64,000 bases of DNA from Spirochaetota bacterium (lineage in GTDB: Bacteria > Spirochaetota > Spirochaetia > Treponematales > UBA12059). The stretch is from positions 2,578-66,577 of the forward strand of contig JAPLSN010000041.1 of NCBI GenBank assembly GCA_026398615.1. The letters are read 5' to 3'. Below the pieces are notes generated by a model that saw only the letters and a program-made list of their open reading frames with translations, had not been told where the DNA came from and ran no database searches. The position numbers and the translations under genes are program-made. Below are positions 1-64,000 of this stretch, piece by piece; positions within the stretch are counted from its first letter, which is position 1; the number at the start of each line of letters is the position of its first letter.

Positions 1-177
1 TTGCCCGGAAATGCCGTTGATGAGGTTGAGGCTCACCACCAGTATCACGTAGATGAGCGACTGGTTGACGATATGCATGATGTAGCCGTTGAACACGCCA
101 GTGACCGCCAGCAGCTGCAGTACGGCGTAGAACGCGACGGCATACGCCAGGAGGCGAGGGAACCGCAAGTTTCTCAT
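1..177 (-). CDS. livM: Branched-chain amino acid ABC permease LivM, N-terminal part (runs off the window edge)
   Basis: Manual translation from ATG at 177 gives MRNLRFPRLLAYAVAFYAVLQLL...SLIYVILVVSLNLINGISGQ, the typical LivM 'SLNL..G..GQ' motif. Lies directly downstream of livH. Not in the ORF track. Confidence 0.9.
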   Translation of the reverse strand, partial: MRNLRFPRLLAYAVAFYAVLQLLAVTGVFNGYIMHIVNQSLIYVILVVSLNLINGISGQ

Positions 178-187
178 GTCTACTTCC

Positions 188-1102
188 CTATATCTTGTCG
201 GCGGTCTTCTCGCCGAGGATGCCGCGCGGCCTCACGAGGAGGACCAGGATGAGTATCGCGAACGCGATGCCTTCCCCGAGGAGGGAATTGTACGCGGAGG
301 CGAAGGTCTCTGCCAGACCCATGATATAGGCCCCGATCACCGCGCCGGGGATATTGCCGATACCGCCGAGGACCGCAGCTATGAAGGCTTTGAGTCCGGG
401 CTGGATTCCCATGTACGGGAAAATTCTAGGATACGTCATGCCGTTGAGGAGCCCTGCCACACCGGCGAAGGCGCCGCCAATGATGAAAGTCCAGCTGATG
501 ACCCGCTCCACGTCGATGCCCATGAGCTTGGCGGCATCCTTGTCCTGCGACACGGCTCGCATGGCTTTGCCGAGCGGCGTCCATTTCACGAGGACCGTAA
601 GGCCGATCATGAGCACCGCGGCCACCCCGATGTCTATCAGGGTATAGTTCGATATCGTGGCTGATCCTATCGCTATCTGCATCTTCGGCAGTATCTCCGG
701 AAAGGCCTTGTACGATGGCCCAATGGGAGGGAACGCCGAAAAGAAATATTCAATGAACATGGAAACACCGATCGCCGTGATGAGCGAAGAGAGCTTGGGT
801 TTGTACCTGAGCGGCCTGTAAGCGAAGCGATTCGTGACCGCCGCCACGGCGCCCCCGGCGAGCACCGAAAAAATCAGGACGATGAAGGCGAGCGTGCCTC
901 CCTTGGCTCCCAGGAGGGAATTGAACAGGAAGAAGGAACCGTAGGATGCATAGGCACCTATCATGAAGAAGTCGCCATGCGCGAAATTGATGAGCCGTAC
1001 GATTCCGTACACCATGGTGTATCCCAAGGCGATGAGAGCGTAGATTGAACCCGTTTGGAGTCCGTTGATCACTTGCTGGACATTGAAGATGGATCCCATC
1101 AT
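188..1102 (-). CDS. livH: Branched-chain amino acid ABC permease LivH
   Basis: NGLQTGSIYALIALGYTMVYGIVRLINFAHGDF, GKAMRAVSQD and AAVLGGIGNIPGA motifs; hydrophobic protein. Confidence 0.97.
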   Translation of the reverse strand: MMGSIFNVQQVINGLQTGSIYALIALGYTMVYGIVRLINFAHGDFFMIGAYASYGSFFLFNSLLGAKGGTLAFIVLIFSVLAGGAVAAVTNRFAYRPLRYKPKLSSLITAIGVSMFIEYFFSAFPPIGPSYKAFPEILPKMQIAIGSATISNYTLIDIGVAAVLMIGLTVLVKWTPLGKAMRAVSQDKDAAKLMGIDVERVISWTFIIGGAFAGVAGLLNGMTYPRIFPYMGIQPGLKAFIAAVLGGIGNIPGAVIGAYIMGLAETFASAYNSLLGEGIAFAILILVLLVRPRGILGEKTADKI

Positions 1103-1120
1103 GAACCCCTTTTTCCGAAT

Positions 1121-1154
1121 AAAGAAGGGGGGGACTCATCGTCCCCCCTTCTTT
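1121..1154 (-). terminator. Intra-operon hairpin or terminator between livJ and livH
   Basis: AAAGAAGGGGGGGAC-TCATC-GTCCCCCCTTCTTT inverted repeat (one extra G). Typical of substrate-binding-protein genes expressed in excess of their permeases. Confidence 0.8.
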
Positions 1155-1168
1155 GGATAACGGAGACC

Positions 1169-2287
1169 TTAAGGATTGACCGTCGTGCGGTACACTTGCT
1201 TGCCGCCCTTGATCTCGATGATCGCGGCGGACTTGATCGGGTTCCTGTTGGCATCGAACTTGACGCGGCCGGAGACGCAGACCAGGTCGATGGCTGCGAG
1301 CGCATCCCTGATCTTGGCTCCGTCGGTCGATTTGGCGTTCTTGATCGCCGTGAGCATGAGGTACGTCGCGTCGTAGGCGAGCGCCGCGAGCGCGTCAGGA
1401 GTCGCGTTGTTCTTGGCCTTGTAGTTCTTCACGAAGGTGAGGACTTCAGGCGTGGTGGCATCCGGCGCGTAGTGGTTCGTGAAGAACCCGTTTTCGACGG
1501 CTTCGCCGCCGAGCTTCACGAGGTCGGGTGAATCCCAACCGTCGCCGCCCAACAGCGGACCTTTGTAACCGAGCTCGCGTGCCTGCTTGGCGATGAGAGC
1601 CACGTCGTTATAGTAGTCCGAGATATAGAGGACTTCAGGCTTGCCCTCAAGGATCTTCGTGAGCTGGGCCTTGAAATCCGTCGCTCCCGACGGGTGTCCC
1701 TCGAACGCGACGACCGTTCCGCCGAGTGCTTCGAAGGCTTTCTTGAAGCTCTCGGAAAGTCCCTTGGTGTAGTCGTTGCCGAGGTCGAAGATGGCCGCGG
1801 CTTTCTTGGCTTTGAGGTCTTCGAACGCGAACTTGGCTCCGACCGTGCCCTGGAAGGGGTCGATGAAACAAGCTCGGAAGATGTAGTCGCCGACCAGGGT
1901 CACCTTTTCGTTGGTGGACGTGGGGCTGATCATGGGGATCTTGGCCGCCTGGGCGATGGGTGCGCCAGCGAGGGTCACCTTCGACATGACCGTTCCGATG
2001 ATGGCAACGACCTTGTCCTGCTGGATGAGTTTCGTGTAGACAGTGGCGCCTTCAGCTGGATCGCCCTTGTCGTCGGCGAAGGAAGTCTTGATGGTCTTCC
2101 CGAGGACGCCGCCCTTGGCGTTCCATTCTTCCACGGCGAGCAGGAAACCCTTTTTCGTGGAGTCGCCGAACGTGGCGGCCTCTCCGGTGACGGGACCGAC
2201 TCCGCCAAGAATGAGCTCTTTGCTCTGACCGCACGAGACGGCCAAAAGGACGACGGCCAAGAGCATGATTGACAGGAATTGCTTCAT
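1169..2287 (-). CDS. livJ: Branched-chain amino acid ABC substrate-binding lipoprotein (LivJ/LivK family)
   Basis: ATG at 2287 with GGAGGT RBS; lipoprotein signal (LLAVSC); ADDKGDPAEG and DGWDSP motifs. The ORF track over-extends the start to 2479. Confidence 0.95.
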   Translation of the reverse strand: MKQFLSIMLLAVVLLAVSCGQSKELILGGVGPVTGEAATFGDSTKKGFLLAVEEWNAKGGVLGKTIKTSFADDKGDPAEGATVYTKLIQQDKVVAIIGTVMSKVTLAGAPIAQAAKIPMISPTSTNEKVTLVGDYIFRACFIDPFQGTVGAKFAFEDLKAKKAAAIFDLGNDYTKGLSESFKKAFEALGGTVVAFEGHPSGATDFKAQLTKILEGKPEVLYISDYYNDVALIAKQARELGYKGPLLGGDGWDSPDLVKLGGEAVENGFFTNHYAPDATTPEVLTFVKNYKAKNNATPDALAALAYDATYLMLTAIKNAKSTDGAKIRDALAAIDLVCVSGRVKFDANRNPIKSAAIIEIKGGKQVYRTTVNP

Positions 2288-2318
2288 GATACCTCCATAC
2301 CACCCGTTTGGGTTTGTT

Positions 2319-2349
2319 ACTGTATAAAGATTCTCAAAAAAAATGTCAA
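2319..2349 (-). promoter_or_regulatory. sigma70-type promoter of livJ
   Basis: TTGACA at 2349-2344, then TATACA at 17 nt or TACAGT at 19 nt spacing. Confidence 0.6.
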
Positions 2350-2396
2350 GCCATGAAAACGGATCTTTCCATTCACCCCGTTTCGGCACGTCGCAC

Positions 2397-2423
2397 AAAA
2401 AAACGCCCCCGAAGGGGCGTTCA
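2397..2423 (-). terminator. Intrinsic terminator after the small Cys-rich gene
   Basis: Minus strand reads GAACGCCCC-TTCG-GGGGCGTTTTTTT. Confidence 0.9.
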
Positions 2424-2439
2424 GAACAAAAAACCCGAA

Positions 2440-2610
2440 TCAGGTGAAGTCGCTCGGGCGGCGTTCTGTGCGTTTGCACTTATCGCATTCGGCGACGTTC
2501 TTGACCTTTCCGTTTTCGAACAAGGTCTTCATCTTGACTTCTCCGCCGCAGGGGCAATAGAAGCGATGAGTCGTACTCGAGGTACGGGCGTTCTTGCTGA
2601 TCTGACCCAT
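2440..2610 (-). CDS. Small (56 aa) basic, zinc-ribbon-like protein
   Basis: MGQISKNARTSSTTHRFYCPCGGEVKMKTLFENGKVKNVAECDKCKRTERRPSDFT; GAGGAG RBS 5 nt before ATG; CxC...CxxC; has its own promoter and terminator. Confidence 0.8.
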   Translation of the reverse strand: MGQISKNARTSSTTHRFYCPCGGEVKMKTLFENGKVKNVAECDKCKRTERRPSDFT

Positions 2611-2761
2611 GTCATCTCCTCGGCCGCAGCGGATCTGAGCCCGAAACGGCGGTATTTCCATAATAAATGCGCTGGCATCCGATCCCGTCCAGGAAAGGGC
2701 TGAATGACCTTGGCTGAAGTCCTGAACCCGGTACTCCTCGCGTGGATCCTGCTCGTTCCGT

Positions 2762-2791
2762 AAGATACAGAATATTGGAATCGGATGTCAA
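2762..2791 (-). promoter_or_regulatory. sigma70-type promoter for the small Cys-rich gene (about 145-nt leader)
   Basis: TTGACA (2791-2786), 18-nt spacer, TATCTT (2767-2762). Confidence 0.6.
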
Positions 2792-2846
2792 CACGGCAAA
2801 AAGTTGCCCCCGGCTTTCACCGGGGGCGCGCACAAGGTAAGGAGGA

Positions 2847-2875
2847 AGAAAGGGCAGTCGCCTCTGCCCTTTCTC
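2847..2875 (-). terminator. Terminator after the ParB-like gene; a second GC hairpin lies at 2805-2828
   Basis: AGAAAGGGCAG-loop-CTGCCCTTTCT inverted repeat; GCCCCCGG-CTTTCA-CCGGGGGC hairpin next to it. Confidence 0.75.
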
Positions 2876-3010
2876 GATACTGAATACACCGGACGGGCAT
2901 CGAAGTTACAGAGATCAGCTCCGAATTTCCTGGAATCGGATGGGGAAAGGCGCTTGGTGTCAGATGGTCAGACGGAACGTTCCACGGGTCAACCTACACT
3001 CCCCCGGCTG

Positions 3011-3934
3011 TCAGGTTTTCTTCCTGCCAAGCAGGAAGCGGAGCCAGCCCCGAAAACCGGCGCCGTACTTGAGGGTGAAGTCGAGCACGGCTTCCTTGAG
3101 AGGGTATCCGAGTCCGTATTTCTTCTTGAGGAAATGCCAATGCTTCACGATGAATACGTACAGGTCGGACTGGGTACGGCCCGGAAAGCGCCAGCCGATA
3201 TGCTCGACGGCAATGATGGAAACGATCGGTGAGTACACATGGAGGTACCAGGAGCCGATCGCCTCCTCCAGGGCTATTTCCGTACTGGAATCCTGGTTGA
3301 TGTAATACTTGTGCACGAGGACGTGGTTGACGATGACGTCGTACTGGCCGGGATCCGAAAAATCCAGGTTTTCATCCCCGGTTATCGTGCCGAAGGATGT
3401 CTGCTCGTAAAATTGCTTCTTTTCGAAAGCGACGACCGCGTGCTTCAGTTCATCGAGCGTCATCCCGGAGTGGAGGCTGATCTCGGAATCCAGGGAAATC
3501 ACCTCGGCATCGATGCTCTCCACCCCCTGCAGCTTGGCTACGGACACCCTGTGGTTGCCATCCCGCACGAAATATGCTCCCCCGATCTCGTAGAGCTGTA
3601 TCGGAGGAAGGATGATATCCCGGTAATGCGCGACATCGACCTTCACCCAGCGCGGCCGCATGTGCTCGGCTTTGGGCAGGAACGCCGTGTTGAAATCCCG
3701 GTAGCGTCCCTCGCTGCCGACGATCCTGTCGATCTGGACGACCTGCATTCCCCGATAGGTTTCACCTTTGGGCTTGACGATCGTTCGCACATCGTTCAAT
3801 GAAAGAAGCCTTGTCCGGTCCGGATTCAGGAAGGTCTGTATGCTCGATAGGGTTTCCTTGATCCTCGCTCGTGAGAAATCCCCGTCGGCTTGGGCAGAAT
3901 ACATATCACTCATGCTGGTCCCCTGAAACGTCAC
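3011..3934 (-). CDS. ParB/sulfiredoxin-like N-terminal domain protein (DUF4032-like, often annotated 'transcriptional regulator')
   Basis: LPPIQLYEIGGAYFVRDGNHRVSVAK matches the ParB/Srx DGxHR motif. Start may instead be ATG 3913. Confidence 0.75.
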   Translation of the reverse strand: MTFQGTSMSDMYSAQADGDFSRARIKETLSSIQTFLNPDRTRLLSLNDVRTIVKPKGETYRGMQVVQIDRIVGSEGRYRDFNTAFLPKAEHMRPRWVKVDVAHYRDIILPPIQLYEIGGAYFVRDGNHRVSVAKLQGVESIDAEVISLDSEISLHSGMTLDELKHAVVAFEKKQFYEQTSFGTITGDENLDFSDPGQYDVIVNHVLVHKYYINQDSSTEIALEEAIGSWYLHVYSPIVSIIAVEHIGWRFPGRTQSDLYVFIVKHWHFLKKKYGLGYPLKEAVLDFTLKYGAGFRGWLRFLLGRKKT

Positions 3935-4018
3935 AAAGTCGAAAATGCCGCTTCAGGCTGCCATGGATGCAGGTTTTTCGCGGCATATCGTATCGGTTGC
4001 CGGAAATCACGAGGGGTG

Positions 4019-4714
4019 TCAAAAAGCGACGCGTTGTCCTATATCCCGTCGGATTTCCAGTACATAGTGGCTGAACGCGTTCACGACGGTCGTGCCCTCG
4101 AAAGTGGATACGCGAACGTCGTTGAGATCGTATAGATGAATGTGGCCATGGACGAGGTAACGCGGCCTGAAAACTTTCATGAACCAGTTGAAGGCGGGGA
4201 AGCCCCGGTGGCAGGGGTCGTCGCGGTCATGAATACCTCTCGGCGGGGCATGGGTCAGGAGAATGTCCAGCCAACGGCCGTAACGCAGGCGGTTGAACAG
4301 GAGTTTCGGGATGAGCAGGACCATGCGAAGGAGCATCTCCACGTTGGAAAATTGGTTCGGCCCGCCGTTGTAACGCATCGAGCCGCCGAAGCCGGCCACG
4401 AGGAGACCGTTTTCGCGCAAGGATTTGCAGCCGATGTAGGTCGCGCCGCAGGATGCTTCGGGAACCTCACCCGTATGGGCTGGCATGGACGCGAAACGCT
4501 CCGCGTACTTGGGGCGATAGAGGAAAAGGGAGTCCAGGTTGTGATTGCCGAACACGAAAAACAACGGCTTGTTGAGGCAGCTCACGATGAACGAGAGATA
4601 TTCCATGGGAAGATCGCCGGCACTCAGCACGAAATCCACGTCACCGAAGCGTTCCTTGACGGCGGTCGAGTACACGATCGGATCGATCTGGTCGGAGACG
4701 CAGAGTATCTTCAT
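4019..4714 (-). CDS. Calcineurin-like metallophosphoesterase
   Basis: Metal-ligand motifs VSD, AGDL, VFGNH, LLTHAPP and VHGHIH. Confidence 0.92.
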   Translation of the reverse strand: MKILCVSDQIDPIVYSTAVKERFGDVDFVLSAGDLPMEYLSFIVSCLNKPLFFVFGNHNLDSLFLYRPKYAERFASMPAHTGEVPEASCGATYIGCKSLRENGLLVAGFGGSMRYNGGPNQFSNVEMLLRMVLLIPKLLFNRLRYGRWLDILLTHAPPRGIHDRDDPCHRGFPAFNWFMKVFRPRYLVHGHIHLYDLNDVRVSTFEGTTVVNAFSHYVLEIRRDIGQRVAF

Positions 4715-6102
4715 CGCGGACGAGGAGACTGATCGTCCGTGACGGGAATCTTGGCGAGTAGTTCCTGGAGCTTTTCCTTGGCAAAGAGCTCCACCGGCCT
4801 GTTTTCCGCGAATTCAAGGGCGGTCCGGTTGAAATTCACGTTGGTCAGGATGCTTCCCCTGATGATGTTGAGTTTTTTCATCTTTTCAAGGAGGGAACGT
4901 ATCATCGTATCGTCCAGGGTATCGGAAACCCTCACGAAACGAAGGAGCCTCGGCATTTTCTTGACGCCCATCCATTTTTCCGAATCGTTCTCGACCGTGA
5001 TGAAGTCCACACCGTTCGGCAAGTCCATCTCATCCCGGACGGCGAAGCTCAGTCCATACATCGCAAGCTTCCGGCACAGTTCCACGAAGCTGTCCTTGGA
5101 ACAAGTGAGGAAGTCCTTCATGCGGTCATCCGTCCGGTATTCCTGGTATTGCGAGAGCTTTTCGGCGACATCCTTGAAATTCGGCTTCCTGACGTAGATT
5201 TTTTCCCACTGTTCTATTGCCCTGTCCAGGTTCCGGGTCTTTTCATAGCAGACCGCGAGAAAATAGCGTCCGTAGAGCGCGTCGTTCGATGCCTCGTCCT
5301 TGGTGAGCTTGATGGCCCGCTCCAGCTCAATGATCGCCTTTTCATAGCCGCCCATCGACATGTAGCAGCCGCCGCGTTCGATGAGGGACTTCTGCTTGTA
5401 GGTCTGGCTCTTCTGCGCCTTTTCGAACGAAAGCAACGCCGCCGTGTTGTCGCTGTTTTCCTTGTGTATCTTCCCGAGGAAATAATTGGCGTCATGGATG
5501 GAAGGATCGTTTTTCAGCGCCGCTTCGAGTTCGTCCCTCGCTTCGAGGGGATGCTTGGACCGGTACAGTATCGTCCCCAGCCGGAAATGGGCCTGGGCGT
5601 TGCGCGAATCCAGCTCCAGCGACTTCCTGAGATACTTGATCGCCACCTCGCCGTTGCCTCGGTCGTCGAAGATCGCGCCCGCGTTGTAGTAGTTCTCGCC
5701 GTTGTTGGGTTCGAGCTGGGTGAGGAGGATGTATTCCTTGAGGGCTTCCTCGAGCTGACCGAATTTTTCGAACAGGGCCGCCGTCTTCTTCCTGAACTCG
5801 CGTTCGGGAAGGTCCTGGTCGAACTGCCCGATCTGGTTGACCGCCTTGAATTCCATGAGGGCGAGTTCGGGCTTGTTTTCCGCGAGGTATACCAGGCCCA
5901 GGAAGTAGCGCGCCGGGCCGTGTCGCTGGTCCTTGGCGATGAGGGCGCGGGCCGCGCGTTCGGCGGCCTGGTAGCGGCCCTGCTTGATGAGTTCCGCCAC
6001 GGCGGAAAGGCGTTTCGGCGAGATCACCATCTTCACGATGAAAAACGCGAGCACGCCGACTCCCACGCCCGTAACGATGGTGAGTATGATCGTAATCGAC
6101 AT
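4711..6102 (-). CDS. Membrane-anchored TPR protein with a C-terminal Mrr-like restriction-endonuclease-fold domain
   Basis: N-terminal TM helix; several TPR repeats (AQAHFRLG, ANYFLG, ALYGRYFLAVCYE); C-terminal 'NGVDF...GSILTNVNFNRTALEFAENRPVELFAKEKLQELL' resembles Mrr_cat; 4-bp overlap with the next gene. Confidence 0.8.
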   Translation of the reverse strand: MSITIILTIVTGVGVGVLAFFIVKMVISPKRLSAVAELIKQGRYQAAERAARALIAKDQRHGPARYFLGLVYLAENKPELALMEFKAVNQIGQFDQDLPEREFRKKTAALFEKFGQLEEALKEYILLTQLEPNNGENYYNAGAIFDDRGNGEVAIKYLRKSLELDSRNAQAHFRLGTILYRSKHPLEARDELEAALKNDPSIHDANYFLGKIHKENSDNTAALLSFEKAQKSQTYKQKSLIERGGCYMSMGGYEKAIIELERAIKLTKDEASNDALYGRYFLAVCYEKTRNLDRAIEQWEKIYVRKPNFKDVAEKLSQYQEYRTDDRMKDFLTCSKDSFVELCRKLAMYGLSFAVRDEMDLPNGVDFITVENDSEKWMGVKKMPRLLRFVRVSDTLDDTMIRSLLEKMKKLNIIRGSILTNVNFNRTALEFAENRPVELFAKEKLQELLAKIPVTDDQSPRPR

Positions 6103-6321
6103 CGCAACTCCAGTTCTCGACGGCTTGGCCCGGGATATACGGTTCCTGCCGGACTGTGCTATCCTAGTATGATATGAAAGCGCGTTCAGTTTCCATACCC
6201 CGGCCGCCCGCCTGAAAGAATACAGGTTGCCCGGAATTACGATGCCGCGACATCGCGGCTATCCTGAAGGTGCGGGAAAAGATCGTACGGCTTTTCCCGT
6301 GCTCCGTCGAGGAGGCTCCTG

Positions 6322-7032
6322 ATGAACCGGTCGATTCGGGCGCTCGCGGCGTTCTGCCTCACGGTGACGGTCTCGGGCGCCCTGTCCGCGGCGGATCTCT
6401 TCCAGGAATGCGAACGTCTGTTCATGGAAAACAAGCCCCGTGAAGCTGCGGCTATCCTCGAACAGGCGGTTCGCACCTCGGGCGTCGACGAAAAAGCCTG
6501 GCTCTACCTCGGCATATCATACCAGCAACTCTCCCGTCTGGACGACGCGCTGGGGGCATTCAGGAAGGGCGTGGCCGTCTCCGTCCGCTACCGGCATCTC
6601 TTCTATTATAACATGGGCAACTGCTATGCCGCCCAGTCGAAAAACGCCTTTGCCGACGAAACTTACGGGCAGGCCGTTCTCGAGCGCCCGGATTATCCCC
6701 CTTCCTACCTCAACCGCGCGAATGTCCGGCTCAAGCTGGGGCGGATACACGACGCGGCGTCCGACTACACGACGTACCTTGCGCTGGACCCCGCGTCGCC
6801 CCAGGCGGAATCCATCCGGAAACTGCTCGCACTCCTCTCGGACGACATCGACGCGGAAGAGCAGGCGAAGGCGGACGCCGAAGCCAAACGCATCGCCGAG
6901 GAGGAAGCCAGGAAAGCCCTGCTCGATGCCTTGGCCCAATCCCTCAAGGATTCGGCGGGAAACACGACCAACATGACCGGCGGCACCGACGGCCCGCAGG
7001 GCTATGTCGACGACCTCCAGCTTGAAGACTGA
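6322..7032 (+). CDS. Exported TPR protein
   Basis: GAGGAGG RBS, signal peptide, TPR repeats (AWLYLG, FYYNMG, SYLNRAN), acidic tail. Confidence 0.88.
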   Translation: MNRSIRALAAFCLTVTVSGALSAADLFQECERLFMENKPREAAAILEQAVRTSGVDEKAWLYLGISYQQLSRLDDALGAFRKGVAVSVRYRHLFYYNMGNCYAAQSKNAFADETYGQAVLERPDYPPSYLNRANVRLKLGRIHDAASDYTTYLALDPASPQAESIRKLLALLSDDIDAEEQAKADAEAKRIAEEEARKALLDALAQSLKDSAGNTTNMTGGTDGPQGYVDDLQLED

Positions 7033-7139
7033 CAATGGCCTCCGCGCAAGGCTGAGCCCTCGACATGCCTCCGGCGGCCATGGTTTCATGATCACGACCC
7101 ATCCGGCGCAAAGGCGCGTCCACCGGGAAAGGAACTACC

Positions 7140-9107
7140 ATGATCGATGACAGAACGAAACGCAAGCTCCTTATGGCCGGCATCATCGCCGTCGGTCTCG
7201 CCATCCTCGTCCTGGCCGGCATCGGCATCTCCATCGCGCTGGGCGGGAGCGCGAACGAACGGTCGAACACCCTTCGCCTGGCCCGCGACTATCTGGATGA
7301 CGGCGACTACGCGCGTGCGCTGGATCTCGTCGACAGGCTCCTCATCAGGGACGCGGACGACAAGGAAGCCAGGGAGCTCCGGGACGAAATCGTCGCCGGC
7401 AAGAAGGCGGCCGACGAGCGGGCCGCGCTCGAACGTGCCGAGGCGGAAAAAAGCGGCCAGGATGCGATCAAGGAATCCCTGGACGATCTCGGCGACAGGC
7501 TGAACAAGCCCGGACCCCCCGGCGCCCCGGCTTCGCCTGCCGGCACGACGTCGCAGGACGATGCCGCCGCGCGGGCGAAAGCCGACGAAGCGGCCAGGAA
7601 GAAAGCCGAAGCGGAAGCCGAAGCCGCGCGGAAAAAGACCGCCGAGGAAGAGATGGCGCGGAAGAGCCGCGATGTCCAGGACCGCATGCGTGCCGCCCGG
7701 AAACTCATCGAGGAAGGTACGGCGGCCATGGAAAAGGGGGAGTACGACGCCGGCCGCTCGAAATTCGATGATGCACAGACGCGATTCCCCCCGGGAGAGG
7801 ATGAGTTCGCGTCGGGAGCGTTGGCCGATATCGCCGAGGGCTTCTACGAAGGGTACAAGAGGGCTCCCCAGAGTCCCGACGGGGTCCAGAGCGCGAAGGA
7901 CGCCCAGAAGGCCGCGCAGGAATCCATACGGAAGGATCCCGCCGAAGCCCGGCCGCACTACACCCTGGCCAAGATATATGCCGATTCGGGGCTGGCCAAG
8001 GAAGCAGCCGACGAACTGGAAAAGGCCGTCAAGCTCGATCCGCAGAATTACCTGTATTCCTACGAACTCGGGAAGTTGTACTACCGGATGAAGCGCTTCG
8101 AGGATGCGCGCCGGGCTTTCGAAGCCGCGGCCAAGCTGAACCCGAAATTCGAACCAGCTTACCTCAACCTCGGCATCACCCAGAAAACCCTCAAGGACAA
8201 CGATGCCGCCCTTGCCGCCTTCAGGAAAGCCGTGGCCGTGAAACCCGACTACGCGAGGGCGTGGGTCGAGATCGGGAAGATCCTGTCGGAGAAGAACGAC
8301 GTCGCGGGATCGATCGAGGCGTACAGGAAGGCGCTCGCCATCGAACCCGGCAACCTGACCGCGTTGCGCGACCTGGGACTGGTGTACGCGAGATCGGGCA
8401 AGCTCCAGGACGCCGAACGGACCTTCGAGAAGGCGCTCGCGGTGGAACCGGACGCGCGGACTAACTACAACCTGGCGACGGTGAAGATCGACCTTGGGAA
8501 ACCGCAGGAAGCCGTCCGCTACGCCGAAGCCGCGGTCAGGCTCGCGCCCAACGACGCGGTGTACCAGTACACCCTCGGGCTCGTCTACGACCTGACCGGC
8601 AACACGGACGGCGCCATCACCGCGTACACCAGATCCTGCGACCTCGACAGGAACTACGCCCTTCCCCGCATCAATCTCGGCAAGATCTACCTGGAATCCG
8701 GATTCACGGACAAGGCGCTCCCCTACCTCGAGGATGCCTACAAGATCGACCCGGGATCGCTCGAGGCCAACAACAACCTCGGGAGCGCGTACGGCAAGAA
8801 GGGGATGTACGACAGGAGCGTTTCCCATTATGAAAAGGCGCTTTCGCTCGCCCCGAGGGACTCAGGCGTCCGCATGAACCTGGCCCGCGCCTACATCCAG
8901 GCCGACAAGCTGGAAAAAGCGAGGGACGCATTCGCCGAACTCATCAGGATCGACGCGACTGCGTGGGACGCCTACTACGAACTCGGAAGGGTCCAGGTCG
9001 GGCTCAAGGACAACGCCGCGGCCAAGAAGATACTCACCGAACTCCTGGTGAAAAAACCCGACTATCCGAAACGCGCCGAGGTGGAGAAGATACTCGCCAG
9101 CCTGTAG
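7140..9107 (+). CDS. Large membrane-anchored TPR protein (655 aa)
   Basis: N-terminal TM helix, Ala/Glu/Lys-rich coiled linker, more than 10 TPR repeats. Confidence 0.9.
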   Translation: MIDDRTKRKLLMAGIIAVGLAILVLAGIGISIALGGSANERSNTLRLARDYLDDGDYARALDLVDRLLIRDADDKEARELRDEIVAGKKAADERAALERAEAEKSGQDAIKESLDDLGDRLNKPGPPGAPASPAGTTSQDDAAARAKADEAARKKAEAEAEAARKKTAEEEMARKSRDVQDRMRAARKLIEEGTAAMEKGEYDAGRSKFDDAQTRFPPGEDEFASGALADIAEGFYEGYKRAPQSPDGVQSAKDAQKAAQESIRKDPAEARPHYTLAKIYADSGLAKEAADELEKAVKLDPQNYLYSYELGKLYYRMKRFEDARRAFEAAAKLNPKFEPAYLNLGITQKTLKDNDAALAAFRKAVAVKPDYARAWVEIGKILSEKNDVAGSIEAYRKALAIEPGNLTALRDLGLVYARSGKLQDAERTFEKALAVEPDARTNYNLATVKIDLGKPQEAVRYAEAAVRLAPNDAVYQYTLGLVYDLTGNTDGAITAYTRSCDLDRNYALPRINLGKIYLESGFTDKALPYLEDAYKIDPGSLEANNNLGSAYGKKGMYDRSVSHYEKALSLAPRDSGVRMNLARAYIQADKLEKARDAFAELIRIDATAWDAYYELGRVQVGLKDNAAAKKILTELLVKKPDYPKRAEVEKILASL

Positions 9108-9148
9108 GAGCCCCGACGCCGAAGGGCGGCGGGGAGCCCGGCCGCGCG

Positions 9149-10915
9149 CTAGCGGGCGACGATCCTCCGGACGGAACGGAAGAGATCCTCCCGGGAATGA
9201 CGGACGAAGATCGGCCGCCCGTGGGGACAGCGCTTTTCGGGCAGGTCCAGGGCTCGCGAAATGAGATCGACGGCGGCAGGCGCATCGAGTTCGTCCCCGT
9301 CCTTCACGGCGGCCCTGCATGCCACCGACGCGTTGGCGGCTCGCACGAGCCCTGAGGGATCGGGCCGGCTCCGTACGAGATCGATGAGGGCCGACGCATC
9401 GCTGCAAGCCAGGATCGCGGGCATGGACAGGATTTCCCAGTTCTTCCCTTCGCGCTCAAGCGCGAATCCCGCCGCGAGCAGTTCGTCCCTGTTGGCGGCG
9501 ATGTAGTCGTCCTCCTCGCGATTGTCCGACGCGAAGGAAACGGGAACCAGCAAGTCCTGGACCGCAGGCTTGCCTTTCGAGAGTTCGTCGAAGATCAGGC
9601 GCTCGTGTGCGGCGTGCTGGTCGAGGAGCCAGAGGGCATCGTCCATTTCGAACGCGAGGAATACGCCGAGCGTCTGCCCGATGTAGCGAAATCCGCTCCC
9701 CTCGCCGGATGAAGAGGCACCCTCGCCGATCCCGAAACCCCCACCCGCCGTACCTTCCGCCTGATCGACCGGCATAGTGACGAAAGGATGCGCCGTCCTC
9801 CTTCCGCCGGGCGTCAACGCGGGATCCGTCCCGCCGTACGTCCCGGCACCGGGATTTTCCTCCGACGCCCAGAGCGATCGGCCGGGGTTCTCCGGGGGTT
9901 CCGGGGATGGCGGCCCGCCCGACCGGTTTTGAAGGGCTTGGCGGATCGCCGCCACGATGGCGCGACGGATTTCGGCGACGCGGCGCAGGCGGACATCGCG
10001 CTTGGCCGGATGGATGTTGAAATCGGCTTCCGCGGGATCGACGTCCAGCAGGATCCAACCTTCCGGATGAAGGCCGCCCGGAAGCCATCCCGAGTACCCG
10101 TCATCGAGGGCGCTCTGGATCGAAAACTCCTGGATCCTCCTGCGGTTGATGAAAACCTGCATGGCCCTGCGGTCGGTCCTCGCGAACGAGGGATCGCCCG
10201 CCACCACCGACCCGGAAAAGGAATCGCCTGAATAATGGGCGATGAAAAAACCCTCGGGCGGTCGGGTCGGCGCGTACGCGTCCATGATCCGGTCGAACTG
10301 GCTCGCGGCAGGCAGGAACATCGTCATCGCACCGTCCGCCACGAAGCGGAATTCCGTGTCTGGATGGGTCAGGGCCTTGTCGATGAACACCTGCCGGCAG
10401 GATGCGGATTCGTTGCCGGCCCGCGAGAGGAATTTGCGCCTGGCGGGAATCTCGGCGAACAGCTCCTCCACGGTTACGGTCGTCCCCTTCCGGCCGCGCC
10501 AGGGCTCGAGGCTCGCCTGGCCTGAAGGACGGCTCACGAGGCGGTAGGGTTCGCCGCCCGCCGGAGCGGATACGATCTCGAGCCTCGCCACCGCGGCTAT
10601 CGAGGCGAGCGCTTCCCCGCGGAAACCCAGGGTCGTCAGGGAGAGCAGGTCATCGATGTCCGCGATCTTGGATGTGGCATGGTCGAGCACGCAGACACCG
10701 AGATCCTCCTGATCCATCCCGTCCCCGTCGTCCATGACGCGGACAAGCCCGATACCCCCGCCTTCGATCTCCACCACGACGTGGCGGGCGCCTGAGTCAA
10801 GCGCATTGTCGAGGAGTTCCCTGACGAGCGCTGCGGGCTTGTCGACGACCTCTCCCGCCGCGATTTTCCTCGCCGTCTCCGGCGGCAGTATCCTGATCCG
10901 ATGTCCGCCGTTCAT
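9149..10915 (-). CDS. mutL: DNA mismatch repair endonuclease MutL
   Basis: IAAGEVVDKP, ELLDNALD, TLGFRGEALASI; C-terminal DQHAAHER and CPHGRP endonuclease motifs, indicating the MutH-independent type. Confidence 0.98.
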   Translation of the reverse strand: MNGGHRIRILPPETARKIAAGEVVDKPAALVRELLDNALDSGARHVVVEIEGGGIGLVRVMDDGDGMDQEDLGVCVLDHATSKIADIDDLLSLTTLGFRGEALASIAAVARLEIVSAPAGGEPYRLVSRPSGQASLEPWRGRKGTTVTVEELFAEIPARRKFLSRAGNESASCRQVFIDKALTHPDTEFRFVADGAMTMFLPAASQFDRIMDAYAPTRPPEGFFIAHYSGDSFSGSVVAGDPSFARTDRRAMQVFINRRRIQEFSIQSALDDGYSGWLPGGLHPEGWILLDVDPAEADFNIHPAKRDVRLRRVAEIRRAIVAAIRQALQNRSGGPPSPEPPENPGRSLWASEENPGAGTYGGTDPALTPGGRRTAHPFVTMPVDQAEGTAGGGFGIGEGASSSGEGSGFRYIGQTLGVFLAFEMDDALWLLDQHAAHERLIFDELSKGKPAVQDLLVPVSFASDNREEDDYIAANRDELLAAGFALEREGKNWEILSMPAILACSDASALIDLVRSRPDPSGLVRAANASVACRAAVKDGDELDAPAAVDLISRALDLPEKRCPHGRPIFVRHSREDLFRSVRRIVAR

Positions 10916-11015
10916 GGTTTCTCCTTCCGTTCGATGCGCCGTTCGACGCTTCCGCGTTCCCGTCTTTTATAGGCGAATCCTGCGCCAGCGGGCAAGCCGC
11001 CGGAAGCGCTCCATT

Positions 11016-11049
11016 TAAAAAGGCGCGCCGCCCTCTCGGACGGCGCGCC
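11016..11049 (-). terminator. Terminator of the putative OMP/FecR-OMP operon
   Basis: GGCGCGCCG...CGGCGCGCC stem with an A-run at 11016-11020 that reads as a U-tract on the minus strand. Confidence 0.75.
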
Positions 11050-11070
11050 AGTCTGCCTATGCTTCGTCGG

Positions 11071-13266
11071 TCAGAACGAAAGCCGGGTTTCGAGCGACAG
11101 CACCGGGATGATCTCGGGCTTGCCGTCCTTGTACATCACGTCGCCCGCATCGTTGCGGCGAACCGCGGTCGCGAAGACGATCGCCAGGTCGAGCCCGGGC
11201 GCTTTCGGGACGGGTACGATCACCTCGCCCTTCAGGACGGTCTGCTCGTCGAAAAGAGAGGCTCCCGAGTCGAGCCCGGTGAGCGTCCGGTAGAAGTTGT
11301 GGCGCTCGTAGGAAATGGCGCCGTACACGTCCACGACCGGGATGAGGCCTTTCTTGATCTCGAGCCGTGACACGAAGTAGTCGTTGCGACTCACTTCGTC
11401 CAGCACCGCGGCGGACAATCCCGCATCGAACGACCACGGCATGAAGTATCCGAGGGTCAGCGAGATCTTGTCGCCGAAGAGTTTGCCCTCGCCCTCGCCG
11501 TAGATGCCCATGACGGTGGGGGCGTCGCTCAAGGGGGTGCTGCCATCGAGATAGCCGGCCCACTTCTGCGCGACAATGCCCCTCGTCCTGTCGTAGGACG
11601 CGTTGAAGAAACCGGGTGTGAAGGCGCCGGTAAAGTGCCGGTACTCCAGCCTCCAGTCGACGAAGAACAGGTTGCCCATGAAACCGCTCGTCAGGCCCCA
11701 GTTCTTGAGGCTCTTCGAGTCGGCATCGATGATCATGTCCCAGCGAAGTCCGGTATCCATCGTGCCGCCCGCGTCGTTGCGGACGTAGGGCAGCATCGCA
11801 CCGAGGTCCGTGAAGAACCGGATGCCGAACACGGTGTTGCGCGGGATGATCGGAAGATCCACGTCTAAGGCGGTGCCGATGAAGATCGGATCCCCGACGG
11901 CGTCGGACGCATCGGGCGTCGCCTCGGTGTCCAGGATGGATGCCGGCGCGATGTCGGCGACGGCGGAAAGGCCGAACGCCAGCGGTATCGATTCGCCGAG
12001 CGGCCTTGCATAGAGGCGCCCGCCGAAGATTTCCGGCTTGATCGCGTCGTTGACCATCGCCTCGAAGCCCCAGGACTTGAGATCCAGGCCGAGGTTGACG
12101 CCGAGCTTGCGGACGGCGGGGAAGTCCGCGTCGTTCGCGTACTCGTTCATGATGAGGCCATGGCCGACCGTGAAGCTGTTCAGGTTGCCGAGCTTCACGA
12201 AGAAGGGATCGTCCAGCTGCCGGCCGTACTCGATGTACTTGAACTTGAGCGCGAGATCCGATGCCGCATCCGCGGCAGCGGCGATGGGATGGGCGGCCCA
12301 ATCCTTGTCATAGCCGAAGCTCCACTCGTCGTTGCCGTACGGCCGGTACCAGTCGGACGGATCGAAAAGGTCGCTCGTGTAGATGATGGGGAGGTACAGG
12401 GCCATCTTGAGCTTCCCGAACTCGAAGGTCGGCTGGATGACGGCCTTGGAATAGGTCACGCCGTCGATGGTCAGGGAACCTATCTCCATGCCGAGCATGT
12501 CGGAGAGCCAGGACAGGAGCGCGCTCTTCGCGGCCGGTTCCGGCGCCGGAGGTTCCGCAGTTCCCGTCTCACCGGTCGCCGCGGTTCCGTCCTGGCCCGA
12601 TTCGGTGCCGTCGGCCTCCGCCACGGTCTTCGGGTCCAGCTTCTTGAACTCCACGTTCCCGTATTCCTGGGCATACTGCTCCGGGGTAAAGGGTGAGGCC
12701 TTGAAGCTTTCCGCGAAGAAATCCGCGAACTCGCCGGCGCCGACGCTGATCTGCTCCATCAGCTTGCCATCGCCGCCGAGCTTGGAGAAATCGACGCGGC
12801 CCTTGCCGACCAAGAGCGTGTTCGCGACACCCTTGACGAAGCTGTAGCTGAAATCGGTGCCGCGGACGCCGCAGACCGTGGACGCGGAACGGATCTCGTA
12901 GGACCCACCCTTCGCCGCCACCGTGCGGACCTTGCCGGCCACCAGCTCGAACGCATTCATCTGCTTGCTGTCGCTGGCCAGGGAAGCGATCCTGAACGTG
13001 GTCGAGGCAGCCAGCTTGAGGATCGTGCCGTTGGGTGTGATCTTCAATTCCACGGTCGTGGAAGCGCCGGTGGTGATGGCCGACCCGATCTTGATCTCGT
13101 CGCCCTCCAGGATGCCGGAGCCATAACTGGCCGTGGATCCGTCCGTACCGACGATGGTCACTTCATCACCCTCGACGAATTCCAGGATCAGCCTCTGGCC
13201 CTTGGCCTGCGCGAAGGCAACGGAAACCATCAAGGCCGCTAGAACGACGGCCCATAATTTCTTCAT
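11071..13266 (-). CDS. Exported FecR-domain protein fused to a putative outer-membrane beta-barrel
   Basis: ATG 13266 with AGGAGG RBS; signal peptide; FecR motif 'FELVAGKVR...STVCGVRGTDF'; Pro/Ala/Thr linker; amphipathic beta-rich C-terminal region ending in Phe (LETRLSF). Confidence 0.8.
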   Translation of the reverse strand: MKKLWAVVLAALMVSVAFAQAKGQRLILEFVEGDEVTIVGTDGSTASYGSGILEGDEIKIGSAITTGASTTVELKITPNGTILKLAASTTFRIASLASDSKQMNAFELVAGKVRTVAAKGGSYEIRSASTVCGVRGTDFSYSFVKGVANTLLVGKGRVDFSKLGGDGKLMEQISVGAGEFADFFAESFKASPFTPEQYAQEYGNVEFKKLDPKTVAEADGTESGQDGTAATGETGTAEPPAPEPAAKSALLSWLSDMLGMEIGSLTIDGVTYSKAVIQPTFEFGKLKMALYLPIIYTSDLFDPSDWYRPYGNDEWSFGYDKDWAAHPIAAAADAASDLALKFKYIEYGRQLDDPFFVKLGNLNSFTVGHGLIMNEYANDADFPAVRKLGVNLGLDLKSWGFEAMVNDAIKPEIFGGRLYARPLGESIPLAFGLSAVADIAPASILDTEATPDASDAVGDPIFIGTALDVDLPIIPRNTVFGIRFFTDLGAMLPYVRNDAGGTMDTGLRWDMIIDADSKSLKNWGLTSGFMGNLFFVDWRLEYRHFTGAFTPGFFNASYDRTRGIVAQKWAGYLDGSTPLSDAPTVMGIYGEGEGKLFGDKISLTLGYFMPWSFDAGLSAAVLDEVSRNDYFVSRLEIKKGLIPVVDVYGAISYERHNFYRTLTGLDSGASLFDEQTVLKGEVIVPVPKAPGLDLAIVFATAVRRNDAGDVMYKDGKPEIIPVLSLETRLSF

Positions 13267-13283
13267 ACGTCCTCCTTTCTCCG

Positions 13284-14651
13284 TCAAAACTGCACGGTGC
13301 TCTGGATGCTCGAGCTTACGTCGAAGCCATTGTCGGCCTCGGGATTGTACTTCAAATTATAGACGAGCGAGATGACTGCCGCCCCGGTGTGGTAATTGAT
13401 CGCCGCGCTGATGACGGCGTCCTCCGGCGTGAGGAGGTCCCGGAAGAAACCCTTGTCACTGCCGAGGAAGTACTTGTCGTATGCCGCGTCGAAGGAGAAA
13501 CCGCCGATGATCCCCTGCGCGAGGTTCGCGACGCCGCGCACGTGCGGGTACTCGGCCGAGTTTGCCGATTTCACCGATGGAATGACCTGGAACGGCCCGT
13601 CCAGCGCAACGCCGAAACTGACCGCGTCCTTGAGGACCGAAAGTCCGAGGTTGGCGGCCCAGCCGGCGGTCGCTCCGCCTGAAACCGATTCCTGCATGGC
13701 GTCATATCTGATGGAACGGAACAGATCGTAGTTGGCGTCGAAGTAATCGGGAATGAACCCGGCGCCGAGCACGCGGACCTGGGCTCCGTAGGTGATCACG
13801 CCGACGAGCCGGCCAGCCGCGCCCGCCATCCAGCCCCAGCGGTTCTTGGGTTCCATCGCGAAATCGGTGAAAAGCCCGAGAGGGAAGAGATCCCCGCCCA
13901 TGAGGGGCAGGAATACGTCGAGACCGTATACCATGACGGGGTCCGCGTCGTTCGCGGGGTCCGTGTCGTTGTAGAGGTCGGGTTTGGTGTCCGCCACGAG
14001 GGTCAGGCCGGTCTGGAGGTTCTTGATGACGGGCAGCTCGGACCCGTAGAGCGGGCGGACGAAGAATCGGCCGCCGATGACGTCGAGCTGGGCCAGATTG
14101 CCCGTGAGCACGTCAAGGCCGAGGTACGGAAAGTCGAAGAGCGCTCCGTCCACGCCGGCTTGAAGGCCGAAAAATCGCAGGGCGGGCAGGTATCGCGTGT
14201 TCGCATAGCCCCCGACGATGAATCCGTCCCCTAGCGTGAGGTTGTCGATGGAACCGAGCTTGACGTACAGGGGATCGCCCTGCTTGCCGTACCTGATGTA
14301 CATGATCTTGGCCATGTAAAGGTCGAAGACGGAATAGCCGGAGCCTTCGTAATCGGGAAGCCAGTCCCCGGGATATAACTCGATGGCGGTATCCGGATCG
14401 GGATAGAACTTGAACCTGACGGAAAGGTCGAATCCGATGCCGAATTTGCCGAACGAGATGTCAGGCTGGAATCCAAGCTTGTTCCATGTTTCCACGGCTC
14501 CGTTCACGGGGATCGCGTCGGCTCCGAGGCTGACGGCAGCCTGGAAGCCGAAACCTGCGTCAGCGGCCGGGTCGGATACCTCGCCTTCCGAGAACCCGGA
14601 AAATACGCATACTGCCGCTACAAAGATGAAAATCGTCATTCGACGAATCAT
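13284..14651 (-). CDS. Putative outer-membrane beta-barrel protein, paralogue of the C-terminal part of the downstream gene
   Basis: ATG 14651 with GGAGG RBS; signal peptide; ends in STVQF; segment similarity to 11071-13266 is visible by eye. Confidence 0.75.
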   Translation of the reverse strand: MIRRMTIFIFVAAVCVFSGFSEGEVSDPAADAGFGFQAAVSLGADAIPVNGAVETWNKLGFQPDISFGKFGIGFDLSVRFKFYPDPDTAIELYPGDWLPDYEGSGYSVFDLYMAKIMYIRYGKQGDPLYVKLGSIDNLTLGDGFIVGGYANTRYLPALRFFGLQAGVDGALFDFPYLGLDVLTGNLAQLDVIGGRFFVRPLYGSELPVIKNLQTGLTLVADTKPDLYNDTDPANDADPVMVYGLDVFLPLMGGDLFPLGLFTDFAMEPKNRWGWMAGAAGRLVGVITYGAQVRVLGAGFIPDYFDANYDLFRSIRYDAMQESVSGGATAGWAANLGLSVLKDAVSFGVALDGPFQVIPSVKSANSAEYPHVRGVANLAQGIIGGFSFDAAYDKYFLGSDKGFFRDLLTPEDAVISAAINYHTGAAVISLVYNLKYNPEADNGFDVSSSIQSTVQF

Positions 14652-14930
14652 GTGTCCTCCTTCGCGCCGATTCCCGCAAGAACAGGTACGGCGACGGAAC
14701 CATCCTGTCGACGCTTCGGGTTCCGTCCCGAAAAACGCCGAAAGCCGCGCGACGGAGGGGCTTGCCCGTTTCCACCATACGCCTTCGGTCGATGCGTTTT
14801 TCGTATACAATCTACTGTAACACAAGGTACCGAGGAAAAAAATGAAAAACAACGGGCTGATCCGGAATCGGCGGCCGGTTGGATCCTCGCGATGCTGCGC
14901 GGGAAGTCGCCGTTTACGTCGGCAGGATGT

Positions 14931-15353
14931 TCAGGAAATCGTTTTCCGGGCGGCGACGAACTCGGCGAGTGTCCTGCCTGAGGCATATTCACGGAACATG
15001 GCATCCATGTCCATCCATGCCCTTCCCGCGGCGCAGCTGCCTGGATCCGCGCACCGGATGCCGTTTTCGCAGACACAGGGAAGAAATCCGATCGGATCTC
15101 CAGCGCCTTCCAGGACTTCGAGCAGGGTGATCTCGGACGCGGCCCGCGAAAGCCTGAAACCACCACCCGCGCCCCTCAATGAGTCGACGATTCCAGCCTG
15201 CCGCATCTTGTGGAATACCTGTTCTAGGAAATCCGGCGACAATCGTTGGTTGCCGGCAAGGGTCCTGATGCTCGTGAGGGGGCTTGAATCGCCGTAATCC
15301 GCAAGTGCGATGAGCGCCTTGAGAGCATACCGTTCGCGGCTCGTGATTCTCAT
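14931..15353 (-). CDS. Rrf2-family transcriptional regulator (IscR-like)
   Basis: MRITSRERYALKAL, FLEQVFHKMRQAGIVDSLRGAGGGFRLSR; Cys cluster C-x-C-x5-C-x5-C. Confidence 0.93.
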   Translation of the reverse strand: MRITSRERYALKALIALADYGDSSPLTSIRTLAGNQRLSPDFLEQVFHKMRQAGIVDSLRGAGGGFRLSRAASEITLLEVLEGAGDPIGFLPCVCENGIRCADPGSCAAGRAWMDMDAMFREYASGRTLAEFVAARKTIS

Positions 15354-15731
15354 GAGATTCCCCGCCCTTCAGCTGATTCGTTTTCATGGTACAATGGAAT
15401 GCCGATGACCGCAAGGAACTTCCCCCGGAGTTGGACTTTGGGAAAGCCGAATTGCCGCCGCATTTCACGGGTATTCCTTACCTGCGAACCATAATGCATG
15501 GCACTCGTTGCGGTTTAATGCTGGTTTCGGAAAATTATCTATTATGGTAAATATCTCTCATGGTCGGGGATCCAAGCAGAATCCCCGACGACGCTTCGAC
15601 GGCGACAGCTTCTTAATAGTGGGACTTCTCGTCGCGAACCCGCGGTTCGCTTCGCCACATCGTTTGCATATCCTCCGGCACCGCGCTACGCTTGAATCCG
15701 GGAAACACGACAACGAGGGAGAGGCACGGCC

Positions 15732-16259
15732 TTGGAAAACATGAAGGAAAAGATCAAGCAGATCGAAGCCGTGCGCAAGATCATCACGTTCCGTTTCATG
15801 ACCGACGGAGAGATCGTCGACTTGCTGAACCTCGCGGAACTCGTCCGGTATTCGGAAGGCGAGGTTCTCATCGAGGAAGGCGAGATCAGTCCGTTCTTCT
15901 TCGGCATCATCGAAGGGACTTTCGGTGTCACCGTCAAGGAAACCGATGGCAAGCAGGTGTACGTCAACTCCCTCGGACCGGGCGACGTGTTCGGGGAAGC
16001 CGGGATATTCATGAAGGTCAGGAGAACCGCGACGATCACCGCCCTCGATACCGTTCTCGTGATCCGCATCCATCGAACCGACTTGATCAATTTCATCAAG
16101 AAGCACGCCGAAGCGGGAAACAAGATCCTGCTCGTTATCATCTTCAGCCTGCTGCGCAAGCTTCGCATGGTGAACCAGGAGCTGGCGTTCGAAAGGAAGA
16201 GCGACATAGCCCAGGACGAGATCGACGCGATGATCGAAACGCTGTTCAGCGAACCCTGA
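15732..16259 (+). CDS. Cyclic-nucleotide-binding (Crp/cNMP) domain protein without an obvious HTH
   Basis: GEVLIEEGE, GPGDVFGE and RTATITA phosphate-binding cassette. Start is TTG 15732 or ATG 15741. Confidence 0.88.
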   Translation: MENMKEKIKQIEAVRKIITFRFMTDGEIVDLLNLAELVRYSEGEVLIEEGEISPFFFGIIEGTFGVTVKETDGKQVYVNSLGPGDVFGEAGIFMKVRRTATITALDTVLVIRIHRTDLINFIKKHAEAGNKILLVIIFSLLRKLRMVNQELAFERKSDIAQDEIDAMIETLFSEP

Positions 16260-16268
16260 CCCGCCCGA

Positions 16269-17249
16269 TCATCCAGTCTTGGAGATTCTCCAGCACCTGT
16301 GGGGATGTCCCCGATAATCGGGCGGGGTCGTGGCATCGGTCAGGTCTTCGATTTTCGCGTTTTCCACGAGCCCGGCATCGAGCTTGAACCGGCGCGCGTT
16401 GGTCGAAAAAAACAGCGACCCGTCGTCGTCCAGCATTTCCAGGGCCAGGGCGATCAACTCCGCCCAATCGCGGTTCAGGTCGAAATCCTCGCGCATGCGT
16501 TTGGAATTGGAAAAGGTCGGTGGATCGAGCACGATTATGCCGTATTTCCGGCCCTCCGCGGCAGCCTGTTCCATGAAAACCCGGGCGTCGGACCTGATCC
16601 CGCGGCAGTTCTCCCCGGAGCAGCCGTTGCGCTCGAGATTCCTGCGCGTCCAATCCAGGTAGGTGGCCGACAGGTCGACGGAATCCACGATCGTCGCGCC
16701 GCCTGAAGCGGCATAGACGGAAAAACTCCCGGTGTAGCAGAACAGGTTCAGGACTGCCTTGCCCCTGGAAAGGCCGCCGACCATCGAGCGCGTGATGCGG
16801 TGATCGAGGAAAAGCCCGGAATCCAGGTAATCGTCCAGGTTGACCAGGAACGCAAGCCCGCCTTCCGCTACCTCGAAAAACCTTTCCGTCCGGGCATGGC
16901 GTTCGTACTGGGAACTTCCGAGCTGGTGTTTCCGCGTCTTCATGTGGATCAAGCCGGATTCGATGCCGAGGGCGTTCGAGGCGACGCCGGTCATGAGCGA
17001 AAGCCAGGCATCTTCCTCGTCATCGGGTTTTTCGTAGGGCCGCTCGTACAGTGCCATGAGCAGCTCGTTCCCGTACCGGTCCACGGAGAGGGGAATCTCG
17101 GGAATGTCCCGGTCGTACACCCGGTATGCGGTAATGCCTTCGCGCCGGGCCCATTTACGCAGGTGGCGATCGCGTTTTTTCAGGCGATTGGCGAAAAAAT
17201 CCGCCTGGCGGATGTCATCCTCCGGGATTTGTCCGTCGGGATCGCCCAT
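16269..17249 (-). CDS. Class I SAM-dependent rRNA methyltransferase (stand-alone RlmK/RlmI-like)
   Basis: YRVYDRDIPE, DSGLFLDHR, VLNLFCYTGSFSV, IVLDPPTFSNSK. Confidence 0.9.
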   Translation of the reverse strand: MGDPDGQIPEDDIRQADFFANRLKKRDRHLRKWARREGITAYRVYDRDIPEIPLSVDRYGNELLMALYERPYEKPDDEEDAWLSLMTGVASNALGIESGLIHMKTRKHQLGSSQYERHARTERFFEVAEGGLAFLVNLDDYLDSGLFLDHRITRSMVGGLSRGKAVLNLFCYTGSFSVYAASGGATIVDSVDLSATYLDWTRRNLERNGCSGENCRGIRSDARVFMEQAAAEGRKYGIIVLDPPTFSNSKRMREDFDLNRDWAELIALALEMLDDDGSLFFSTNARRFKLDAGLVENAKIEDLTDATTPPDYRGHPHRCWRISKTG

Positions 17250-17252
17250 GCG

Positions 17253-17897
17253 TCAGGCCTCGCGTCCCCGCTGGTTACGGATCATGACGGAAAGGAGGGC
17301 ATAGCCGGACGAAAGGTCCTCGCGGTGAACTACAACGCCGGATGGGGTATCGAGCTTGTGATCGGTAAAATTCCAGATGGCCTTGATATCGCCTTCCACG
17401 AGTCGGTCAGCCGCGTCCTGGGCTACAGGGCCCGGCACGGTCAAGATGGCTACCTCGACGCCATTGTCCCTGACAAAGGCGGACAGGTCTTCTAGCGGCA
17501 AAACCGGGACGCCATGCACGATGGCTCCGAGCTTGTCCCGGTCGATATCGAAGGTGGCAATGACTTCCAGCCCGTGAAGCTTGAATTCCCGGTAGCCGGC
17601 AAGGGCGAAACCGAGGTTGCCGGCGCCGACGACCACAGCCTTGTGAACCTTGTCCCAGCCAAGGAAATGCTCTATGGCCGCGACGAGGGCGGCGACCGGG
17701 TAGCCTTTCTTGGGTTTTCCGATGATCCCCGTGATGGCCAGGTCTTTCCGGACCTGGATTGGTTCGAGATTGAGTTCCTGGGCTATTACCGTGCCAGAGA
17801 TATATGACTCCCCGTTCTGGAGGGCTTGGCGGATGATGATGAGGTAGGAAGGAAGACGCCTGATGGATGGGGCGAAGGATACTTTGACTCTGGTCAT
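17253..17897 (-). CDS. rex: Redox-sensing transcriptional repressor Rex
   Basis: SIRRLPSY, IQVRKDL, GYPV, VVGAGNLG (Rossmann), AIWNF. ATG 17897 gives 214 aa. Confidence 0.95.
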   Translation of the reverse strand: MTRVKVSFAPSIRRLPSYLIIIRQALQNGESYISGTVIAQELNLEPIQVRKDLAITGIIGKPKKGYPVAALVAAIEHFLGWDKVHKAVVVGAGNLGFALAGYREFKLHGLEVIATFDIDRDKLGAIVHGVPVLPLEDLSAFVRDNGVEVAILTVPGPVAQDAADRLVEGDIKAIWNFTDHKLDTPSGVVVHREDLSSGYALLSVMIRNQRGREA

Positions 17898-18058
17898 GAT
17901 CATTCCCATCCGGCTGGACGGAAGAATGGGCTCGCATCGTGTCTTTTGGACAGCCAGTATCGACCATTCATGCCATACCGATTCGCCAGGCGTTGTATAC
18001 ACACCAATTATAAATCGGCAACCGGTTAACGATATAAATCAATCGATAAAAAAGCCAA

Positions 18059-18106
18059 GATAAAAAGAAAACCCCGGGGAAAAAGGAGGTAGAAAACCCC
18101 GGGGTT
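18059..18106 (-). terminator. Probable intrinsic terminator of plsC, built from a self-complementary 14-bp direct repeat
   Basis: Minus strand reads AACCCCGGGG-17-nt loop-CCCCGGGGTT-TTCTTTTT; AGAAAACCCCGGGG occurs at 18066-18079 and 18091-18104. Confidence 0.65.
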
Positions 18107-18157
18107 AATAGAGTCGATCCAACTCCGGAATAAATATACCAAGGTTCGGAATACTTT

Positions 18158-18961
18158 TCAAGTGGCCGGTCGCCGTTTGTTGTGTACACCCGCCCGTCCG
18201 CCCGCGGAAGGAGTTTCCGCCCTCATTGCGACGAGTTCAGCCGAGATCCGATTCCGCGCGTCCTCCAGATAGGCGAGTTGCGATTTCTTGTCAATGGGCA
18301 TTTCATCCACCGAAACCAGCCTGGCCCTGAACGTGGTTTCCTTCATCCCCGAGAAAACCGCCCCGAGCGAGGCGATTTTCCATCCGCCGTCGAGGGCCAC
18401 GAGGACGATCGGGAGTGGGTCGATCTCCAGGATCTTCCGAAACCCTGCGGAATGGAAGGTTTGTGCTTTCCCGTCCCTCGACCTGGTCCCTTCCGGGAAA
18501 AGCACGGGGCAGGCTCCCGAACGTTTGGCGGCATTGGTGAAGGAAACGAGCGCATGCATCGTACCATGCAGGTCGCCGGTTCGCGCGATCAAAGCGTGCC
18601 GTTGATAGCGGAGCGCCGATGAAACGTAGGGAATCCAGCGTCCGAGTTCAAGTTTGGCCACGAACCGGAGATCTGCCGTGCCGCCGAAGAATTCGATCAG
18701 GATGGGTATATCAAAAAGGCTCTGGTGGTTGGAAACGACCAGGAAGCGATCGGGCAGGCGTTTTCTGTCATACTTTCCGAAATCCAGGCGGAGTCCCGTG
18801 TAGGTCGAGAGGACCGTGAATATACGGCACGCGGTAGGCACCATGAGGGCGCCGGAAAGCCGGCGGGCGGCGGGATAGGAGACGATCGCCACGATCCTGA
18901 CGAGGAAATCGTGGAGCATCAAGAGTCCGATGATGCCGATTACGGACAATATCGCGCCCAT
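18158..18961 (-). CDS. plsC: 1-acyl-sn-glycerol-3-phosphate acyltransferase
   Basis: NHQSLFD, FVAKLEL and FPEGTRS acyltransferase motifs. ATG 18961 preferred as start. Confidence 0.9.
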   Translation of the reverse strand: MGAILSVIGIIGLLMLHDFLVRIVAIVSYPAARRLSGALMVPTACRIFTVLSTYTGLRLDFGKYDRKRLPDRFLVVSNHQSLFDIPILIEFFGGTADLRFVAKLELGRWIPYVSSALRYQRHALIARTGDLHGTMHALVSFTNAAKRSGACPVLFPEGTRSRDGKAQTFHSAGFRKILEIDPLPIVLVALDGGWKIASLGAVFSGMKETTFRARLVSVDEMPIDKKSQLAYLEDARNRISAELVAMRAETPSAGGRAGVHNKRRPAT

Positions 18962-19194
18962 GGGGCAGGATAGTAAATTGAAAACGTTCCGGCCGCAACA
19001 GGAAATGTCCGTTCGAAGCAGGAAAACCGTCTTGACACCGCCATCACCCTCGATGATGATATTCGCGGAATATAGAGCCAATTTAAAAAGTCGGTTGCTT
19101 CTGAAATTGGCTTTGCGATTATCGCCAGAATACTGGCGCTCGCGGTTCGTGACATTTGGATGAACCGCTATGTAAATCGTGCATCAAAAAGGCA

Positions 19195-19228
19195 GCACTT
19201 TCAAAATGCATCTGCATTTTGAAAGTGC
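19195..19228. repeat. Perfect 16-bp inverted repeat with a 2-nt spacer
   Basis: GCACTTTCAAAATGCA-TC-TGCATTTTGAAAGTGC, immediately upstream of TACAAT (19232-19237). Confidence 0.95.
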
Positions 19229-19256
19229 CTCTACAATATTCACGAGGAGGATGTCG

Positions 19257-19766
19257 ATGAAACGATTCCTGATGATAGCGTTCGCGATGGCCTTGGCCGT
19301 TCCTGCTTTCGCCGATCCGGCGGAAGGCCTCTGGAAAAGCTTCGACGAGGAAACCGGCAAGGTCAACGCATACTGGAAGGTGTGGGTGCAGGACGGACTC
19401 CTGCGCGGAACCATCGTGAAATTGCCTGAGAAGCCGGACACCGAGAAATTCAAGGAGTTCATCGCGAAAAACCAGAAAGAATACAATAAATCGCCGTCCG
19501 CGCCGATCACGGCCAACAGTCCGATCGTGGGAACCATCTGGATGTTCGGCCTGAAACCCACCAAGACGCCCGGCCTTTGGCAGGACGGAATCGTCATCCA
19601 CTCGGGCAAAGGCAAGGTTTACAGCGCGATGTGCACCTACAAGCCCAAAAATGGCGTGGATTACCTGGATTTCCGTGGTTACATGGGTATCAAGGCCCTC
19701 GGCGCCACCTCGGTCTGGGAGCGAGTGCCCGATTCCGAGATTGCGACGCTGGGCCTCAAGAAATAG
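19257..19766 (+). CDS. DUF2147-family exported protein
   Basis: GAGGAGG RBS; signal peptide; 'GLWKSFDEETG', 'W..G.VI...GK.Y' and 'L.FRGY.GI..LG...WER' pattern. Confidence 0.85.
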   Translation: MKRFLMIAFAMALAVPAFADPAEGLWKSFDEETGKVNAYWKVWVQDGLLRGTIVKLPEKPDTEKFKEFIAKNQKEYNKSPSAPITANSPIVGTIWMFGLKPTKTPGLWQDGIVIHSGKGKVYSAMCTYKPKNGVDYLDFRGYMGIKALGATSVWERVPDSEIATLGLKK

Positions 19767-19853
19767 CGCTCCTTCTTTGCAGGCTGCTTGCATGCACGAA
19801 ACATGCCGGCTGCCCGTTCATGCAGCCGATCCCGAAAAGGGTCGGCCTTTCCG

Positions 19854-20717
19854 TCATGCGCCATACACGACGATCGACTCAAAGCGCTTGCGGGGAAACG
19901 CGATTTCTTCCTGCGACTGGATGAGCCTGAGTTCCCGCCCCCCATCCGCGTAAGTACGTTCCAGTACGGAGAAAACACCGTCCGCGGTGAATTCCATGGC
20001 GTCCCACGGGCTTCCCGTCTTGATGAAGTGGGCCAGGAAGAGCGCAGAGGCGAGATCTCCTGCGCCGTTGGGAGCCGGTGAAAACGGCAGTTCCGGGGTG
20101 TATATCACGCGGCATTCCAGGCCGTCGCTCAGGAACATGGCGATCTGCCCGGCTTCAAGCCGCTTCGGCCGGTAGCTCGTGACAAGCACGATGCGCGGTC
20201 CGAGGGCATGCAGGGCCCCGGCCGCGCGCCTGGCGTCGTCATCGTCGAGCATGCGGACGCCGCTCAACGCCTCCGCTTCGAACTGGTTCGGCGTGATGAT
20301 GTCCGCTTGGGGCATTGCGGACTTCCGCATGAACTCGGGAATTCCCTCGCGGACGAAAAAACCGCGTCCGTAATCGCCCATCACGGGGTCGCAGCAATAT
20401 AGAGCCCGCGGATTGGCCTCCTTCACCGCGCGAACCGCCCGCAGTACGGCGTCGCCGGTGCTCGAGTCACCCATGTATCCCGACAGCACCGCGGAACATG
20501 AGGAGAGGACGCCCCGCTCGGCGATGCCGGAAAACACGTTGTCGATGTGGGAGCCGGAAAAAACCTCGCCCTTCCAGGAGCCGTATCCGGTATGGTTCGA
20601 GAACTGCACCGTATTGATGATCCAAACGTCGAAACCGAGCCGTTCCAGGGGGAAGGCCGCGGACCTGTTGCCGACGTACCCGTACGCGACGTGGGACTGG
20701 ATCGAAAGGATGGACAA
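19854..20717 (-). CDS. pdxY: Pyridoxal kinase
   Basis: SILSIQSHVAYGYVGN, VQFSNHTGY, CDPVMGD, TPNQFE, GAGD. TTG start at 20717 with a GGAGG RBS. Confidence 0.95.
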   Translation of the reverse strand: MSILSIQSHVAYGYVGNRSAAFPLERLGFDVWIINTVQFSNHTGYGSWKGEVFSGSHIDNVFSGIAERGVLSSCSAVLSGYMGDSSTGDAVLRAVRAVKEANPRALYCCDPVMGDYGRGFFVREGIPEFMRKSAMPQADIITPNQFEAEALSGVRMLDDDDARRAAGALHALGPRIVLVTSYRPKRLEAGQIAMFLSDGLECRVIYTPELPFSPAPNGAGDLASALFLAHFIKTGSPWDAMEFTADGVFSVLERTYADGGRELRLIQSQEEIAFPRKRFESIVVYGA

Positions 20718-20766
20718 GAAAGCCTCCCTCCGGCGGACGGGAACATCGTCGCATGATTCCCCGGCA

Positions 20767-21966
20767 TCAGGAACCGGGACGCCACGCGGATTCCGCCAGT
20801 TCCGCCAGGCAATCACGCAGGAATACGTTGAGAAGATCAAGCCCTTCCGACGTCGGTGCCGGACCCCGTTCCCCTGCGATGACGAGATCGGGATGCCTGT
20901 CGATCGACCGCCCGAACAGGGTTTCTATCCCGACGCCGAAACGCCTGTGAAATTCGGGAGCGTCGACTCCGCGGAAGGTCCGCATACCCATCATGAGGAA
21001 CTCGAAGGCGGCATCCCGCGGCGCCACGATCTCTTCCGACGAGCTTCCCACTGGATCGGCGATGTATTCGTCGAGGTCGCGCGCGCAGTTCGAGCGCGCC
21101 ACCGATCCGTCGGGCAGGGACACGCTTCCCGAAGCCGAAGGTCCGACGCCGATCCAGGAACCGCTTTCCCAGTAGCGCTGATTGTGACGGGATTCCTGTC
21201 CGGGGAACGCATAATTGGAGACTTCGTACCGGCGGAGGCCGGCGGCGCCCATGATCCGCTCGGCCTCGCAGCGTGCGGCCCGGTCGGAATCCTCGCCGGG
21301 AAGCCGCGTGCGACCGGCGCGCACCGCCCCGGCCAGCGGTGTAGCAGCTTCGAGCGTCAGGTCGTAGAGCGAGACATGGCCCGCGCCCGCATCGATGGCG
21401 CGGACGAGCCCGCCGGTCAAGCTGGCCGGGGTTTGACCGGGCAGGCCACAGATGAAATCCGCGGAGAACCTTCCGCTCCATTCAGCCGCGATCAAGTCCA
21501 GCGCCCGAAGGGCATCGGCCTTCGTCGTCGATGCGCGCCCGGCAGCCCGAAGCACGTCGTCGTCCATGTCCTGGAGACCGAGACTCACGCGGTTCACTCC
21601 CGCGTCCCGCAAAACGCGGAGCTTTCCCGCGTCCAGGCTCTCGGGATTGGCTTCGCAGCTCCACTCGCCGACCGGTGCAGGTCCCGACAGGTTGGCGAGG
21701 CCTTCGATGAGGCGGACGAATGCGCCCATCGGCAGCGCCGTCGGCGTCCCGCCTCCCACGTAGATCGTGTCGAAGCCGGAAGCGCCGGACCTGTCGGCCA
21801 GGATTCCCGTGTGCGCGAGCACGGCAGCGACATAGCCGTCGGCCAGCGCCGAATCCAGGCAGGTTCCGACAGGAAGCGAATAAAAATCGCAATAAGCGCA
21901 TTTCGCGCGGCAAAAGGGAACATGCACGTACAGCGACAATGGCCCCGCCGACGCGCGGGATTTCAC
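20767..21966 (-). CDS. hemW: Radical SAM heme chaperone HemW (HemN-like)
   Basis: LYVHVPFCRAKCAYCDF, TIYVGGGTP, EANPES, YEVSNYA, HNQRYW. Confidence 0.93.
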   Translation of the reverse strand: MKSRASAGPLSLYVHVPFCRAKCAYCDFYSLPVGTCLDSALADGYVAAVLAHTGILADRSGASGFDTIYVGGGTPTALPMGAFVRLIEGLANLSGPAPVGEWSCEANPESLDAGKLRVLRDAGVNRVSLGLQDMDDDVLRAAGRASTTKADALRALDLIAAEWSGRFSADFICGLPGQTPASLTGGLVRAIDAGAGHVSLYDLTLEAATPLAGAVRAGRTRLPGEDSDRAARCEAERIMGAAGLRRYEVSNYAFPGQESRHNQRYWESGSWIGVGPSASGSVSLPDGSVARSNCARDLDEYIADPVGSSSEEIVAPRDAAFEFLMMGMRTFRGVDAPEFHRRFGVGIETLFGRSIDRHPDLVIAGERGPAPTSEGLDLLNVFLRDCLAELAESAWRPGS

Positions 21967-22706
21967 TTCGCAGGACCGAATCGACCGACCGGCCAGTAGC
22001 GCAGGATCACCAGCGAAAGGATCGACGATGACGGGATGGGGCCGTACATCCGCGAGTCCATGGCGCCGGACCGGTTGTCACCGGCCACGAAATACTCGTC
22101 GGGACCAAGGAGCAATTCGCCGTGCTCGCCGGACAGGGGGAATTCGGATGGCCACCCTTCGGGAATCCCGTCCTTGACGATGTCGTACGCATCGCCCGAC
22201 AGTTCGAATTCCGTGAGGAAATGCGGTTCTCCCCCCGGCTTCACGTAGTAGACGAAATGCTTCTGGTAGAGCAGGTCGCCGGGAACGCCGATGACGCGCT
22301 TGACGCTCCGCCATGCGATGCCCGAAAAGGCGTCGATGATGCCGATCCGCTGGAAGGACAGGAAGCGGACGACGGTGTCCGCCGCGCGGACAAACCATGC
22401 CGAACGCGTGCGGAAGGGCGCGTCCACCACGACGATGTCGCCCCGCCGCGGCTTCGAGATGCCGGGCGCATGGAATCCGAAAAGTTCGTTCCGCGCGCCG
22501 TAGAGGACGGGAGTCGACAGGACGATGTCGCCCTTTTCGAGGGTCGGGGTCATCGAGAGGGATTCGACCGAGTAGGCTTTCAGGAAAAAACCGGCGATGA
22601 CGCCGTAGGCCAGGAAGATGATGACGAGGACGCGGAGACGCTTGGCGAATATTCTCCGGTTCTGCATCTGGTCGGAATAGGATGTGCGATGCTTCATCGT
22701 CGTCAT
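21963..22706 (-). CDS. lepB: Signal peptidase I (second copy)
   Basis: SLSMTPTL (catalytic Ser), VKRVIGVPGD (catalytic Lys), YFVAGDNRSGAMDSRMYG. Confidence 0.9.
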   Translation of the reverse strand: MTTMKHRTSYSDQMQNRRIFAKRLRVLVIIFLAYGVIAGFFLKAYSVESLSMTPTLEKGDIVLSTPVLYGARNELFGFHAPGISKPRRGDIVVVDAPFRTRSAWFVRAADTVVRFLSFQRIGIIDAFSGIAWRSVKRVIGVPGDLLYQKHFVYYVKPGGEPHFLTEFELSGDAYDIVKDGIPEGWPSEFPLSGEHGELLLGPDEYFVAGDNRSGAMDSRMYGPIPSSSILSLVILRYWPVGRFGPAK

Positions 22707-22708
22707 CG

Positions 22709-23686
22709 CTACCGGATCGGACCGATCCTCCCGACGGGCCAATAGATGAAACGGGCCTTCCCGAGAACCTTCTTCCCGGAAACGGTACCGAAATACCGTG
22801 CATCCCTGGAATTGTCGCGGTTGTCTCCCATGGGGAAGATGCGGTCGTCGGCGACATACCAGCCCGTCTCCCGGCGCCTCGACTCCTCCGCGAACCTGCG
22901 TTCCTGGGGAGCCATCGCGTACATGGATTCGAGCATGGATTTTTCGAAGGCAAGCTGATCGTCCGCGCGGAAGGATTCAGTCCCGTTGGCCAGCGAGGGA
23001 GGGGGCGCCAGATCGGCCTGGCGATACGCGGCCAGGGTCCCGGACGCCTCGATGGCGCCGTAGGAATCGACCGCCACGCGCCGTGCCGCGTGGTACGATA
23101 CCCCGAGGGCATTCATGTGGTCGCGCTCGGCGATCCATCCGGAAGCTCCGGGAAATCTGTAATATACATCGCCCCTGACCACACGGATGCGGTCTCCGCC
23201 GATGCCGATGGCGCGCTTGATGAGATAGTGGACCCGCGGACTGCCGTCGGGTTCCCTGTCCAGGTCCACCATCGTGAGGGTCAGCATGTAGATGAATTGC
23301 TGGGCGATGGAAAAGAGGGTTCCCCTGGAAATGTAGACGGGAGTCTCGAAGATGACGACCTGGCCGCGGCGCGGGCGCTCGAGCCCGGGGAGCTTGCCGA
23401 GTCCCGGCAGGAGTTCGGGGCCGAACACGTACTTGTTCACGAAGATCATGTCGCCGATCTCGAGGGTGTCGATCATCGAGCCGGACGGTATGCGATACAT
23501 CTGGAAGATGTACTGGTTGATCACGAGCACGACGCAGACAGCCCAGAGGATCGCTTCGGCCCAATCGACGGCCCAGTGCTTGGACTGCTGGCGCATCTTC
23601 TGCCTGAGGAGTTTCTTCTTCCTCTTCGAAAGGAAGGCCTCGGTGAAATGGACGAGGGCGATGTTGAAACCGTTCTTTTCGACCAT
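22709..23686 (-). CDS. lepB: Signal peptidase I (first copy)
   Basis: YRIPSGSMIDTL, YLIKRAIG, MGDNRDNSRDARYFG. ATG 23686. Confidence 0.93.
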   Translation of the reverse strand: MVEKNGFNIALVHFTEAFLSKRKKKLLRQKMRQQSKHWAVDWAEAILWAVCVVLVINQYIFQMYRIPSGSMIDTLEIGDMIFVNKYVFGPELLPGLGKLPGLERPRRGQVVIFETPVYISRGTLFSIAQQFIYMLTLTMVDLDREPDGSPRVHYLIKRAIGIGGDRIRVVRGDVYYRFPGASGWIAERDHMNALGVSYHAARRVAVDSYGAIEASGTLAAYRQADLAPPPSLANGTESFRADDQLAFEKSMLESMYAMAPQERRFAEESRRRETGWYVADDRIFPMGDNRDNSRDARYFGTVSGKKVLGKARFIYWPVGRIGPIR

Positions 23687-23903
23687 GGTTGGCTGGAAAA
23701 TACCACGGCTCGCGGCGCGTTGACAAGTCAAGCCGTCGCTTTTTATACTGTGGACCGGCCGGAGGGAGGATGAGGAACGCGGAAAGACGTCCTTCGCATA
23801 TCCCTTTGCGTCATCGCCCGTGCCGGGAACCGGAGGCAAGCACTGCCCGAAGGACCCGGTTCCGAGGCGCTCTTCGCCGGTTTGCCGGCGGTTCGGATGA
23901 TAC

Positions 23904-25451
23904 ATGGCTGAAGAAAAGCACATCACGCAGGAAGACATAGACAGAGCCGAGGTTCACCTTCGTCCTCTCGCAGGCATCCCGCCCGGTACGTGGGTCATGG
24001 TGGTTTTCGGGTTCCTCGTCGCTGCGATCCTGTTCGCCCTCATCGTCCTGCCCGGCCTCGCGGGGTATGGCACGCTCGCGTCGTTTTCGAGCGACCCTTC
24101 TGGTGCGGCAGTGGCCGTGGACGGAAGTTATCGGGCTTCGACGCCCTGCGAGATATTCCTTCCGGCGGGAAACCACGGACTCGAAGTGGCATACCCGCGC
24201 TTCACCTCGAAAAAATGGACGGAAAACCACGGGGGAAGGCTGCTGTTCAGCTTGTTCTTGCCGAAACGGAGCTCCGTGGAAGCCGAACTCGTTCTCGCCG
24301 ATCCCTCCGGGCTGCTCGCCGATGCCCAGGCCGAGTTCGCCTCGTGGAGCCTTGTCGGAAAACCATCACCTTCCTACCAGTTCCCCATGGTCCTGTCCGA
24401 CGCGGCTGCCGCGCGTTTCGCCGATCCCGCGATCCAGGCGCCGCCAACCCGCGAACGCAGGATGTTCCTGTATGCGGCGGCGCGCAACGCCCTGTACCCC
24501 GAATCCGCGCGCGATGCGCTGCGCGCGGGTGCGCTCCTCTATTCATGGGGAGCCTCCGCTTCTCCCGCGGGAGCGCTTGCCGTCGCCGATGGATTATTAG
24601 ATGCCGTTGGAGTTGAACCCGGTGTGCTTTCGGTGCTCGAACGGTCCCTGCCCGCGGACAAGGCTGCCGAACTGCGCGCCATGCCGCTCTACTCCCGTAC
24701 TCCCAGGCTCTCCCCAAACGACGCGATCCGATCCGGCCCCGTTTTCCCGGCGCTCGCGATCGGCGGCGTCCGCTTCATCGCGGTTCCCGCCGGAGAGCAT
24801 ACCTTCGCTCCGGATGGAGCCCTCACCGCGACGCTGTCCGTCGACGGCTTTGGCATTGCCGCGACCGAAACGACCCGGGACCAGTACTCCCGCTTCATCA
24901 AGGCCAATCCCGCCTGGGCTCCGGTCGGCGCTGACAGCCTCCGCAAGGCCGGGCTCGTCGACAAAGGGTACCTTGCCGGATGGAACGAACCCGGCGCGGC
25001 CGGATCGCTGCCCGTGACCGGTGTCTCGCGGGCCGCCGCCCTTGCCTATTGCGCGTGGCTTTCGGGATCGGCGCCTGCGGGATACCGCGTCGCGCTTCCG
25101 TCGGAAATCCAGTGGGAATACGCTGCCGTGAAGGGTTCGGCGAGCGCCGGCGTCTTTGCTGCATCCGGCTCGAAGGGACCTTCTCCCGCCGGATCGGCAG
25201 GCGTCGACAAGCTCGGTATCGCCGACCTGCCCGGCAACGTCTGGGAATGGTGCGACGACCCGTTCACGCACTTCCCCACCGTCGGCGCCGAAGCCGCGGG
25301 AGCTTTCCCCGCTGCCGAATTCGTGGTTCGAGGCGGCTCCTGGGCCAATCCGAAGGGCAGCGTCGGCGTCCGCGACCGCGGATCCTTCCCCGCAGGTTTC
25401 TGTTCCCCATTCCTCGGTTTCAGGGCGGTCCTCGTCCACGCGGAACCCTGA
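23904..25451 (+). CDS. Membrane-anchored PEGA-like + FGE-sulfatase (SUMF1/C-type lectin-like) domain protein
   Basis: TM helix; ETTRDQY, PVTGVS...A.AYCAWL, LPSEIQWEYAA, GNVWEWC, RGGSW, LGFR. Lacks the FGE catalytic Cys pair. Confidence 0.85.
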   Translation: MAEEKHITQEDIDRAEVHLRPLAGIPPGTWVMVVFGFLVAAILFALIVLPGLAGYGTLASFSSDPSGAAVAVDGSYRASTPCEIFLPAGNHGLEVAYPRFTSKKWTENHGGRLLFSLFLPKRSSVEAELVLADPSGLLADAQAEFASWSLVGKPSPSYQFPMVLSDAAAARFADPAIQAPPTRERRMFLYAAARNALYPESARDALRAGALLYSWGASASPAGALAVADGLLDAVGVEPGVLSVLERSLPADKAAELRAMPLYSRTPRLSPNDAIRSGPVFPALAIGGVRFIAVPAGEHTFAPDGALTATLSVDGFGIAATETTRDQYSRFIKANPAWAPVGADSLRKAGLVDKGYLAGWNEPGAAGSLPVTGVSRAAALAYCAWLSGSAPAGYRVALPSEIQWEYAAVKGSASAGVFAASGSKGPSPAGSAGVDKLGIADLPGNVWEWCDDPFTHFPTVGAEAAGAFPAAEFVVRGGSWANPKGSVGVRDRGSFPAGFCSPFLGFRAVLVHAEP

Positions 25452-25456
25452 AAGCC

Positions 25457-25921
25457 ATGGAGAACGGCGGCGTCAAGATCATCGCCCTGAACCGCAAGGC
25501 GCGGTTCGACTACGAGATCGTCGAAACCTTCGAATGCGGCATGGAATTATCGGGCTCGGAGGTCAAATCCTTCCGGCTCGGGAAGATCAGTTTCCCCGAT
25601 GCCTTCGCCGTGATCGAAAACGGGGAGATATGGCTCCGCCAGCTCCACGTCGCCGAGTACGTCTATTCGTCCATCTTCAACCACGACCCCGACCGACCCA
25701 AACGCCTGCTCCTCCACCGCCACGAGATCAAGCGGCTCAAGCGCAAGGTCGACGAAAAAGGATTCACCCTCGTCGCGCTCGCATTCTACTTCAAGAACCG
25801 CAGGGTCAAGGTGGAACTGGGGCTGGCGAAGGGCAAGAAGCTTTTTGACTAGCGCGCGAGCATCAAGGACCGCGAAGTCAAGCGCGATCTCCGCCGGGAG
25901 ATCCGCGAGAGGAACGGCTGA
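25457..25921 (+). pseudogene. smpB: SsrA-binding protein SmpB interrupted by an in-frame TAG at 25850-25852 (nonsense allele, readthrough or assembly error)
   Basis: LNRKARFDY, GSEVKS, KRLLLHRHEI, VKVELGLAKGKKLFD-[TAG]-RASIKDREVKRDLRREIRERNG-TGA. The full frame is 154 codons and its stop abuts the rsmD start. Confidence 0.85.
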
Positions 25922-25922
25922 C

Positions 25923-26477
25923 ATGCGCATCACGGGAGGGGAATTGCGGGGGCGCATCGTCGATTGCCCGAAAGGCGATCTTGAAATCCGACCCGCGATG
26001 GACCGCATGCGCGAATCGGTGTTCGCGGTTCTTGGCGACCTGAATGGCCGTTCCTTCCTCGACCTCTTTTCCGGATCGGGCGTCCTTGCGCTCGAAGCCG
26101 CCAGTAGGGGCGCGTCTCCCGTCGTCTGCGTCGAAAAAGACCGGGGCAAATTCCCGCTGCTTCTCAGGAACGTGGCAATCGCTCCGGAACGGATCGAATG
26201 CAAGTGCCTTGCCTCCGAGCTCTTCATCAAGCGAACGAAAAGCAAATTCGACCTCATCTTCTGCGACCCGCCCTTCCCCTACCGGTTCAGGCTGTCGCTC
26301 CTCGAGTCCATCTCGGACCATGGCGTCTGCTCTCCGGGCGGGCTCGTGCTCATCCACCATCCCGGGGAGGACGGGCTCCCCGATGCCGCCGGGTCCCTCG
26401 TGGCGACCGACCGCCGCGTCTTCGGGAGATCCATCGTCGCATTCTACAGGATGTCGCCGTTGACAGGGGTCGGGTGA
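25923..26477 (+). CDS. rsmD: 16S rRNA m2G966 methyltransferase
   Basis: MRITGGELRGR, IRPAMDRMRESVF, FLDLFSGSG..ALEAASRGA, DPPF. Confidence 0.95.
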   Translation: MRITGGELRGRIVDCPKGDLEIRPAMDRMRESVFAVLGDLNGRSFLDLFSGSGVLALEAASRGASPVVCVEKDRGKFPLLLRNVAIAPERIECKCLASELFIKRTKSKFDLIFCDPPFPYRFRLSLLESISDHGVCSPGGLVLIHHPGEDGLPDAAGSLVATDRRVFGRSIVAFYRMSPLTGVG

Positions 26478-26615
26478 GTTCAGTACCGATGACAGGGCTT
26501 TCATCGTTTTTCTGTCAGTATTTCGGATTGGAACTGTCAGAAAAGCTTGTCTTTTTCATTGATTATTTGGCCGAACTCTAATACATTTCAGACAGATCAT
26601 AAACGGGATCATTAT

Positions 26616-26954
26616 ATGGATAAAAGCGTTTTCGAAAAGTTCGAAGCCGAAGGGTTCATCAAGGAAACCGATGTTCCGAACCCTGAGCTGAACCCGGAGC
26701 AGAAGTCCAGGCTGAATCGCCGTGGGAACGAGCTGTTCAATACCGGCCAGGTGGACGTCGCGCGCCGTATCTTCCAGACAACAGGATATTCCGATGGCCT
26801 CATCCGCATCGGCGACCGGTACATGGCGGAGAACCGCCATGTAGACGCGCTGAAGATGTACACATTGGCGCACGAAACGCAGAAAAGCGAGGCGCTGGCC
26901 ATGAAGATCGCTTCGGTAATACAAAACCTGATCGTCGAAAAGGAACCACAATGA
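26616..26954 (+). CDS. Conserved hypothetical protein (TPR-like, 112 aa)
   Basis: LNRRGNELFNTG...A.RIFQTTGYSDGLIRIGD; overlaps the next start codon (ATGA). Confidence 0.8.
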   Translation: MDKSVFEKFEAEGFIKETDVPNPELNPEQKSRLNRRGNELFNTGQVDVARRIFQTTGYSDGLIRIGDRYMAENRHVDALKMYTLAHETQKSEALAMKIASVIQNLIVEKEPQ

Positions 26955-28096
26955 GCGACCTACCCAACGCGGGTTTTCCGCAGCAAGACCATGAACACGA
27001 CCCGACCGGCGGGCAGAACCCCGAGATCGTCGAGATCGCGGATCTCTCCAAGCGGGGCTACCAGTACCTCAAGGAAAACAGGATGGTCGACGCGGAAACC
27101 TGTTTCGCGAAGATCATCGAACGCGATGGCGAGAACAACTATGCCCTCGTCGGCCTCGGCGACGCCGCGAGAAAACGCGGCTCGTTCCGCGACGCGGTGG
27201 ATTATTACAAGAAGTGCCTGGTCTACCATCCGGGGAACAACTACGCGTTGTTCGGCCTCGCCGACTGCTACAAGGCGCTCAACCAGTACCAGAAGGCGAT
27301 CGAGATCTGGGAGCAGTACCTCCTGCACGACAACAAGAACATCACCGTGCTCACACGTGTGGCCGACGCGTATCGAAAGGTACGGGACTTCCGCAAGTCC
27401 AAGGCGATCTACCTTCGCGTGCTCGAGATGGAAGGCGACAACCCGTATGCGCTGATAGGACTCGGCCATCTCCACTACGATTTCAAGGAGTACAAGGATG
27501 CCCTCATGTACTGGCAGAAGATGGTGGAGATGCAGGGCGATTCGGTGGATATCCGCGTCCTGACCTCCATCGGCAACTGCTACCGCAAGCTCAAGCAGTT
27601 CGAACAGGGCGTCCCGCACTTTGAAAAGGCCCTGGAGAAGGAACCGAACAATTTTTACGCGCTCTTCGGCCTTGCCGACTGCTACCGGGGTATCGGCCAG
27701 CAGGAGAAGTCGCTCAACTACTGGAACAGGATCATCGAGCAGGATCCGCGGAACAAGGTTATCCTGACCCGCGCCGGCGACGCATACCGCCACCTGGGTG
27801 ACTTCAAGCGGGCCTCGGAATACTACGAGCGGGCGCTCAATATCGAATTCGACGTCTATGCCGTCCTCGGCATGGCCGTGATAGCCCGGCTCCAGGGCAA
27901 GCACGAGGACGCCATCCAGTCGCTCAGGCGCCTCATCCAGAACGACCCCAAGAACTACCGCCTGGCGATAGAGCTGTCGGAGTGCTACCTGGCATCGGGA
28001 GACAAGCAGCGCGCGCTCGAAGCCCTCGTGGAATACCAGCGTCTCGGCATCAGGAACGTCTACATCCAGGACATGATCGCCAGAATCCAGAAATGA
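26951..28096 (+). CDS. TPR protein
   Basis: Regular 34-aa repeats (NNYALVGLGD, NNYALFGLAD, NPYALIGLGH...). Confidence 0.93.
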   Translation: MSDLPNAGFPQQDHEHDPTGGQNPEIVEIADLSKRGYQYLKENRMVDAETCFAKIIERDGENNYALVGLGDAARKRGSFRDAVDYYKKCLVYHPGNNYALFGLADCYKALNQYQKAIEIWEQYLLHDNKNITVLTRVADAYRKVRDFRKSKAIYLRVLEMEGDNPYALIGLGHLHYDFKEYKDALMYWQKMVEMQGDSVDIRVLTSIGNCYRKLKQFEQGVPHFEKALEKEPNNFYALFGLADCYRGIGQQEKSLNYWNRIIEQDPRNKVILTRAGDAYRHLGDFKRASEYYERALNIEFDVYAVLGMAVIARLQGKHEDAIQSLRRLIQNDPKNYRLAIELSECYLASGDKQRALEALVEYQRLGIRNVYIQDMIARIQK

Positions 28097-29121
28097 GCGG
28101 GATGTCGGCACGCCTTACCGGCATGCTGCCGCCGGACATCGTATCGGCGTGCGGATTCGACCGCCCGTTCAGGGGCTTGCAGGTCTTCAGGTGGATCGCC
28201 CGCGGCGCGAAGGATTTCGCGTCCATGTCGGACCTTCCCGCGTTGGAACGCGAACGGCTTGGTGCGGATTTCGGCGGTCTCTACGGCACGTCGACGGAAG
28301 CGGGGCTCGAATCGGCCGACGGCACCGTGAAGCTCCGCGTGCGATGCGCTGACGGAGCAGTAGTGGAATGCGTGCGTCTCCTCAACGCCGGAGGCAGGAT
28401 GACCGCCTGCCTGTCCTCGCAGGTCGGATGCCCGATGGCCTGCGTTTTTTGCAGGACCGGAACGCTCGGGTTCCGCAGGAACCTCGAGGCGGACGAGATG
28501 GTCGAACAGGTACTCCACCTCGCAGCGTCCCGGGGCAGGCCTTCCAATATCGTCTTCATGGGGATGGGTGAACCTCTCCTGAACCTCCGGGCGGTCAGGG
28601 CCGCGATCGCCGTCCTGACGCATCCGGAAGGCCTCGGTTACTCGCCGAGGAAGATCACGCTCTCCACCTGCGGCCTGGCTCCCGCCATCAGGGAGCTTGC
28701 CGATTCAGGCCCCCATGTGCGCCTCGCCGTATCCCTGACCGTCGCCGACGACGAACTGAGGTCCGAGATCATGCCGGTCAACAGGTCGCACGGCCTCGCC
28801 GAGCTCAAGGATGCACTGCTGCACTACCAGTCCGTCACGGGCGACCGCATCACGCTCGAAACGGCGCTCATGAAAGGGGTCAACGTCTCGTCGGCGGACG
28901 CGCGGAAACTCGCCGAATGGATCGCGCCGCTCAAGGTCCAGGTGAATCTCATCCCCTGGAACCCGGTGGAGGGCATACGCTTTCAGGAACCGTCCCGCCA
29001 GGAAGTCGAAGCTTTCGAACGCGAGCTGGAAGTTTTGGGCGTCCCCGTCACCAGGCGGACGCGGCGCGGCCGGGGCGTGTCGGGAGCCTGCGGCCAGCTC
29101 GGAGAAACGCTGCAGCGCTGA
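28093..29121 (+). CDS. rlmN: Dual-specificity RNA methyltransferase RlmN
   Basis: CLSSQVGCPMACVFC, NIVFMGMGEPL, RKITLST, VNLIPWN, ACGQL. Confidence 0.96.
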   Translation: MSGMSARLTGMLPPDIVSACGFDRPFRGLQVFRWIARGAKDFASMSDLPALERERLGADFGGLYGTSTEAGLESADGTVKLRVRCADGAVVECVRLLNAGGRMTACLSSQVGCPMACVFCRTGTLGFRRNLEADEMVEQVLHLAASRGRPSNIVFMGMGEPLLNLRAVRAAIAVLTHPEGLGYSPRKITLSTCGLAPAIRELADSGPHVRLAVSLTVADDELRSEIMPVNRSHGLAELKDALLHYQSVTGDRITLETALMKGVNVSSADARKLAEWIAPLKVQVNLIPWNPVEGIRFQEPSRQEVEAFERELEVLGVPVTRRTRRGRGVSGACGQLGETLQR

Positions 29122-29172
29122 AGCGCCACGGCGTTTCTCCGGAGCTCCGCTGACCCGCAGGAAAAACGGCCT

Positions 29173-30852
29173 TCACCTCACGAGGGAAGATCGCACGATT
29201 CCGACGGTCCGCTCGCACAGCAACCTGGCTTCGCCCGCCATCGCCTCCGCCCGGGCGGCGCAATCGGTTTTGAAGGCGGCATCGACGATCGGTCCCAGGT
29301 TGATGAGGACATTGAGGATCGCGCCTTCCACGCCGGCCCTCGCCATGAGCGCGCCGACCCCCGCGTCGCTCGCGGAGTTGGCGTTGCCCTTCTCGGCGGC
29401 GACGAGGCATGCCGAGATGGCTTCCAGGCAGATCCGCGCCGTTTCGAGCGGCACCGCGGCGGCCTTCTTGTAGCCTTCCTGCATCGCGACGTCGCGGGCT
29501 TCCCTTTGCTCCGGCGAGGATTTCGGGAGCTTCATGGCCTCCATGAGCCCATTGAACGCGTTGGTATCCTCGTCCACGGCGCGGACGAGCTCTTCCTTGA
29601 TGCGCTGGCTCCGGACCGCGAGTTCCGACATCGAAGGCCATGCGGCCTCGTACCCCTTTTTCCCGACCGTCAGGTTGGCTACCATGGCCGCAAGCGCTGC
29701 GCCGAGGCTGCCTGCCAGGGCCGCGACCGAACCGCCGCCGGGCGCGGGGGAATCTCTCGACACCTCGTCCACGAATCCGGCAACCTTCATGGAAACGAGG
29801 GGCGCGCTTTCCCGCGCGGCGTACTCGACGATCTTCCGTTCCGGATCGAAGTCGTTCACCGAATCTAGGCCCATCGAGCGCACTGCGACCTCGATCAGCT
29901 CGCGTTCGCTTCCCCCCTCGCTCTTGCCCATCTTCTTGAGGAAATGCCTTCCTGCATCCGCGAGCGGCTCGAGGGGCAGGAGCCCGACGATCTCGCTCCC
30001 CGTCACGACGAGGCCGAGCCTGTCGGCTTCCCGCCTTACGGTTTCCCAGACGACGTGGAGCGGCGTGGTCCGGTAGTCGATGAGGTTGATGGAGACTTGA
30101 GCGCAGCGGTAGGCGTCGATGTACCAGCCTATCGCCCTGACCTCGCTGAGGAGACCGGGCACCTTCACCGGATTCCCGCTTTCGTCCTTGACGACATTGC
30201 CCGAAACGTCCCTCGCGGACCGGCCGCCTTCGCGGATGGTGAGCGCGATGTCGTTGGCGAGCTTCCTGTCCCTGGTGTTCAGATTGACGTTGTACGCGAT
30301 GAGGAATTCGCGCGCTCCCACCACTGTAGCGCCCCAGCGGGGAATGAACGCGGAAGGCCCGTAGTCCGGTTCCCATTCCGGCTTGCCCATTTTGTCGGGA
30401 AGGGCTTCGTATTCTCCGGCGCGGATGTCGGCGAGGCTCGTCCGCCTCGGCGTACGTGCGGCCTTTTCGTAGAGGTAGACGGGGACTGCGAGTTCCCCGG
30501 CGATGCGCTCCGCGGCCTTCCTGGAAATCTCGACACATTCTTCCATCGTAACTCCGGAGACCGGTACGAAGGGGCAGACGTCCATCGCCCCCATGCGCGG
30601 ATGGGCACCGGTATGCAGGGTCATGTCGATAAGATCGAAGGCGGTCCTGGCTGACGCGACCGCGGCCTCGACCACCGATTCGGGATCGCCGACGAACGTG
30701 AACACGGTACGGTTCGTATCGGTTCCCGGGTCCACGTCGAGCAGTTTCACGCCGGTAATTCCGGAAATGGACCGGGCGATGGCATCTATGACGGTCTTGT
30801 TCCGGCCTTCCGAAAAATTGGGAACGCATTCGACGAGCTTGCGAACTGACAT
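29173..30852 (-). CDS. ftcD: Bifunctional glutamate formiminotransferase / formiminotetrahydrofolate cyclodeaminase
   Basis: LVECVPNFSEGR, HPRMGAMDVCPFVP, AQVSINL; C-terminal PAPGGGSVAA cyclodeaminase domain; GAGGAG RBS. Confidence 0.95.
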   Translation of the reverse strand: MSVRKLVECVPNFSEGRNKTVIDAIARSISGITGVKLLDVDPGTDTNRTVFTFVGDPESVVEAAVASARTAFDLIDMTLHTGAHPRMGAMDVCPFVPVSGVTMEECVEISRKAAERIAGELAVPVYLYEKAARTPRRTSLADIRAGEYEALPDKMGKPEWEPDYGPSAFIPRWGATVVGAREFLIAYNVNLNTRDRKLANDIALTIREGGRSARDVSGNVVKDESGNPVKVPGLLSEVRAIGWYIDAYRCAQVSINLIDYRTTPLHVVWETVRREADRLGLVVTGSEIVGLLPLEPLADAGRHFLKKMGKSEGGSERELIEVAVRSMGLDSVNDFDPERKIVEYAARESAPLVSMKVAGFVDEVSRDSPAPGGGSVAALAGSLGAALAAMVANLTVGKKGYEAAWPSMSELAVRSQRIKEELVRAVDEDTNAFNGLMEAMKLPKSSPEQREARDVAMQEGYKKAAAVPLETARICLEAISACLVAAEKGNANSASDAGVGALMARAGVEGAILNVLINLGPIVDAAFKTDCAARAEAMAGEARLLCERTVGIVRSSLVR

Positions 30853-30928
30853 GGTTTCTCCTCGGATACTGCAAATGGCAGGATCGCAGTATACCACGAA
30901 TCACCCGTCCACGGAGCGAAAAACAGCT

Positions 30929-32557
30929 TCAGCCGCGCTCGACCCCCGAAAGGACGCGGGCGCAGGCCGCCACCGCGAAGGGCAGGCCGGCGCCGAGGGC
31001 AAGGTGCAGCCACAGCCAGGCGGGCAGTCCTTCGATAACCGTGACGACCTTGCCGTACGCCCAGAAATCGAGCCCCGCGGCGAGCGAGACGAGGATGATG
31101 ACGAAGGCGGCAGGCGGTATCGCAGGCGACGGGAAGGATCCGTCCTGGCGCCAGGCGCCCTTCGCGCGGAACAGCCGTGGTACCGCCGCCAGGCCGAAAG
31201 CCGCGGCCTGGGCGGTGGTGTTGAAGAATACCGGGAGCGGTCCGGGAACGAGGAGGAGCCCCGAAGCCTCCAGGACGACGAGGAGCATCCCGGTCGCGAA
31301 GGCTGCGACAGCCGGCGTGATTCCCGTCCGTTTCGCGAAAAGCGCCGCGAGAAAGACCACGCCGATGGCCGCGTAGCCCGGGAAGCTCGTCGAAGTGAGC
31401 AAGTCGAGGATCGTTGCCGGAGGACGTAGCGATACGAGCCAGGCCACAGCCACGACGGCCACGGCGGCGAACCTGACCGGTTTCGCGGAGCCTTCCCGGC
31501 CGGGAAGCCAGTCCTTCACCAGCATGGACGATACGGAGAGGATCTGGCTGTCCAGCGTCGACATCAGCGCCGCGAGCGCCGCAAGTCCGAAGACCGCGGC
31601 CATGCCGCCGCCTGCCGCCTGAGCCGACATCCGCATGAAAATGCCTTCGCTGGACGCGCGATCGATGCCAGGGAAGGTGGCTGCGCCGGCCACGCCGATG
31701 CCTACGGTGCAGAAGAACAGGCCCGTCGTGACGATCGGATAGCAGATCGCCGTGAACGCGATCGAGCGATCGCTCCGGGCCCCGATGAAGCGTTGGAAGA
31801 GCTGGGGGAACATGGGATCGGCGAGAAACCACAGGAGCACGTAGCCCGCGTAAGTCCCGAAACTCACGCCCGTCCCCGCACCGGAACGCGAAAGATGACC
31901 GGGCGAAAGGACGGAAAGCCGTTCAGCTGCGGCAGCGAGGCCGCCGTTGGCGGAAACTGCGACGAATGCCGCCGCCGAGCCTCCGACGAGAATCGCCAGC
32001 TGGAGAACATCCGTCCTGACCACGGAACGCATGCCCCCCGCGAGGATGTAGCCGAGGGTGACGGAAGCGACGGCGGCGCAAGCGACTTCGTACGGGACTC
32101 CCGTCGCCGCCGCGATCATGCGTCCCCCGGCGATGATCTGGGCGGCGATGTACGGAAGGGTGCAGGCGAGGAGGGCTGCCGATACCGCCTTCGCGAACCC
32201 GGGCGATCCGTAGCGGTCCCTGATGAGGTCGGACTGGGTCATCCATCCCCGTTCGCGTGCCAGTCTCCGCACCGGCATGCCGACGAGGAGGAAGGCGAAA
32301 GCGACGAAGCCGGTGCCGAACGCCATGACGGGAAGGTAGCTCCACCCGAGGCGATACCCGGCGCCGGAAAGCCCGAATACCGTGAAGGCGGAAAAATTGG
32401 TGGCGGCCATGGTCGCCAGGAGCATGAAGGGCGACAGGTTCCTTCCGCCAAGAACGAAGGATTCGGCGTCGCCTGGAATCCGGCGGCCGAAAAGTCCGAC
32501 GAGGAGGTTGGAGGCCAGGAACAGGAAAACAGCGGCTATGCCGACGGTTCCGGACAC
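30929..32557 (-). CDS. Sodium:solute symporter (SSS family) with a C-terminal small membrane-domain extension
   Basis: FVLGGRNL, ATNFSAFTVFGLSG, GGMRSVVRTD.LQ, AALAALMSTLDSQ. GTG start at 32557 inferred. Confidence 0.88.
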   Translation of the reverse strand: MSGTVGIAAVFLFLASNLLVGLFGRRIPGDAESFVLGGRNLSPFMLLATMAATNFSAFTVFGLSGAGYRLGWSYLPVMAFGTGFVAFAFLLVGMPVRRLARERGWMTQSDLIRDRYGSPGFAKAVSAALLACTLPYIAAQIIAGGRMIAAATGVPYEVACAAVASVTLGYILAGGMRSVVRTDVLQLAILVGGSAAAFVAVSANGGLAAAAERLSVLSPGHLSRSGAGTGVSFGTYAGYVLLWFLADPMFPQLFQRFIGARSDRSIAFTAICYPIVTTGLFFCTVGIGVAGAATFPGIDRASSEGIFMRMSAQAAGGGMAAVFGLAALAALMSTLDSQILSVSSMLVKDWLPGREGSAKPVRFAAVAVVAVAWLVSLRPPATILDLLTSTSFPGYAAIGVVFLAALFAKRTGITPAVAAFATGMLLVVLEASGLLLVPGPLPVFFNTTAQAAAFGLAAVPRLFRAKGAWRQDGSFPSPAIPPAAFVIILVSLAAGLDFWAYGKVVTVIEGLPAWLWLHLALGAGLPFAVAACARVLSGVERG

Positions 32558-32697
32558 GGGAATTCCTTCCCGGGGCCGGGATGGCCGAGAAGGCCTGGCA
32601 TAACCCCGATTGCGAACAGGCATGATCGGGCGGCTTTCGGGCCGCCACGGCAGGCTGCGGGAAAACTTCCCTTTCACCGGCAACCCGCCGGGAAAGC

Positions 32698-32726
32698 ATC
32701 CTAGCCTGACATGCGTTCACGATCAA
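32698..32726 (-). promoter_or_regulatory. sigma70-type promoter for the SSS gene, followed by a structured leader of about 135 nt
   Basis: TTGATC-17 nt-TAGGAT on the minus strand. Confidence 0.55.
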
Positions 32727-33057
32727 GCCTTTCTCCGCACTCGGCTTGACCGCGTCGAGGAGCGGCCGCTATCCTGGACATTCGGTCCGTACACGGATCT
32801 CGCGGAACAGTCAGATAAAAACACTATCCGTCCGGAATGCGCACGCCGCCGATCGCCAGGCGATACTCGCATATGTGCTCCATTCCGTCATCGCAGGTGA
32901 TCCTCCGCCCGTGGATTGCGCGATCGAGTCGCTGGTCCCGCCGTGAGATCCGGCTCCCGCCGCTTTCGACGCGGCGGGATTCGGACGCAGGGAAGACGGG
33001 CCGGACTTCTTCATCTACGAGCTTCCGCTGGAATCGATCGGCCGTTTCCGTGCGTGA
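32709..33057 (+). pseudogene. Probable decayed gene remnant (GNAT-like C-terminus?)
   Basis: Protein-like, GC3-rich frames join across an A5 run (32817-32821) and across an in-frame TGA (32944-32946). No convincing start codon. Confidence 0.4.
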
Positions 33058-33154
33058 CGGCCGCTGACGGCATGCCCGGCGCTGTGCCGCCCTCGGCAAG
33101 CGCGCCCTTCGCCCACTTCACGCGATCACGGCCATTCACTATAATGCCGTCATC

Positions 33155-34921
33155 ATGAACGATGTCAAAAAGGAACGGAACTTCCGCCTCGCTTCGTACG
33201 TCCTCGAGCACAAGGGAGCTTTCGCCGTGGGCTTCGCGTCCATGACGCTCAATGCCGTCGCTCAACTCGCAGGCCCGCTCATCCTGATGGCCGTCGTCGA
33301 CCGCGCCGTTCCGGCTCGCGATACCGGCATGATGGTCGCTTACGGACTCGCCTACGTCGCCCTGGTGATCGCCATGGGCGCGCTCACCTGGGTCCAGACC
33401 GTGGTCGTCGCCAGGATGGGGCTGTCAGTCGTCACGCGCATCAAGCTCGAACTCTTCGACCACCTGCTGCGCCTCCCCGTCGCCTTCTTCGACGGGCATC
33501 CGGTCGGCGAGCTCATGGCGCGCGTCGAAAGCGATTCGGAAAAGGTGAAAGAACTCTTCTCGCGGACGATAGTGACGCTCCTGTCCAACGCATTCTTCCT
33601 CGTCGGCATGATCGTGTTCTTCTTCCTGAAATCCCCGCGCGTGGCACTGTTCGTTGCCCTGCCCATCCCTTTCCTCGTCGCGGCCATCATTTTCGTGTTC
33701 GACCGGCTCCGCCATTTCTTCGAAAAAGCCAGGAAGCTGTATGCCGGAATCTGTGCGTCGATCACCGAGTACATCCAGGGAATCGAGGTGATCCGTGTCT
33801 TCGGGCGGAAAGCCTGGGCGTTGGCCAAGGTGGAAAACCCGAGCCGGGGGAAGCGTGACGCGGAGGTGTCCGGCGAGCTGATCGCATATTCCTTCGAGGG
33901 ATTCCTCGGATTCCTCCTCGGCCCCGTGTTCATCGTGCTCGTCGTCAAGGTGACAGCACCGGGTATCTTCGCCGGGACGCTCACCGTGGGCGCCCTCCTT
34001 GTCTTCATCGAGTACGGTCGCCGCCTCTTCGAGCCCCTGTTCGCGCTCGGCGAGAACGTGCGGCAGATCCAGCAGGCACGCGTCGCGCTCGGCCGAATTT
34101 TCGGCCTTTTCGATCTGGCCCGGGAGCACCCTGGCTCCGGCATTCCCGCATGCTTCGAACGCGAGATCGAGTTCCGCAGAGTGGGCTTCGAGTACAAGGA
34201 AGGCGAACCGGTGCTCGCGGACATCTCGTTCACCGTCGGGAAGGGGCAGACCGTCGCCCTGGTCGGCCCGTCGGGATCGGGCAAGACGACGACGGTCGGG
34301 CTCCTCTGCGCTTTCTACCGCCCGACCCACGGGAACATCCTCGTCGACGGTGTTCCGCTCGCCGATATCGACCTGGTTTCGTGGCGCAAGAAGATCGGCC
34401 TCGTGCTCCAGGACATCTACCTGTTTCCCGGCGACGTGCTCGAAAACGTCCGCGTCTACGACGACTCCGTTCCCGAGACCGCGGTCGTGGACGCGCTTTC
34501 CGTCGCCCACGCGAGGGATTTCGTGGACCGTCTGCCCGAGGGCATCCGCACGGACCTCCACGAGCGGGGCTCCAACCTCTCGCTCGGGGAAAAGCAACTG
34601 CTCTCCTTCGCGCGGGCGGTGGCCTTCAATCCGGAAATCGTGGTGCTGGACGAAGCCACGTCCAGCGTCGACGTGGCCACCGAAAAACGCATCAAGGAAA
34701 GCATGGCGACGCTCCTCGAAGGGCGGACCGCCCTCATCGTCGCGCACCGCCTGTCCTCGGCGCTCGAGGCCGACTCGATCATCTTCTTCAGGGAGGGGAG
34801 GATCGTGGCGAGGGGAACGCACGAAGAACTGTTCTCGGGCTTCCCCGAGTACGCGGAACTCGTTCGGCTGCAGTTCCCCGAATTCAAGCCGGCCGAAACG
34901 ACGGGCGAGGAGGCGTCATGA
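33155..34921 (+). CDS. ABC exporter subunit (TMD+NBD, MsbA/YheH-like)
   Basis: GPSGSGKTT, signature LSLGEKQ, ILVLDEAT-type Walker B (VVLDEATS), AHR. Confidence 0.93.
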   Translation: MNDVKKERNFRLASYVLEHKGAFAVGFASMTLNAVAQLAGPLILMAVVDRAVPARDTGMMVAYGLAYVALVIAMGALTWVQTVVVARMGLSVVTRIKLELFDHLLRLPVAFFDGHPVGELMARVESDSEKVKELFSRTIVTLLSNAFFLVGMIVFFFLKSPRVALFVALPIPFLVAAIIFVFDRLRHFFEKARKLYAGICASITEYIQGIEVIRVFGRKAWALAKVENPSRGKRDAEVSGELIAYSFEGFLGFLLGPVFIVLVVKVTAPGIFAGTLTVGALLVFIEYGRRLFEPLFALGENVRQIQQARVALGRIFGLFDLAREHPGSGIPACFEREIEFRRVGFEYKEGEPVLADISFTVGKGQTVALVGPSGSGKTTTVGLLCAFYRPTHGNILVDGVPLADIDLVSWRKKIGLVLQDIYLFPGDVLENVRVYDDSVPETAVVDALSVAHARDFVDRLPEGIRTDLHERGSNLSLGEKQLLSFARAVAFNPEIVVLDEATSSVDVATEKRIKESMATLLEGRTALIVAHRLSSALEADSIIFFREGRIVARGTHEELFSGFPEYAELVRLQFPEFKPAETTGEEAS

Positions 34922-36699
34922 AGAACGCCCCCCCCGCGAAGGTCCCGCACGGTGCATGGATATGGGCCATCTGGAAGGAGCGCCTCCCGCTGATCGGCCT
35001 GCTCTGCTTCCTGACCCTGCTTTCGAGCGCCGTCGCGGTATCGTACCCCTACCTCGCGAAGCTCCTCTTCGATTCCATCCAGGCTGCGCTCGAATCAGGC
35101 GATGCATCGGCCGGCGGCGCCGTCGTGGACCGCTTCGCGCTCCTTTTCCTCGCGGTCGGCGCGGCCCAGATCGTCGCGGGATTCTTCCCGGCGATCCGCG
35201 GGGCGACCAACTCATTTCTCGAGCATATCATCAGGATGAAATACTTCCGCTCGGTCCTGGACAAGGACTCGCGGTTCTTCGCCACGTTCCGCTCCGGCGA
35301 CGTCGTGACGAGGCTTACCGACGACATCTACGATTTCCCGAAGCTGGCCTGGTTTCTCTGCTCGGGAATTTTCCGCGCCGTCGAATCCGCGAGCAAGATC
35401 GGGTTCTGCATGGCGGCCATGTTCCTGCTGAACCCGAAGCTGACCCTCTACTCCCTGATCCCGGTCCCGCTCATGGTCGCGGTCTTCTGGGTGACCCAGG
35501 ACAGGATCTACGACGCGTTCCAGAGAAACCAGGAAGCCATCAGTTCCATCAACGACCGCCTGGAAATGAGCTTTTCCGGCGTGAGGATCATCAAGGCATA
35601 CGCGGCCGAAGGCAAGTACCGCCGCTTTTTCGAGGCGGATCTCGCCAGGAGGAAGTCGACCGAGATGGCGGCGGTGAAACTCGAGACGGTGCTCACGCTC
35701 ATCGACCAGTACGTGGACTACTTCGCCCAGATCGGCGTCATCTTCGCGGGCGGGCTCATGGCCATCCGGGGCGAGATCACGGTGGGTACCTTCTACGCGT
35801 TCTACAACTACCTGTCCATGCTCCTGTTCCCCATGCTCGACATCCCGCAGCTCTTCCTTTCGGGCAAGCGCGCCTTCGTGAACATCGACCGGCTCGAACA
35901 GCTGCGCGAATTTCCCATCGCGTCCGCAGCTTCGGACGGCGCGCTCGCCCCTGGCGATTTCTCGTCCATCGAGTTCAAAAACGTTTCATTCAGGTACGAG
36001 GGCAGAAAGGAGAACGCCCTCGACAACGTGTCGTTCCGTGTCTCGAAGGGTGAACGGCTCTGCCTCATCGGCCCCGTGGGATCGGGAAAATCGACGGTCG
36101 TCAAGCTGCTCTGCGCCCTCCACGCGCCGGATTCCGGCGCGATCGAGGTGGACGGGATCGATCTCTCCCGCATCAATGCCGACCGTTTCCGCGGGATGAC
36201 GGGCTACGTTCCGCAGGAACCCCTGCTCTTCACCGGCACAATCCGCGAAAACGTGGCATTCGGTTCGCTGGCCCCCGACTGCGCCGTCACGGACGAAGCC
36301 TTCGCGGATGCCATAGATACCGCCCGCATGGGACCGGAAATGGCTTCATTCGCCGATGGGGAGCTCACCCTGCTCGGTCAGCGGGGTTCATCGGTTTCGG
36401 GGGGTCAGAAACAGCGGCTCGCCGTGGCCCGGGCCCTCGTCCGCGCCCCGAAGCTCCTGCTTCTCGACGACATCACCGCGAGCCTCGACGCGTCGAACGA
36501 GGAGCACCTCATGTCCCGGCTGGACGAGGCGTCGGTGGATACCGCCTGCATCGTCGTATCGCACCGTCTCTCGACGCTCCGCTACGTGGACAAGGTTCTC
36601 TTCCTCGACGGCGGGCGGGTCGCCGCGTACGGGACCCACGAGGAGAACCTCGCGGTTCCCGCCTACGCGGAGTTCATGGCGCATCACCTGAGCCGATGA
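34918..36699 (+). CDS. ABC exporter partner subunit (TMD+NBD, YheI-like, degenerate Walker B)
   Basis: ATG 34918 overlaps the previous stop; GPVGSGKST, VSGGQKQR, LLLDDIT. Confidence 0.93.
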   Translation: MKNAPPAKVPHGAWIWAIWKERLPLIGLLCFLTLLSSAVAVSYPYLAKLLFDSIQAALESGDASAGGAVVDRFALLFLAVGAAQIVAGFFPAIRGATNSFLEHIIRMKYFRSVLDKDSRFFATFRSGDVVTRLTDDIYDFPKLAWFLCSGIFRAVESASKIGFCMAAMFLLNPKLTLYSLIPVPLMVAVFWVTQDRIYDAFQRNQEAISSINDRLEMSFSGVRIIKAYAAEGKYRRFFEADLARRKSTEMAAVKLETVLTLIDQYVDYFAQIGVIFAGGLMAIRGEITVGTFYAFYNYLSMLLFPMLDIPQLFLSGKRAFVNIDRLEQLREFPIASAASDGALAPGDFSSIEFKNVSFRYEGRKENALDNVSFRVSKGERLCLIGPVGSGKSTVVKLLCALHAPDSGAIEVDGIDLSRINADRFRGMTGYVPQEPLLFTGTIRENVAFGSLAPDCAVTDEAFADAIDTARMGPEMASFADGELTLLGQRGSSVSGGQKQRLAVARALVRAPKLLLLDDITASLDASNEEHLMSRLDEASVDTACIVVSHRLSTLRYVDKVLFLDGGRVAAYGTHEENLAVPAYAEFMAHHLSR

Positions 36700-36773
36700 A
36701 AAAACCCGACGGTGATCGAGCCCGTCGGATCCGTTGCGAGTCAGCCGTTCAAGCCGCTTTCGCCGGCGACCTG

Positions 36774-37817
36774 TCAGCGCTTTTCAAGCTTGGGATCGAT
36801 GAAATACCCGTTGATGAAAACGGGGATGGAAACGCCCGTGATCATGGCGCCCGCGGCGAAGAAATTGAGTCCGAGGCCCGGATTGTCCGTGTAGTAGAGG
36901 AAGGCTCCGGTGCCCTGGAGGGCCATGCCCGTCGACGCCAGCAGGGTGCCGAGCAGGATCATGGTGTTCTTCTTCCGCATGGTCGTCATGACGATGGCGT
37001 ATTCCGAGAGATCGAGCGACGGCGCGGACGATGCCTGCGCCTCCGCGGCCGGGACGACGGGGACCGCGGGAAGCTCCGCGGCTTCCGTTTTCTCCGACAG
37101 GCCGGATTCCCCGGTTTCCGCGCCGGACTTGAATTCCCTTTCCTGCCAGAACGCCTTTACATCTTCGGGAATGGAGGTCTTCGTGGCTTCCACCCGCGTT
37201 TCGACCTTTTCCACAGTGACCATCTCGCCCGCGGCAAGCATGTAGGTTTGCGGGACGGGTTCCAGCTTTTCGTCCGGCCGGGCGGAGGGTGGCGTCACGA
37301 AGGTCGTCACTTCGACCACGCCGTCGAAACAGTACACCCTCGACAAAGGTTCGCCGGTAGCCGTCTTGGCGTTGCGCGCCGCGATCACGTCGTAGCCGAA
37401 GTCGGTGCCGCGGACCCCGGCGGCCGTGGTCGTCGACCTGACCGCGAACTCTTCCTTGCCGCTCAGCTTGTCGACCTTGGCGCGTACGCGTCCGTAGATG
37501 AGCTGGAACGAGTTCTCGCCACCGGGAACGAGCTTCTGGATGACGAAGGTCGTGTTCTCAGAGAGCTTGAGCATGTCCTTCCGCGGGTAGATCCTGATCT
37601 CGAGGAAGGTGCCCTTTCCCGTCTGTATCTGATCGCCCTGGAAGAGCCTGAAGCCCAGCGGATCGCCCGTCGATACCGCGAGGCCCTTGCGAACGACACT
37701 CAGGTCATCGCCATCGATGTACTCGATCTCCGCGTACGCCTGTGGCGCCTGCCCATGGGCGGTGCCGCATACGACGAATGCCGCGAGGACCAGCCCCGCA
37801 AGAATATTCCGTTTCAT
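36774..37817 (-). CDS. FecR-domain exported protein with a C-terminal hydrophobic hairpin
   Basis: Signal peptide; GDQIQTGKGT.LEI, FQLIYGRVRA, AAGVRGTDFG; two C-terminal hydrophobic segments. Confidence 0.85.
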   Translation of the reverse strand: MKRNILAGLVLAAFVVCGTAHGQAPQAYAEIEYIDGDDLSVVRKGLAVSTGDPLGFRLFQGDQIQTGKGTFLEIRIYPRKDMLKLSENTTFVIQKLVPGGENSFQLIYGRVRAKVDKLSGKEEFAVRSTTTAAGVRGTDFGYDVIAARNAKTATGEPLSRVYCFDGVVEVTTFVTPPSARPDEKLEPVPQTYMLAAGEMVTVEKVETRVEATKTSIPEDVKAFWQEREFKSGAETGESGLSEKTEAAELPAVPVVPAAEAQASSAPSLDLSEYAIVMTTMRKKNTMILLGTLLASTGMALQGTGAFLYYTDNPGLGLNFFAAGAMITGVSIPVFINGYFIDPKLEKR

Positions 37818-37898
37818 GGATACCAATTCTACCGTACATGAGGCCGCTTATCAACGCGGCATTGAAAACCGCCCGATCTACGGGGTATAGTTCGACCG

Positions 37899-38861
37899 AT
37901 GAAGGATCTCCTCGACGAACTCGACCTGTCCTTTTCGGATCCCGGCATCGAAAAAGCCCTCGCCGAAGCCCTTTCAGGACGGGTGAGCACGCCATACGGG
38001 ATGCGTTTCAGCCAGAACGAGGAATTTTTCGTCGTGCTCGAGGAGGGAGTGCGAATTCCCAGCCTGCCCATCCACCATGACGTGAGGAGCCCCGTGCCGG
38101 ACCGGGCATACGCAGCCGCCATGGCCCTGGCGGTGGGCAGGCTCGCGTCGGCGATGCCTGAAGCATTCGAAGGGCTGTCATACAGTTTCGACCCGACCGA
38201 CATTCTCCGGCCCTGTTTTTTCCGCACGCTCGTCCACGGGGGATCGCGCTACCTTTACATGCTCCGTATCGACCTGCCGCTCAAACCCTATGGCGCCCGC
38301 GTGCTGGTTCCCGGCACCAACGATTTTACCGCCGAATATGAAACCCGGCGCTTCATCCTCGAGAGCGAACTCGTGCCGATCAGGGCGACCGGCGCGGATC
38401 CGAACCCGCGGATCTTCAAGCTCATGCAGTACGTGTCGGACACGTGGATCGGCGAGACGGGCAAGGGCTACCAGGTAAGGGGCATATGGATGGACAACGA
38501 CCTCACCAGGTTCTTCACGAGAGTGTTCCTTCCGGAGAGCCGGCGGATCCATCCATTCTACCCGTTGTTCTGCAAGTACAAGTCCATCTGCTGTTTCGTG
38601 CCGGGCCTGGGCGACGGCGCGCGCGGCCTGATGCTTCCTTTCTTTTCCGATGCAATAGCATTCCTCGCCCCCGAGATGGAGAGGATACAGGCGATCCTGA
38701 AACTGGAAAATTTCTCGGATGCGCTCCCGGAGTTCGTCGAGCTCAGGAAAAGCGCCCCCCCACGCTGGCTTCGTTTCTTCGATGGCGTGGAGATCCATGC
38801 ATACCTCAATGAATGGGACATGAAGGAGTACTCGTTTGATTTCACCCCGATCCAGGAATGA
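37899..38861 (+). CDS. Hypothetical protein (320 aa)
   Basis: Long ORF with host-like codon usage and a promoter just upstream; no family recognised. Confidence 0.8.
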   Translation: MKDLLDELDLSFSDPGIEKALAEALSGRVSTPYGMRFSQNEEFFVVLEEGVRIPSLPIHHDVRSPVPDRAYAAAMALAVGRLASAMPEAFEGLSYSFDPTDILRPCFFRTLVHGGSRYLYMLRIDLPLKPYGARVLVPGTNDFTAEYETRRFILESELVPIRATGADPNPRIFKLMQYVSDTWIGETGKGYQVRGIWMDNDLTRFFTRVFLPESRRIHPFYPLFCKYKSICCFVPGLGDGARGLMLPFFSDAIAFLAPEMERIQAILKLENFSDALPEFVELRKSAPPRWLRFFDGVEIHAYLNEWDMKEYSFDFTPIQE

Positions 38862-40215
38862 AGGTTATCCAGGCGCCAAAGTCACCGTCATGGGACTCGG
38901 CCTCAACGGCGGCGGGCTCGCTGTCGCGCGTTTCCTCGCGTCGCGGGGGGCCATCGTCACGGTCACCGACTCGAAGGACGAACGCGCCCTTGCCGAATCC
39001 GTCAGGGCGCTCGACGGCCTGCCCGTCCGTTTCGTCCTCGGACGCCACGAGATGGCCGATTTCGTGGACGCCGACATCGTCGTGAAGAATCCCGCGGTCA
39101 AGCCGGATTCACCCTACCTCGCCGCGGCGAAGCGGGTGGAAACCGATCTCTCGATCTTCCTTGCCTCCTGCCCCTCGCCGATCATCGCGGTCACCGGATC
39201 CAAGGGCAAGTCCACGACCGCGGCTGCCATCCACCACATCCTCTCCTCGTCGGGGAAATGCTTCCTCGGGGGGAACATCACCGTCTCGCCGCTGGATTTC
39301 ATCGACGAGGCGGGAACCGGAACACCCGTCGTCCTCGAACTCTCGAGCTGGCAGCTCGGCGACCTCCGCGGAAGGAAAGTCCTGAAACCCGTCATAGCGG
39401 TGATCACGCGCATCGTACCCGATCATCTCGACCGGTACCCGGGCATGGACGAGTACGTCGCCGACAAACGGCTCATCTACGCCGACCAGGATCCCTCTTG
39501 CTTCACGCTCTGCGACCTGGACGACGCATACGGCCGCTCTTTCGCGGCACAGACGCCCGGAACGCCGCGTTGGTATGCTTCCGAGCTTCCGCCCGGCGAA
39601 TGCGGGGCATACTTCGACGGCAGGATCGGCATGTACGTCGACGGCCGGATCCGCGAGCTCCTGATCCCCGAACGCCTGCTGGTCCCCGGCGCCCATACGA
39701 GGCGCAACCTGCTCGCGGCGGCGCTCGCGTGCCGGGTGTACGGAATGCCGGCCGACGCCATTTCCAAGGCCGTGGCGACGTTCAAGGGCATCGAACACCG
39801 CCTCGAATCCTGCGCGGAGATCGGCGGCGTCCGTTTCTTCAACGATTCGGCCGCCACCGTGCCCGAAGCGGTCGAAGCCGCGATCGGCGCCTTCGAGACG
39901 CCGCCCGTGCTCATAACCGGGGGAACGGACAAGAACCTGGATTTTTCCCCCGTTCGCGCGGCGTACTCGAAAGCCAGCCGCGTCGTGCTGCTCGCCGGCA
40001 CGGGCACCGACAAGCTGAAGGTCCTTCTCGACGAGGACGGAGTCAGGTACGAAGGTCCCTTCGACGATCTTGAAAAGGCCGTCGCCGCGGCGTTTGGAGC
40101 GAGTTCGCGCGGAGACATCATCGTGTTCTCCCCCGGATGCACGTCCTTCGGGATGTTCAGGAACGAATTCGACCGCGGCAGGAAATTCAAGGCTATCGTC
40201 TCTTCTCTCGAATGA
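38836..40215 (+). CDS. murD: UDP-N-acetylmuramoyl-L-alanine:D-glutamate ligase
   Basis: VMGLGLNGGG, AVTGSKGKSTT, VLELSSWQL, PDHLDRY, GIEHRLE, NDSAAT. TTG start with AAGGAG 7 nt upstream. Confidence 0.96.
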   Translation: MISPRSRNEGYPGAKVTVMGLGLNGGGLAVARFLASRGAIVTVTDSKDERALAESVRALDGLPVRFVLGRHEMADFVDADIVVKNPAVKPDSPYLAAAKRVETDLSIFLASCPSPIIAVTGSKGKSTTAAAIHHILSSSGKCFLGGNITVSPLDFIDEAGTGTPVVLELSSWQLGDLRGRKVLKPVIAVITRIVPDHLDRYPGMDEYVADKRLIYADQDPSCFTLCDLDDAYGRSFAAQTPGTPRWYASELPPGECGAYFDGRIGMYVDGRIRELLIPERLLVPGAHTRRNLLAAALACRVYGMPADAISKAVATFKGIEHRLESCAEIGGVRFFNDSAATVPEAVEAAIGAFETPPVLITGGTDKNLDFSPVRAAYSKASRVVLLAGTGTDKLKVLLDEDGVRYEGPFDDLEKAVAAAFGASSRGDIIVFSPGCTSFGMFRNEFDRGRKFKAIVSSLE

Positions 40216-40284
40216 ACGGGGGGTGAATCGAGCTGCGCGATGACGGTGGGGGGAGAACATCCTTCCGTGTGCGCGGGCGTCGTA

Positions 40285-41127
40285 TCACGAGTATGAGATC
40301 GACGCGTACCCGACAAAGGACTCCGATTCGGCGACGTCGAGGCTGCTTCCGAGTTCGAGGAGTTCCGCCTTGACGGCATCCATCCTCCTCGCGTAGCCGA
40401 TGGCGGCGCACACCGCGCCTGCGGAACACGCGGCACCTCCTTCCGTCCCCGTCCGTATGACGGTTCGCTCGTCGAGCCTGAGGGCTGCTTCGACGAAATC
40501 CCTGTCGTTCCGCTTCGCCCATGCGACCGCGGCGCTTCCCCCGCCGGCCGGTTCGAAGCCGTAGGAAGGCCCGTAATGCGTGAGGTCCGTGCTTCCGACG
40601 AGGAGGATCCGGCGTTTCATGCCGGTCGCGGCGTCGGCAACTGCCTCCCCGACCGCGATCGAACCGCTCTCGTTCGGTGCCCGGAGCCAGAGTACCCGGG
40701 CGCCGGGGTAGCGCGACGCGGCGAGCGGCAGGAGAACCTCGACGGTGTTGTCGGCATAATGGTCCTCTCCAGTTCCCATACCGGCCGCTTCGAGGCGCTC
40801 AAGTACCCTGTCCCTGAGTTCGGAATCCGATTCGACGGGTCCGAAAGGCGTCTCGAACGCGTCTTCGCCCGCCCAAAGGACGGGCGCCCCGGCGGGGAGG
40901 TGCCCGCCGATAATGACGATCGTCTCGACCCCGCTCGATCCGGCCAGAAAACTTTCCCACGCGATACGGCCCGAATAGGTCCACCCGGCATGCGGGGCGA
41001 TCGCCGCCGTTGCGGAAGCCGGGGGTCGCCCGCTCTCCCGGTTCCAGTCATCCAGACAGAGCCCGACGCTCCTGCCGTCAACGGGGTACCATCCGCCAGG
41101 CAGCTTCCTTGCCCGCACTTTCATCAT
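40285..41127 (-). CDS. amrB: AmmeMemoRadiSam system protein B (MEMO1 family)
   Basis: GGWYP, IAPHAGWTYSG, STDLTHYG..YG; GGAGG RBS. Confidence 0.88.
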   Translation of the reverse strand: MMKVRARKLPGGWYPVDGRSVGLCLDDWNRESGRPPASATAAIAPHAGWTYSGRIAWESFLAGSSGVETIVIIGGHLPAGAPVLWAGEDAFETPFGPVESDSELRDRVLERLEAAGMGTGEDHYADNTVEVLLPLAASRYPGARVLWLRAPNESGSIAVGEAVADAATGMKRRILLVGSTDLTHYGPSYGFEPAGGGSAAVAWAKRNDRDFVEAALRLDERTVIRTGTEGGAACSAGAVCAAIGYARRMDAVKAELLELGSSLDVAESESFVGYASISYS

Positions 41128-41224
41128 GCACCTCCGGTCGCGGTCCCGTGCAAAGCGATTGCCGCCCATCTCCCGACGGGTGGTTTTTACATGGCGCGCC
41201 CACGGGTTTCAGTATATACTACGG

Positions 41225-42754
41225 ATGATGAAATCCAAAACCGCGGCCTTGTTCTCCGCCCTGAGCGTTCTCGTGTTCGCTTCAGCCATCGGCACGTCCG
41301 CGTTCCGCATATCCGCCATATTATCCGGGAGGAACGATGCGACAGACGCTTCCTTCGCATCCATAGATCGCGCCGCGCGCTATTTATTGACCTCGCCGCC
41401 AGGCGCGGTCGGGGAGCGATGGCGGGATGCTGCCAAGTACGAATACCGCAACACTCCTTCCATCCTGTCCATCGCCGTACGGACCGATGCCGACGGAATC
41501 CGGTACATGATTCCCGCCAGGAATCCTTACCTTGTCAGCCCCGCGGGAAGTTCGGGCACGGTGTATTCCTTCCCGGCCATGACGGCCAGGCTCCGATCCG
41601 CAACCTTCGGGTCGGGTTCGGAGCTCATCTCGGTAGATGTCCTGTATTCCATGCTCGGCCAGGAAGAGATCTTTGAATCCCTGCTGGCCGGTTTCGCCAT
41701 CGTCGGCAGCTGGACCGCGGTTTGCCTCGTGATCCTGCTTGCAGGCGGAAGACCCGCCGGGCGGAGAACGGTCGCCGCGGCTGAAACCGGATCGCAGGCT
41801 CGCGGCGGAAACGCTCCTGAAGACCGCGGCCGGGCCGGTTCCCCGAACGGAGCCGAGCCGTCGTTCCCGGACGCCGAACGGCATGGCGATAACGCGGGTC
41901 CACGGCCTGAGTCCGGAACCGTGCAGGCCGGGACCGGCCAAGGGACGCTGCCTCGGGGTTTCTTCGCCGACGATGTACCGCCATACGATGCCGACGCCTG
42001 CCGGGCCGCACCCGATGGGGCCGCGCATCCCCGCAGTGAACCTGCATCGGACGATGTTCCCGCCGCCCCGTGTGATGCCACGGGGAAGAAAGCGCCGGAT
42101 GCGCCTGATATCGACTGGTTCGACGACGCTCCCGAAGCCGGGGCGTCCACCGATGAAGACCGGCAGCCCCTTTCCGGGAAGGGCGGGGAAGCGCCGGGCG
42201 GGTTGCCCGCAGTGGATACCGTCGAAAACCGGTCTCCGGCCGTTCCGACCGGGCTCTATTCACCAGACACGGGCCTTGGCTGGGAATCCTACCTCAAGGA
42301 GCGGCTCGGTGCGGAGCTCGGCAGGTCGGCGTCATTCGAGCAGGATCTCGTGCTTGCCGTCGTTCTGTTCGAGGAATCCGCCGGCAACGAAACCGCGCAC
42401 ATCATCTGCGCGAAAACGGCGATCGACTTTTTCGGGTTCAGGGATCTTTCGTTCGGACACGGGGAGCGGGGATTCGCTTTCATCCTCCCCAACATCGACA
42501 TCGACCACGGCATACGCATGGCGGAGGAATTCTTCAAGAAGGCGACCTTCATCCTCAAGGATTACCGCGATCCCATGTCGTACATGGATCTTCACATCGG
42601 ACTCGCGTCCAGGTCAGGGCGATTGATCTCCGCGGACCGTCTGCTCACCGAAGCTGAATCCGCGCTCGAGCATGCAAAGTCGGACCACGATTCCCACATC
42701 GTCGCCTTCGTCACGGATGCGGACAAGTACAGGTCCTTCATCTCCGCCACGTGA
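41225..42754 (+). CDS. Membrane protein with a long Pro/Ala/Asp-rich linker and a C-terminal degenerate GGDEF-like domain
   Basis: Two TM segments; DTGLGWESYLKERL..EL.RS, GFAFILPNID.D.G...AE, HIGLASR..R.I.ADRLL.EA..AL..AK. No GG(D/E)EF motif. Start is ATG 41225 or 41228. Confidence 0.75.
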   Translation: MMKSKTAALFSALSVLVFASAIGTSAFRISAILSGRNDATDASFASIDRAARYLLTSPPGAVGERWRDAAKYEYRNTPSILSIAVRTDADGIRYMIPARNPYLVSPAGSSGTVYSFPAMTARLRSATFGSGSELISVDVLYSMLGQEEIFESLLAGFAIVGSWTAVCLVILLAGGRPAGRRTVAAAETGSQARGGNAPEDRGRAGSPNGAEPSFPDAERHGDNAGPRPESGTVQAGTGQGTLPRGFFADDVPPYDADACRAAPDGAAHPRSEPASDDVPAAPCDATGKKAPDAPDIDWFDDAPEAGASTDEDRQPLSGKGGEAPGGLPAVDTVENRSPAVPTGLYSPDTGLGWESYLKERLGAELGRSASFEQDLVLAVVLFEESAGNETAHIICAKTAIDFFGFRDLSFGHGERGFAFILPNIDIDHGIRMAEEFFKKATFILKDYRDPMSYMDLHIGLASRSGRLISADRLLTEAESALEHAKSDHDSHIVAFVTDADKYRSFISAT

Positions 42755-42821
42755 GGCGGGGCATGGAACCGAAATCCTGTATCCGGCGCCCCCGTGATGC
42801 TTTTCTCGTCGGCATGTGTGC

Positions 42822-43826
42822 CTACGGTGTGGGCGTCGGGGTAGGTGCGGTCATCATGGCTGGTGTCTTGAGCGCATTCTTCAAGGTCCATGCGCTCACG
42901 AGGAAACGGTAGTCGAGCCCGTCGACCGATACGACGAATCGCCCCTCACCGTCCGGCTTGCCGTCGACCGAAATCGTCCGTTTCGTCCCCTCCCCGAGTT
43001 CGAGCCCGATCGTGAGCCCGGCGGAAACCGTACCCGGGGGAGCGAAATCCTCGGCCTCCATGGTCGCCAGCGAACGTGCGAAACGCTCGACCGCCGACGG
43101 GTCCAGGACGATGGCATCCAGGCCCTCGGCGCGCCAAAGCGTCTTCTCGTCCCGCACCAGCATGAAGTTTCCGGAGAAGGACGAACCGCCTCCCCCGGCC
43201 TGCGCCGGGTATCCGACCGCGCCGGTCACGCTGACTCGCTGGATATCGTCGACGCGGACGGCGTCCCGGAACAGGCGCAGGTCGTACCAGGGCTTGACGC
43301 CAGTCGAGAGATAGCCGGCAAAACTGCCCTTCACCGCGAATGCGTCCTTCTTTCCGGCGAGCCCGACGTAGACCCTGCCCCCCGAAGGCGCGTAGTCGCC
43401 CACGAGGAGTTCCCGGAGGACGGTGCCGTCATTCCGCTTGAAAAGCACGCGGATCGCGGAAGCACCGAGGCCCAGCCGGTCAGCGGCCGCTTCCATCGAG
43501 CCGATCCTTTCCAGCGAGGTGACGGATGAGAGCTCCTTCAGGAAGGCATCCACCCGGCTGGCGAGCGCGGGCCGTGACAGGGATCCGGATTCCACGAACC
43601 ACTGTCCGTCCTTCCCCCGGAGCGCGTAGCTGTCCTTCCCGCTTACTTCGATGCCCGCCATCCCGTCGGGATATCCGGATGACCCGGATTTCCCCGGCAG
43701 GAGACTCCCGCGCGACGCCCGCGCGGCCGAGGCTTCCGGCGAGAAAACCGCGCCGGCCGCGAGGGACAGCGCGAAGAAAACGATGAGCGCGGCCAGCATC
43801 CTGACCCTGTCGCGATACTTCATCAT
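42822..43826 (-). CDS. DUF4340-domain protein
   Basis: N-terminal TM helix; two repeated 'W......LG..YV' modules; last gene of the Gld-like ABC operon. Confidence 0.8.
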   Translation of the reverse strand: MMKYRDRVRMLAALIVFFALSLAAGAVFSPEASAARASRGSLLPGKSGSSGYPDGMAGIEVSGKDSYALRGKDGQWFVESGSLSRPALASRVDAFLKELSSVTSLERIGSMEAAADRLGLGASAIRVLFKRNDGTVLRELLVGDYAPSGGRVYVGLAGKKDAFAVKGSFAGYLSTGVKPWYDLRLFRDAVRVDDIQRVSVTGAVGYPAQAGGGGSSFSGNFMLVRDEKTLWRAEGLDAIVLDPSAVERFARSLATMEAEDFAPPGTVSAGLTIGLELGEGTKRTISVDGKPDGEGRFVVSVDGLDYRFLVSAWTLKNALKTPAMMTAPTPTPTP

Positions 43827-45439
43827 GCCGCGCCTCCCTTGGTTTTCCGCGATTCCTTCTCGAGTCGCGAGCGTTTCGACGCGCGCGCCAAGCCCCACGC
43901 GACGACGAATCCCGGAACGGCGACGAGGGTTATCGCGTATACGAAGAGCACGAGGGTGCGCTTGGCGGCGGGGTCGTCGAACTGGCGCATCCTCGTTCCG
44001 CCTTCCGACCTGGATTTCACAGCGATGAGGTCATCGTCCGAGGACAGCCAGTCGGCCGCGTTGCCGGCGAACGCGGCATTGAATGTGCTTTCGCTCATCG
44101 TCATGAGGTCGGTGAGGAAGTCCGCCGAAGAGACGACGACGATGCGCGTGTCCCTGCCCGTGGCGGGCGGCGGGGCGAGCTTGCCTGAGGCCCCCTCGCG
44201 GACGGGCAAGGTCCTGTTCGCGAACGCGCTCGGGAACGAACCGGACAGCGCTGCCGCCAGCACGTACTGCCCCCTGGTGGCTTCCGCTTCGAGGTAGAAG
44301 CCGGCTTCGTTTTCCGGGTTGACCTCGAAGCGGCCGGTCTGCAGCCATGCCTTGGCGCCTGTCTGCGCGAGCGGCTCGGTCTTCACGCCGTCGACCGCGC
44401 GCAGCGTCATCGGGCTCGGCCAGAAAAGATCCAGGCCGGGGAAGCGCGACGTGATCGGATGCTTTCCGTCGACGTTCCCCACGTTCACGATGATCCAGTG
44501 GGGATACCGCGTATACCTGATCTCGACGCCGCCCCGCGGGTTCCTCGCCTGGAATGGCACCGTGAGGCAGGACGTGTCCAGCACGAGTTCCTTCGCGATA
44601 TCGACTCCGTACATCGCGAGCAGTTTCGGGATGCCTCCGTCGGTGACCGGGGCCGCAGTGAGACCGTACCCGGTGGAAACGGCAATGGTCCTGGCCGCGA
44701 AGAAGACGCGGCCTCCCCGCATGACGAAATCGTCGATGAAGTAGGCGTCATAGTCGTCGAGCGCGGAATTCCCGAGCACGAAGAGGATGGAAACCTCGGG
44801 ATCGACGGGTACGCCCCGTTTCGTCTCCCGGGGCGCGTAACCGTACTTCTGCAGGGCCATACCCAGCGTGCGATAATCGTTTTCCATCGTCTTGTCGGCA
44901 TCGCCAACGATGAGACCCGCGACGGGCTTGCGGTCCCTCACGAGGGACCGGACGAGCTTCACGATCTCGTACTCCAGGGTCTCGGTACCGATGATGGCCG
45001 GGATGGCGGCGTGGCGGTCAAGATACTCGGCCACGATTCCCGTGTAAACCAATGCCACCCGCGATTCGGATCTCTCGACGACCTGCATCTGCTGGGGGGC
45101 CACGCCGAGTGCGTCTGCTGCGCCCGGGTCGGATTCTGGATCCTTGAACGAAACCCTGATCTTGCCGCGCGAAGCCGCCTCCAGCTCCCGGAGCAGGTCC
45201 TCGATCGCCGCCGGGCCCGGATGCTTGTCGGCCAGGTTTTTCGAGATGAAATAGGTGATGCGGACCGGGTCCCCGATCTCCTCGTGGAGCTTTCTCGCCG
45301 CCGCCGAAAGCGTGTGGGAGCGCGACCCCGTCAGGTCCAACCTGAAAAAGAACCTGGCCGAGAACGCGGCGCCGAGGACGATGGCCGCGATCGACAGGAT
45401 GAGCAGTATACGCTCCTCGCGAATCTTCTTGCGTATCAT
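43823..45439 (-). CDS. GldG-family ABC-associated periplasmic component
   Basis: RLDLTGSRSHTLS, PVRITYFIS, EYEIVKL, TM helices at both ends. Confidence 0.88.
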   Translation of the reverse strand: MIRKKIREERILLILSIAAIVLGAAFSARFFFRLDLTGSRSHTLSAAARKLHEEIGDPVRITYFISKNLADKHPGPAAIEDLLRELEAASRGKIRVSFKDPESDPGAADALGVAPQQMQVVERSESRVALVYTGIVAEYLDRHAAIPAIIGTETLEYEIVKLVRSLVRDRKPVAGLIVGDADKTMENDYRTLGMALQKYGYAPRETKRGVPVDPEVSILFVLGNSALDDYDAYFIDDFVMRGGRVFFAARTIAVSTGYGLTAAPVTDGGIPKLLAMYGVDIAKELVLDTSCLTVPFQARNPRGGVEIRYTRYPHWIIVNVGNVDGKHPITSRFPGLDLFWPSPMTLRAVDGVKTEPLAQTGAKAWLQTGRFEVNPENEAGFYLEAEATRGQYVLAAALSGSFPSAFANRTLPVREGASGKLAPPPATGRDTRIVVVSSADFLTDLMTMSESTFNAAFAGNAADWLSSDDDLIAVKSRSEGGTRMRQFDDPAAKRTLVLFVYAITLVAVPGFVVAWGLARASKRSRLEKESRKTKGGAA

Positions 45440-45443
45440 CGCC

Positions 45444-46166
45444 TCACCTCCACTTCCGCATTTTAAGCTCCTTCGCCGTCAGGTACAGGAACAGGACGGA
45501 GAGGAGCGAAAAATACCCGACGTCGCGCGTATCCACCACGCCGCTGACGAAGCTCTCGAAGTGGAAGTTGATGGATGCGTAATTGAGGGCGTTCGCGACC
45601 GGTGCCGGGAGGGAGAGCCAGACGTTGAGCTGGTTGAGGAGCGTGAGGCAGAGCAACGCCAGAGCGGTGAAGATAAAGGCACTGATCTGGTTGCCCGCCG
45701 CGGACGACACGAACTGCCCGACCGACGCGCACGCCGCGGCCATGAAGAGCACGCCCAGGTATTCGCCCGCAACCTGCCCCGGGTCGATCTGCCCGAACAT
45801 CGAGACAAGAAGCGGCACGGGCAGCGTGAGGGCCGTCGCCATCGCGATGAGCGTCATCGTCGCCATGAATTTGCCGGCGACGAGTTCGCCCTCGGAGAAC
45901 GGCATCGTGGCGAGGAGTTCGTAGGTCCCCTGGCGTTTTTCCTCGGCCCAGAGCCTCATGGTGAGGGCGGGGACGAGGATCGTGAACACCGCCGGCATGA
46001 CCGCGAAAAATTCCCTCAGGGAGACGTCCCCGCGGGCGAAGAAGTTGCGGACGAAGAAAAACCACACGGAGCAGAACACGAGGAAGAACAGCACAAAGAT
46101 GTAGGCGGCCGGCGAATTCGCATAGCTGGTCATTTCACGCCGGACGATCGACAGGATCCTTTTCAT
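45444..46166 (-). CDS. GldF-like ABC-2 permease
   Basis: RREMTSYANSPAAY, PALTMRLWAEEKRQGTYELL, HFESFVSGVVDTRD. Confidence 0.92.
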   Translation of the reverse strand: MKRILSIVRREMTSYANSPAAYIFVLFFLVFCSVWFFFVRNFFARGDVSLREFFAVMPAVFTILVPALTMRLWAEEKRQGTYELLATMPFSEGELVAGKFMATMTLIAMATALTLPVPLLVSMFGQIDPGQVAGEYLGVLFMAAACASVGQFVSSAAGNQISAFIFTALALLCLTLLNQLNVWLSLPAPVANALNYASINFHFESFVSGVVDTRDVGYFSLLSVLFLYLTAKELKMRKWR

Positions 46167-47131
46167 GGCTGTTTTTCCTCCGTGGTGAGCTTGACGAAGA
46201 TTTCCTCGAGAGAGAGGCATTCCCTCCTCATCTCGAGGATCTTGAATCCCCCGGAGACGGCCCAGTCGAAGACGTCTTCCGCCGGGCCGCCCTGGTACCC
46301 GTCTTTCGCGGCCAGGCTGAGGGGCGCGGCGAGCCTGATGCGCACGGCGCCCGGGCCCGCGTTCTCGATGTCGCCGGTGGGCCTGACCGCGCGGAGCGAG
46401 GAAAACGCGGAGCGGACGCGGCCGGCATCGGCCTTGAGCGTGAGTTCGAACCGCTCCTCGCCCTTGAGCGCGTCGCCGATGGTCCCGGTAGCGCCGGCCG
46501 CGACGATCCGCCCTTCGTTCATGATGAGGACATCGGCGCAGAGCGCTTCGGCTTCCTGGAGTATGTGCGTGCACAGGATGACGGTTTTCTTCTCGCCGAG
46601 CGCGCGTATCAGGGCCCGGATCTCGAGGATCTGGTTGGGGTCGAGGCCGCTGGTGGGCTCGTCGAGGATGAGGATGTCCGGGTCATGGAGTATGGCCTGG
46701 GCCAATCCGACGCGTTGGCGGAAACCCTTCGAGAGTTTTTCTATCGGCACGTGGAACACTGTCGCGAGCCCGCAGGCCTCGACGGACTTCCCGACGGCTT
46801 CCTTCCCGGACGCACCCTCGAGCCCGCGGGACGAGGCGGCGAAGGAAAGGAATTCGGAAACGGTGAGATCTGGGTACAGGGGCGCGTTCTCGGGCAGGTA
46901 GCCGACCCTTCGCTTGACCTCGAAGGGGTTTTCGACGATATCGAACCCGTCGAGCGTTGCGGAACCCGCGCTGGGCCAGTGATAACCCGTGAGGATCCTC
47001 ATGACCGTCGTCTTGCCGGCGCCGTTCGGCCCGAGCAAGCCCACGATCCGGCCGGTCCCCACCGTGAAGGAAACGCCCTTGACGGCTTCGTAATCGCCGT
47101 AGCGTTTCATGAGGTCGACGGCTTCGATCAT
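46163..47131 (-). CDS. GldA-like ABC ATP-binding protein
   Basis: GPNGAGKTT, LSKGFRQRVGLAQA, LILDEPTSGLDP. Confidence 0.93.
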   Translation of the reverse strand: MIEAVDLMKRYGDYEAVKGVSFTVGTGRIVGLLGPNGAGKTTVMRILTGYHWPSAGSATLDGFDIVENPFEVKRRVGYLPENAPLYPDLTVSEFLSFAASSRGLEGASGKEAVGKSVEACGLATVFHVPIEKLSKGFRQRVGLAQAILHDPDILILDEPTSGLDPNQILEIRALIRALGEKKTVILCTHILQEAEALCADVLIMNEGRIVAAGATGTIGDALKGEERFELTLKADAGRVRSAFSSLRAVRPTGDIENAGPGAVRIRLAAPLSLAAKDGYQGGPAEDVFDWAVSGGFKILEMRRECLSLEEIFVKLTTEEKQP

Positions 47132-47150
47132 ATCGGTCTCCTTAGGCTGG

Positions 47151-48080
47151 CTAGTCTTCGTATTCCAGCGGGAAGTGCATGCGGTCCTTCGTGAGGACCG
47201 TCTCGGGGAATACCGCCTTGGCTTCCTCGAGGACACGCTTCAAATCCTGTTCCGTGTAGCGCGGACTGTAGTGGATAAGGCCGAGCTTCTTCACGCCGCC
47301 CGAGTCGAGCGCCAGATGGGCCGCCTGCTCGGCCGTCATGTGCTTCTTCTCGATCGCGCTCTCGAGAAGTGCCTTCTCGAACATACCCTCGCAGATGAAG
47401 AGGTCGGAATTCGCGACCTCCCCGGCGATTTCCGGGAAATAGAGAGAATCCGTCACGTAGCTGAATTTCCTGCCCGAACGCGGCGGCCCGAGCACCATTC
47501 CCGGCTCGACCACCTTCCCGTCAGGCAGCTCGACGTTCTCCCCGCCCTGGAGCCGTGACCACAGCGGCCCAACCGGGACTCCGAGCTCTCCCGCCTTCTC
47601 CGGGAAGAACGCGCCAGGCCTCGGGGATTCTTCAAGGGTATACCCGACGCAGGGCTTGGTGTGCCTGAGGCCGAAGGAACGTATGGCGAAACCGTCGCCC
47701 TCGTAGCAGATGCCGGGCTCCTGCATCTCGCGCACGACGATCTCGTAGTTGATGTACATGTCGAGCACGCGCCGGCTGGATTCGATGTACTCGGCGATCT
47801 TCGGAGGCCCGTAGATGTAGAGCGGTTCCGTCCGGTCGACCTGGCTCGAAAGCATGAGCAGCCCGGGCAGCCCGGTGACGTGGTCGGCGTGCGTGTGCGA
47901 GATGAAGATCGCCGTGATCTTCTTCCACCTGAGGTTGAGGCGCCGGAGGGAAATCTGCGTCGCCTCGCCCGCGTCGAACAGGAACAGCTCCCCCTCGCGG
48001 CGGAGGAGGACGCTCGTGAGGTGTCTGTGTGGCAAGGGCATCATTCCGCCGCAGCCGAGCACGAAGGCTTCGAGATTCAT
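47151..48080 (-). CDS. rnz: Ribonuclease Z
   Basis: FVLGCGGMMP, FDAGEATQ, SHTHADHVTG, KKHMTA, LIHYSPRY. Confidence 0.95.
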   Translation of the reverse strand: MNLEAFVLGCGGMMPLPHRHLTSVLLRREGELFLFDAGEATQISLRRLNLRWKKITAIFISHTHADHVTGLPGLLMLSSQVDRTEPLYIYGPPKIAEYIESSRRVLDMYINYEIVVREMQEPGICYEGDGFAIRSFGLRHTKPCVGYTLEESPRPGAFFPEKAGELGVPVGPLWSRLQGGENVELPDGKVVEPGMVLGPPRSGRKFSYVTDSLYFPEIAGEVANSDLFICEGMFEKALLESAIEKKHMTAEQAAHLALDSGGVKKLGLIHYSPRYTEQDLKRVLEEAKAVFPETVLTKDRMHFPLEYED

Positions 48081-48186
48081 TTGCGGTACTATACCGGAAC
48101 GTTCGATCCGAATGCAACACGCCTCGCCCGCTTCACAGGCGGGTTTTGCGCTGGCCAAATGCCGGAGCCGCGGATATACTCTCTCC

Positions 48187-49272
48187 ATGGTAACGATGGA
48201 CATGATCAGGCGCATGCCGAAGGTGGAGTTGCACGACCACCTGGACGGGGGGCTTCGCCCTTCCACCATCATCGAGCTCGCCCGCGATCAGGGCCTGGAG
48301 CTTCCCGCCGGCGAACCCGCCGAACTGGCCGCGTGGTTCCACAGGGGCGCCAACCGCAAGAGCCTTGCGCTCTACCTCGAGGGCTTTGCGGTCAGCTGCG
48401 CGGTCATGCAGACCGCCGCCGCCATAGAGCGCGTCGCGCGGGAAACGATCGAGGACCTTGCATCGGACGGCGTCGTCTACGCCGAGATCCGCTTCGCCCC
48501 CATCCTGCTGACCGGCGGCGGGCTCAACCTCGAGAGCGTGGTGGAGGCAGTCCTCAGGGGCATGGAGGCGGGGCGGACCGCCACGGGCACCGAGTTCGGT
48601 CTCATCCTGTGCGCGATGCGGCACATGGATCCCTCCGTATCGGTGGAAACCGCGGAACTCGCGGTGGCATACCGGGACCGCGGCGTCGTGGCCTTCGATA
48701 TCGCGGGGGACGAGCACGGACACCCCCCGAAACGCCACATCGAAGCCTTCCAGTACATCCGCAACAAGAACTTCAACATAACCATCCACGCGGGCGAAGC
48801 CTTCGGTCCCGAGTCCATCTGGCAGGCGCTCCAGGTCTGTGGCGCGCACCGTATCGGACACGGCACGAGGCTCGTAGAAGACATGTCCGTCACGGGCACC
48901 AGGATAGAGAAACTCGGCAGCCTCGCATCCTACGTCAGGGACAGGCGCATCCCCCTCGAATGCTGCCTGTCGTCGAACGTCCAGACCGGAGTGGCCCAGA
49001 ATCTCGATTCCCATCCCTTCAACGCGTACTACCGGAACAATTTCCGCGTGATCCTATGTACCGACAACCGCCTCATGAGCGACACGTGCCTTTCGAAGGA
49101 GATGAAGCTGGCGGTGGACCACTTCGGCCTGACCCTGCGCGACCTGGAAAAGCTCACGGTGAACGCCATGAAAAGCGCTTTCATCGGGTTCAACGACCGG
49201 GTGAGGATCATTTACGATGTCCTCAAGCCCGGGTTCGCGAAACTGCGCGAGGAAACCAATCCGAACGATTGA
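48187..49272 (+). CDS. add: Adenosine deaminase
   Basis: KVELHDHLDG, IHAGE, RIGHG, ECCLSSN, CTDN. Confidence 0.93.
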   Translation: MVTMDMIRRMPKVELHDHLDGGLRPSTIIELARDQGLELPAGEPAELAAWFHRGANRKSLALYLEGFAVSCAVMQTAAAIERVARETIEDLASDGVVYAEIRFAPILLTGGGLNLESVVEAVLRGMEAGRTATGTEFGLILCAMRHMDPSVSVETAELAVAYRDRGVVAFDIAGDEHGHPPKRHIEAFQYIRNKNFNITIHAGEAFGPESIWQALQVCGAHRIGHGTRLVEDMSVTGTRIEKLGSLASYVRDRRIPLECCLSSNVQTGVAQNLDSHPFNAYYRNNFRVILCTDNRLMSDTCLSKEMKLAVDHFGLTLRDLEKLTVNAMKSAFIGFNDRVRIIYDVLKPGFAKLREETNPND

Positions 49273-49339
49273 CCCGGCGCCGGCAAGCTTCCGCTTTCCC
49301 CGCCGCCGTGAATGATGCGTGTCCGCCGGCTTCGATCCC

Positions 49340-50647
49340 TCAGCCCGCAGGCGTCACCGACGCTTTTGCCACGAGCACGACGGCCGGATGGATCCCTGCG
49401 CCGCCCGGGATCCGTTCGCCCGAAAAGCGCAAGGAACCGCGCACGTCCAGCATGGATCCCGTGACGGATCCCCCTGTCACCGGAATCCTCGTCGTTCCGT
49501 CGAAAAGGTATCCGAGGCGCACTTCGCCGCCGAAATCGCCTGTGGCGGCGTCCACGAAAAAGTCCGAGAAGACCACCGGCTCGAAGTGCGGGAGCGCACG
49601 CAGGGCGGATTCCGTTTCCCGCCCGCCGTCCACGGAGAATACGCGGTAGTCGCCTGAGGCGGGTATCCCGAGATAGCCGCAATACCGGCTCGGGCCGAAA
49701 AATCCCCCGACGACGCCGTCCTCTACGCATGTGAACCTGTCGATCGGGACGCCGTCGTCGTCGAAGGGCGATGAATCGGGATGTCCCCGCAACGCAGCCT
49801 CGGCATGAAGGGTTACGCGATCTCCCGTGACGGTTTCTCCCTGGGCGGATGCTCCCGGCTTGAAGGGCGTGAGCTTCTGGTAGGCGCGCTGCGCGGAGCA
49901 GTTGGCGAAGAAGTAGCCGAAGAGCGCCCCCGCGTTGTCTTCCGAAAACAGGATGGGTAGGCTCCGCGCGTCCGGGGTCGGCTCGGCGCGGGAACGGTCG
50001 CGCGCCTGGGCGAGTCTGGAGCCAACGGCGCGAGAGAGCTTCCCCGCGTCGAAATCGCCGAATTTCACGCTGCCGTACAGCTCCACCTCGCCCGAAGGAG
50101 AGGGCGCGTTCACCACGTATTCGCTGAAGCCTTTCCACGAGACCCACGATGCGTCGACCCCGCGGGAGTTGACGATCCTCGTCTCCACGCGCGAAAGGAA
50201 CAACTCGAGCGAATTGACGGTCGCCCCCCCCGCTCCGTCCTCCCGGTACAGCTCGGCGCGCACGCGCTCGACCAGTCCGGACGGGTCCCCGCCTTCGAAC
50301 GAACAGACAGGCATCGCTGCCCTTGTGGAAGCCGGGAGCGGAAGGTCGTACGGCTTGTTGGCCACGCAGGACGCGGTAAAAAGCGCACGGCCGATCGCGG
50401 CTTCGAGCTCGGAAAGATCCATGGTAGGATGGGCACGGAAAATCGAATCGCCGCGGACTGCCTGGCCGTCCCTGGTGCCGTCGGCGTACACGGTCACGCG
50501 GTATTCGGTCGTCTCGACCTCGCGGGCGCACTCTACGGCACGCCCGATGTAATACCGCTCCCAGCCGCGCCTGCGGCTTTCCACGATGCGCCAATCCGCC
50601 ATCTCCGCGTTCCGGCCGAGGGCTCGCCTGATCCTGTCCATCATCAT
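49340..50647 (-). CDS. PmbA/TldE-like metalloprotease partner
   Basis: Downstream of tldD with an ATGA overlap; PFDDDG, GDFGG, VTGGSVTG; lacks HExxH. Confidence 0.8.
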   Translation of the reverse strand: MMMDRIRRALGRNAEMADWRIVESRRRGWERYYIGRAVECAREVETTEYRVTVYADGTRDGQAVRGDSIFRAHPTMDLSELEAAIGRALFTASCVANKPYDLPLPASTRAAMPVCSFEGGDPSGLVERVRAELYREDGAGGATVNSLELFLSRVETRIVNSRGVDASWVSWKGFSEYVVNAPSPSGEVELYGSVKFGDFDAGKLSRAVGSRLAQARDRSRAEPTPDARSLPILFSEDNAGALFGYFFANCSAQRAYQKLTPFKPGASAQGETVTGDRVTLHAEAALRGHPDSSPFDDDGVPIDRFTCVEDGVVGGFFGPSRYCGYLGIPASGDYRVFSVDGGRETESALRALPHFEPVVFSDFFVDAATGDFGGEVRLGYLFDGTTRIPVTGGSVTGSMLDVRGSLRFSGERIPGGAGIHPAVVLVAKASVTPAG

Positions 50648-52062
50648 CCCAACCTCATCCTCGTCCTGACATAGGGCCCACCGGCAGAAACCTTGACGAA
50701 CTCCTTGTATCCCTTCCCGCAATACCCGGTGCCGGAAAGCTCGAAATCCCCGGATACCATCGTGATTCCCGAAAGGACGTCCGGCACGTAGCCCGAACAA
50801 ACGACGGGCGACGCGACGCGCCCGGTGAGCTTGCCGTCACGGATCTCCTTCGCGCTGTTGAAAACGAGCTGTATGCCCCAGTTCTTGGGATCCTCCATGC
50901 CGGAATCCATGTCGCAGAGCATCCAGCCGTACTTGACCGAAGCGATGATCTCGTCCGCCGTGGAAGAGCCGGGAGCGATGTAGGTATTCGTCATGCGAGC
51001 GTACGCCTTGTGCGCGAAGTCCTGCCGCCTCCCGTTCCCGGTCGGTTTCGCGCCGAGGGTCATGGCCGACAGCGAATCGGAGATGCCCGAAACGAGGATG
51101 CCCCGGTCTATGATCATGGTCTTCGTGGCCAGGGTGCCCTCGTCGTCGAACAGGAAGCTTCCGGTCTGGATCGCGCCGTCCGCCCCGTCGTACATCGTGA
51201 CGATCGGGCTGGCGACGCCCTTGCCCAGGTACTGCGAGGCCCTGGCGCGGTTCTTGACGAACATGTCGGTCTCCACGCCGTGCCCGAAGGCCTCGTGGGC
51301 AAGGAGCCCCGTGGCTTCCGGCGTCAGGACCACGTCGTATTCCCCCGGCTCGATCGGGCCCGCGTCCAGGAGCGCCCTGGCCGCGGCCACGACGCTGTCG
51401 ACGCGCATGTTCATCTCGTCGATGATCTCCGTGCCCTTGCGCCCGGAGAAAGTCTCCATGCCGAAGCGCTGGATTTCGCCGCGACGGGCCATCGCCATGA
51501 TGTACGCCTGCCCCCAGACGAACGACTGCTCGAGGTCCCGGGCCGGAGAAACGAAAACCTTCGAAACCCTCATGAACTCGGCGAGCGCGCGCGCGTAGGG
51601 GAACTCCGGGCCGGAACCCAGCACGCGATCCCTGATGGCGCAGAGCGATTCGAGCACGCCCTCCGGATCCGCGTCGAAGGGATCGCTCTCCATTTCGCCT
51701 GAAGAGGAAACCCTCGCGCTCCCGTCGGCCAGGGCGGGGTACCTGCGCGCGCCGGAATCCGCCAGGAGGGGTTCGAGCCTGGCAGCCAGTCCATCGGCGA
51801 AAATCTCCGGCGACCCGCCGGTCGGCGCGTTGAACGAGAATTCGGCTACCGCGCCGTCCCGCTGGACGCGGATCACGAACCCCCGTTCGCCCCATTCCGA
51901 GTCCTGTGCCCTGGTCTCGCCGGTAGCGGCCTGGAAGTAGAGCCCGGAGCAATCCGTGCCGAGCGCGGATGCGTAATCGAAGCGCGTCCGGAGGCGATTC
52001 ACGACGGCCTTCATGAAAGGCGCCCTCATCCGCAGGAAGGGGCTGGGAGGTACCTGGATCAT
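50644..52062 (-). CDS. tldD: TldD metalloprotease
   Basis: LLAHEAFGHGVE, FDDEG, GNGRRQ, RMTNTYI, GYCGKG. Confidence 0.9.
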   Translation of the reverse strand: MIQVPPSPFLRMRAPFMKAVVNRLRTRFDYASALGTDCSGLYFQAATGETRAQDSEWGERGFVIRVQRDGAVAEFSFNAPTGGSPEIFADGLAARLEPLLADSGARRYPALADGSARVSSSGEMESDPFDADPEGVLESLCAIRDRVLGSGPEFPYARALAEFMRVSKVFVSPARDLEQSFVWGQAYIMAMARRGEIQRFGMETFSGRKGTEIIDEMNMRVDSVVAAARALLDAGPIEPGEYDVVLTPEATGLLAHEAFGHGVETDMFVKNRARASQYLGKGVASPIVTMYDGADGAIQTGSFLFDDEGTLATKTMIIDRGILVSGISDSLSAMTLGAKPTGNGRRQDFAHKAYARMTNTYIAPGSSTADEIIASVKYGWMLCDMDSGMEDPKNWGIQLVFNSAKEIRDGKLTGRVASPVVCSGYVPDVLSGITMVSGDFELSGTGYCGKGYKEFVKVSAGGPYVRTRMRLG

Positions 52063-52187
52063 GGACTGCTCCGATTCAACGTGATGGGAGCCAGTATAAC
52101 GCCGCGCCGGCCGGAAGCGCAACGTTACCCGCATCCCGGAGGGCGTCCGGCTTGCGCAGCGGCTCCGCTTCGTGCGACTATCGCGGC

Positions 52188-53381
52188 ATGGATTCCTTCT
52201 CCTCCCTCGGCGTCCGGGACGACCTGTCGGCGGCCCTCGCGGCCTTCGGGTTCGAAGGTCCTACCGATGTCCAGTCCGCGGCCATGTCCAAGCTCTTCTC
52301 CGGCGCTGACGCCTTCGTGAGCTCCGCCACCGGCAGCGGCAAGACCTTCGCATACCTCGTCCCGATCGCTCAGGGCCTCGTCCGCGACGACCGCGCCCTC
52401 CGCGCCGTCGTCGTCTCTCCCACGCACGAACTGGCTTCCCAGATCCAGCGCGAATTCGACCGCCTGGCGGCAGCGGCAAAACTTCCTTTCGCATCGCTCC
52501 TCGCGGTCGGCTCGGTGCCGGTTCGCCGCGTCGAGGAGCGGCTCAAGCGCAAGCCTTCGATCGTCGTGGGATCCCCTGGCAGGCTCCTCGACCTCTTCAG
52601 GATCGGCATGCTGCGTCCCGACGGGCTTCGCTTCGCCGTGCTCGACGAGGCTGACCGCCTCTTCGAAAAGGAGACGGTGGAGACCACGAACGCCCTCCTC
52701 GGACTGCTCCCCGCCTCCTGCTCGCGCGTCCTCGTCTCCGCGACCATCCCCGACCGGGTCGTTTCCCGGGCATCCCCGTTCCTCCGAAATCCCGAGCGCG
52801 TCGCCATCGACAACGCGCTCGCCCTCAAGACCTCGATCCTGCATTGGGCCTTCCATCGCCATTCCCGCAAGAAGGTGGACTTTATCCGGTCCTTCGAGGC
52901 AGCGGCGAAACCGCGCCGCTGTCTCGTCTTCGCGTCGAGCAACGCGGCCCTCTTCAACATCTCCCGGAAGCTGGAACATCACGGCTTCCCGGTGGCTTCG
53001 CTCGGCGCCCAGGCCGACCGGAAGGAGCGCAAGGGCGCGCTCGACCGTTTTCGCTCAGGCGACATCCGCTACCTCGTCACGAGTGACCTCGGCGCCCGCG
53101 GGATCGACGTTCCCGACGTCGACTATGTCCTCAACATGGACCTCCCGGACGAGCCTCTTGTCTACATCCACCGCGCCGGCCGCACCGGGCGGGCGGGCGC
53201 TTCGGGCATCTCGGTCATCGTCGCCGACCTCGTCGAGCTCAAGCGGGCATCGCGGATCGCCATGCGCTACGGCTTCGTCTTCAAGTGCAAGACGCTTGAA
53301 AACGGCGAGGTCATCGAAATGGATCCGCCAACCTTCTTCGAGCGTGCCGAACGCGACGAGTCCCCCCGCGTTCGGGAATGA
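52188..53381 (+). CDS. DEAD-box RNA helicase
   Basis: Q motif PTDVQ, ATGSGKT, PTHELASQ, PGRLLD, DEAD, SAT, ARGID, HRAGRTGR. Confidence 0.95.
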   Translation: MDSFSSLGVRDDLSAALAAFGFEGPTDVQSAAMSKLFSGADAFVSSATGSGKTFAYLVPIAQGLVRDDRALRAVVVSPTHELASQIQREFDRLAAAAKLPFASLLAVGSVPVRRVEERLKRKPSIVVGSPGRLLDLFRIGMLRPDGLRFAVLDEADRLFEKETVETTNALLGLLPASCSRVLVSATIPDRVVSRASPFLRNPERVAIDNALALKTSILHWAFHRHSRKKVDFIRSFEAAAKPRRCLVFASSNAALFNISRKLEHHGFPVASLGAQADRKERKGALDRFRSGDIRYLVTSDLGARGIDVPDVDYVLNMDLPDEPLVYIHRAGRTGRAGASGISVIVADLVELKRASRIAMRYGFVFKCKTLENGEVIEMDPPTFFERAERDESPRVRE

Positions 53382-55858
53382 CACTGGCAGAAGCCCTGGA
53401 TTCGGGGGCGCTCTCGGCTTCGCGGCTCAGGATCCCGGCGTCGCTCGACACCTTCGGCAATCCCCCCGATTTCGACCTCGCCCAGGCCCGCGTCCTGATC
53501 GTGCGGCTCTCGACGAGCCAGGACGTCGAGCGCTCGACTCCCCACCTCTTCCTCTTCGGCGAATGCAGGCGCGCACTGCCCGGCGGATTCCTGGATTTCG
53601 CCTTCCTGCCCACGCGCAGGGACAGGGCAACCCTGGATGCCGGAAGCCTGCCGTGGTTTTTCGGCATGGCATCCGGTCGGAGCGCGGCGGATTTCGATCT
53701 CGTACTCGTATCCAATTCCTATTCGCTCGAGCTTTTCAACCTGCCCTACCTCTTCACGAAAACCGGCCTCCCGCTGCGGGCATCCGCGCGCAGGGCGGCG
53801 GGCATCGACGCGCCCCTTTTCGTGATGGGAGGATCCAACGCGTCGGCGCTCGGACCGATCGTCGATGAAAACGGCGATTCCTTCGTCGACGGGATATTCT
53901 TCGGCGAGGCTGAAGGCTACGCGGGAACGGGAACAGGAGACGTCGACGCCGAGCCCGCGGTTCCGAGGATCGTCCGCGCGCTGCTCCCTGACGGCGCCAC
54001 GCCCGCGTCCGCGAGGCTCGAGCGCGCCGCCTTCATCGGGGGCTTCTTCTCGTCGCCCGCAACGGTCAGGAGCGGGAAGCGCGTCCGCGTCCGCATCGTG
54101 GGCGATTCTCCCCTTGCACCCGGAGAGCGCCCCGTCCTCAATACAGGCGAAGCGTCGACGGTGCGCGTCCAGATCAGCCACGGCTGCCCGTCCTTCTGCT
54201 CGTTCTGTTTCGAAGGCTGGGACCGCAAACCCTACCGGGAAATCGGTTTCGACGAGATACTCCGGCGCGCGTCGCGCGAACGCGTCGCCCACGGCGCGGA
54301 TTCCTTCGAGGCGTACAGCTTCAACTTCAACGCGTACTCGGAATTTCCCCGGCTCGCGATCGGCCTCAACAGGATCTTTCCGAGGGTCGATTTCATGAGC
54401 CAGCGCACCGACATCCTGGCGGACGATCCCGGCCTCGCCGCGTTCGAGACGGCCGCGGGCAAGCGTTCATTCACGATCGGCATCGAGGGCGTGTCCGGCC
54501 GCATGCGCGCGTATTTCCGCAAGAGCCTGCCTACCGCGAGCATCATGCGCGCCCTCGAACTGGTCCTCGAGCAGAAGCCTCGGGAGCTCAAGCTGTTCTT
54601 CATCCTGGCGGGATTCGAGAACGACGGGGATCTCGCGGAATTTTCTGCGTTCGCGAAAGACTTCAAGCAGCTCCGCACTTCCTCCGGATCGGGAGCGAGG
54701 ACGGTGTTCTCGTTCGGGCGCCTCGTCAGGCTGCCGTTCACGCCGTTGGCGCTGGATGCTGCCGTCCTTGACGGACATGGATGGCGCCGGCTTGTCGGAC
54801 CGTACAAGAGGGCCGTGGAAACCAACGGGTTCGAATGGCGCCTGGCGCAAGCCCATGACGAATTCCTCGTGGACCAGGCGCTTGCCTCGGGCGACGGGCG
54901 CCTCGTGAACGCGTTGGCTGAGGCCGCATCGGGCGGCCTGCTCTACGACGGGACGCTGTCCCGCGGCGCACGGAAAATCCTGTCCAGATCCGAAGGCTCG
55001 CGCGCGTCCGCCCCGCTCCCGTTCCTGGACGGCGCTGTTCGCCCGGACACCCTGCGGCGCTTCCACGACGATGCCATGAACTTCGTCGACCCCGGAACCT
55101 GCCTGGGCGCCGAGTGCCTGGCCTGCGGTGCCTGTTCGCCGGAGCAGCGGACGGCGCTCGAGCGGCACCGCATTTCGCGGGCATCGCGTGGGGAAACCGT
55201 TTCCCTGACCGGGCTGATCGCCGCCAAGGCCCGGGCCGCGCGGATCCGGTTCATCGTCGACCTTCCCGATTCGCTGTATGGGGCGACCGGGGCCTTCCTG
55301 TCGTCATGGTTCCTCACGAATTGCTTCAGGGCCGATCCGGGTTCGGAGAGATTCATCCTCTCGTCGAGGGAAGTGCTTTTCTCCAATTCCGGCTTTTTTT
55401 CGAAGGCGCTCCCGGCCTTTTTCGGAACCACGATCTTCGAGATCGCCTGCATGGACGCGACGAAAGCGGCCGCCACCGTCATGAAAGCGTTCCCCTCCGG
55501 CACGCCCGCCGGGGACGGGACATGGCTCCCCGGACGCGTGGAACTGAGTCTTGAAACACTCAAAGCATCCGTTGCGACGCCCGCGCTGCGGACGTTCCTG
55601 TCACGGAGTGGCATCGGCGCCGTCGAGACTTCCGGCGCGACGGGACGGACGTGGACAGTGACGAAAAACGGCGAACGGCGCGGAGGATACTCGAGACTGG
55701 AAGTACGTTCGGGGGAATGCACGGGCGCCGTCCTGCTGTCCTGCGGCCGCAAGGCCGATGTCGGCGGCCTTTTCGACGTACTCGGCGTCACCACGTCGCC
55801 GATGGCGTTCAGGCTCGGTGTCGCGTTCCCCCATCCGTGCTTCCCGCCTTCCCGGTGA
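53378..55858 (+). CDS. B12-binding-type radical SAM protein (TIGR03960-like) with a long C-terminal extension
   Basis: GCPSFCSFC; N-terminal 'ADFDLVLVSNSYSLE..NL' and 'PLFVMGG'; Cys cluster CLGAECLACGAC. Confidence 0.8.
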   Translation: MTLAEALDSGALSASRLRIPASLDTFGNPPDFDLAQARVLIVRLSTSQDVERSTPHLFLFGECRRALPGGFLDFAFLPTRRDRATLDAGSLPWFFGMASGRSAADFDLVLVSNSYSLELFNLPYLFTKTGLPLRASARRAAGIDAPLFVMGGSNASALGPIVDENGDSFVDGIFFGEAEGYAGTGTGDVDAEPAVPRIVRALLPDGATPASARLERAAFIGGFFSSPATVRSGKRVRVRIVGDSPLAPGERPVLNTGEASTVRVQISHGCPSFCSFCFEGWDRKPYREIGFDEILRRASRERVAHGADSFEAYSFNFNAYSEFPRLAIGLNRIFPRVDFMSQRTDILADDPGLAAFETAAGKRSFTIGIEGVSGRMRAYFRKSLPTASIMRALELVLEQKPRELKLFFILAGFENDGDLAEFSAFAKDFKQLRTSSGSGARTVFSFGRLVRLPFTPLALDAAVLDGHGWRRLVGPYKRAVETNGFEWRLAQAHDEFLVDQALASGDGRLVNALAEAASGGLLYDGTLSRGARKILSRSEGSRASAPLPFLDGAVRPDTLRRFHDDAMNFVDPGTCLGAECLACGACSPEQRTALERHRISRASRGETVSLTGLIAAKARAARIRFIVDLPDSLYGATGAFLSSWFLTNCFRADPGSERFILSSREVLFSNSGFFSKALPAFFGTTIFEIACMDATKAAATVMKAFPSGTPAGDGTWLPGRVELSLETLKASVATPALRTFLSRSGIGAVETSGATGRTWTVTKNGERRGGYSRLEVRSGECTGAVLLSCGRKADVGGLFDVLGVTTSPMAFRLGVAFPHPCFPPSR

Positions 55859-56108
55859 TCGTCCCGTAGATGCGGGAGATCTCCGCCACGTTGCCCGATC
55901 CCTCGACGATCTTCCTTGTCGCGTGCATGATGGCGGAATCCAAGGTTCCGGCATCGCCTTGTACGATTCCGACCGCGATCTCCCGGAAAATTCCGTGCGG
56001 GATCGGGAGAAAGGCGCGCTTGGATCCCGGGTACGGGATGAGGCCCTTGGTGGCGCAATCGGGGACATCCCGCCCTTCGTCGCCCCGAACGCCGCCGTCC
56101 TCATCCAC
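55809..56108 (-). CDS. Possible small hypothetical protein downstream of queD
   Basis: GTG-start 99-aa ORF with GC3-rich codons filling the gap; overlaps the radical SAM stop by 50 nt; no RBS. Confidence 0.3.
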   Translation of the reverse strand: MDEDGGVRGDEGRDVPDCATKGLIPYPGSKRAFLPIPHGIFREIAVGIVQGDAGTLDSAIMHATRKIVEGSGNVAEISRIYGTITGKAGSTDGGTRHRA

Positions 56109-56157
56109 GGGAAAGCCTGTCGGAAAATCGCGAAGCGACGGGATACATGGCTTTCGG

Positions 56158-56520
56158 TCATTCCGCAGCGTAACGCGCCATGCAGGTATCGGTTTCGAAC
56201 ACCTCGACGGCGGAAAGCGGGACGGTTCCGAGGATTTTCTTCATTTCGAGATATATGAATTCCGCGATACGCTCGGCGCTCGGGGAGTTGGCGAAACGCG
56301 GTTCGTCGTTGAGGAGGGTATGATCGAGGCGTTCCATGACGTCCCGGAGCGCGGACTTCAGGATGCCGAAATCCGCAAGCATGCCGCTTGCGTCGAGCGA
56401 AGCGCCCCTGGCCTCGGCCCTGACCCGGTAATTGTGGCCATGCAGGTTTTCGCATTTCCCCCGGTATTCCGCGAGAAAATGCGCCGCAGCGAAGCTGGCT
56501 TCCACCCTGACCGTGTACAT
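56158..56520 (-). CDS. queD: 6-carboxytetrahydropterin synthase (COG0720)
   Basis: FAAAHFL, CENLHGHNY, LDHTLLN, SAERIA, V.ET. Confidence 0.93.
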   Translation of the reverse strand: MYTVRVEASFAAAHFLAEYRGKCENLHGHNYRVRAEARGASLDASGMLADFGILKSALRDVMERLDHTLLNDEPRFANSPSAERIAEFIYLEMKKILGTVPLSAVEVFETDTCMARYAAE

Positions 56521-56772
56521 GGCCCCATCCTTCACTCGGCCGTTGCGCGGCCGAGTCGGCGGATTGTAACCGAGAGGACGCGATGGCCGCAAGCAGGAGG
56601 GGATCAGGATTCCGCCGACGTCGTGGAAATTCCCCGGTTCCGCGGGCATGGATCGGAAAAGGTTGGTTGTTTTCCGCGGGAACGGGGGTATAATCATTCT
56701 TGACAGCAGTGCGGCATTGGCTCATGAGCGTCGACGCCGCGGCTTCATCATCCGGAGAATGAGGAGGTTCGC

Positions 56773-57318
56773 ATGAACCGTAGAATCAGATTGCTCGTCA
56801 TATTCATCGCGCTGGCCGCAACTTTTGCCGCGGGATCTGCCGCGGCCCAGGTCAGACTGGATCTCGGCGTCGATATACCCCGAGGATTCGGCGCCTTGTC
56901 GGGCGGAGATATCTTCACGCCCGACGCGGTCGATTTTCTCGACCAGACTATTCTGCCCTTCCCCGAAGCGGGGATCTACTACCAGTGGGATCTCGGAGTC
57001 CTGAAAGTCGGCGCGGGCCTGCGCTGCTTCACCTTCATCGCCGAGAGCATATTCTGGCCCAACCTCATCGCGGAAGCCCATCTCGGTAATTTCGTCGTCG
57101 AAGGGCAGATGGGCGGAGGTTATTTCGGCGTATTCGGCCTCGCGAGTTCCTCGGCCTCGGGCAACGTATTTATCCCCGAGCTCTCCGCCTGGTACAAGAT
57201 CGGGGAATCCTTCAGACTCGGCGGCGGCGCCATCGGATTGTTCCTGCCTGACCTGACATCGGACACCATTCCCTTCATTTACTACCTCGGCGCCAAGTTC
57301 AGCATCACCTTCAAGTAA
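56773..57318 (+). CDS. Small putative outer-membrane beta-barrel protein
   Basis: GAGGAGG RBS, signal peptide, Gly/aromatic-rich amphipathic strands, ends FSITFK. Confidence 0.7.
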   Translation: MNRRIRLLVIFIALAATFAAGSAAAQVRLDLGVDIPRGFGALSGGDIFTPDAVDFLDQTILPFPEAGIYYQWDLGVLKVGAGLRCFTFIAESIFWPNLIAEAHLGNFVVEGQMGGGYFGVFGLASSSASGNVFIPELSAWYKIGESFRLGGGAIGLFLPDLTSDTIPFIYYLGAKFSITFK

Positions 57319-57336
57319 GCACGACCTTTTGCGAGC

Positions 57337-57367
57337 GGCCGTCCGCCATTGCGCGGACGGCCTTTTC
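57337..57367 (+). terminator. Intrinsic terminator
   Basis: GGCCGTCCGC-CATTGC-GCGGACGGCC followed by TTTT. Confidence 0.85.
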
Positions 57368-57441
57368 CTTCGTCGACCATCCCGCCACCCGACCTTTCGG
57401 TCCCGCTTGCGTAAGGGATTTCCCCTCGATACGATATCTGC

Positions 57442-59019
57442 ATGGAACGACTTCTCCGGGAAATCCTGGTTTCTATCGACCCTTCGACGGTGACGATCTC
57501 AGGTTCCCCCGGCATCGAAGTCCGGGGACTGGCATACGATTCCCGCGATATCCGTCCGGGTTTCCTGTTCTTCGCCCTGCCCGGCCTACATTCCGACGGA
57601 CATGACTTCATCGGCCGGGCCGTGGAAGCAGGGGCGTCCTGCGTAGTGCACGAAAAGCCGCTGACCCGCAGTCTGGACGGGGTAGCTTCCGTCCGCGTCC
57701 CGGACGCGCGGTTCGCCATGTCCCCGATCGCGTCCGCCTTCTACGGTCATCCGTCCGATTCCCTCGTCGTCATCGGCGTGACCGGAACCGAGGGCAAGAG
57801 CACCACGGTCTACCTTGCCTATCAGCTCCTCGACCTCGCGGGTGAGCGTGCCGGCTTTTTCTCGACGGTCCGGCATCGGCTCGGGGCGGACGAAGTGGAC
57901 AATCCCGAGCACCAGACCACGCCGGAGGCGCCCGTGGTCCAGCGCATGCTCGCGGACATGCGGGACTACGGCATGCGCTACGCCGTCGTGGAAGCGTCGT
58001 CGCACGGGCTCTCCCCGCGTCTGAACAGGCTCGGGGACGTGGCCTTCGACGTCGGCGTCTTCATGAACGTGACGCACGAGCACCTGGAATTCCACGGCAC
58101 CTGGGAACAGTACCGCGACGACAAGGCCAACCTGTTCCGCGCGCTCGACCTCCATTCCCACCGCAAGATCATGGGTGGGGTCCCCGTGGACGTACCGTCC
58201 TTCGGGGTCGTGAACGGCGACGAACCGTCGGCGGCGTATTTCCGCCAGGCGACGCGACGCTCGGTTCGCGCATACTCGGGCAAGGGCAACCCGGCGGAGC
58301 TTTCGGCCACCGCCATCGAACCCGACGCGCGGGGGAATTCCTTCCTCATCGTCGAGGGGGAAACGCGCATGAAGGCGCGCATCGAGCTCCCCGGCGCCTT
58401 CAACGTGGACAACGTCCTGGCCGCCCTCCTCGCGGTCTCGGGATCGACGGGACGCCCGGTCGCTGACTTCGTTCCCCTCCTGCCGCAACTCAAGCCCGTC
58501 AGGGGCAGGATGACGGTCGTGGACAGGGGACAACTTTTCGAAGTGCTCGTGGATTACGCGCACACCCCTTCATCCTTCGTCACCATCTTCCCGCCAATCC
58601 GCAAGCGGGCGCCTGGTCGGATCATCTCGCTCTTCGGTTCGGGCGGCGAACGCGATACGGCCAAGCGCCCCCAGCAGGGTCGGATCGCGGCCGACTTCTC
58701 TGACATCGTCATCCTGTCCGACGAGGATCCCCGGGGAGAGGTCCCGGAGCGGCTCCTGGAGATGATCGCGGCGGGCTGCCCCGAGAAAAAGCGCGGCGAG
58801 GAGCTGTTCCTCATCCCGGACCGTCCGACCGCCCTGCGCAAGGCTTTTTCCCTGGCGGGCCCGGGCGACATCGTCCTGCTCCTGGGCAAGGGCCACGAAA
58901 ATTCCATCATCTATCGCGACGGTCCCGTGCCGTACGACGAAATAGGCGAGGCTGAAAAAGCCCTCGCCGAACTGGGATACCGGCAGGCTCAGGCGCCGGT
59001 CAAAGAGGAGACATCATGA
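57442..59019 (+). CDS. murE: UDP-MurNAc-L-Ala-D-Glu:diamino-acid ligase
   Basis: GVTGTEGKSTT, TTPEA, EASSHGL, N.THEHLEFHG, VDYAHTP, GSGGERD..KRP, DEDPR, GKGHE. Confidence 0.96.
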   Translation: MERLLREILVSIDPSTVTISGSPGIEVRGLAYDSRDIRPGFLFFALPGLHSDGHDFIGRAVEAGASCVVHEKPLTRSLDGVASVRVPDARFAMSPIASAFYGHPSDSLVVIGVTGTEGKSTTVYLAYQLLDLAGERAGFFSTVRHRLGADEVDNPEHQTTPEAPVVQRMLADMRDYGMRYAVVEASSHGLSPRLNRLGDVAFDVGVFMNVTHEHLEFHGTWEQYRDDKANLFRALDLHSHRKIMGGVPVDVPSFGVVNGDEPSAAYFRQATRRSVRAYSGKGNPAELSATAIEPDARGNSFLIVEGETRMKARIELPGAFNVDNVLAALLAVSGSTGRPVADFVPLLPQLKPVRGRMTVVDRGQLFEVLVDYAHTPSSFVTIFPPIRKRAPGRIISLFGSGGERDTAKRPQQGRIAADFSDIVILSDEDPRGEVPERLLEMIAAGCPEKKRGEELFLIPDRPTALRKAFSLAGPGDIVLLLGKGHENSIIYRDGPVPYDEIGEAEKALAELGYRQAQAPVKEETS

Positions 59020-60104
59020 CGATCGCACTGTTGTATGGCGGCAAGTCGGGCGAGCATGAAGTCTCGCTCAGGTCCTCCGCCAGCGTCGCCCGCCACGTGA
59101 AGCCGGGCCACACCCTTGTCCTCATCGGCATCGACCATGACGGGGCGTGGTACCTCCAGCCCAAAGCGGTGCTCGACGACGCGCTCGCTGGCGACAACCC
59201 CCTGGGCCTGGTCGTCGACGGCGCGGCCCTCGTTTCCGCAATACCCGGCCGCGGGCTCGCGCTTGCCGGATCATCCTCCCCGATCCGGCTCGATGTAGTC
59301 TTCCCCGTGCTGCACGGAACCTTCGGCGAGGACGGGACGATCCAGGGCCTGCTCGAGCTTTCCGGGGTCCCGTATATCGGCTGCGATGTCCTCGGGAGCG
59401 CCGTGGGCATGGACAAGGAAATGGCCAAGAACCTGTGGGACCGCGCCGGTTTGCCCGTCGTTCCCTTCGTACCGATCCGCAAATGCGACCTCAGCCCCCA
59501 AGTCCTTGAAAAAGCCCGGGTCAGGTCCGAAGCCGCTTTCGGCTACCCCATGTTCGTCAAACCGACCTGCTCCGGCTCGTCGGTCGGCACTTCGAAAGTA
59601 GCCGACGCGGCTGGCTTTGATACCGCCGTGCGCGCGGCGCTGGAATGGGATTTCCGAGCCCTCGTGGAACCCTTCATCGCGGCGCGCGAGATAGAATGCT
59701 CGGTCATCGGCAACGGGACCGTACGATCCTTCCTTCCTGGAGAAATTGTCCCCCGACACGAGTTTTACGACTACGAAGCCAAGTACATCGACCCGGATGG
59801 TGCTGCCCTCATCATTCCTGCCGACATACCCCCGGAAACTGCCGCGAGGGTACGCAACGTGGCGGAAAGGGCCTATGTCGCCGCCGGGCTCAACGGCATG
59901 GCCCGCGTGGATTTCTTCCTCGACAAGCGCACCGGCGAAGTCTACCTCAACGAAGTGAATACGATACCCGGCTTTACCTCCATCAGCATGTTCCCGAAAA
60001 TGTGCGAAGCCGGCGGATTGGCCTTCCCTGATCTCATCGACGAACTCGTGAATCTGGCCATCGAACGGGGCAAACGCAGGAGTGAACTGCGTTTCGTGCG
60101 CTGA
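59016..60104 (+). CDS. ddl: D-alanine--D-alanine ligase
   Basis: GGKSGEHEVSL, FPVLHGTFGEDG, GSSVG, FYDYEAKY, NEVNTIPGFT. Confidence 0.97.
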   Translation: MTIALLYGGKSGEHEVSLRSSASVARHVKPGHTLVLIGIDHDGAWYLQPKAVLDDALAGDNPLGLVVDGAALVSAIPGRGLALAGSSSPIRLDVVFPVLHGTFGEDGTIQGLLELSGVPYIGCDVLGSAVGMDKEMAKNLWDRAGLPVVPFVPIRKCDLSPQVLEKARVRSEAAFGYPMFVKPTCSGSSVGTSKVADAAGFDTAVRAALEWDFRALVEPFIAAREIECSVIGNGTVRSFLPGEIVPRHEFYDYEAKYIDPDGAALIIPADIPPETAARVRNVAERAYVAAGLNGMARVDFFLDKRTGEVYLNEVNTIPGFTSISMFPKMCEAGGLAFPDLIDELVNLAIERGKRRSELRFVR

Positions 60105-60148
60105 CACCCTGAACGCCAACGGCATTTTTATGCAGTCGGCGTAAATAT

Positions 60149-60167
60149 TTATTTATCTGATAAATAA
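60149..60167. promoter_or_regulatory. AT-rich 9-1-9 palindrome upstream of the rocD promoter
   Basis: TTATTTATC-T-GATAAATAA; extended -10 TGGTATACT at 60201-60209. Confidence 0.6.
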
Positions 60168-60251
60168 TTGCAATTTGCGATGGCACGAAAATGGAAGGAA
60201 TGGTATACTGGACTTGCTCGTTTCCCGACCGGGGAACAAGGAGGTACTTTC

Positions 60252-61454
60252 ATGAAATCGCAGGATTTTATCGATTTGGACGAAAAATACGGTGCGCATA
60301 ACTATCACCCGTTGCCCGTTGTCATTGCCAACGCCAAAGGCTGCAAGGTGACGGATCCCGAGGGAAAGGTGTATTTCGATTTTCTCTCGGCCTATTCCGC
60401 CGTCAACCAGGGACATCTGCATCCCAAGATCATCAAGGCGGTTCGCGATCAGCTCAATCGGGTCACGCTCACGAGCCGTGCGTTCCACAACGACAAGATG
60501 GGTCTCTTTCTCAAGAAGCTCTGCGAGTTCACCGGTTATGAAAACGCGCTCCCGATGAACACGGGCGCCGAAGCCGTCGAGACCGCCATCAAGGCCGCCC
60601 GCCGCTGGGGCGTCGAGGTCAAGGGCGTCGAAAACGGCAAGCAGGAAATCATCTGCGTCAACGATAATTTCCACGGCAGGACCATCGCCGTGATCTCCAT
60701 GTCCAACGATCCGGATTCCACCGTCAACTACGGACCCTACCTTCCCGGGTTCAAGCGCGTCCCCTACGCCGACGCCGACGCGATCGCGAGGGCTGTCACG
60801 CCGAACACGGTCGCCGTCATCCTGGAACCCATCCAGGGTGAAGCCGGCGTCTGCGTGCCGCCCCACGGGTACCTCGCGAAGGTCCGGGAAATCTGCACGA
60901 AAAACAAAATCCTTTTCATCCTGGACGAAATCCAGACCGGTTTCTGCCGGACCGGCAAGCGCTTTGCCTGGGAGCATGAGGGCGCCCGCCCCGACATCAT
61001 GTGCCTCGGCAAGGCCCTCGGCGGCGGTATCATGCCGATATCCGCCATCGTCGCCGATCACGCCATCATGAAGGTTTTCACGCCCGGCTCGCACGGTTCC
61101 ACCTTCGGCGGAAACCCGCTGGCCTGCGCCGTGGGCATCGCCGCCCTGGAAGTCCTCGTGGACGAAAAGCTCGACGAGAATGCCGAACGCCTCGGGAAGA
61201 TCTTCCGCGAGGAAATGGGAAAGATAAAGTGCCCTAGAGTCAAGCTCGTTCGCGGAAAGGGACTCCTCAACGCCGTGCTGTTCGAGGAAAAGTTCGAAGC
61301 CTGGAACGTCTGCCTCGCGCTCCGCGACGCGGGGCTCCTCGCTAAGCAGACCCACGGCAACATCATCCGCTTCGCCCCGCCCCTCGTCATCACCGAGAAG
61401 GAGCTCCGCGAAGCCATCGCCATCATCAAGGGCGTCTTCGAGAAGATCGCCTGA
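60252..61454 (+). CDS. rocD: Ornithine--oxo-acid aminotransferase
   Basis: YGAHNYHPLPVV, DFLSAYSAVNQGH, LPMNTGAEAVETA, EPIQGEAG, DEIQTG, GKALGGG, HGSTFGGNPL. Confidence 0.96.
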   Translation: MKSQDFIDLDEKYGAHNYHPLPVVIANAKGCKVTDPEGKVYFDFLSAYSAVNQGHLHPKIIKAVRDQLNRVTLTSRAFHNDKMGLFLKKLCEFTGYENALPMNTGAEAVETAIKAARRWGVEVKGVENGKQEIICVNDNFHGRTIAVISMSNDPDSTVNYGPYLPGFKRVPYADADAIARAVTPNTVAVILEPIQGEAGVCVPPHGYLAKVREICTKNKILFILDEIQTGFCRTGKRFAWEHEGARPDIMCLGKALGGGIMPISAIVADHAIMKVFTPGSHGSTFGGNPLACAVGIAALEVLVDEKLDENAERLGKIFREEMGKIKCPRVKLVRGKGLLNAVLFEEKFEAWNVCLALRDAGLLAKQTHGNIIRFAPPLVITEKELREAIAIIKGVFEKIA

Positions 61455-61470
61455 AACGCGCAGCGAAGCG

Positions 61471-61505
61471 GAAAAACGCCTGCGCCGGAATGCCGGGCGT
61501 TTTTC
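61471..61505 (+). terminator. Terminator after rocD
   Basis: AAAAACGCC...GGCGTTTTT inverted repeat. Confidence 0.7.
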
Positions 61506-61636
61506 CGCCAGGAAGGGGCCATATCCGGCTCTTTCCCTCTCACGGAGGCCAGGATCAAAAAAGACGAATTGAAACCGGTCCGTCCGAAACACGAACGCAT
61601 GTCAAAGATTCTTGAAGCCTCCGAGGCCAGGAGCTG

Positions 61637-61927
61637 ATGCGCATCGCGCGGATCTGGTCGGACGAATCGGGCGATTCCCATTACGCCGACATCGAAGTCG
61701 AGCTCAAGCCGTCGGGGCCGCTGGGCCGGATGGCGGAACCGATTGCCGTCTCCTCCATGATCCTTCGGGAGAACGAACCGGGCTACGACTATGATTGGCA
61801 CGTCGCTCCGCGTCGGCAGTATATCGTCATGCTCGCGGGCCTCGTGGAGATCCATGCATCCGACGGGGACCGAACCGTCCATGGGCTACCGACGGCAATA
61901 GAGGCGTATCGGCAGCCAGGGCCGTGA
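61637..61927 (+). pseudogene. Cupin-like protein, apparently truncated at the C-terminus
   Basis: DESGDSH, DWHVAPRRQYIVML.G.VEI.ASDG match a small cupin family; the expected second cupin motif is absent before the stop, next to the GC drop. Confidence 0.5.
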
Positions 61928-61935
61928 AAGGGCAG

Positions 61936-62685
61936 TTACCCTTTCCCTGATTCCTCGTTCAGTTGTTTTATAATATTCCCTGCATTCCCGAATTTTGGGC
62001 TTTTCGCCTTTACTCGATCAAGGAACTCAATGGCCTTTCTGGTTTCCTTTTTTGCCAAGTTACAGATGCCTATTCCATACACTATGGCAAGTTCATCTTC
62101 ATTCATGGGGATATGGGGGGGGTCAAACCTCGAAAAAACCTTTATAGCCCTGCCGTAATCGCCCAGTTCATAGAGTACCGAACCCAATAGCCGCACCGCC
62201 TTGACTGTCATTTTTTCAAGGGAAACGTCAATAAGCATATCCTTGGCTCTTTGCAGATTATGGGCAGAATAAAAAAAACTTGATGCCACAAATCTCAAGA
62301 AAGACGTATCCAATTCATGAAATTTTCTTGAAAGAAGCTCCGCGGTTTTACCGTAATCTTCAGGTTTTTTCTTCACCGAGGCATTTATTTGCACGAGGAT
62401 TTCTTCATTCGGCTGGATGTTTGCAGAGTATACGATATTTTCAACGGCCTTCTCCAATTCTCCCTTGTCGATCAGTTTTTTGGCCCGTATCAGGAATTTG
62501 GAAGAACGGTACCCGTCCGAGAGGATATACAATACGTTGAGAATCGCAGAGACGGCAAAGGTGATTGCCGTAAAAAGCAGCTTGGTCCTGTAAAAAAGCG
62601 CGAAGAAGGCAAAAATATATCCAATTATGTAGAACGACACCAGCATTTTCGGGAACTTCCGTATCCTGATCATCCAATTCTCCAT
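61936..62685 (-). CDS. Membrane-anchored TPR protein, low GC
   Basis: Two N-terminal TM helices, TPR-like repeats (LLGSVLYELGDYGRA, VYGIGIC), AT-rich codons. Confidence 0.8.
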   Translation of the reverse strand: MENWMIRIRKFPKMLVSFYIIGYIFAFFALFYRTKLLFTAITFAVSAILNVLYILSDGYRSSKFLIRAKKLIDKGELEKAVENIVYSANIQPNEEILVQINASVKKKPEDYGKTAELLSRKFHELDTSFLRFVASSFFYSAHNLQRAKDMLIDVSLEKMTVKAVRLLGSVLYELGDYGRAIKVFSRFDPPHIPMNEDELAIVYGIGICNLAKKETRKAIEFLDRVKAKSPKFGNAGNIIKQLNEESGKG

Positions 62686-62695
62686 TTTAAAAGGA

Positions 62696-62719
62696 AAGGA
62701 GGGCCTGAGCCCTCCTTTA
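62696..62719. terminator. Terminator after the NCS2 gene
   Basis: AAAGGAGGGC-CTGA-GCCCTCCTTT. Confidence 0.8.
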
Positions 62720-62735
62720 CAAACCCCTGGAAAGA

Positions 62736-64000
62736 TTACTTTCCGACAATTCCCCTTTCTTTTGGAGTTCCCGGAATGACGTTATCAAGGATACCGGCGA
62801 TGATACCGCCAACGGCCATACCGTTCTTCAGAATGCCGTTGAGAAGGCCCGCAAGCCAGTTTGCATTGGCAAAGACAAGCGTATGCGCTCCCATATAGCC
62901 GGGAAGTCCAAGGCCAAAGGTAAATGCAACACCGAAAATCAAGAGGTTTCTTGTAGATGTCACATCCGCACGGGTAAACACCTGAAGTCCAAGGGCTCCG
63001 ATGAGACCGAACAGCGAAAGATACGCGGCCCCAATGATCGGTGAAGGAATGGTGCTGATGATGGTTCCAAACTTCCACAGGAAGCCAAGTACAATCAAGA
63101 TAACCGCGCCGGTCCGGATGACTCTTCTGGACGCGATACCGGTGAGAGCGACGATCCCGATATTCTCCGTATAGCTGGTCGTTCCGACGCCGCCCATAAT
63201 ACCGGAGATCATGCAGCCCAGACCTTCCGAACCGATACCTCTGGATATCATCTTTGCGGTAGGATCGGAGAGCCCGGAAGCATAGCTGATACTGTGGTAG
63301 TCGCCGATCGACTCAATCATCGAAGAGGTATAGGCCGCAAGAATTGCCGTGAAGGCGAGTACATTGAAATGCAGTGTCTGTCCGATGGTTCCATAACGGA
63401 ACAGCGTCGGGAAGACTATCCATGGAGCGTCCGCAATGGCCTTCATGTTGACAAACATCGCGTGTCCCTGCGGGAACCAGCCAATGACCGTTCCGAGGAG
63501 TGCAAAAAGATACAGCACTACCATCGTGATGAAAACCGGGAACGCATTGATGCTTTTGTTCTTGATGATAAGGGATAAAGTCAAGACAAGCGCCACGCCG
63601 ATGATGGAAACCGGCCAGAAGGAAGAAGCCGTGCTCACGGCGGTCCCCGCAAGGCCGAAACCGATCAGCATGATCGTCGGTCCGATCACCACGGGGGTGA
63701 TGATCTTTTTCAGAAGCCCCGCAAGGCCCGAGTAACCGACAATCAACTCATAGATACCGCCATAGACAAGCGCTCCGCCCAGAGCCTGCATCATCTCGTT
63801 GACGCCGCCGCCGCCGCTTTTGACGCTTTCGAAAATTATCATCGCGGCGGGGATGAATGAAAACGACGATCCCTGGATGATTGGGAGACCGGAACCGATT
63901 TTTGAATAGGCCTGGAGCAACGTTCCGATACCGGTAACCATGTATACGGTGGCAACGAAAATACCCATTTGCTGTACATTCATGCCCATCGCCTGTCCGT
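62736..64000 (-). CDS. NCS2 nucleobase:cation symporter (uracil/xanthine permease); 5' end lies outside the window
   Basis: LPIIQGSSFSFI, ITPVVIGPTIMLIG, ESIGDY, TTSYTENIG...LTG.ASR signature. Confidence 0.93.
   Translation of the reverse strand, partial: GQAMGMNVQQMGIFVATVYMVTGIGTLLQAYSKIGSGLPIIQGSSFSFIPAAMIIFESVKSGGGGVNEMMQALGGALVYGGIYELIVGYSGLAGLLKKIITPVVIGPTIMLIGFGLAGTAVSTASSFWPVSIIGVALVLTLSLIIKNKSINAFPVFITMVVLYLFALLGTVIGWFPQGHAMFVNMKAIADAPWIVFPTLFRYGTIGQTLHFNVLAFTAILAAYTSSMIESIGDYHSISYASGLSDPTAKMISRGIGSEGLGCMISGIMGGVGTTSYTENIGIVALTGIASRRVIRTGAVILIVLGFLWKFGTIISTIPSPIIGAAYLSLFGLIGALGLQVFTRADVTSTRNLLIFGVAFTFGLGLPGYMGAHTLVFANANWLAGLLNGILKNGMAVGGIIAGILDNVIPGTPKERGIVGK

Follow-up and report, generated by a model that had tools for sequence, protein, structure and literature searches.

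An in-frame TAG in smpB of a sediment spirochaete: an error in the consensus or a rare defective allele rather than a programmed signal

The smpB gene in a metagenome-assembled genome (MAG) of a sediment spirochaete carries an in-frame TAG at codon 132, and this stop is either an error in the consensus or a defective allele that is rare; it is not programmed. The T that creates it, at position 25850 of the window (the whole 64,000-nt stretch of DNA that was analysed), is seen in no public assembly except this MAG, whereas A is found there in two; an intact AAG allele is present in the same population, in a gene that is otherwise identical. Since two assemblies, both from sister samples, read the Lys codon there, the TAG is no stable property of the organism. 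We give slightly better than an even chance to the view that the T is an artefact introduced into the consensus where coverage is poor and that the organism's smpB is ordinary and intact. Of the options offered by the original prediction, error and nonsense allele both stand and together account for nearly all of the probability, whereas leaky readthrough is not supported.

The smpB locus and its relatives

The source assembly comprises 3.38 Mb in 43 contigs with 63% GC, at an estimated completeness of ~99%, and its named homologues come from MAGs of Spirochaetales and Treponemataceae. With the TAG read as Lys, the frame in question (Table 1) matches the SmpB models NF003843 (201.7 bits, cut-off 130) and TIGR00086 (193.2 bits, cut-off 119.1) end to end, and the beta-barrel core is recognized by PF01668 (190.5 bits, positions 1-142 of 143, '1 TAG inside'). 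The latter match is the sole one in a search of the whole genome, which therefore has one smpB copy; the possibility of a second copy is rejected on the same ground.

Table 1. Coordinates of the features discussed and of the segments compared between the MAG and the runs X1 and X2
Feature	Position	Strand	Remarks
smpB (SsrA-binding protein)	25457-25921	+	154 codons with codon 132 read as Lys; ATG at 25457
In-frame TAG, codon 132 of smpB	25850-25852	+	where the D-K-R tail motif has its Lys (K138 in E. coli)
smpB C-terminal tail	25853-25918	+	22 codons, basic, intact; severed from the protein by the TAG
rsmD-like 16S rRNA methyltransferase	25923-26477	+	TIGR00095
MAG vs X1/X2	1-15999		no differences (16 kb)
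MAG vs X1/X2	24.5-34 kb		cluster of strain SNPs
MAG vs X1/X2	36000-55999		two differing sites (20 kb)
ArfB (alternative ribosome-rescue peptidyl-tRNA hydrolase)	C17:8790-9224 (locus L028 1450-1884)		outside the window
tmRNA (ssrA)	contig C5, c[20746-21101]		tag ANNNGTLALAA*; ARAGORN
tRNA-Sec	contig C22:8637-8731		anticodon TCA; outside the window
'tRNA-???' calls	C1:130631-130730 and C1:190580-190669 (complement)		called by ARAGORN elsewhere in the genome

The codons around the stop are AAG AAG CTT TTT GAC TAG CGC GCG AGC, and the tail motif reads K125-G-K-K-L-F-D-[stop]-R133, with F at the position of E. coli H136. The TAG is followed by 22 open codons, RASIKDREVKRDLRREIRERNG, and then by a TGA at 25919-25921, with a spacer of 1 nt between this TGA and the ATG of the rsmD-like gene. 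The KGKK...(H/Y/F)DKR motif and the tail are, accordingly, encoded; the TAG breaks the K of DKR in the MAG, and the motif is continuous in a contig of the sister run SRR20698649. At base 25850 the MAG has T where A is found elsewhere, a single A>T change against every comparator. In all these respects the locus is as the original prediction described it: an amber codon at position 132, an intact and basic tail downstream, a TGA one nucleotide ahead of the rsmD start, and a single A>T step from AAG to TAG, on which the sister-run contig and the relatives agree.

The rsmD-like gene is matched by TIGR00095 with an E-value of 7e-30 and 104.1 bits, just below the model cut-off of 117.5, and the order smpB-rsmD is common to most relatives, as seen at the ends of the aligned loci. 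An AGGA lies ~10 nt upstream of the rsmD ATG, within the smpB tail; the tail itself contains no internal start codon.

No internal stop is found in smpB of any of the 40 relatives with a match, nor among the best 150 matches listed in a phylum-wide scan that found smpB in 389 of 401 genomes. No gaps arise when the tail is aligned to those of 19 relatives, all of which have Lys at the column of the TAG (AAG in 14, AAA in 5); the nearest of them, which belongs to the same genus and is 85% identical, has GAC AAG CGG at the site. The residue expected at codon 132 from the sequence alone, namely Lys, is thus the one found in 19/19 relatives, and the comparison of smpB proposed together with that expectation shows the frame open in 40/40. 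Judging by this alignment, selection on the Lys is strictly purifying.

Base 25850 in the sister samples

The stretch occurs in freshwater-sediment metagenomes, in four runs of one study: SRR20698648 (X1), the best holder, with 0.97 of the sampled words; SRR20698649 (X2); and two further runs (X3 and X4). RNA runs holding the stretch were searched for, and none was found. For the comparison of the MAG with the runs, which covered 56 kb of the window, Logan contigs served as the basis (graphs of k=31, each k-mer counted at least 2 times); how many T-bearing reads there are, and of what quality, is accordingly deduced from contigs.

In X2, a 4782-nt contig (~10x) spans 25300-26300 and differs from the MAG there at a single position, 25850, where T>A restores AAG (Lys); the SmpB encoded on this contig (L023; protein P0001) is intact at 154 aa and shows 100% identity to the translation in which the TAG is read as Lys. 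In X1, a 1238-nt contig (L022) ends with '...TTTTTGACAA', that is, '...GACAA' (in a longer quote, '...CTTTTTGACAA'), and so has A at 25850, and the contig that follows, L025, has 25851 as its first base and opens with AGCGCG, the assembly breaking exactly at codon 132. At the nearest true SNPs (26683, 27810, 28384 and 28764), X1 carries the MAG alleles. X3 and X4 contain the organism at 4-5x, without a contig across 25698-26040, and are thus silent on the allele at 25850; an apparent 'A' in X4 was rejected because it belongs to the smpB of a different organism, matched over 28 nt with 2 mismatches. An exact-protein look-up of the 131-aa truncated product returned only the X1 contig, in which the match is cut by the contig end, and no TAG-terminated match. 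Likewise, an exact pattern with W at the variable base gave 0 matches in JGI metagenome contigs and GTDB genome contigs, in scans that may not show the record of the window itself.

The geometry of the break in X1 is informative. At the usual two-allele site p, the contig on the left stops at p-1 and that on the right begins at p+1, with two 61-nt arms left over, as exemplified by 29353 in X2 and 32484 in X1. At 25850 in X1, the left contig continues into the A allele for two k-mers and stops, there are no arms, and the right contig starts from p+1. As read from the contigs, this pattern fits about two A reads, one of them ending at 25851, plus a single non-A read, and the local depth would be ~3 as compared to a mean of 6-9. 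X1 contigs end ~8 times per 20 kb, and the chance of a break at exactly 25850 is ~4e-4; given so low a value, we infer, from contigs and not from a read count, that the break must reflect heterogeneity of the reads at this base. The break at codon 132 thus points to thin, mixed coverage there. Repeat-driven mis-assembly at 25850 was considered as well and is rejected, all spanning 13- to 21-mers being unique in the genome.

Neither X1 nor X2 has the following states of the MAG: TG at 24623-4 and T at 25850, 32119 and 52287. The T at 32119 and the T at 52287 are both found in X3 and are real strain variants. Since X3 confirms these two states, the MAG consensus is a mosaic of co-occurring strains and holds real minority-strain alleles, and hence the T at 25850 could be one of them. 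Among the private states, 25850 alone coincides with a graph break, is confirmed nowhere and destroys a strictly conserved residue.

Decoding of TAG in the genome

The genome decodes TAG as a stop. RF1 is complete (NF001859, 513.4 bits) and RF2 is present, its long ORF starting at profile position 54. Genome-wide, TAG ends 312 of the 1694 long coding-like ORFs (~18%), with C as the next base in 104 cases, and within the window it ends 11 of 45. It marks the natural end of two proteins, a LivH-like permease and RNase Z, whose matches both run to the last profile position. On the strength of RF1, the 312 ORF ends and these two natural termini, a genome-wide reassignment of TAG is rejected, in keeping with the original prediction, which took TAG for an ordinary stop elsewhere in the window and held recoding to be unlikely. 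The amber-suppressor tRNA that it proposed to look for did not turn up: none of the 43 tRNAs called by ARAGORN has a CUA anticodon, in a MAG tRNA set that is incomplete (for example, without tRNA-Ala and tRNA-Ile). For the 136 nt surrounding and following the stop, the predicted fold is no better than that of shuffled sequences (z -1.28), and a readthrough-stimulating structure is rejected for this reason.

The genome also has a tRNA-Sec, and the organism probably uses selenocysteine, which concerns UGA and not UAG. Two 90-100-nt 'tRNA-???' calls with the four-base anticodons cagg and cgag are probably false positives or intron-bearing genes, neither of which would read UAG.

The ribosome-rescue set and known systems

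Besides smpB, the genome encodes tmRNA (Table 1) and a 144-aa ArfB, the latter matched by NF006718 with 121.6 bits and passing the equivalog cut-off of 100. Thus, of the genes that had been proposed for checking, ssrA and arfB are present, whereas a second smpB is not. From its gene content, the spirochaete possesses a back-up to tmRNA-SmpB in the form of ArfB. Taken as a whole, the smpB/tmRNA/ArfB set is standard and represents no new kind of system.

In canonical SmpB, mutation of DKR or tail truncation prevents tagging, with binding of tmRNA and of the ribosome persisting, and K138 and R139 form salt bridges with 16S rRNA near G530 (PMC4151336). Both the alignment and this study agree with the earlier claim that SmpB carries a GKKx(F/Y/H)DKR motif and an essential tail. 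Since the tail is required for tagging, the product would be null for trans-translation if the stop is obeyed. Compared to the canonical protein of E. coli and Thermus (KGKK131, H136, DKR137-139), the gene described here has the full core, KGKK-L-F-D-[K]-R at 125-133, an aromatic F in place of H136, a stretch coding for a basic tail of 22 residues and a tmRNA partner; it departs from the canon in that the K138 equivalent is TAG in the MAG, the sister contig having AAG and being otherwise identical.

Broken smpB genes have been recorded in complete genomes (PMC4131195, Table 3; Hudson, Lau & Williams 2014), and the authors, who suspected errors, were likewise unable to separate sequencing errors from real pseudogenes. 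The present case resembles the catalogued ones in that a single lesion, absent from related strains, interrupts an otherwise intact gene. However, those are mostly frameshifts in isolates or decayed genes of reduced endosymbionts, whereas here a single nonsense substitution is found in the MAG of a free-living sediment spirochaete, with the wild-type allele in the same population. The marks of a fixed pseudogene are missing from this gene: the lesion is single, the rest of the sequence is identical to the intact allele, and the tmRNA is intact. ArfB can make the loss of tmRNA-SmpB tolerable (PMC4131195), and the genome, having both ArfB and tmRNA-SmpB, shows the configuration that allows for such a loss; the difference is that the null allele is here a candidate, read from a MAG consensus only.

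Competing explanations

The artefact reading, which we favour by the narrow preference stated above, rests on the AAG in an otherwise identical gene, the X1 break at the very codon and the decoding of TAG as a stop. On this reading, an assembler resolving a weakly supported bubble most likely took an erroneous read, or a very rare read variant, into the consensus, the T presumably stemming from one or very few reads; in the cells, SmpB with Lys132 and a full tail would work with the tmRNA encoded elsewhere in the genome, and the TAG would have no programmed role. With only 0 differences per 16 kb and 2 per 20 kb in the flanking segments, 25850 belongs to a very small set of MAG-private bases, which speaks for an artefact. 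By our own estimate, which is not the result of any tool, a read error is a priori far likelier than a true polymorphism at a site covered by ~3 reads, and selection against nonsense in a conserved motif lowers only the odds of the true polymorphism. Against this stands the general experience that Illumina substitution errors rarely reach the consensus at a mean depth of ~9x. Furthermore, the artefact reading needs a MAG derived at least partly from X1 reads, whereas the T at 32119 and the T at 52287 are real in X3, so that the MAG may stem from another sample or from a mixture. If the MAG was not derived from SRR20698648, the break in X1 becomes independent evidence of T-bearing molecules and favours a real allele. 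Such an allele, K132*, segregating and unfixed in a sub-lineage of the sediment population, is a serious contender, to which we assign a substantial but less than even likelihood. Its product of 131 aa would retain the beta-barrel and still bind tmRNA; having lost the tail from DKR on, it would be unable to support trans-translation, and the cells, as natural knock-outs of the main rescue pathway with a tail-less SmpB, would survive via the ArfB back-up. The expression of rsmD might drop somewhat, with ribosomes terminating 70 nt before its start; this effect would probably be limited because the AGGA could support independent initiation.

Several observations are consistent with K132*, namely the non-A reads implied by the X1 break, the confirmation in X3 of the other two MAG alleles (32119 and 52287), the ArfB gene (NF006718, 121.6 bits) with which the loss is tolerable (PMC4131195), the separation of tagging, which ends upon tail loss or DKR mutation, from tmRNA binding, which is unaffected (PMC4151336), and the broken smpB genes on record in complete genomes (PMC4131195, Table 3). 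However, the T is in no assembled contig of any run and the two best-covered samples read A; selection on the residue is strict, to judge from Lys in 19/19 relatives; and, as the gene has no further lesion and neither the tail nor the tmRNA (tag ANNNGTLALAA) is damaged, any K132* allele would have to be very young. The third view, in which the cell makes a tuned amount of full-length SmpB through programmed or leaky UAG readthrough, or because TAG is recoded locally or throughout the genome, could draw on a tail that is open, basic and fully alignable after the stop, on the C that follows it and on the incomplete tRNA set (without tRNA-Ala and tRNA-Ile), which could hide an unassembled suppressor tRNA. 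We nevertheless regard it as highly improbable: the stop is absent from the otherwise identical gene in the same population and from 40/40 relatives, so that it shows neither conservation nor fixation, RF1 is complete (513 bits), no CUA anticodon occurs in the 43 tRNA calls, TAG ends 312/1694 long ORFs as well as the LivH-like and RNase Z genes at their natural ends, and the fold around and after the stop (z -1.28) is unremarkable. The smpB TAG bears neither on a change of the genetic code nor on programmed readthrough. If K132* is real, it provides a modest natural example of trans-translation being dispensable with ArfB; this dispensability has already been established experimentally, and broken smpB genes have already been catalogued. 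The case also carries a caution: when a ~9x MAG shows a single in-frame stop within a gene that is universally conserved, this stop needs to be checked against reads or sister assemblies before biology is built on it.

Strain variation around the locus

At the two X3-confirmed sites, 32119 and 52287, the T of the MAG changes L to M and P to S, respectively, in long ORFs, X1 and X2 having G and C. The contigs of both X1 and X2 end or turn noisy within 24546-24624, where at 24623-4 the MAG has TG and both runs have GC. This spot lies within a 515-aa ORF (23904-25451) with an EgtB/SenA-like C-terminal domain, and GC-rich imperfect inverted repeats are located just upstream, at 24480-24533; this spot and 25850 delimit the low-depth 1238-nt contig of X1. 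The strain SNPs that distinguish the sister samples cluster in 24500-34000 (~10 kb), at ~1 per 0.5-1 kb, the flanks 1-16000 and 36000-56000 being identical or nearly so across the runs, which suggests that 24500-34000 is a recombined or otherwise more diverse segment of the population.
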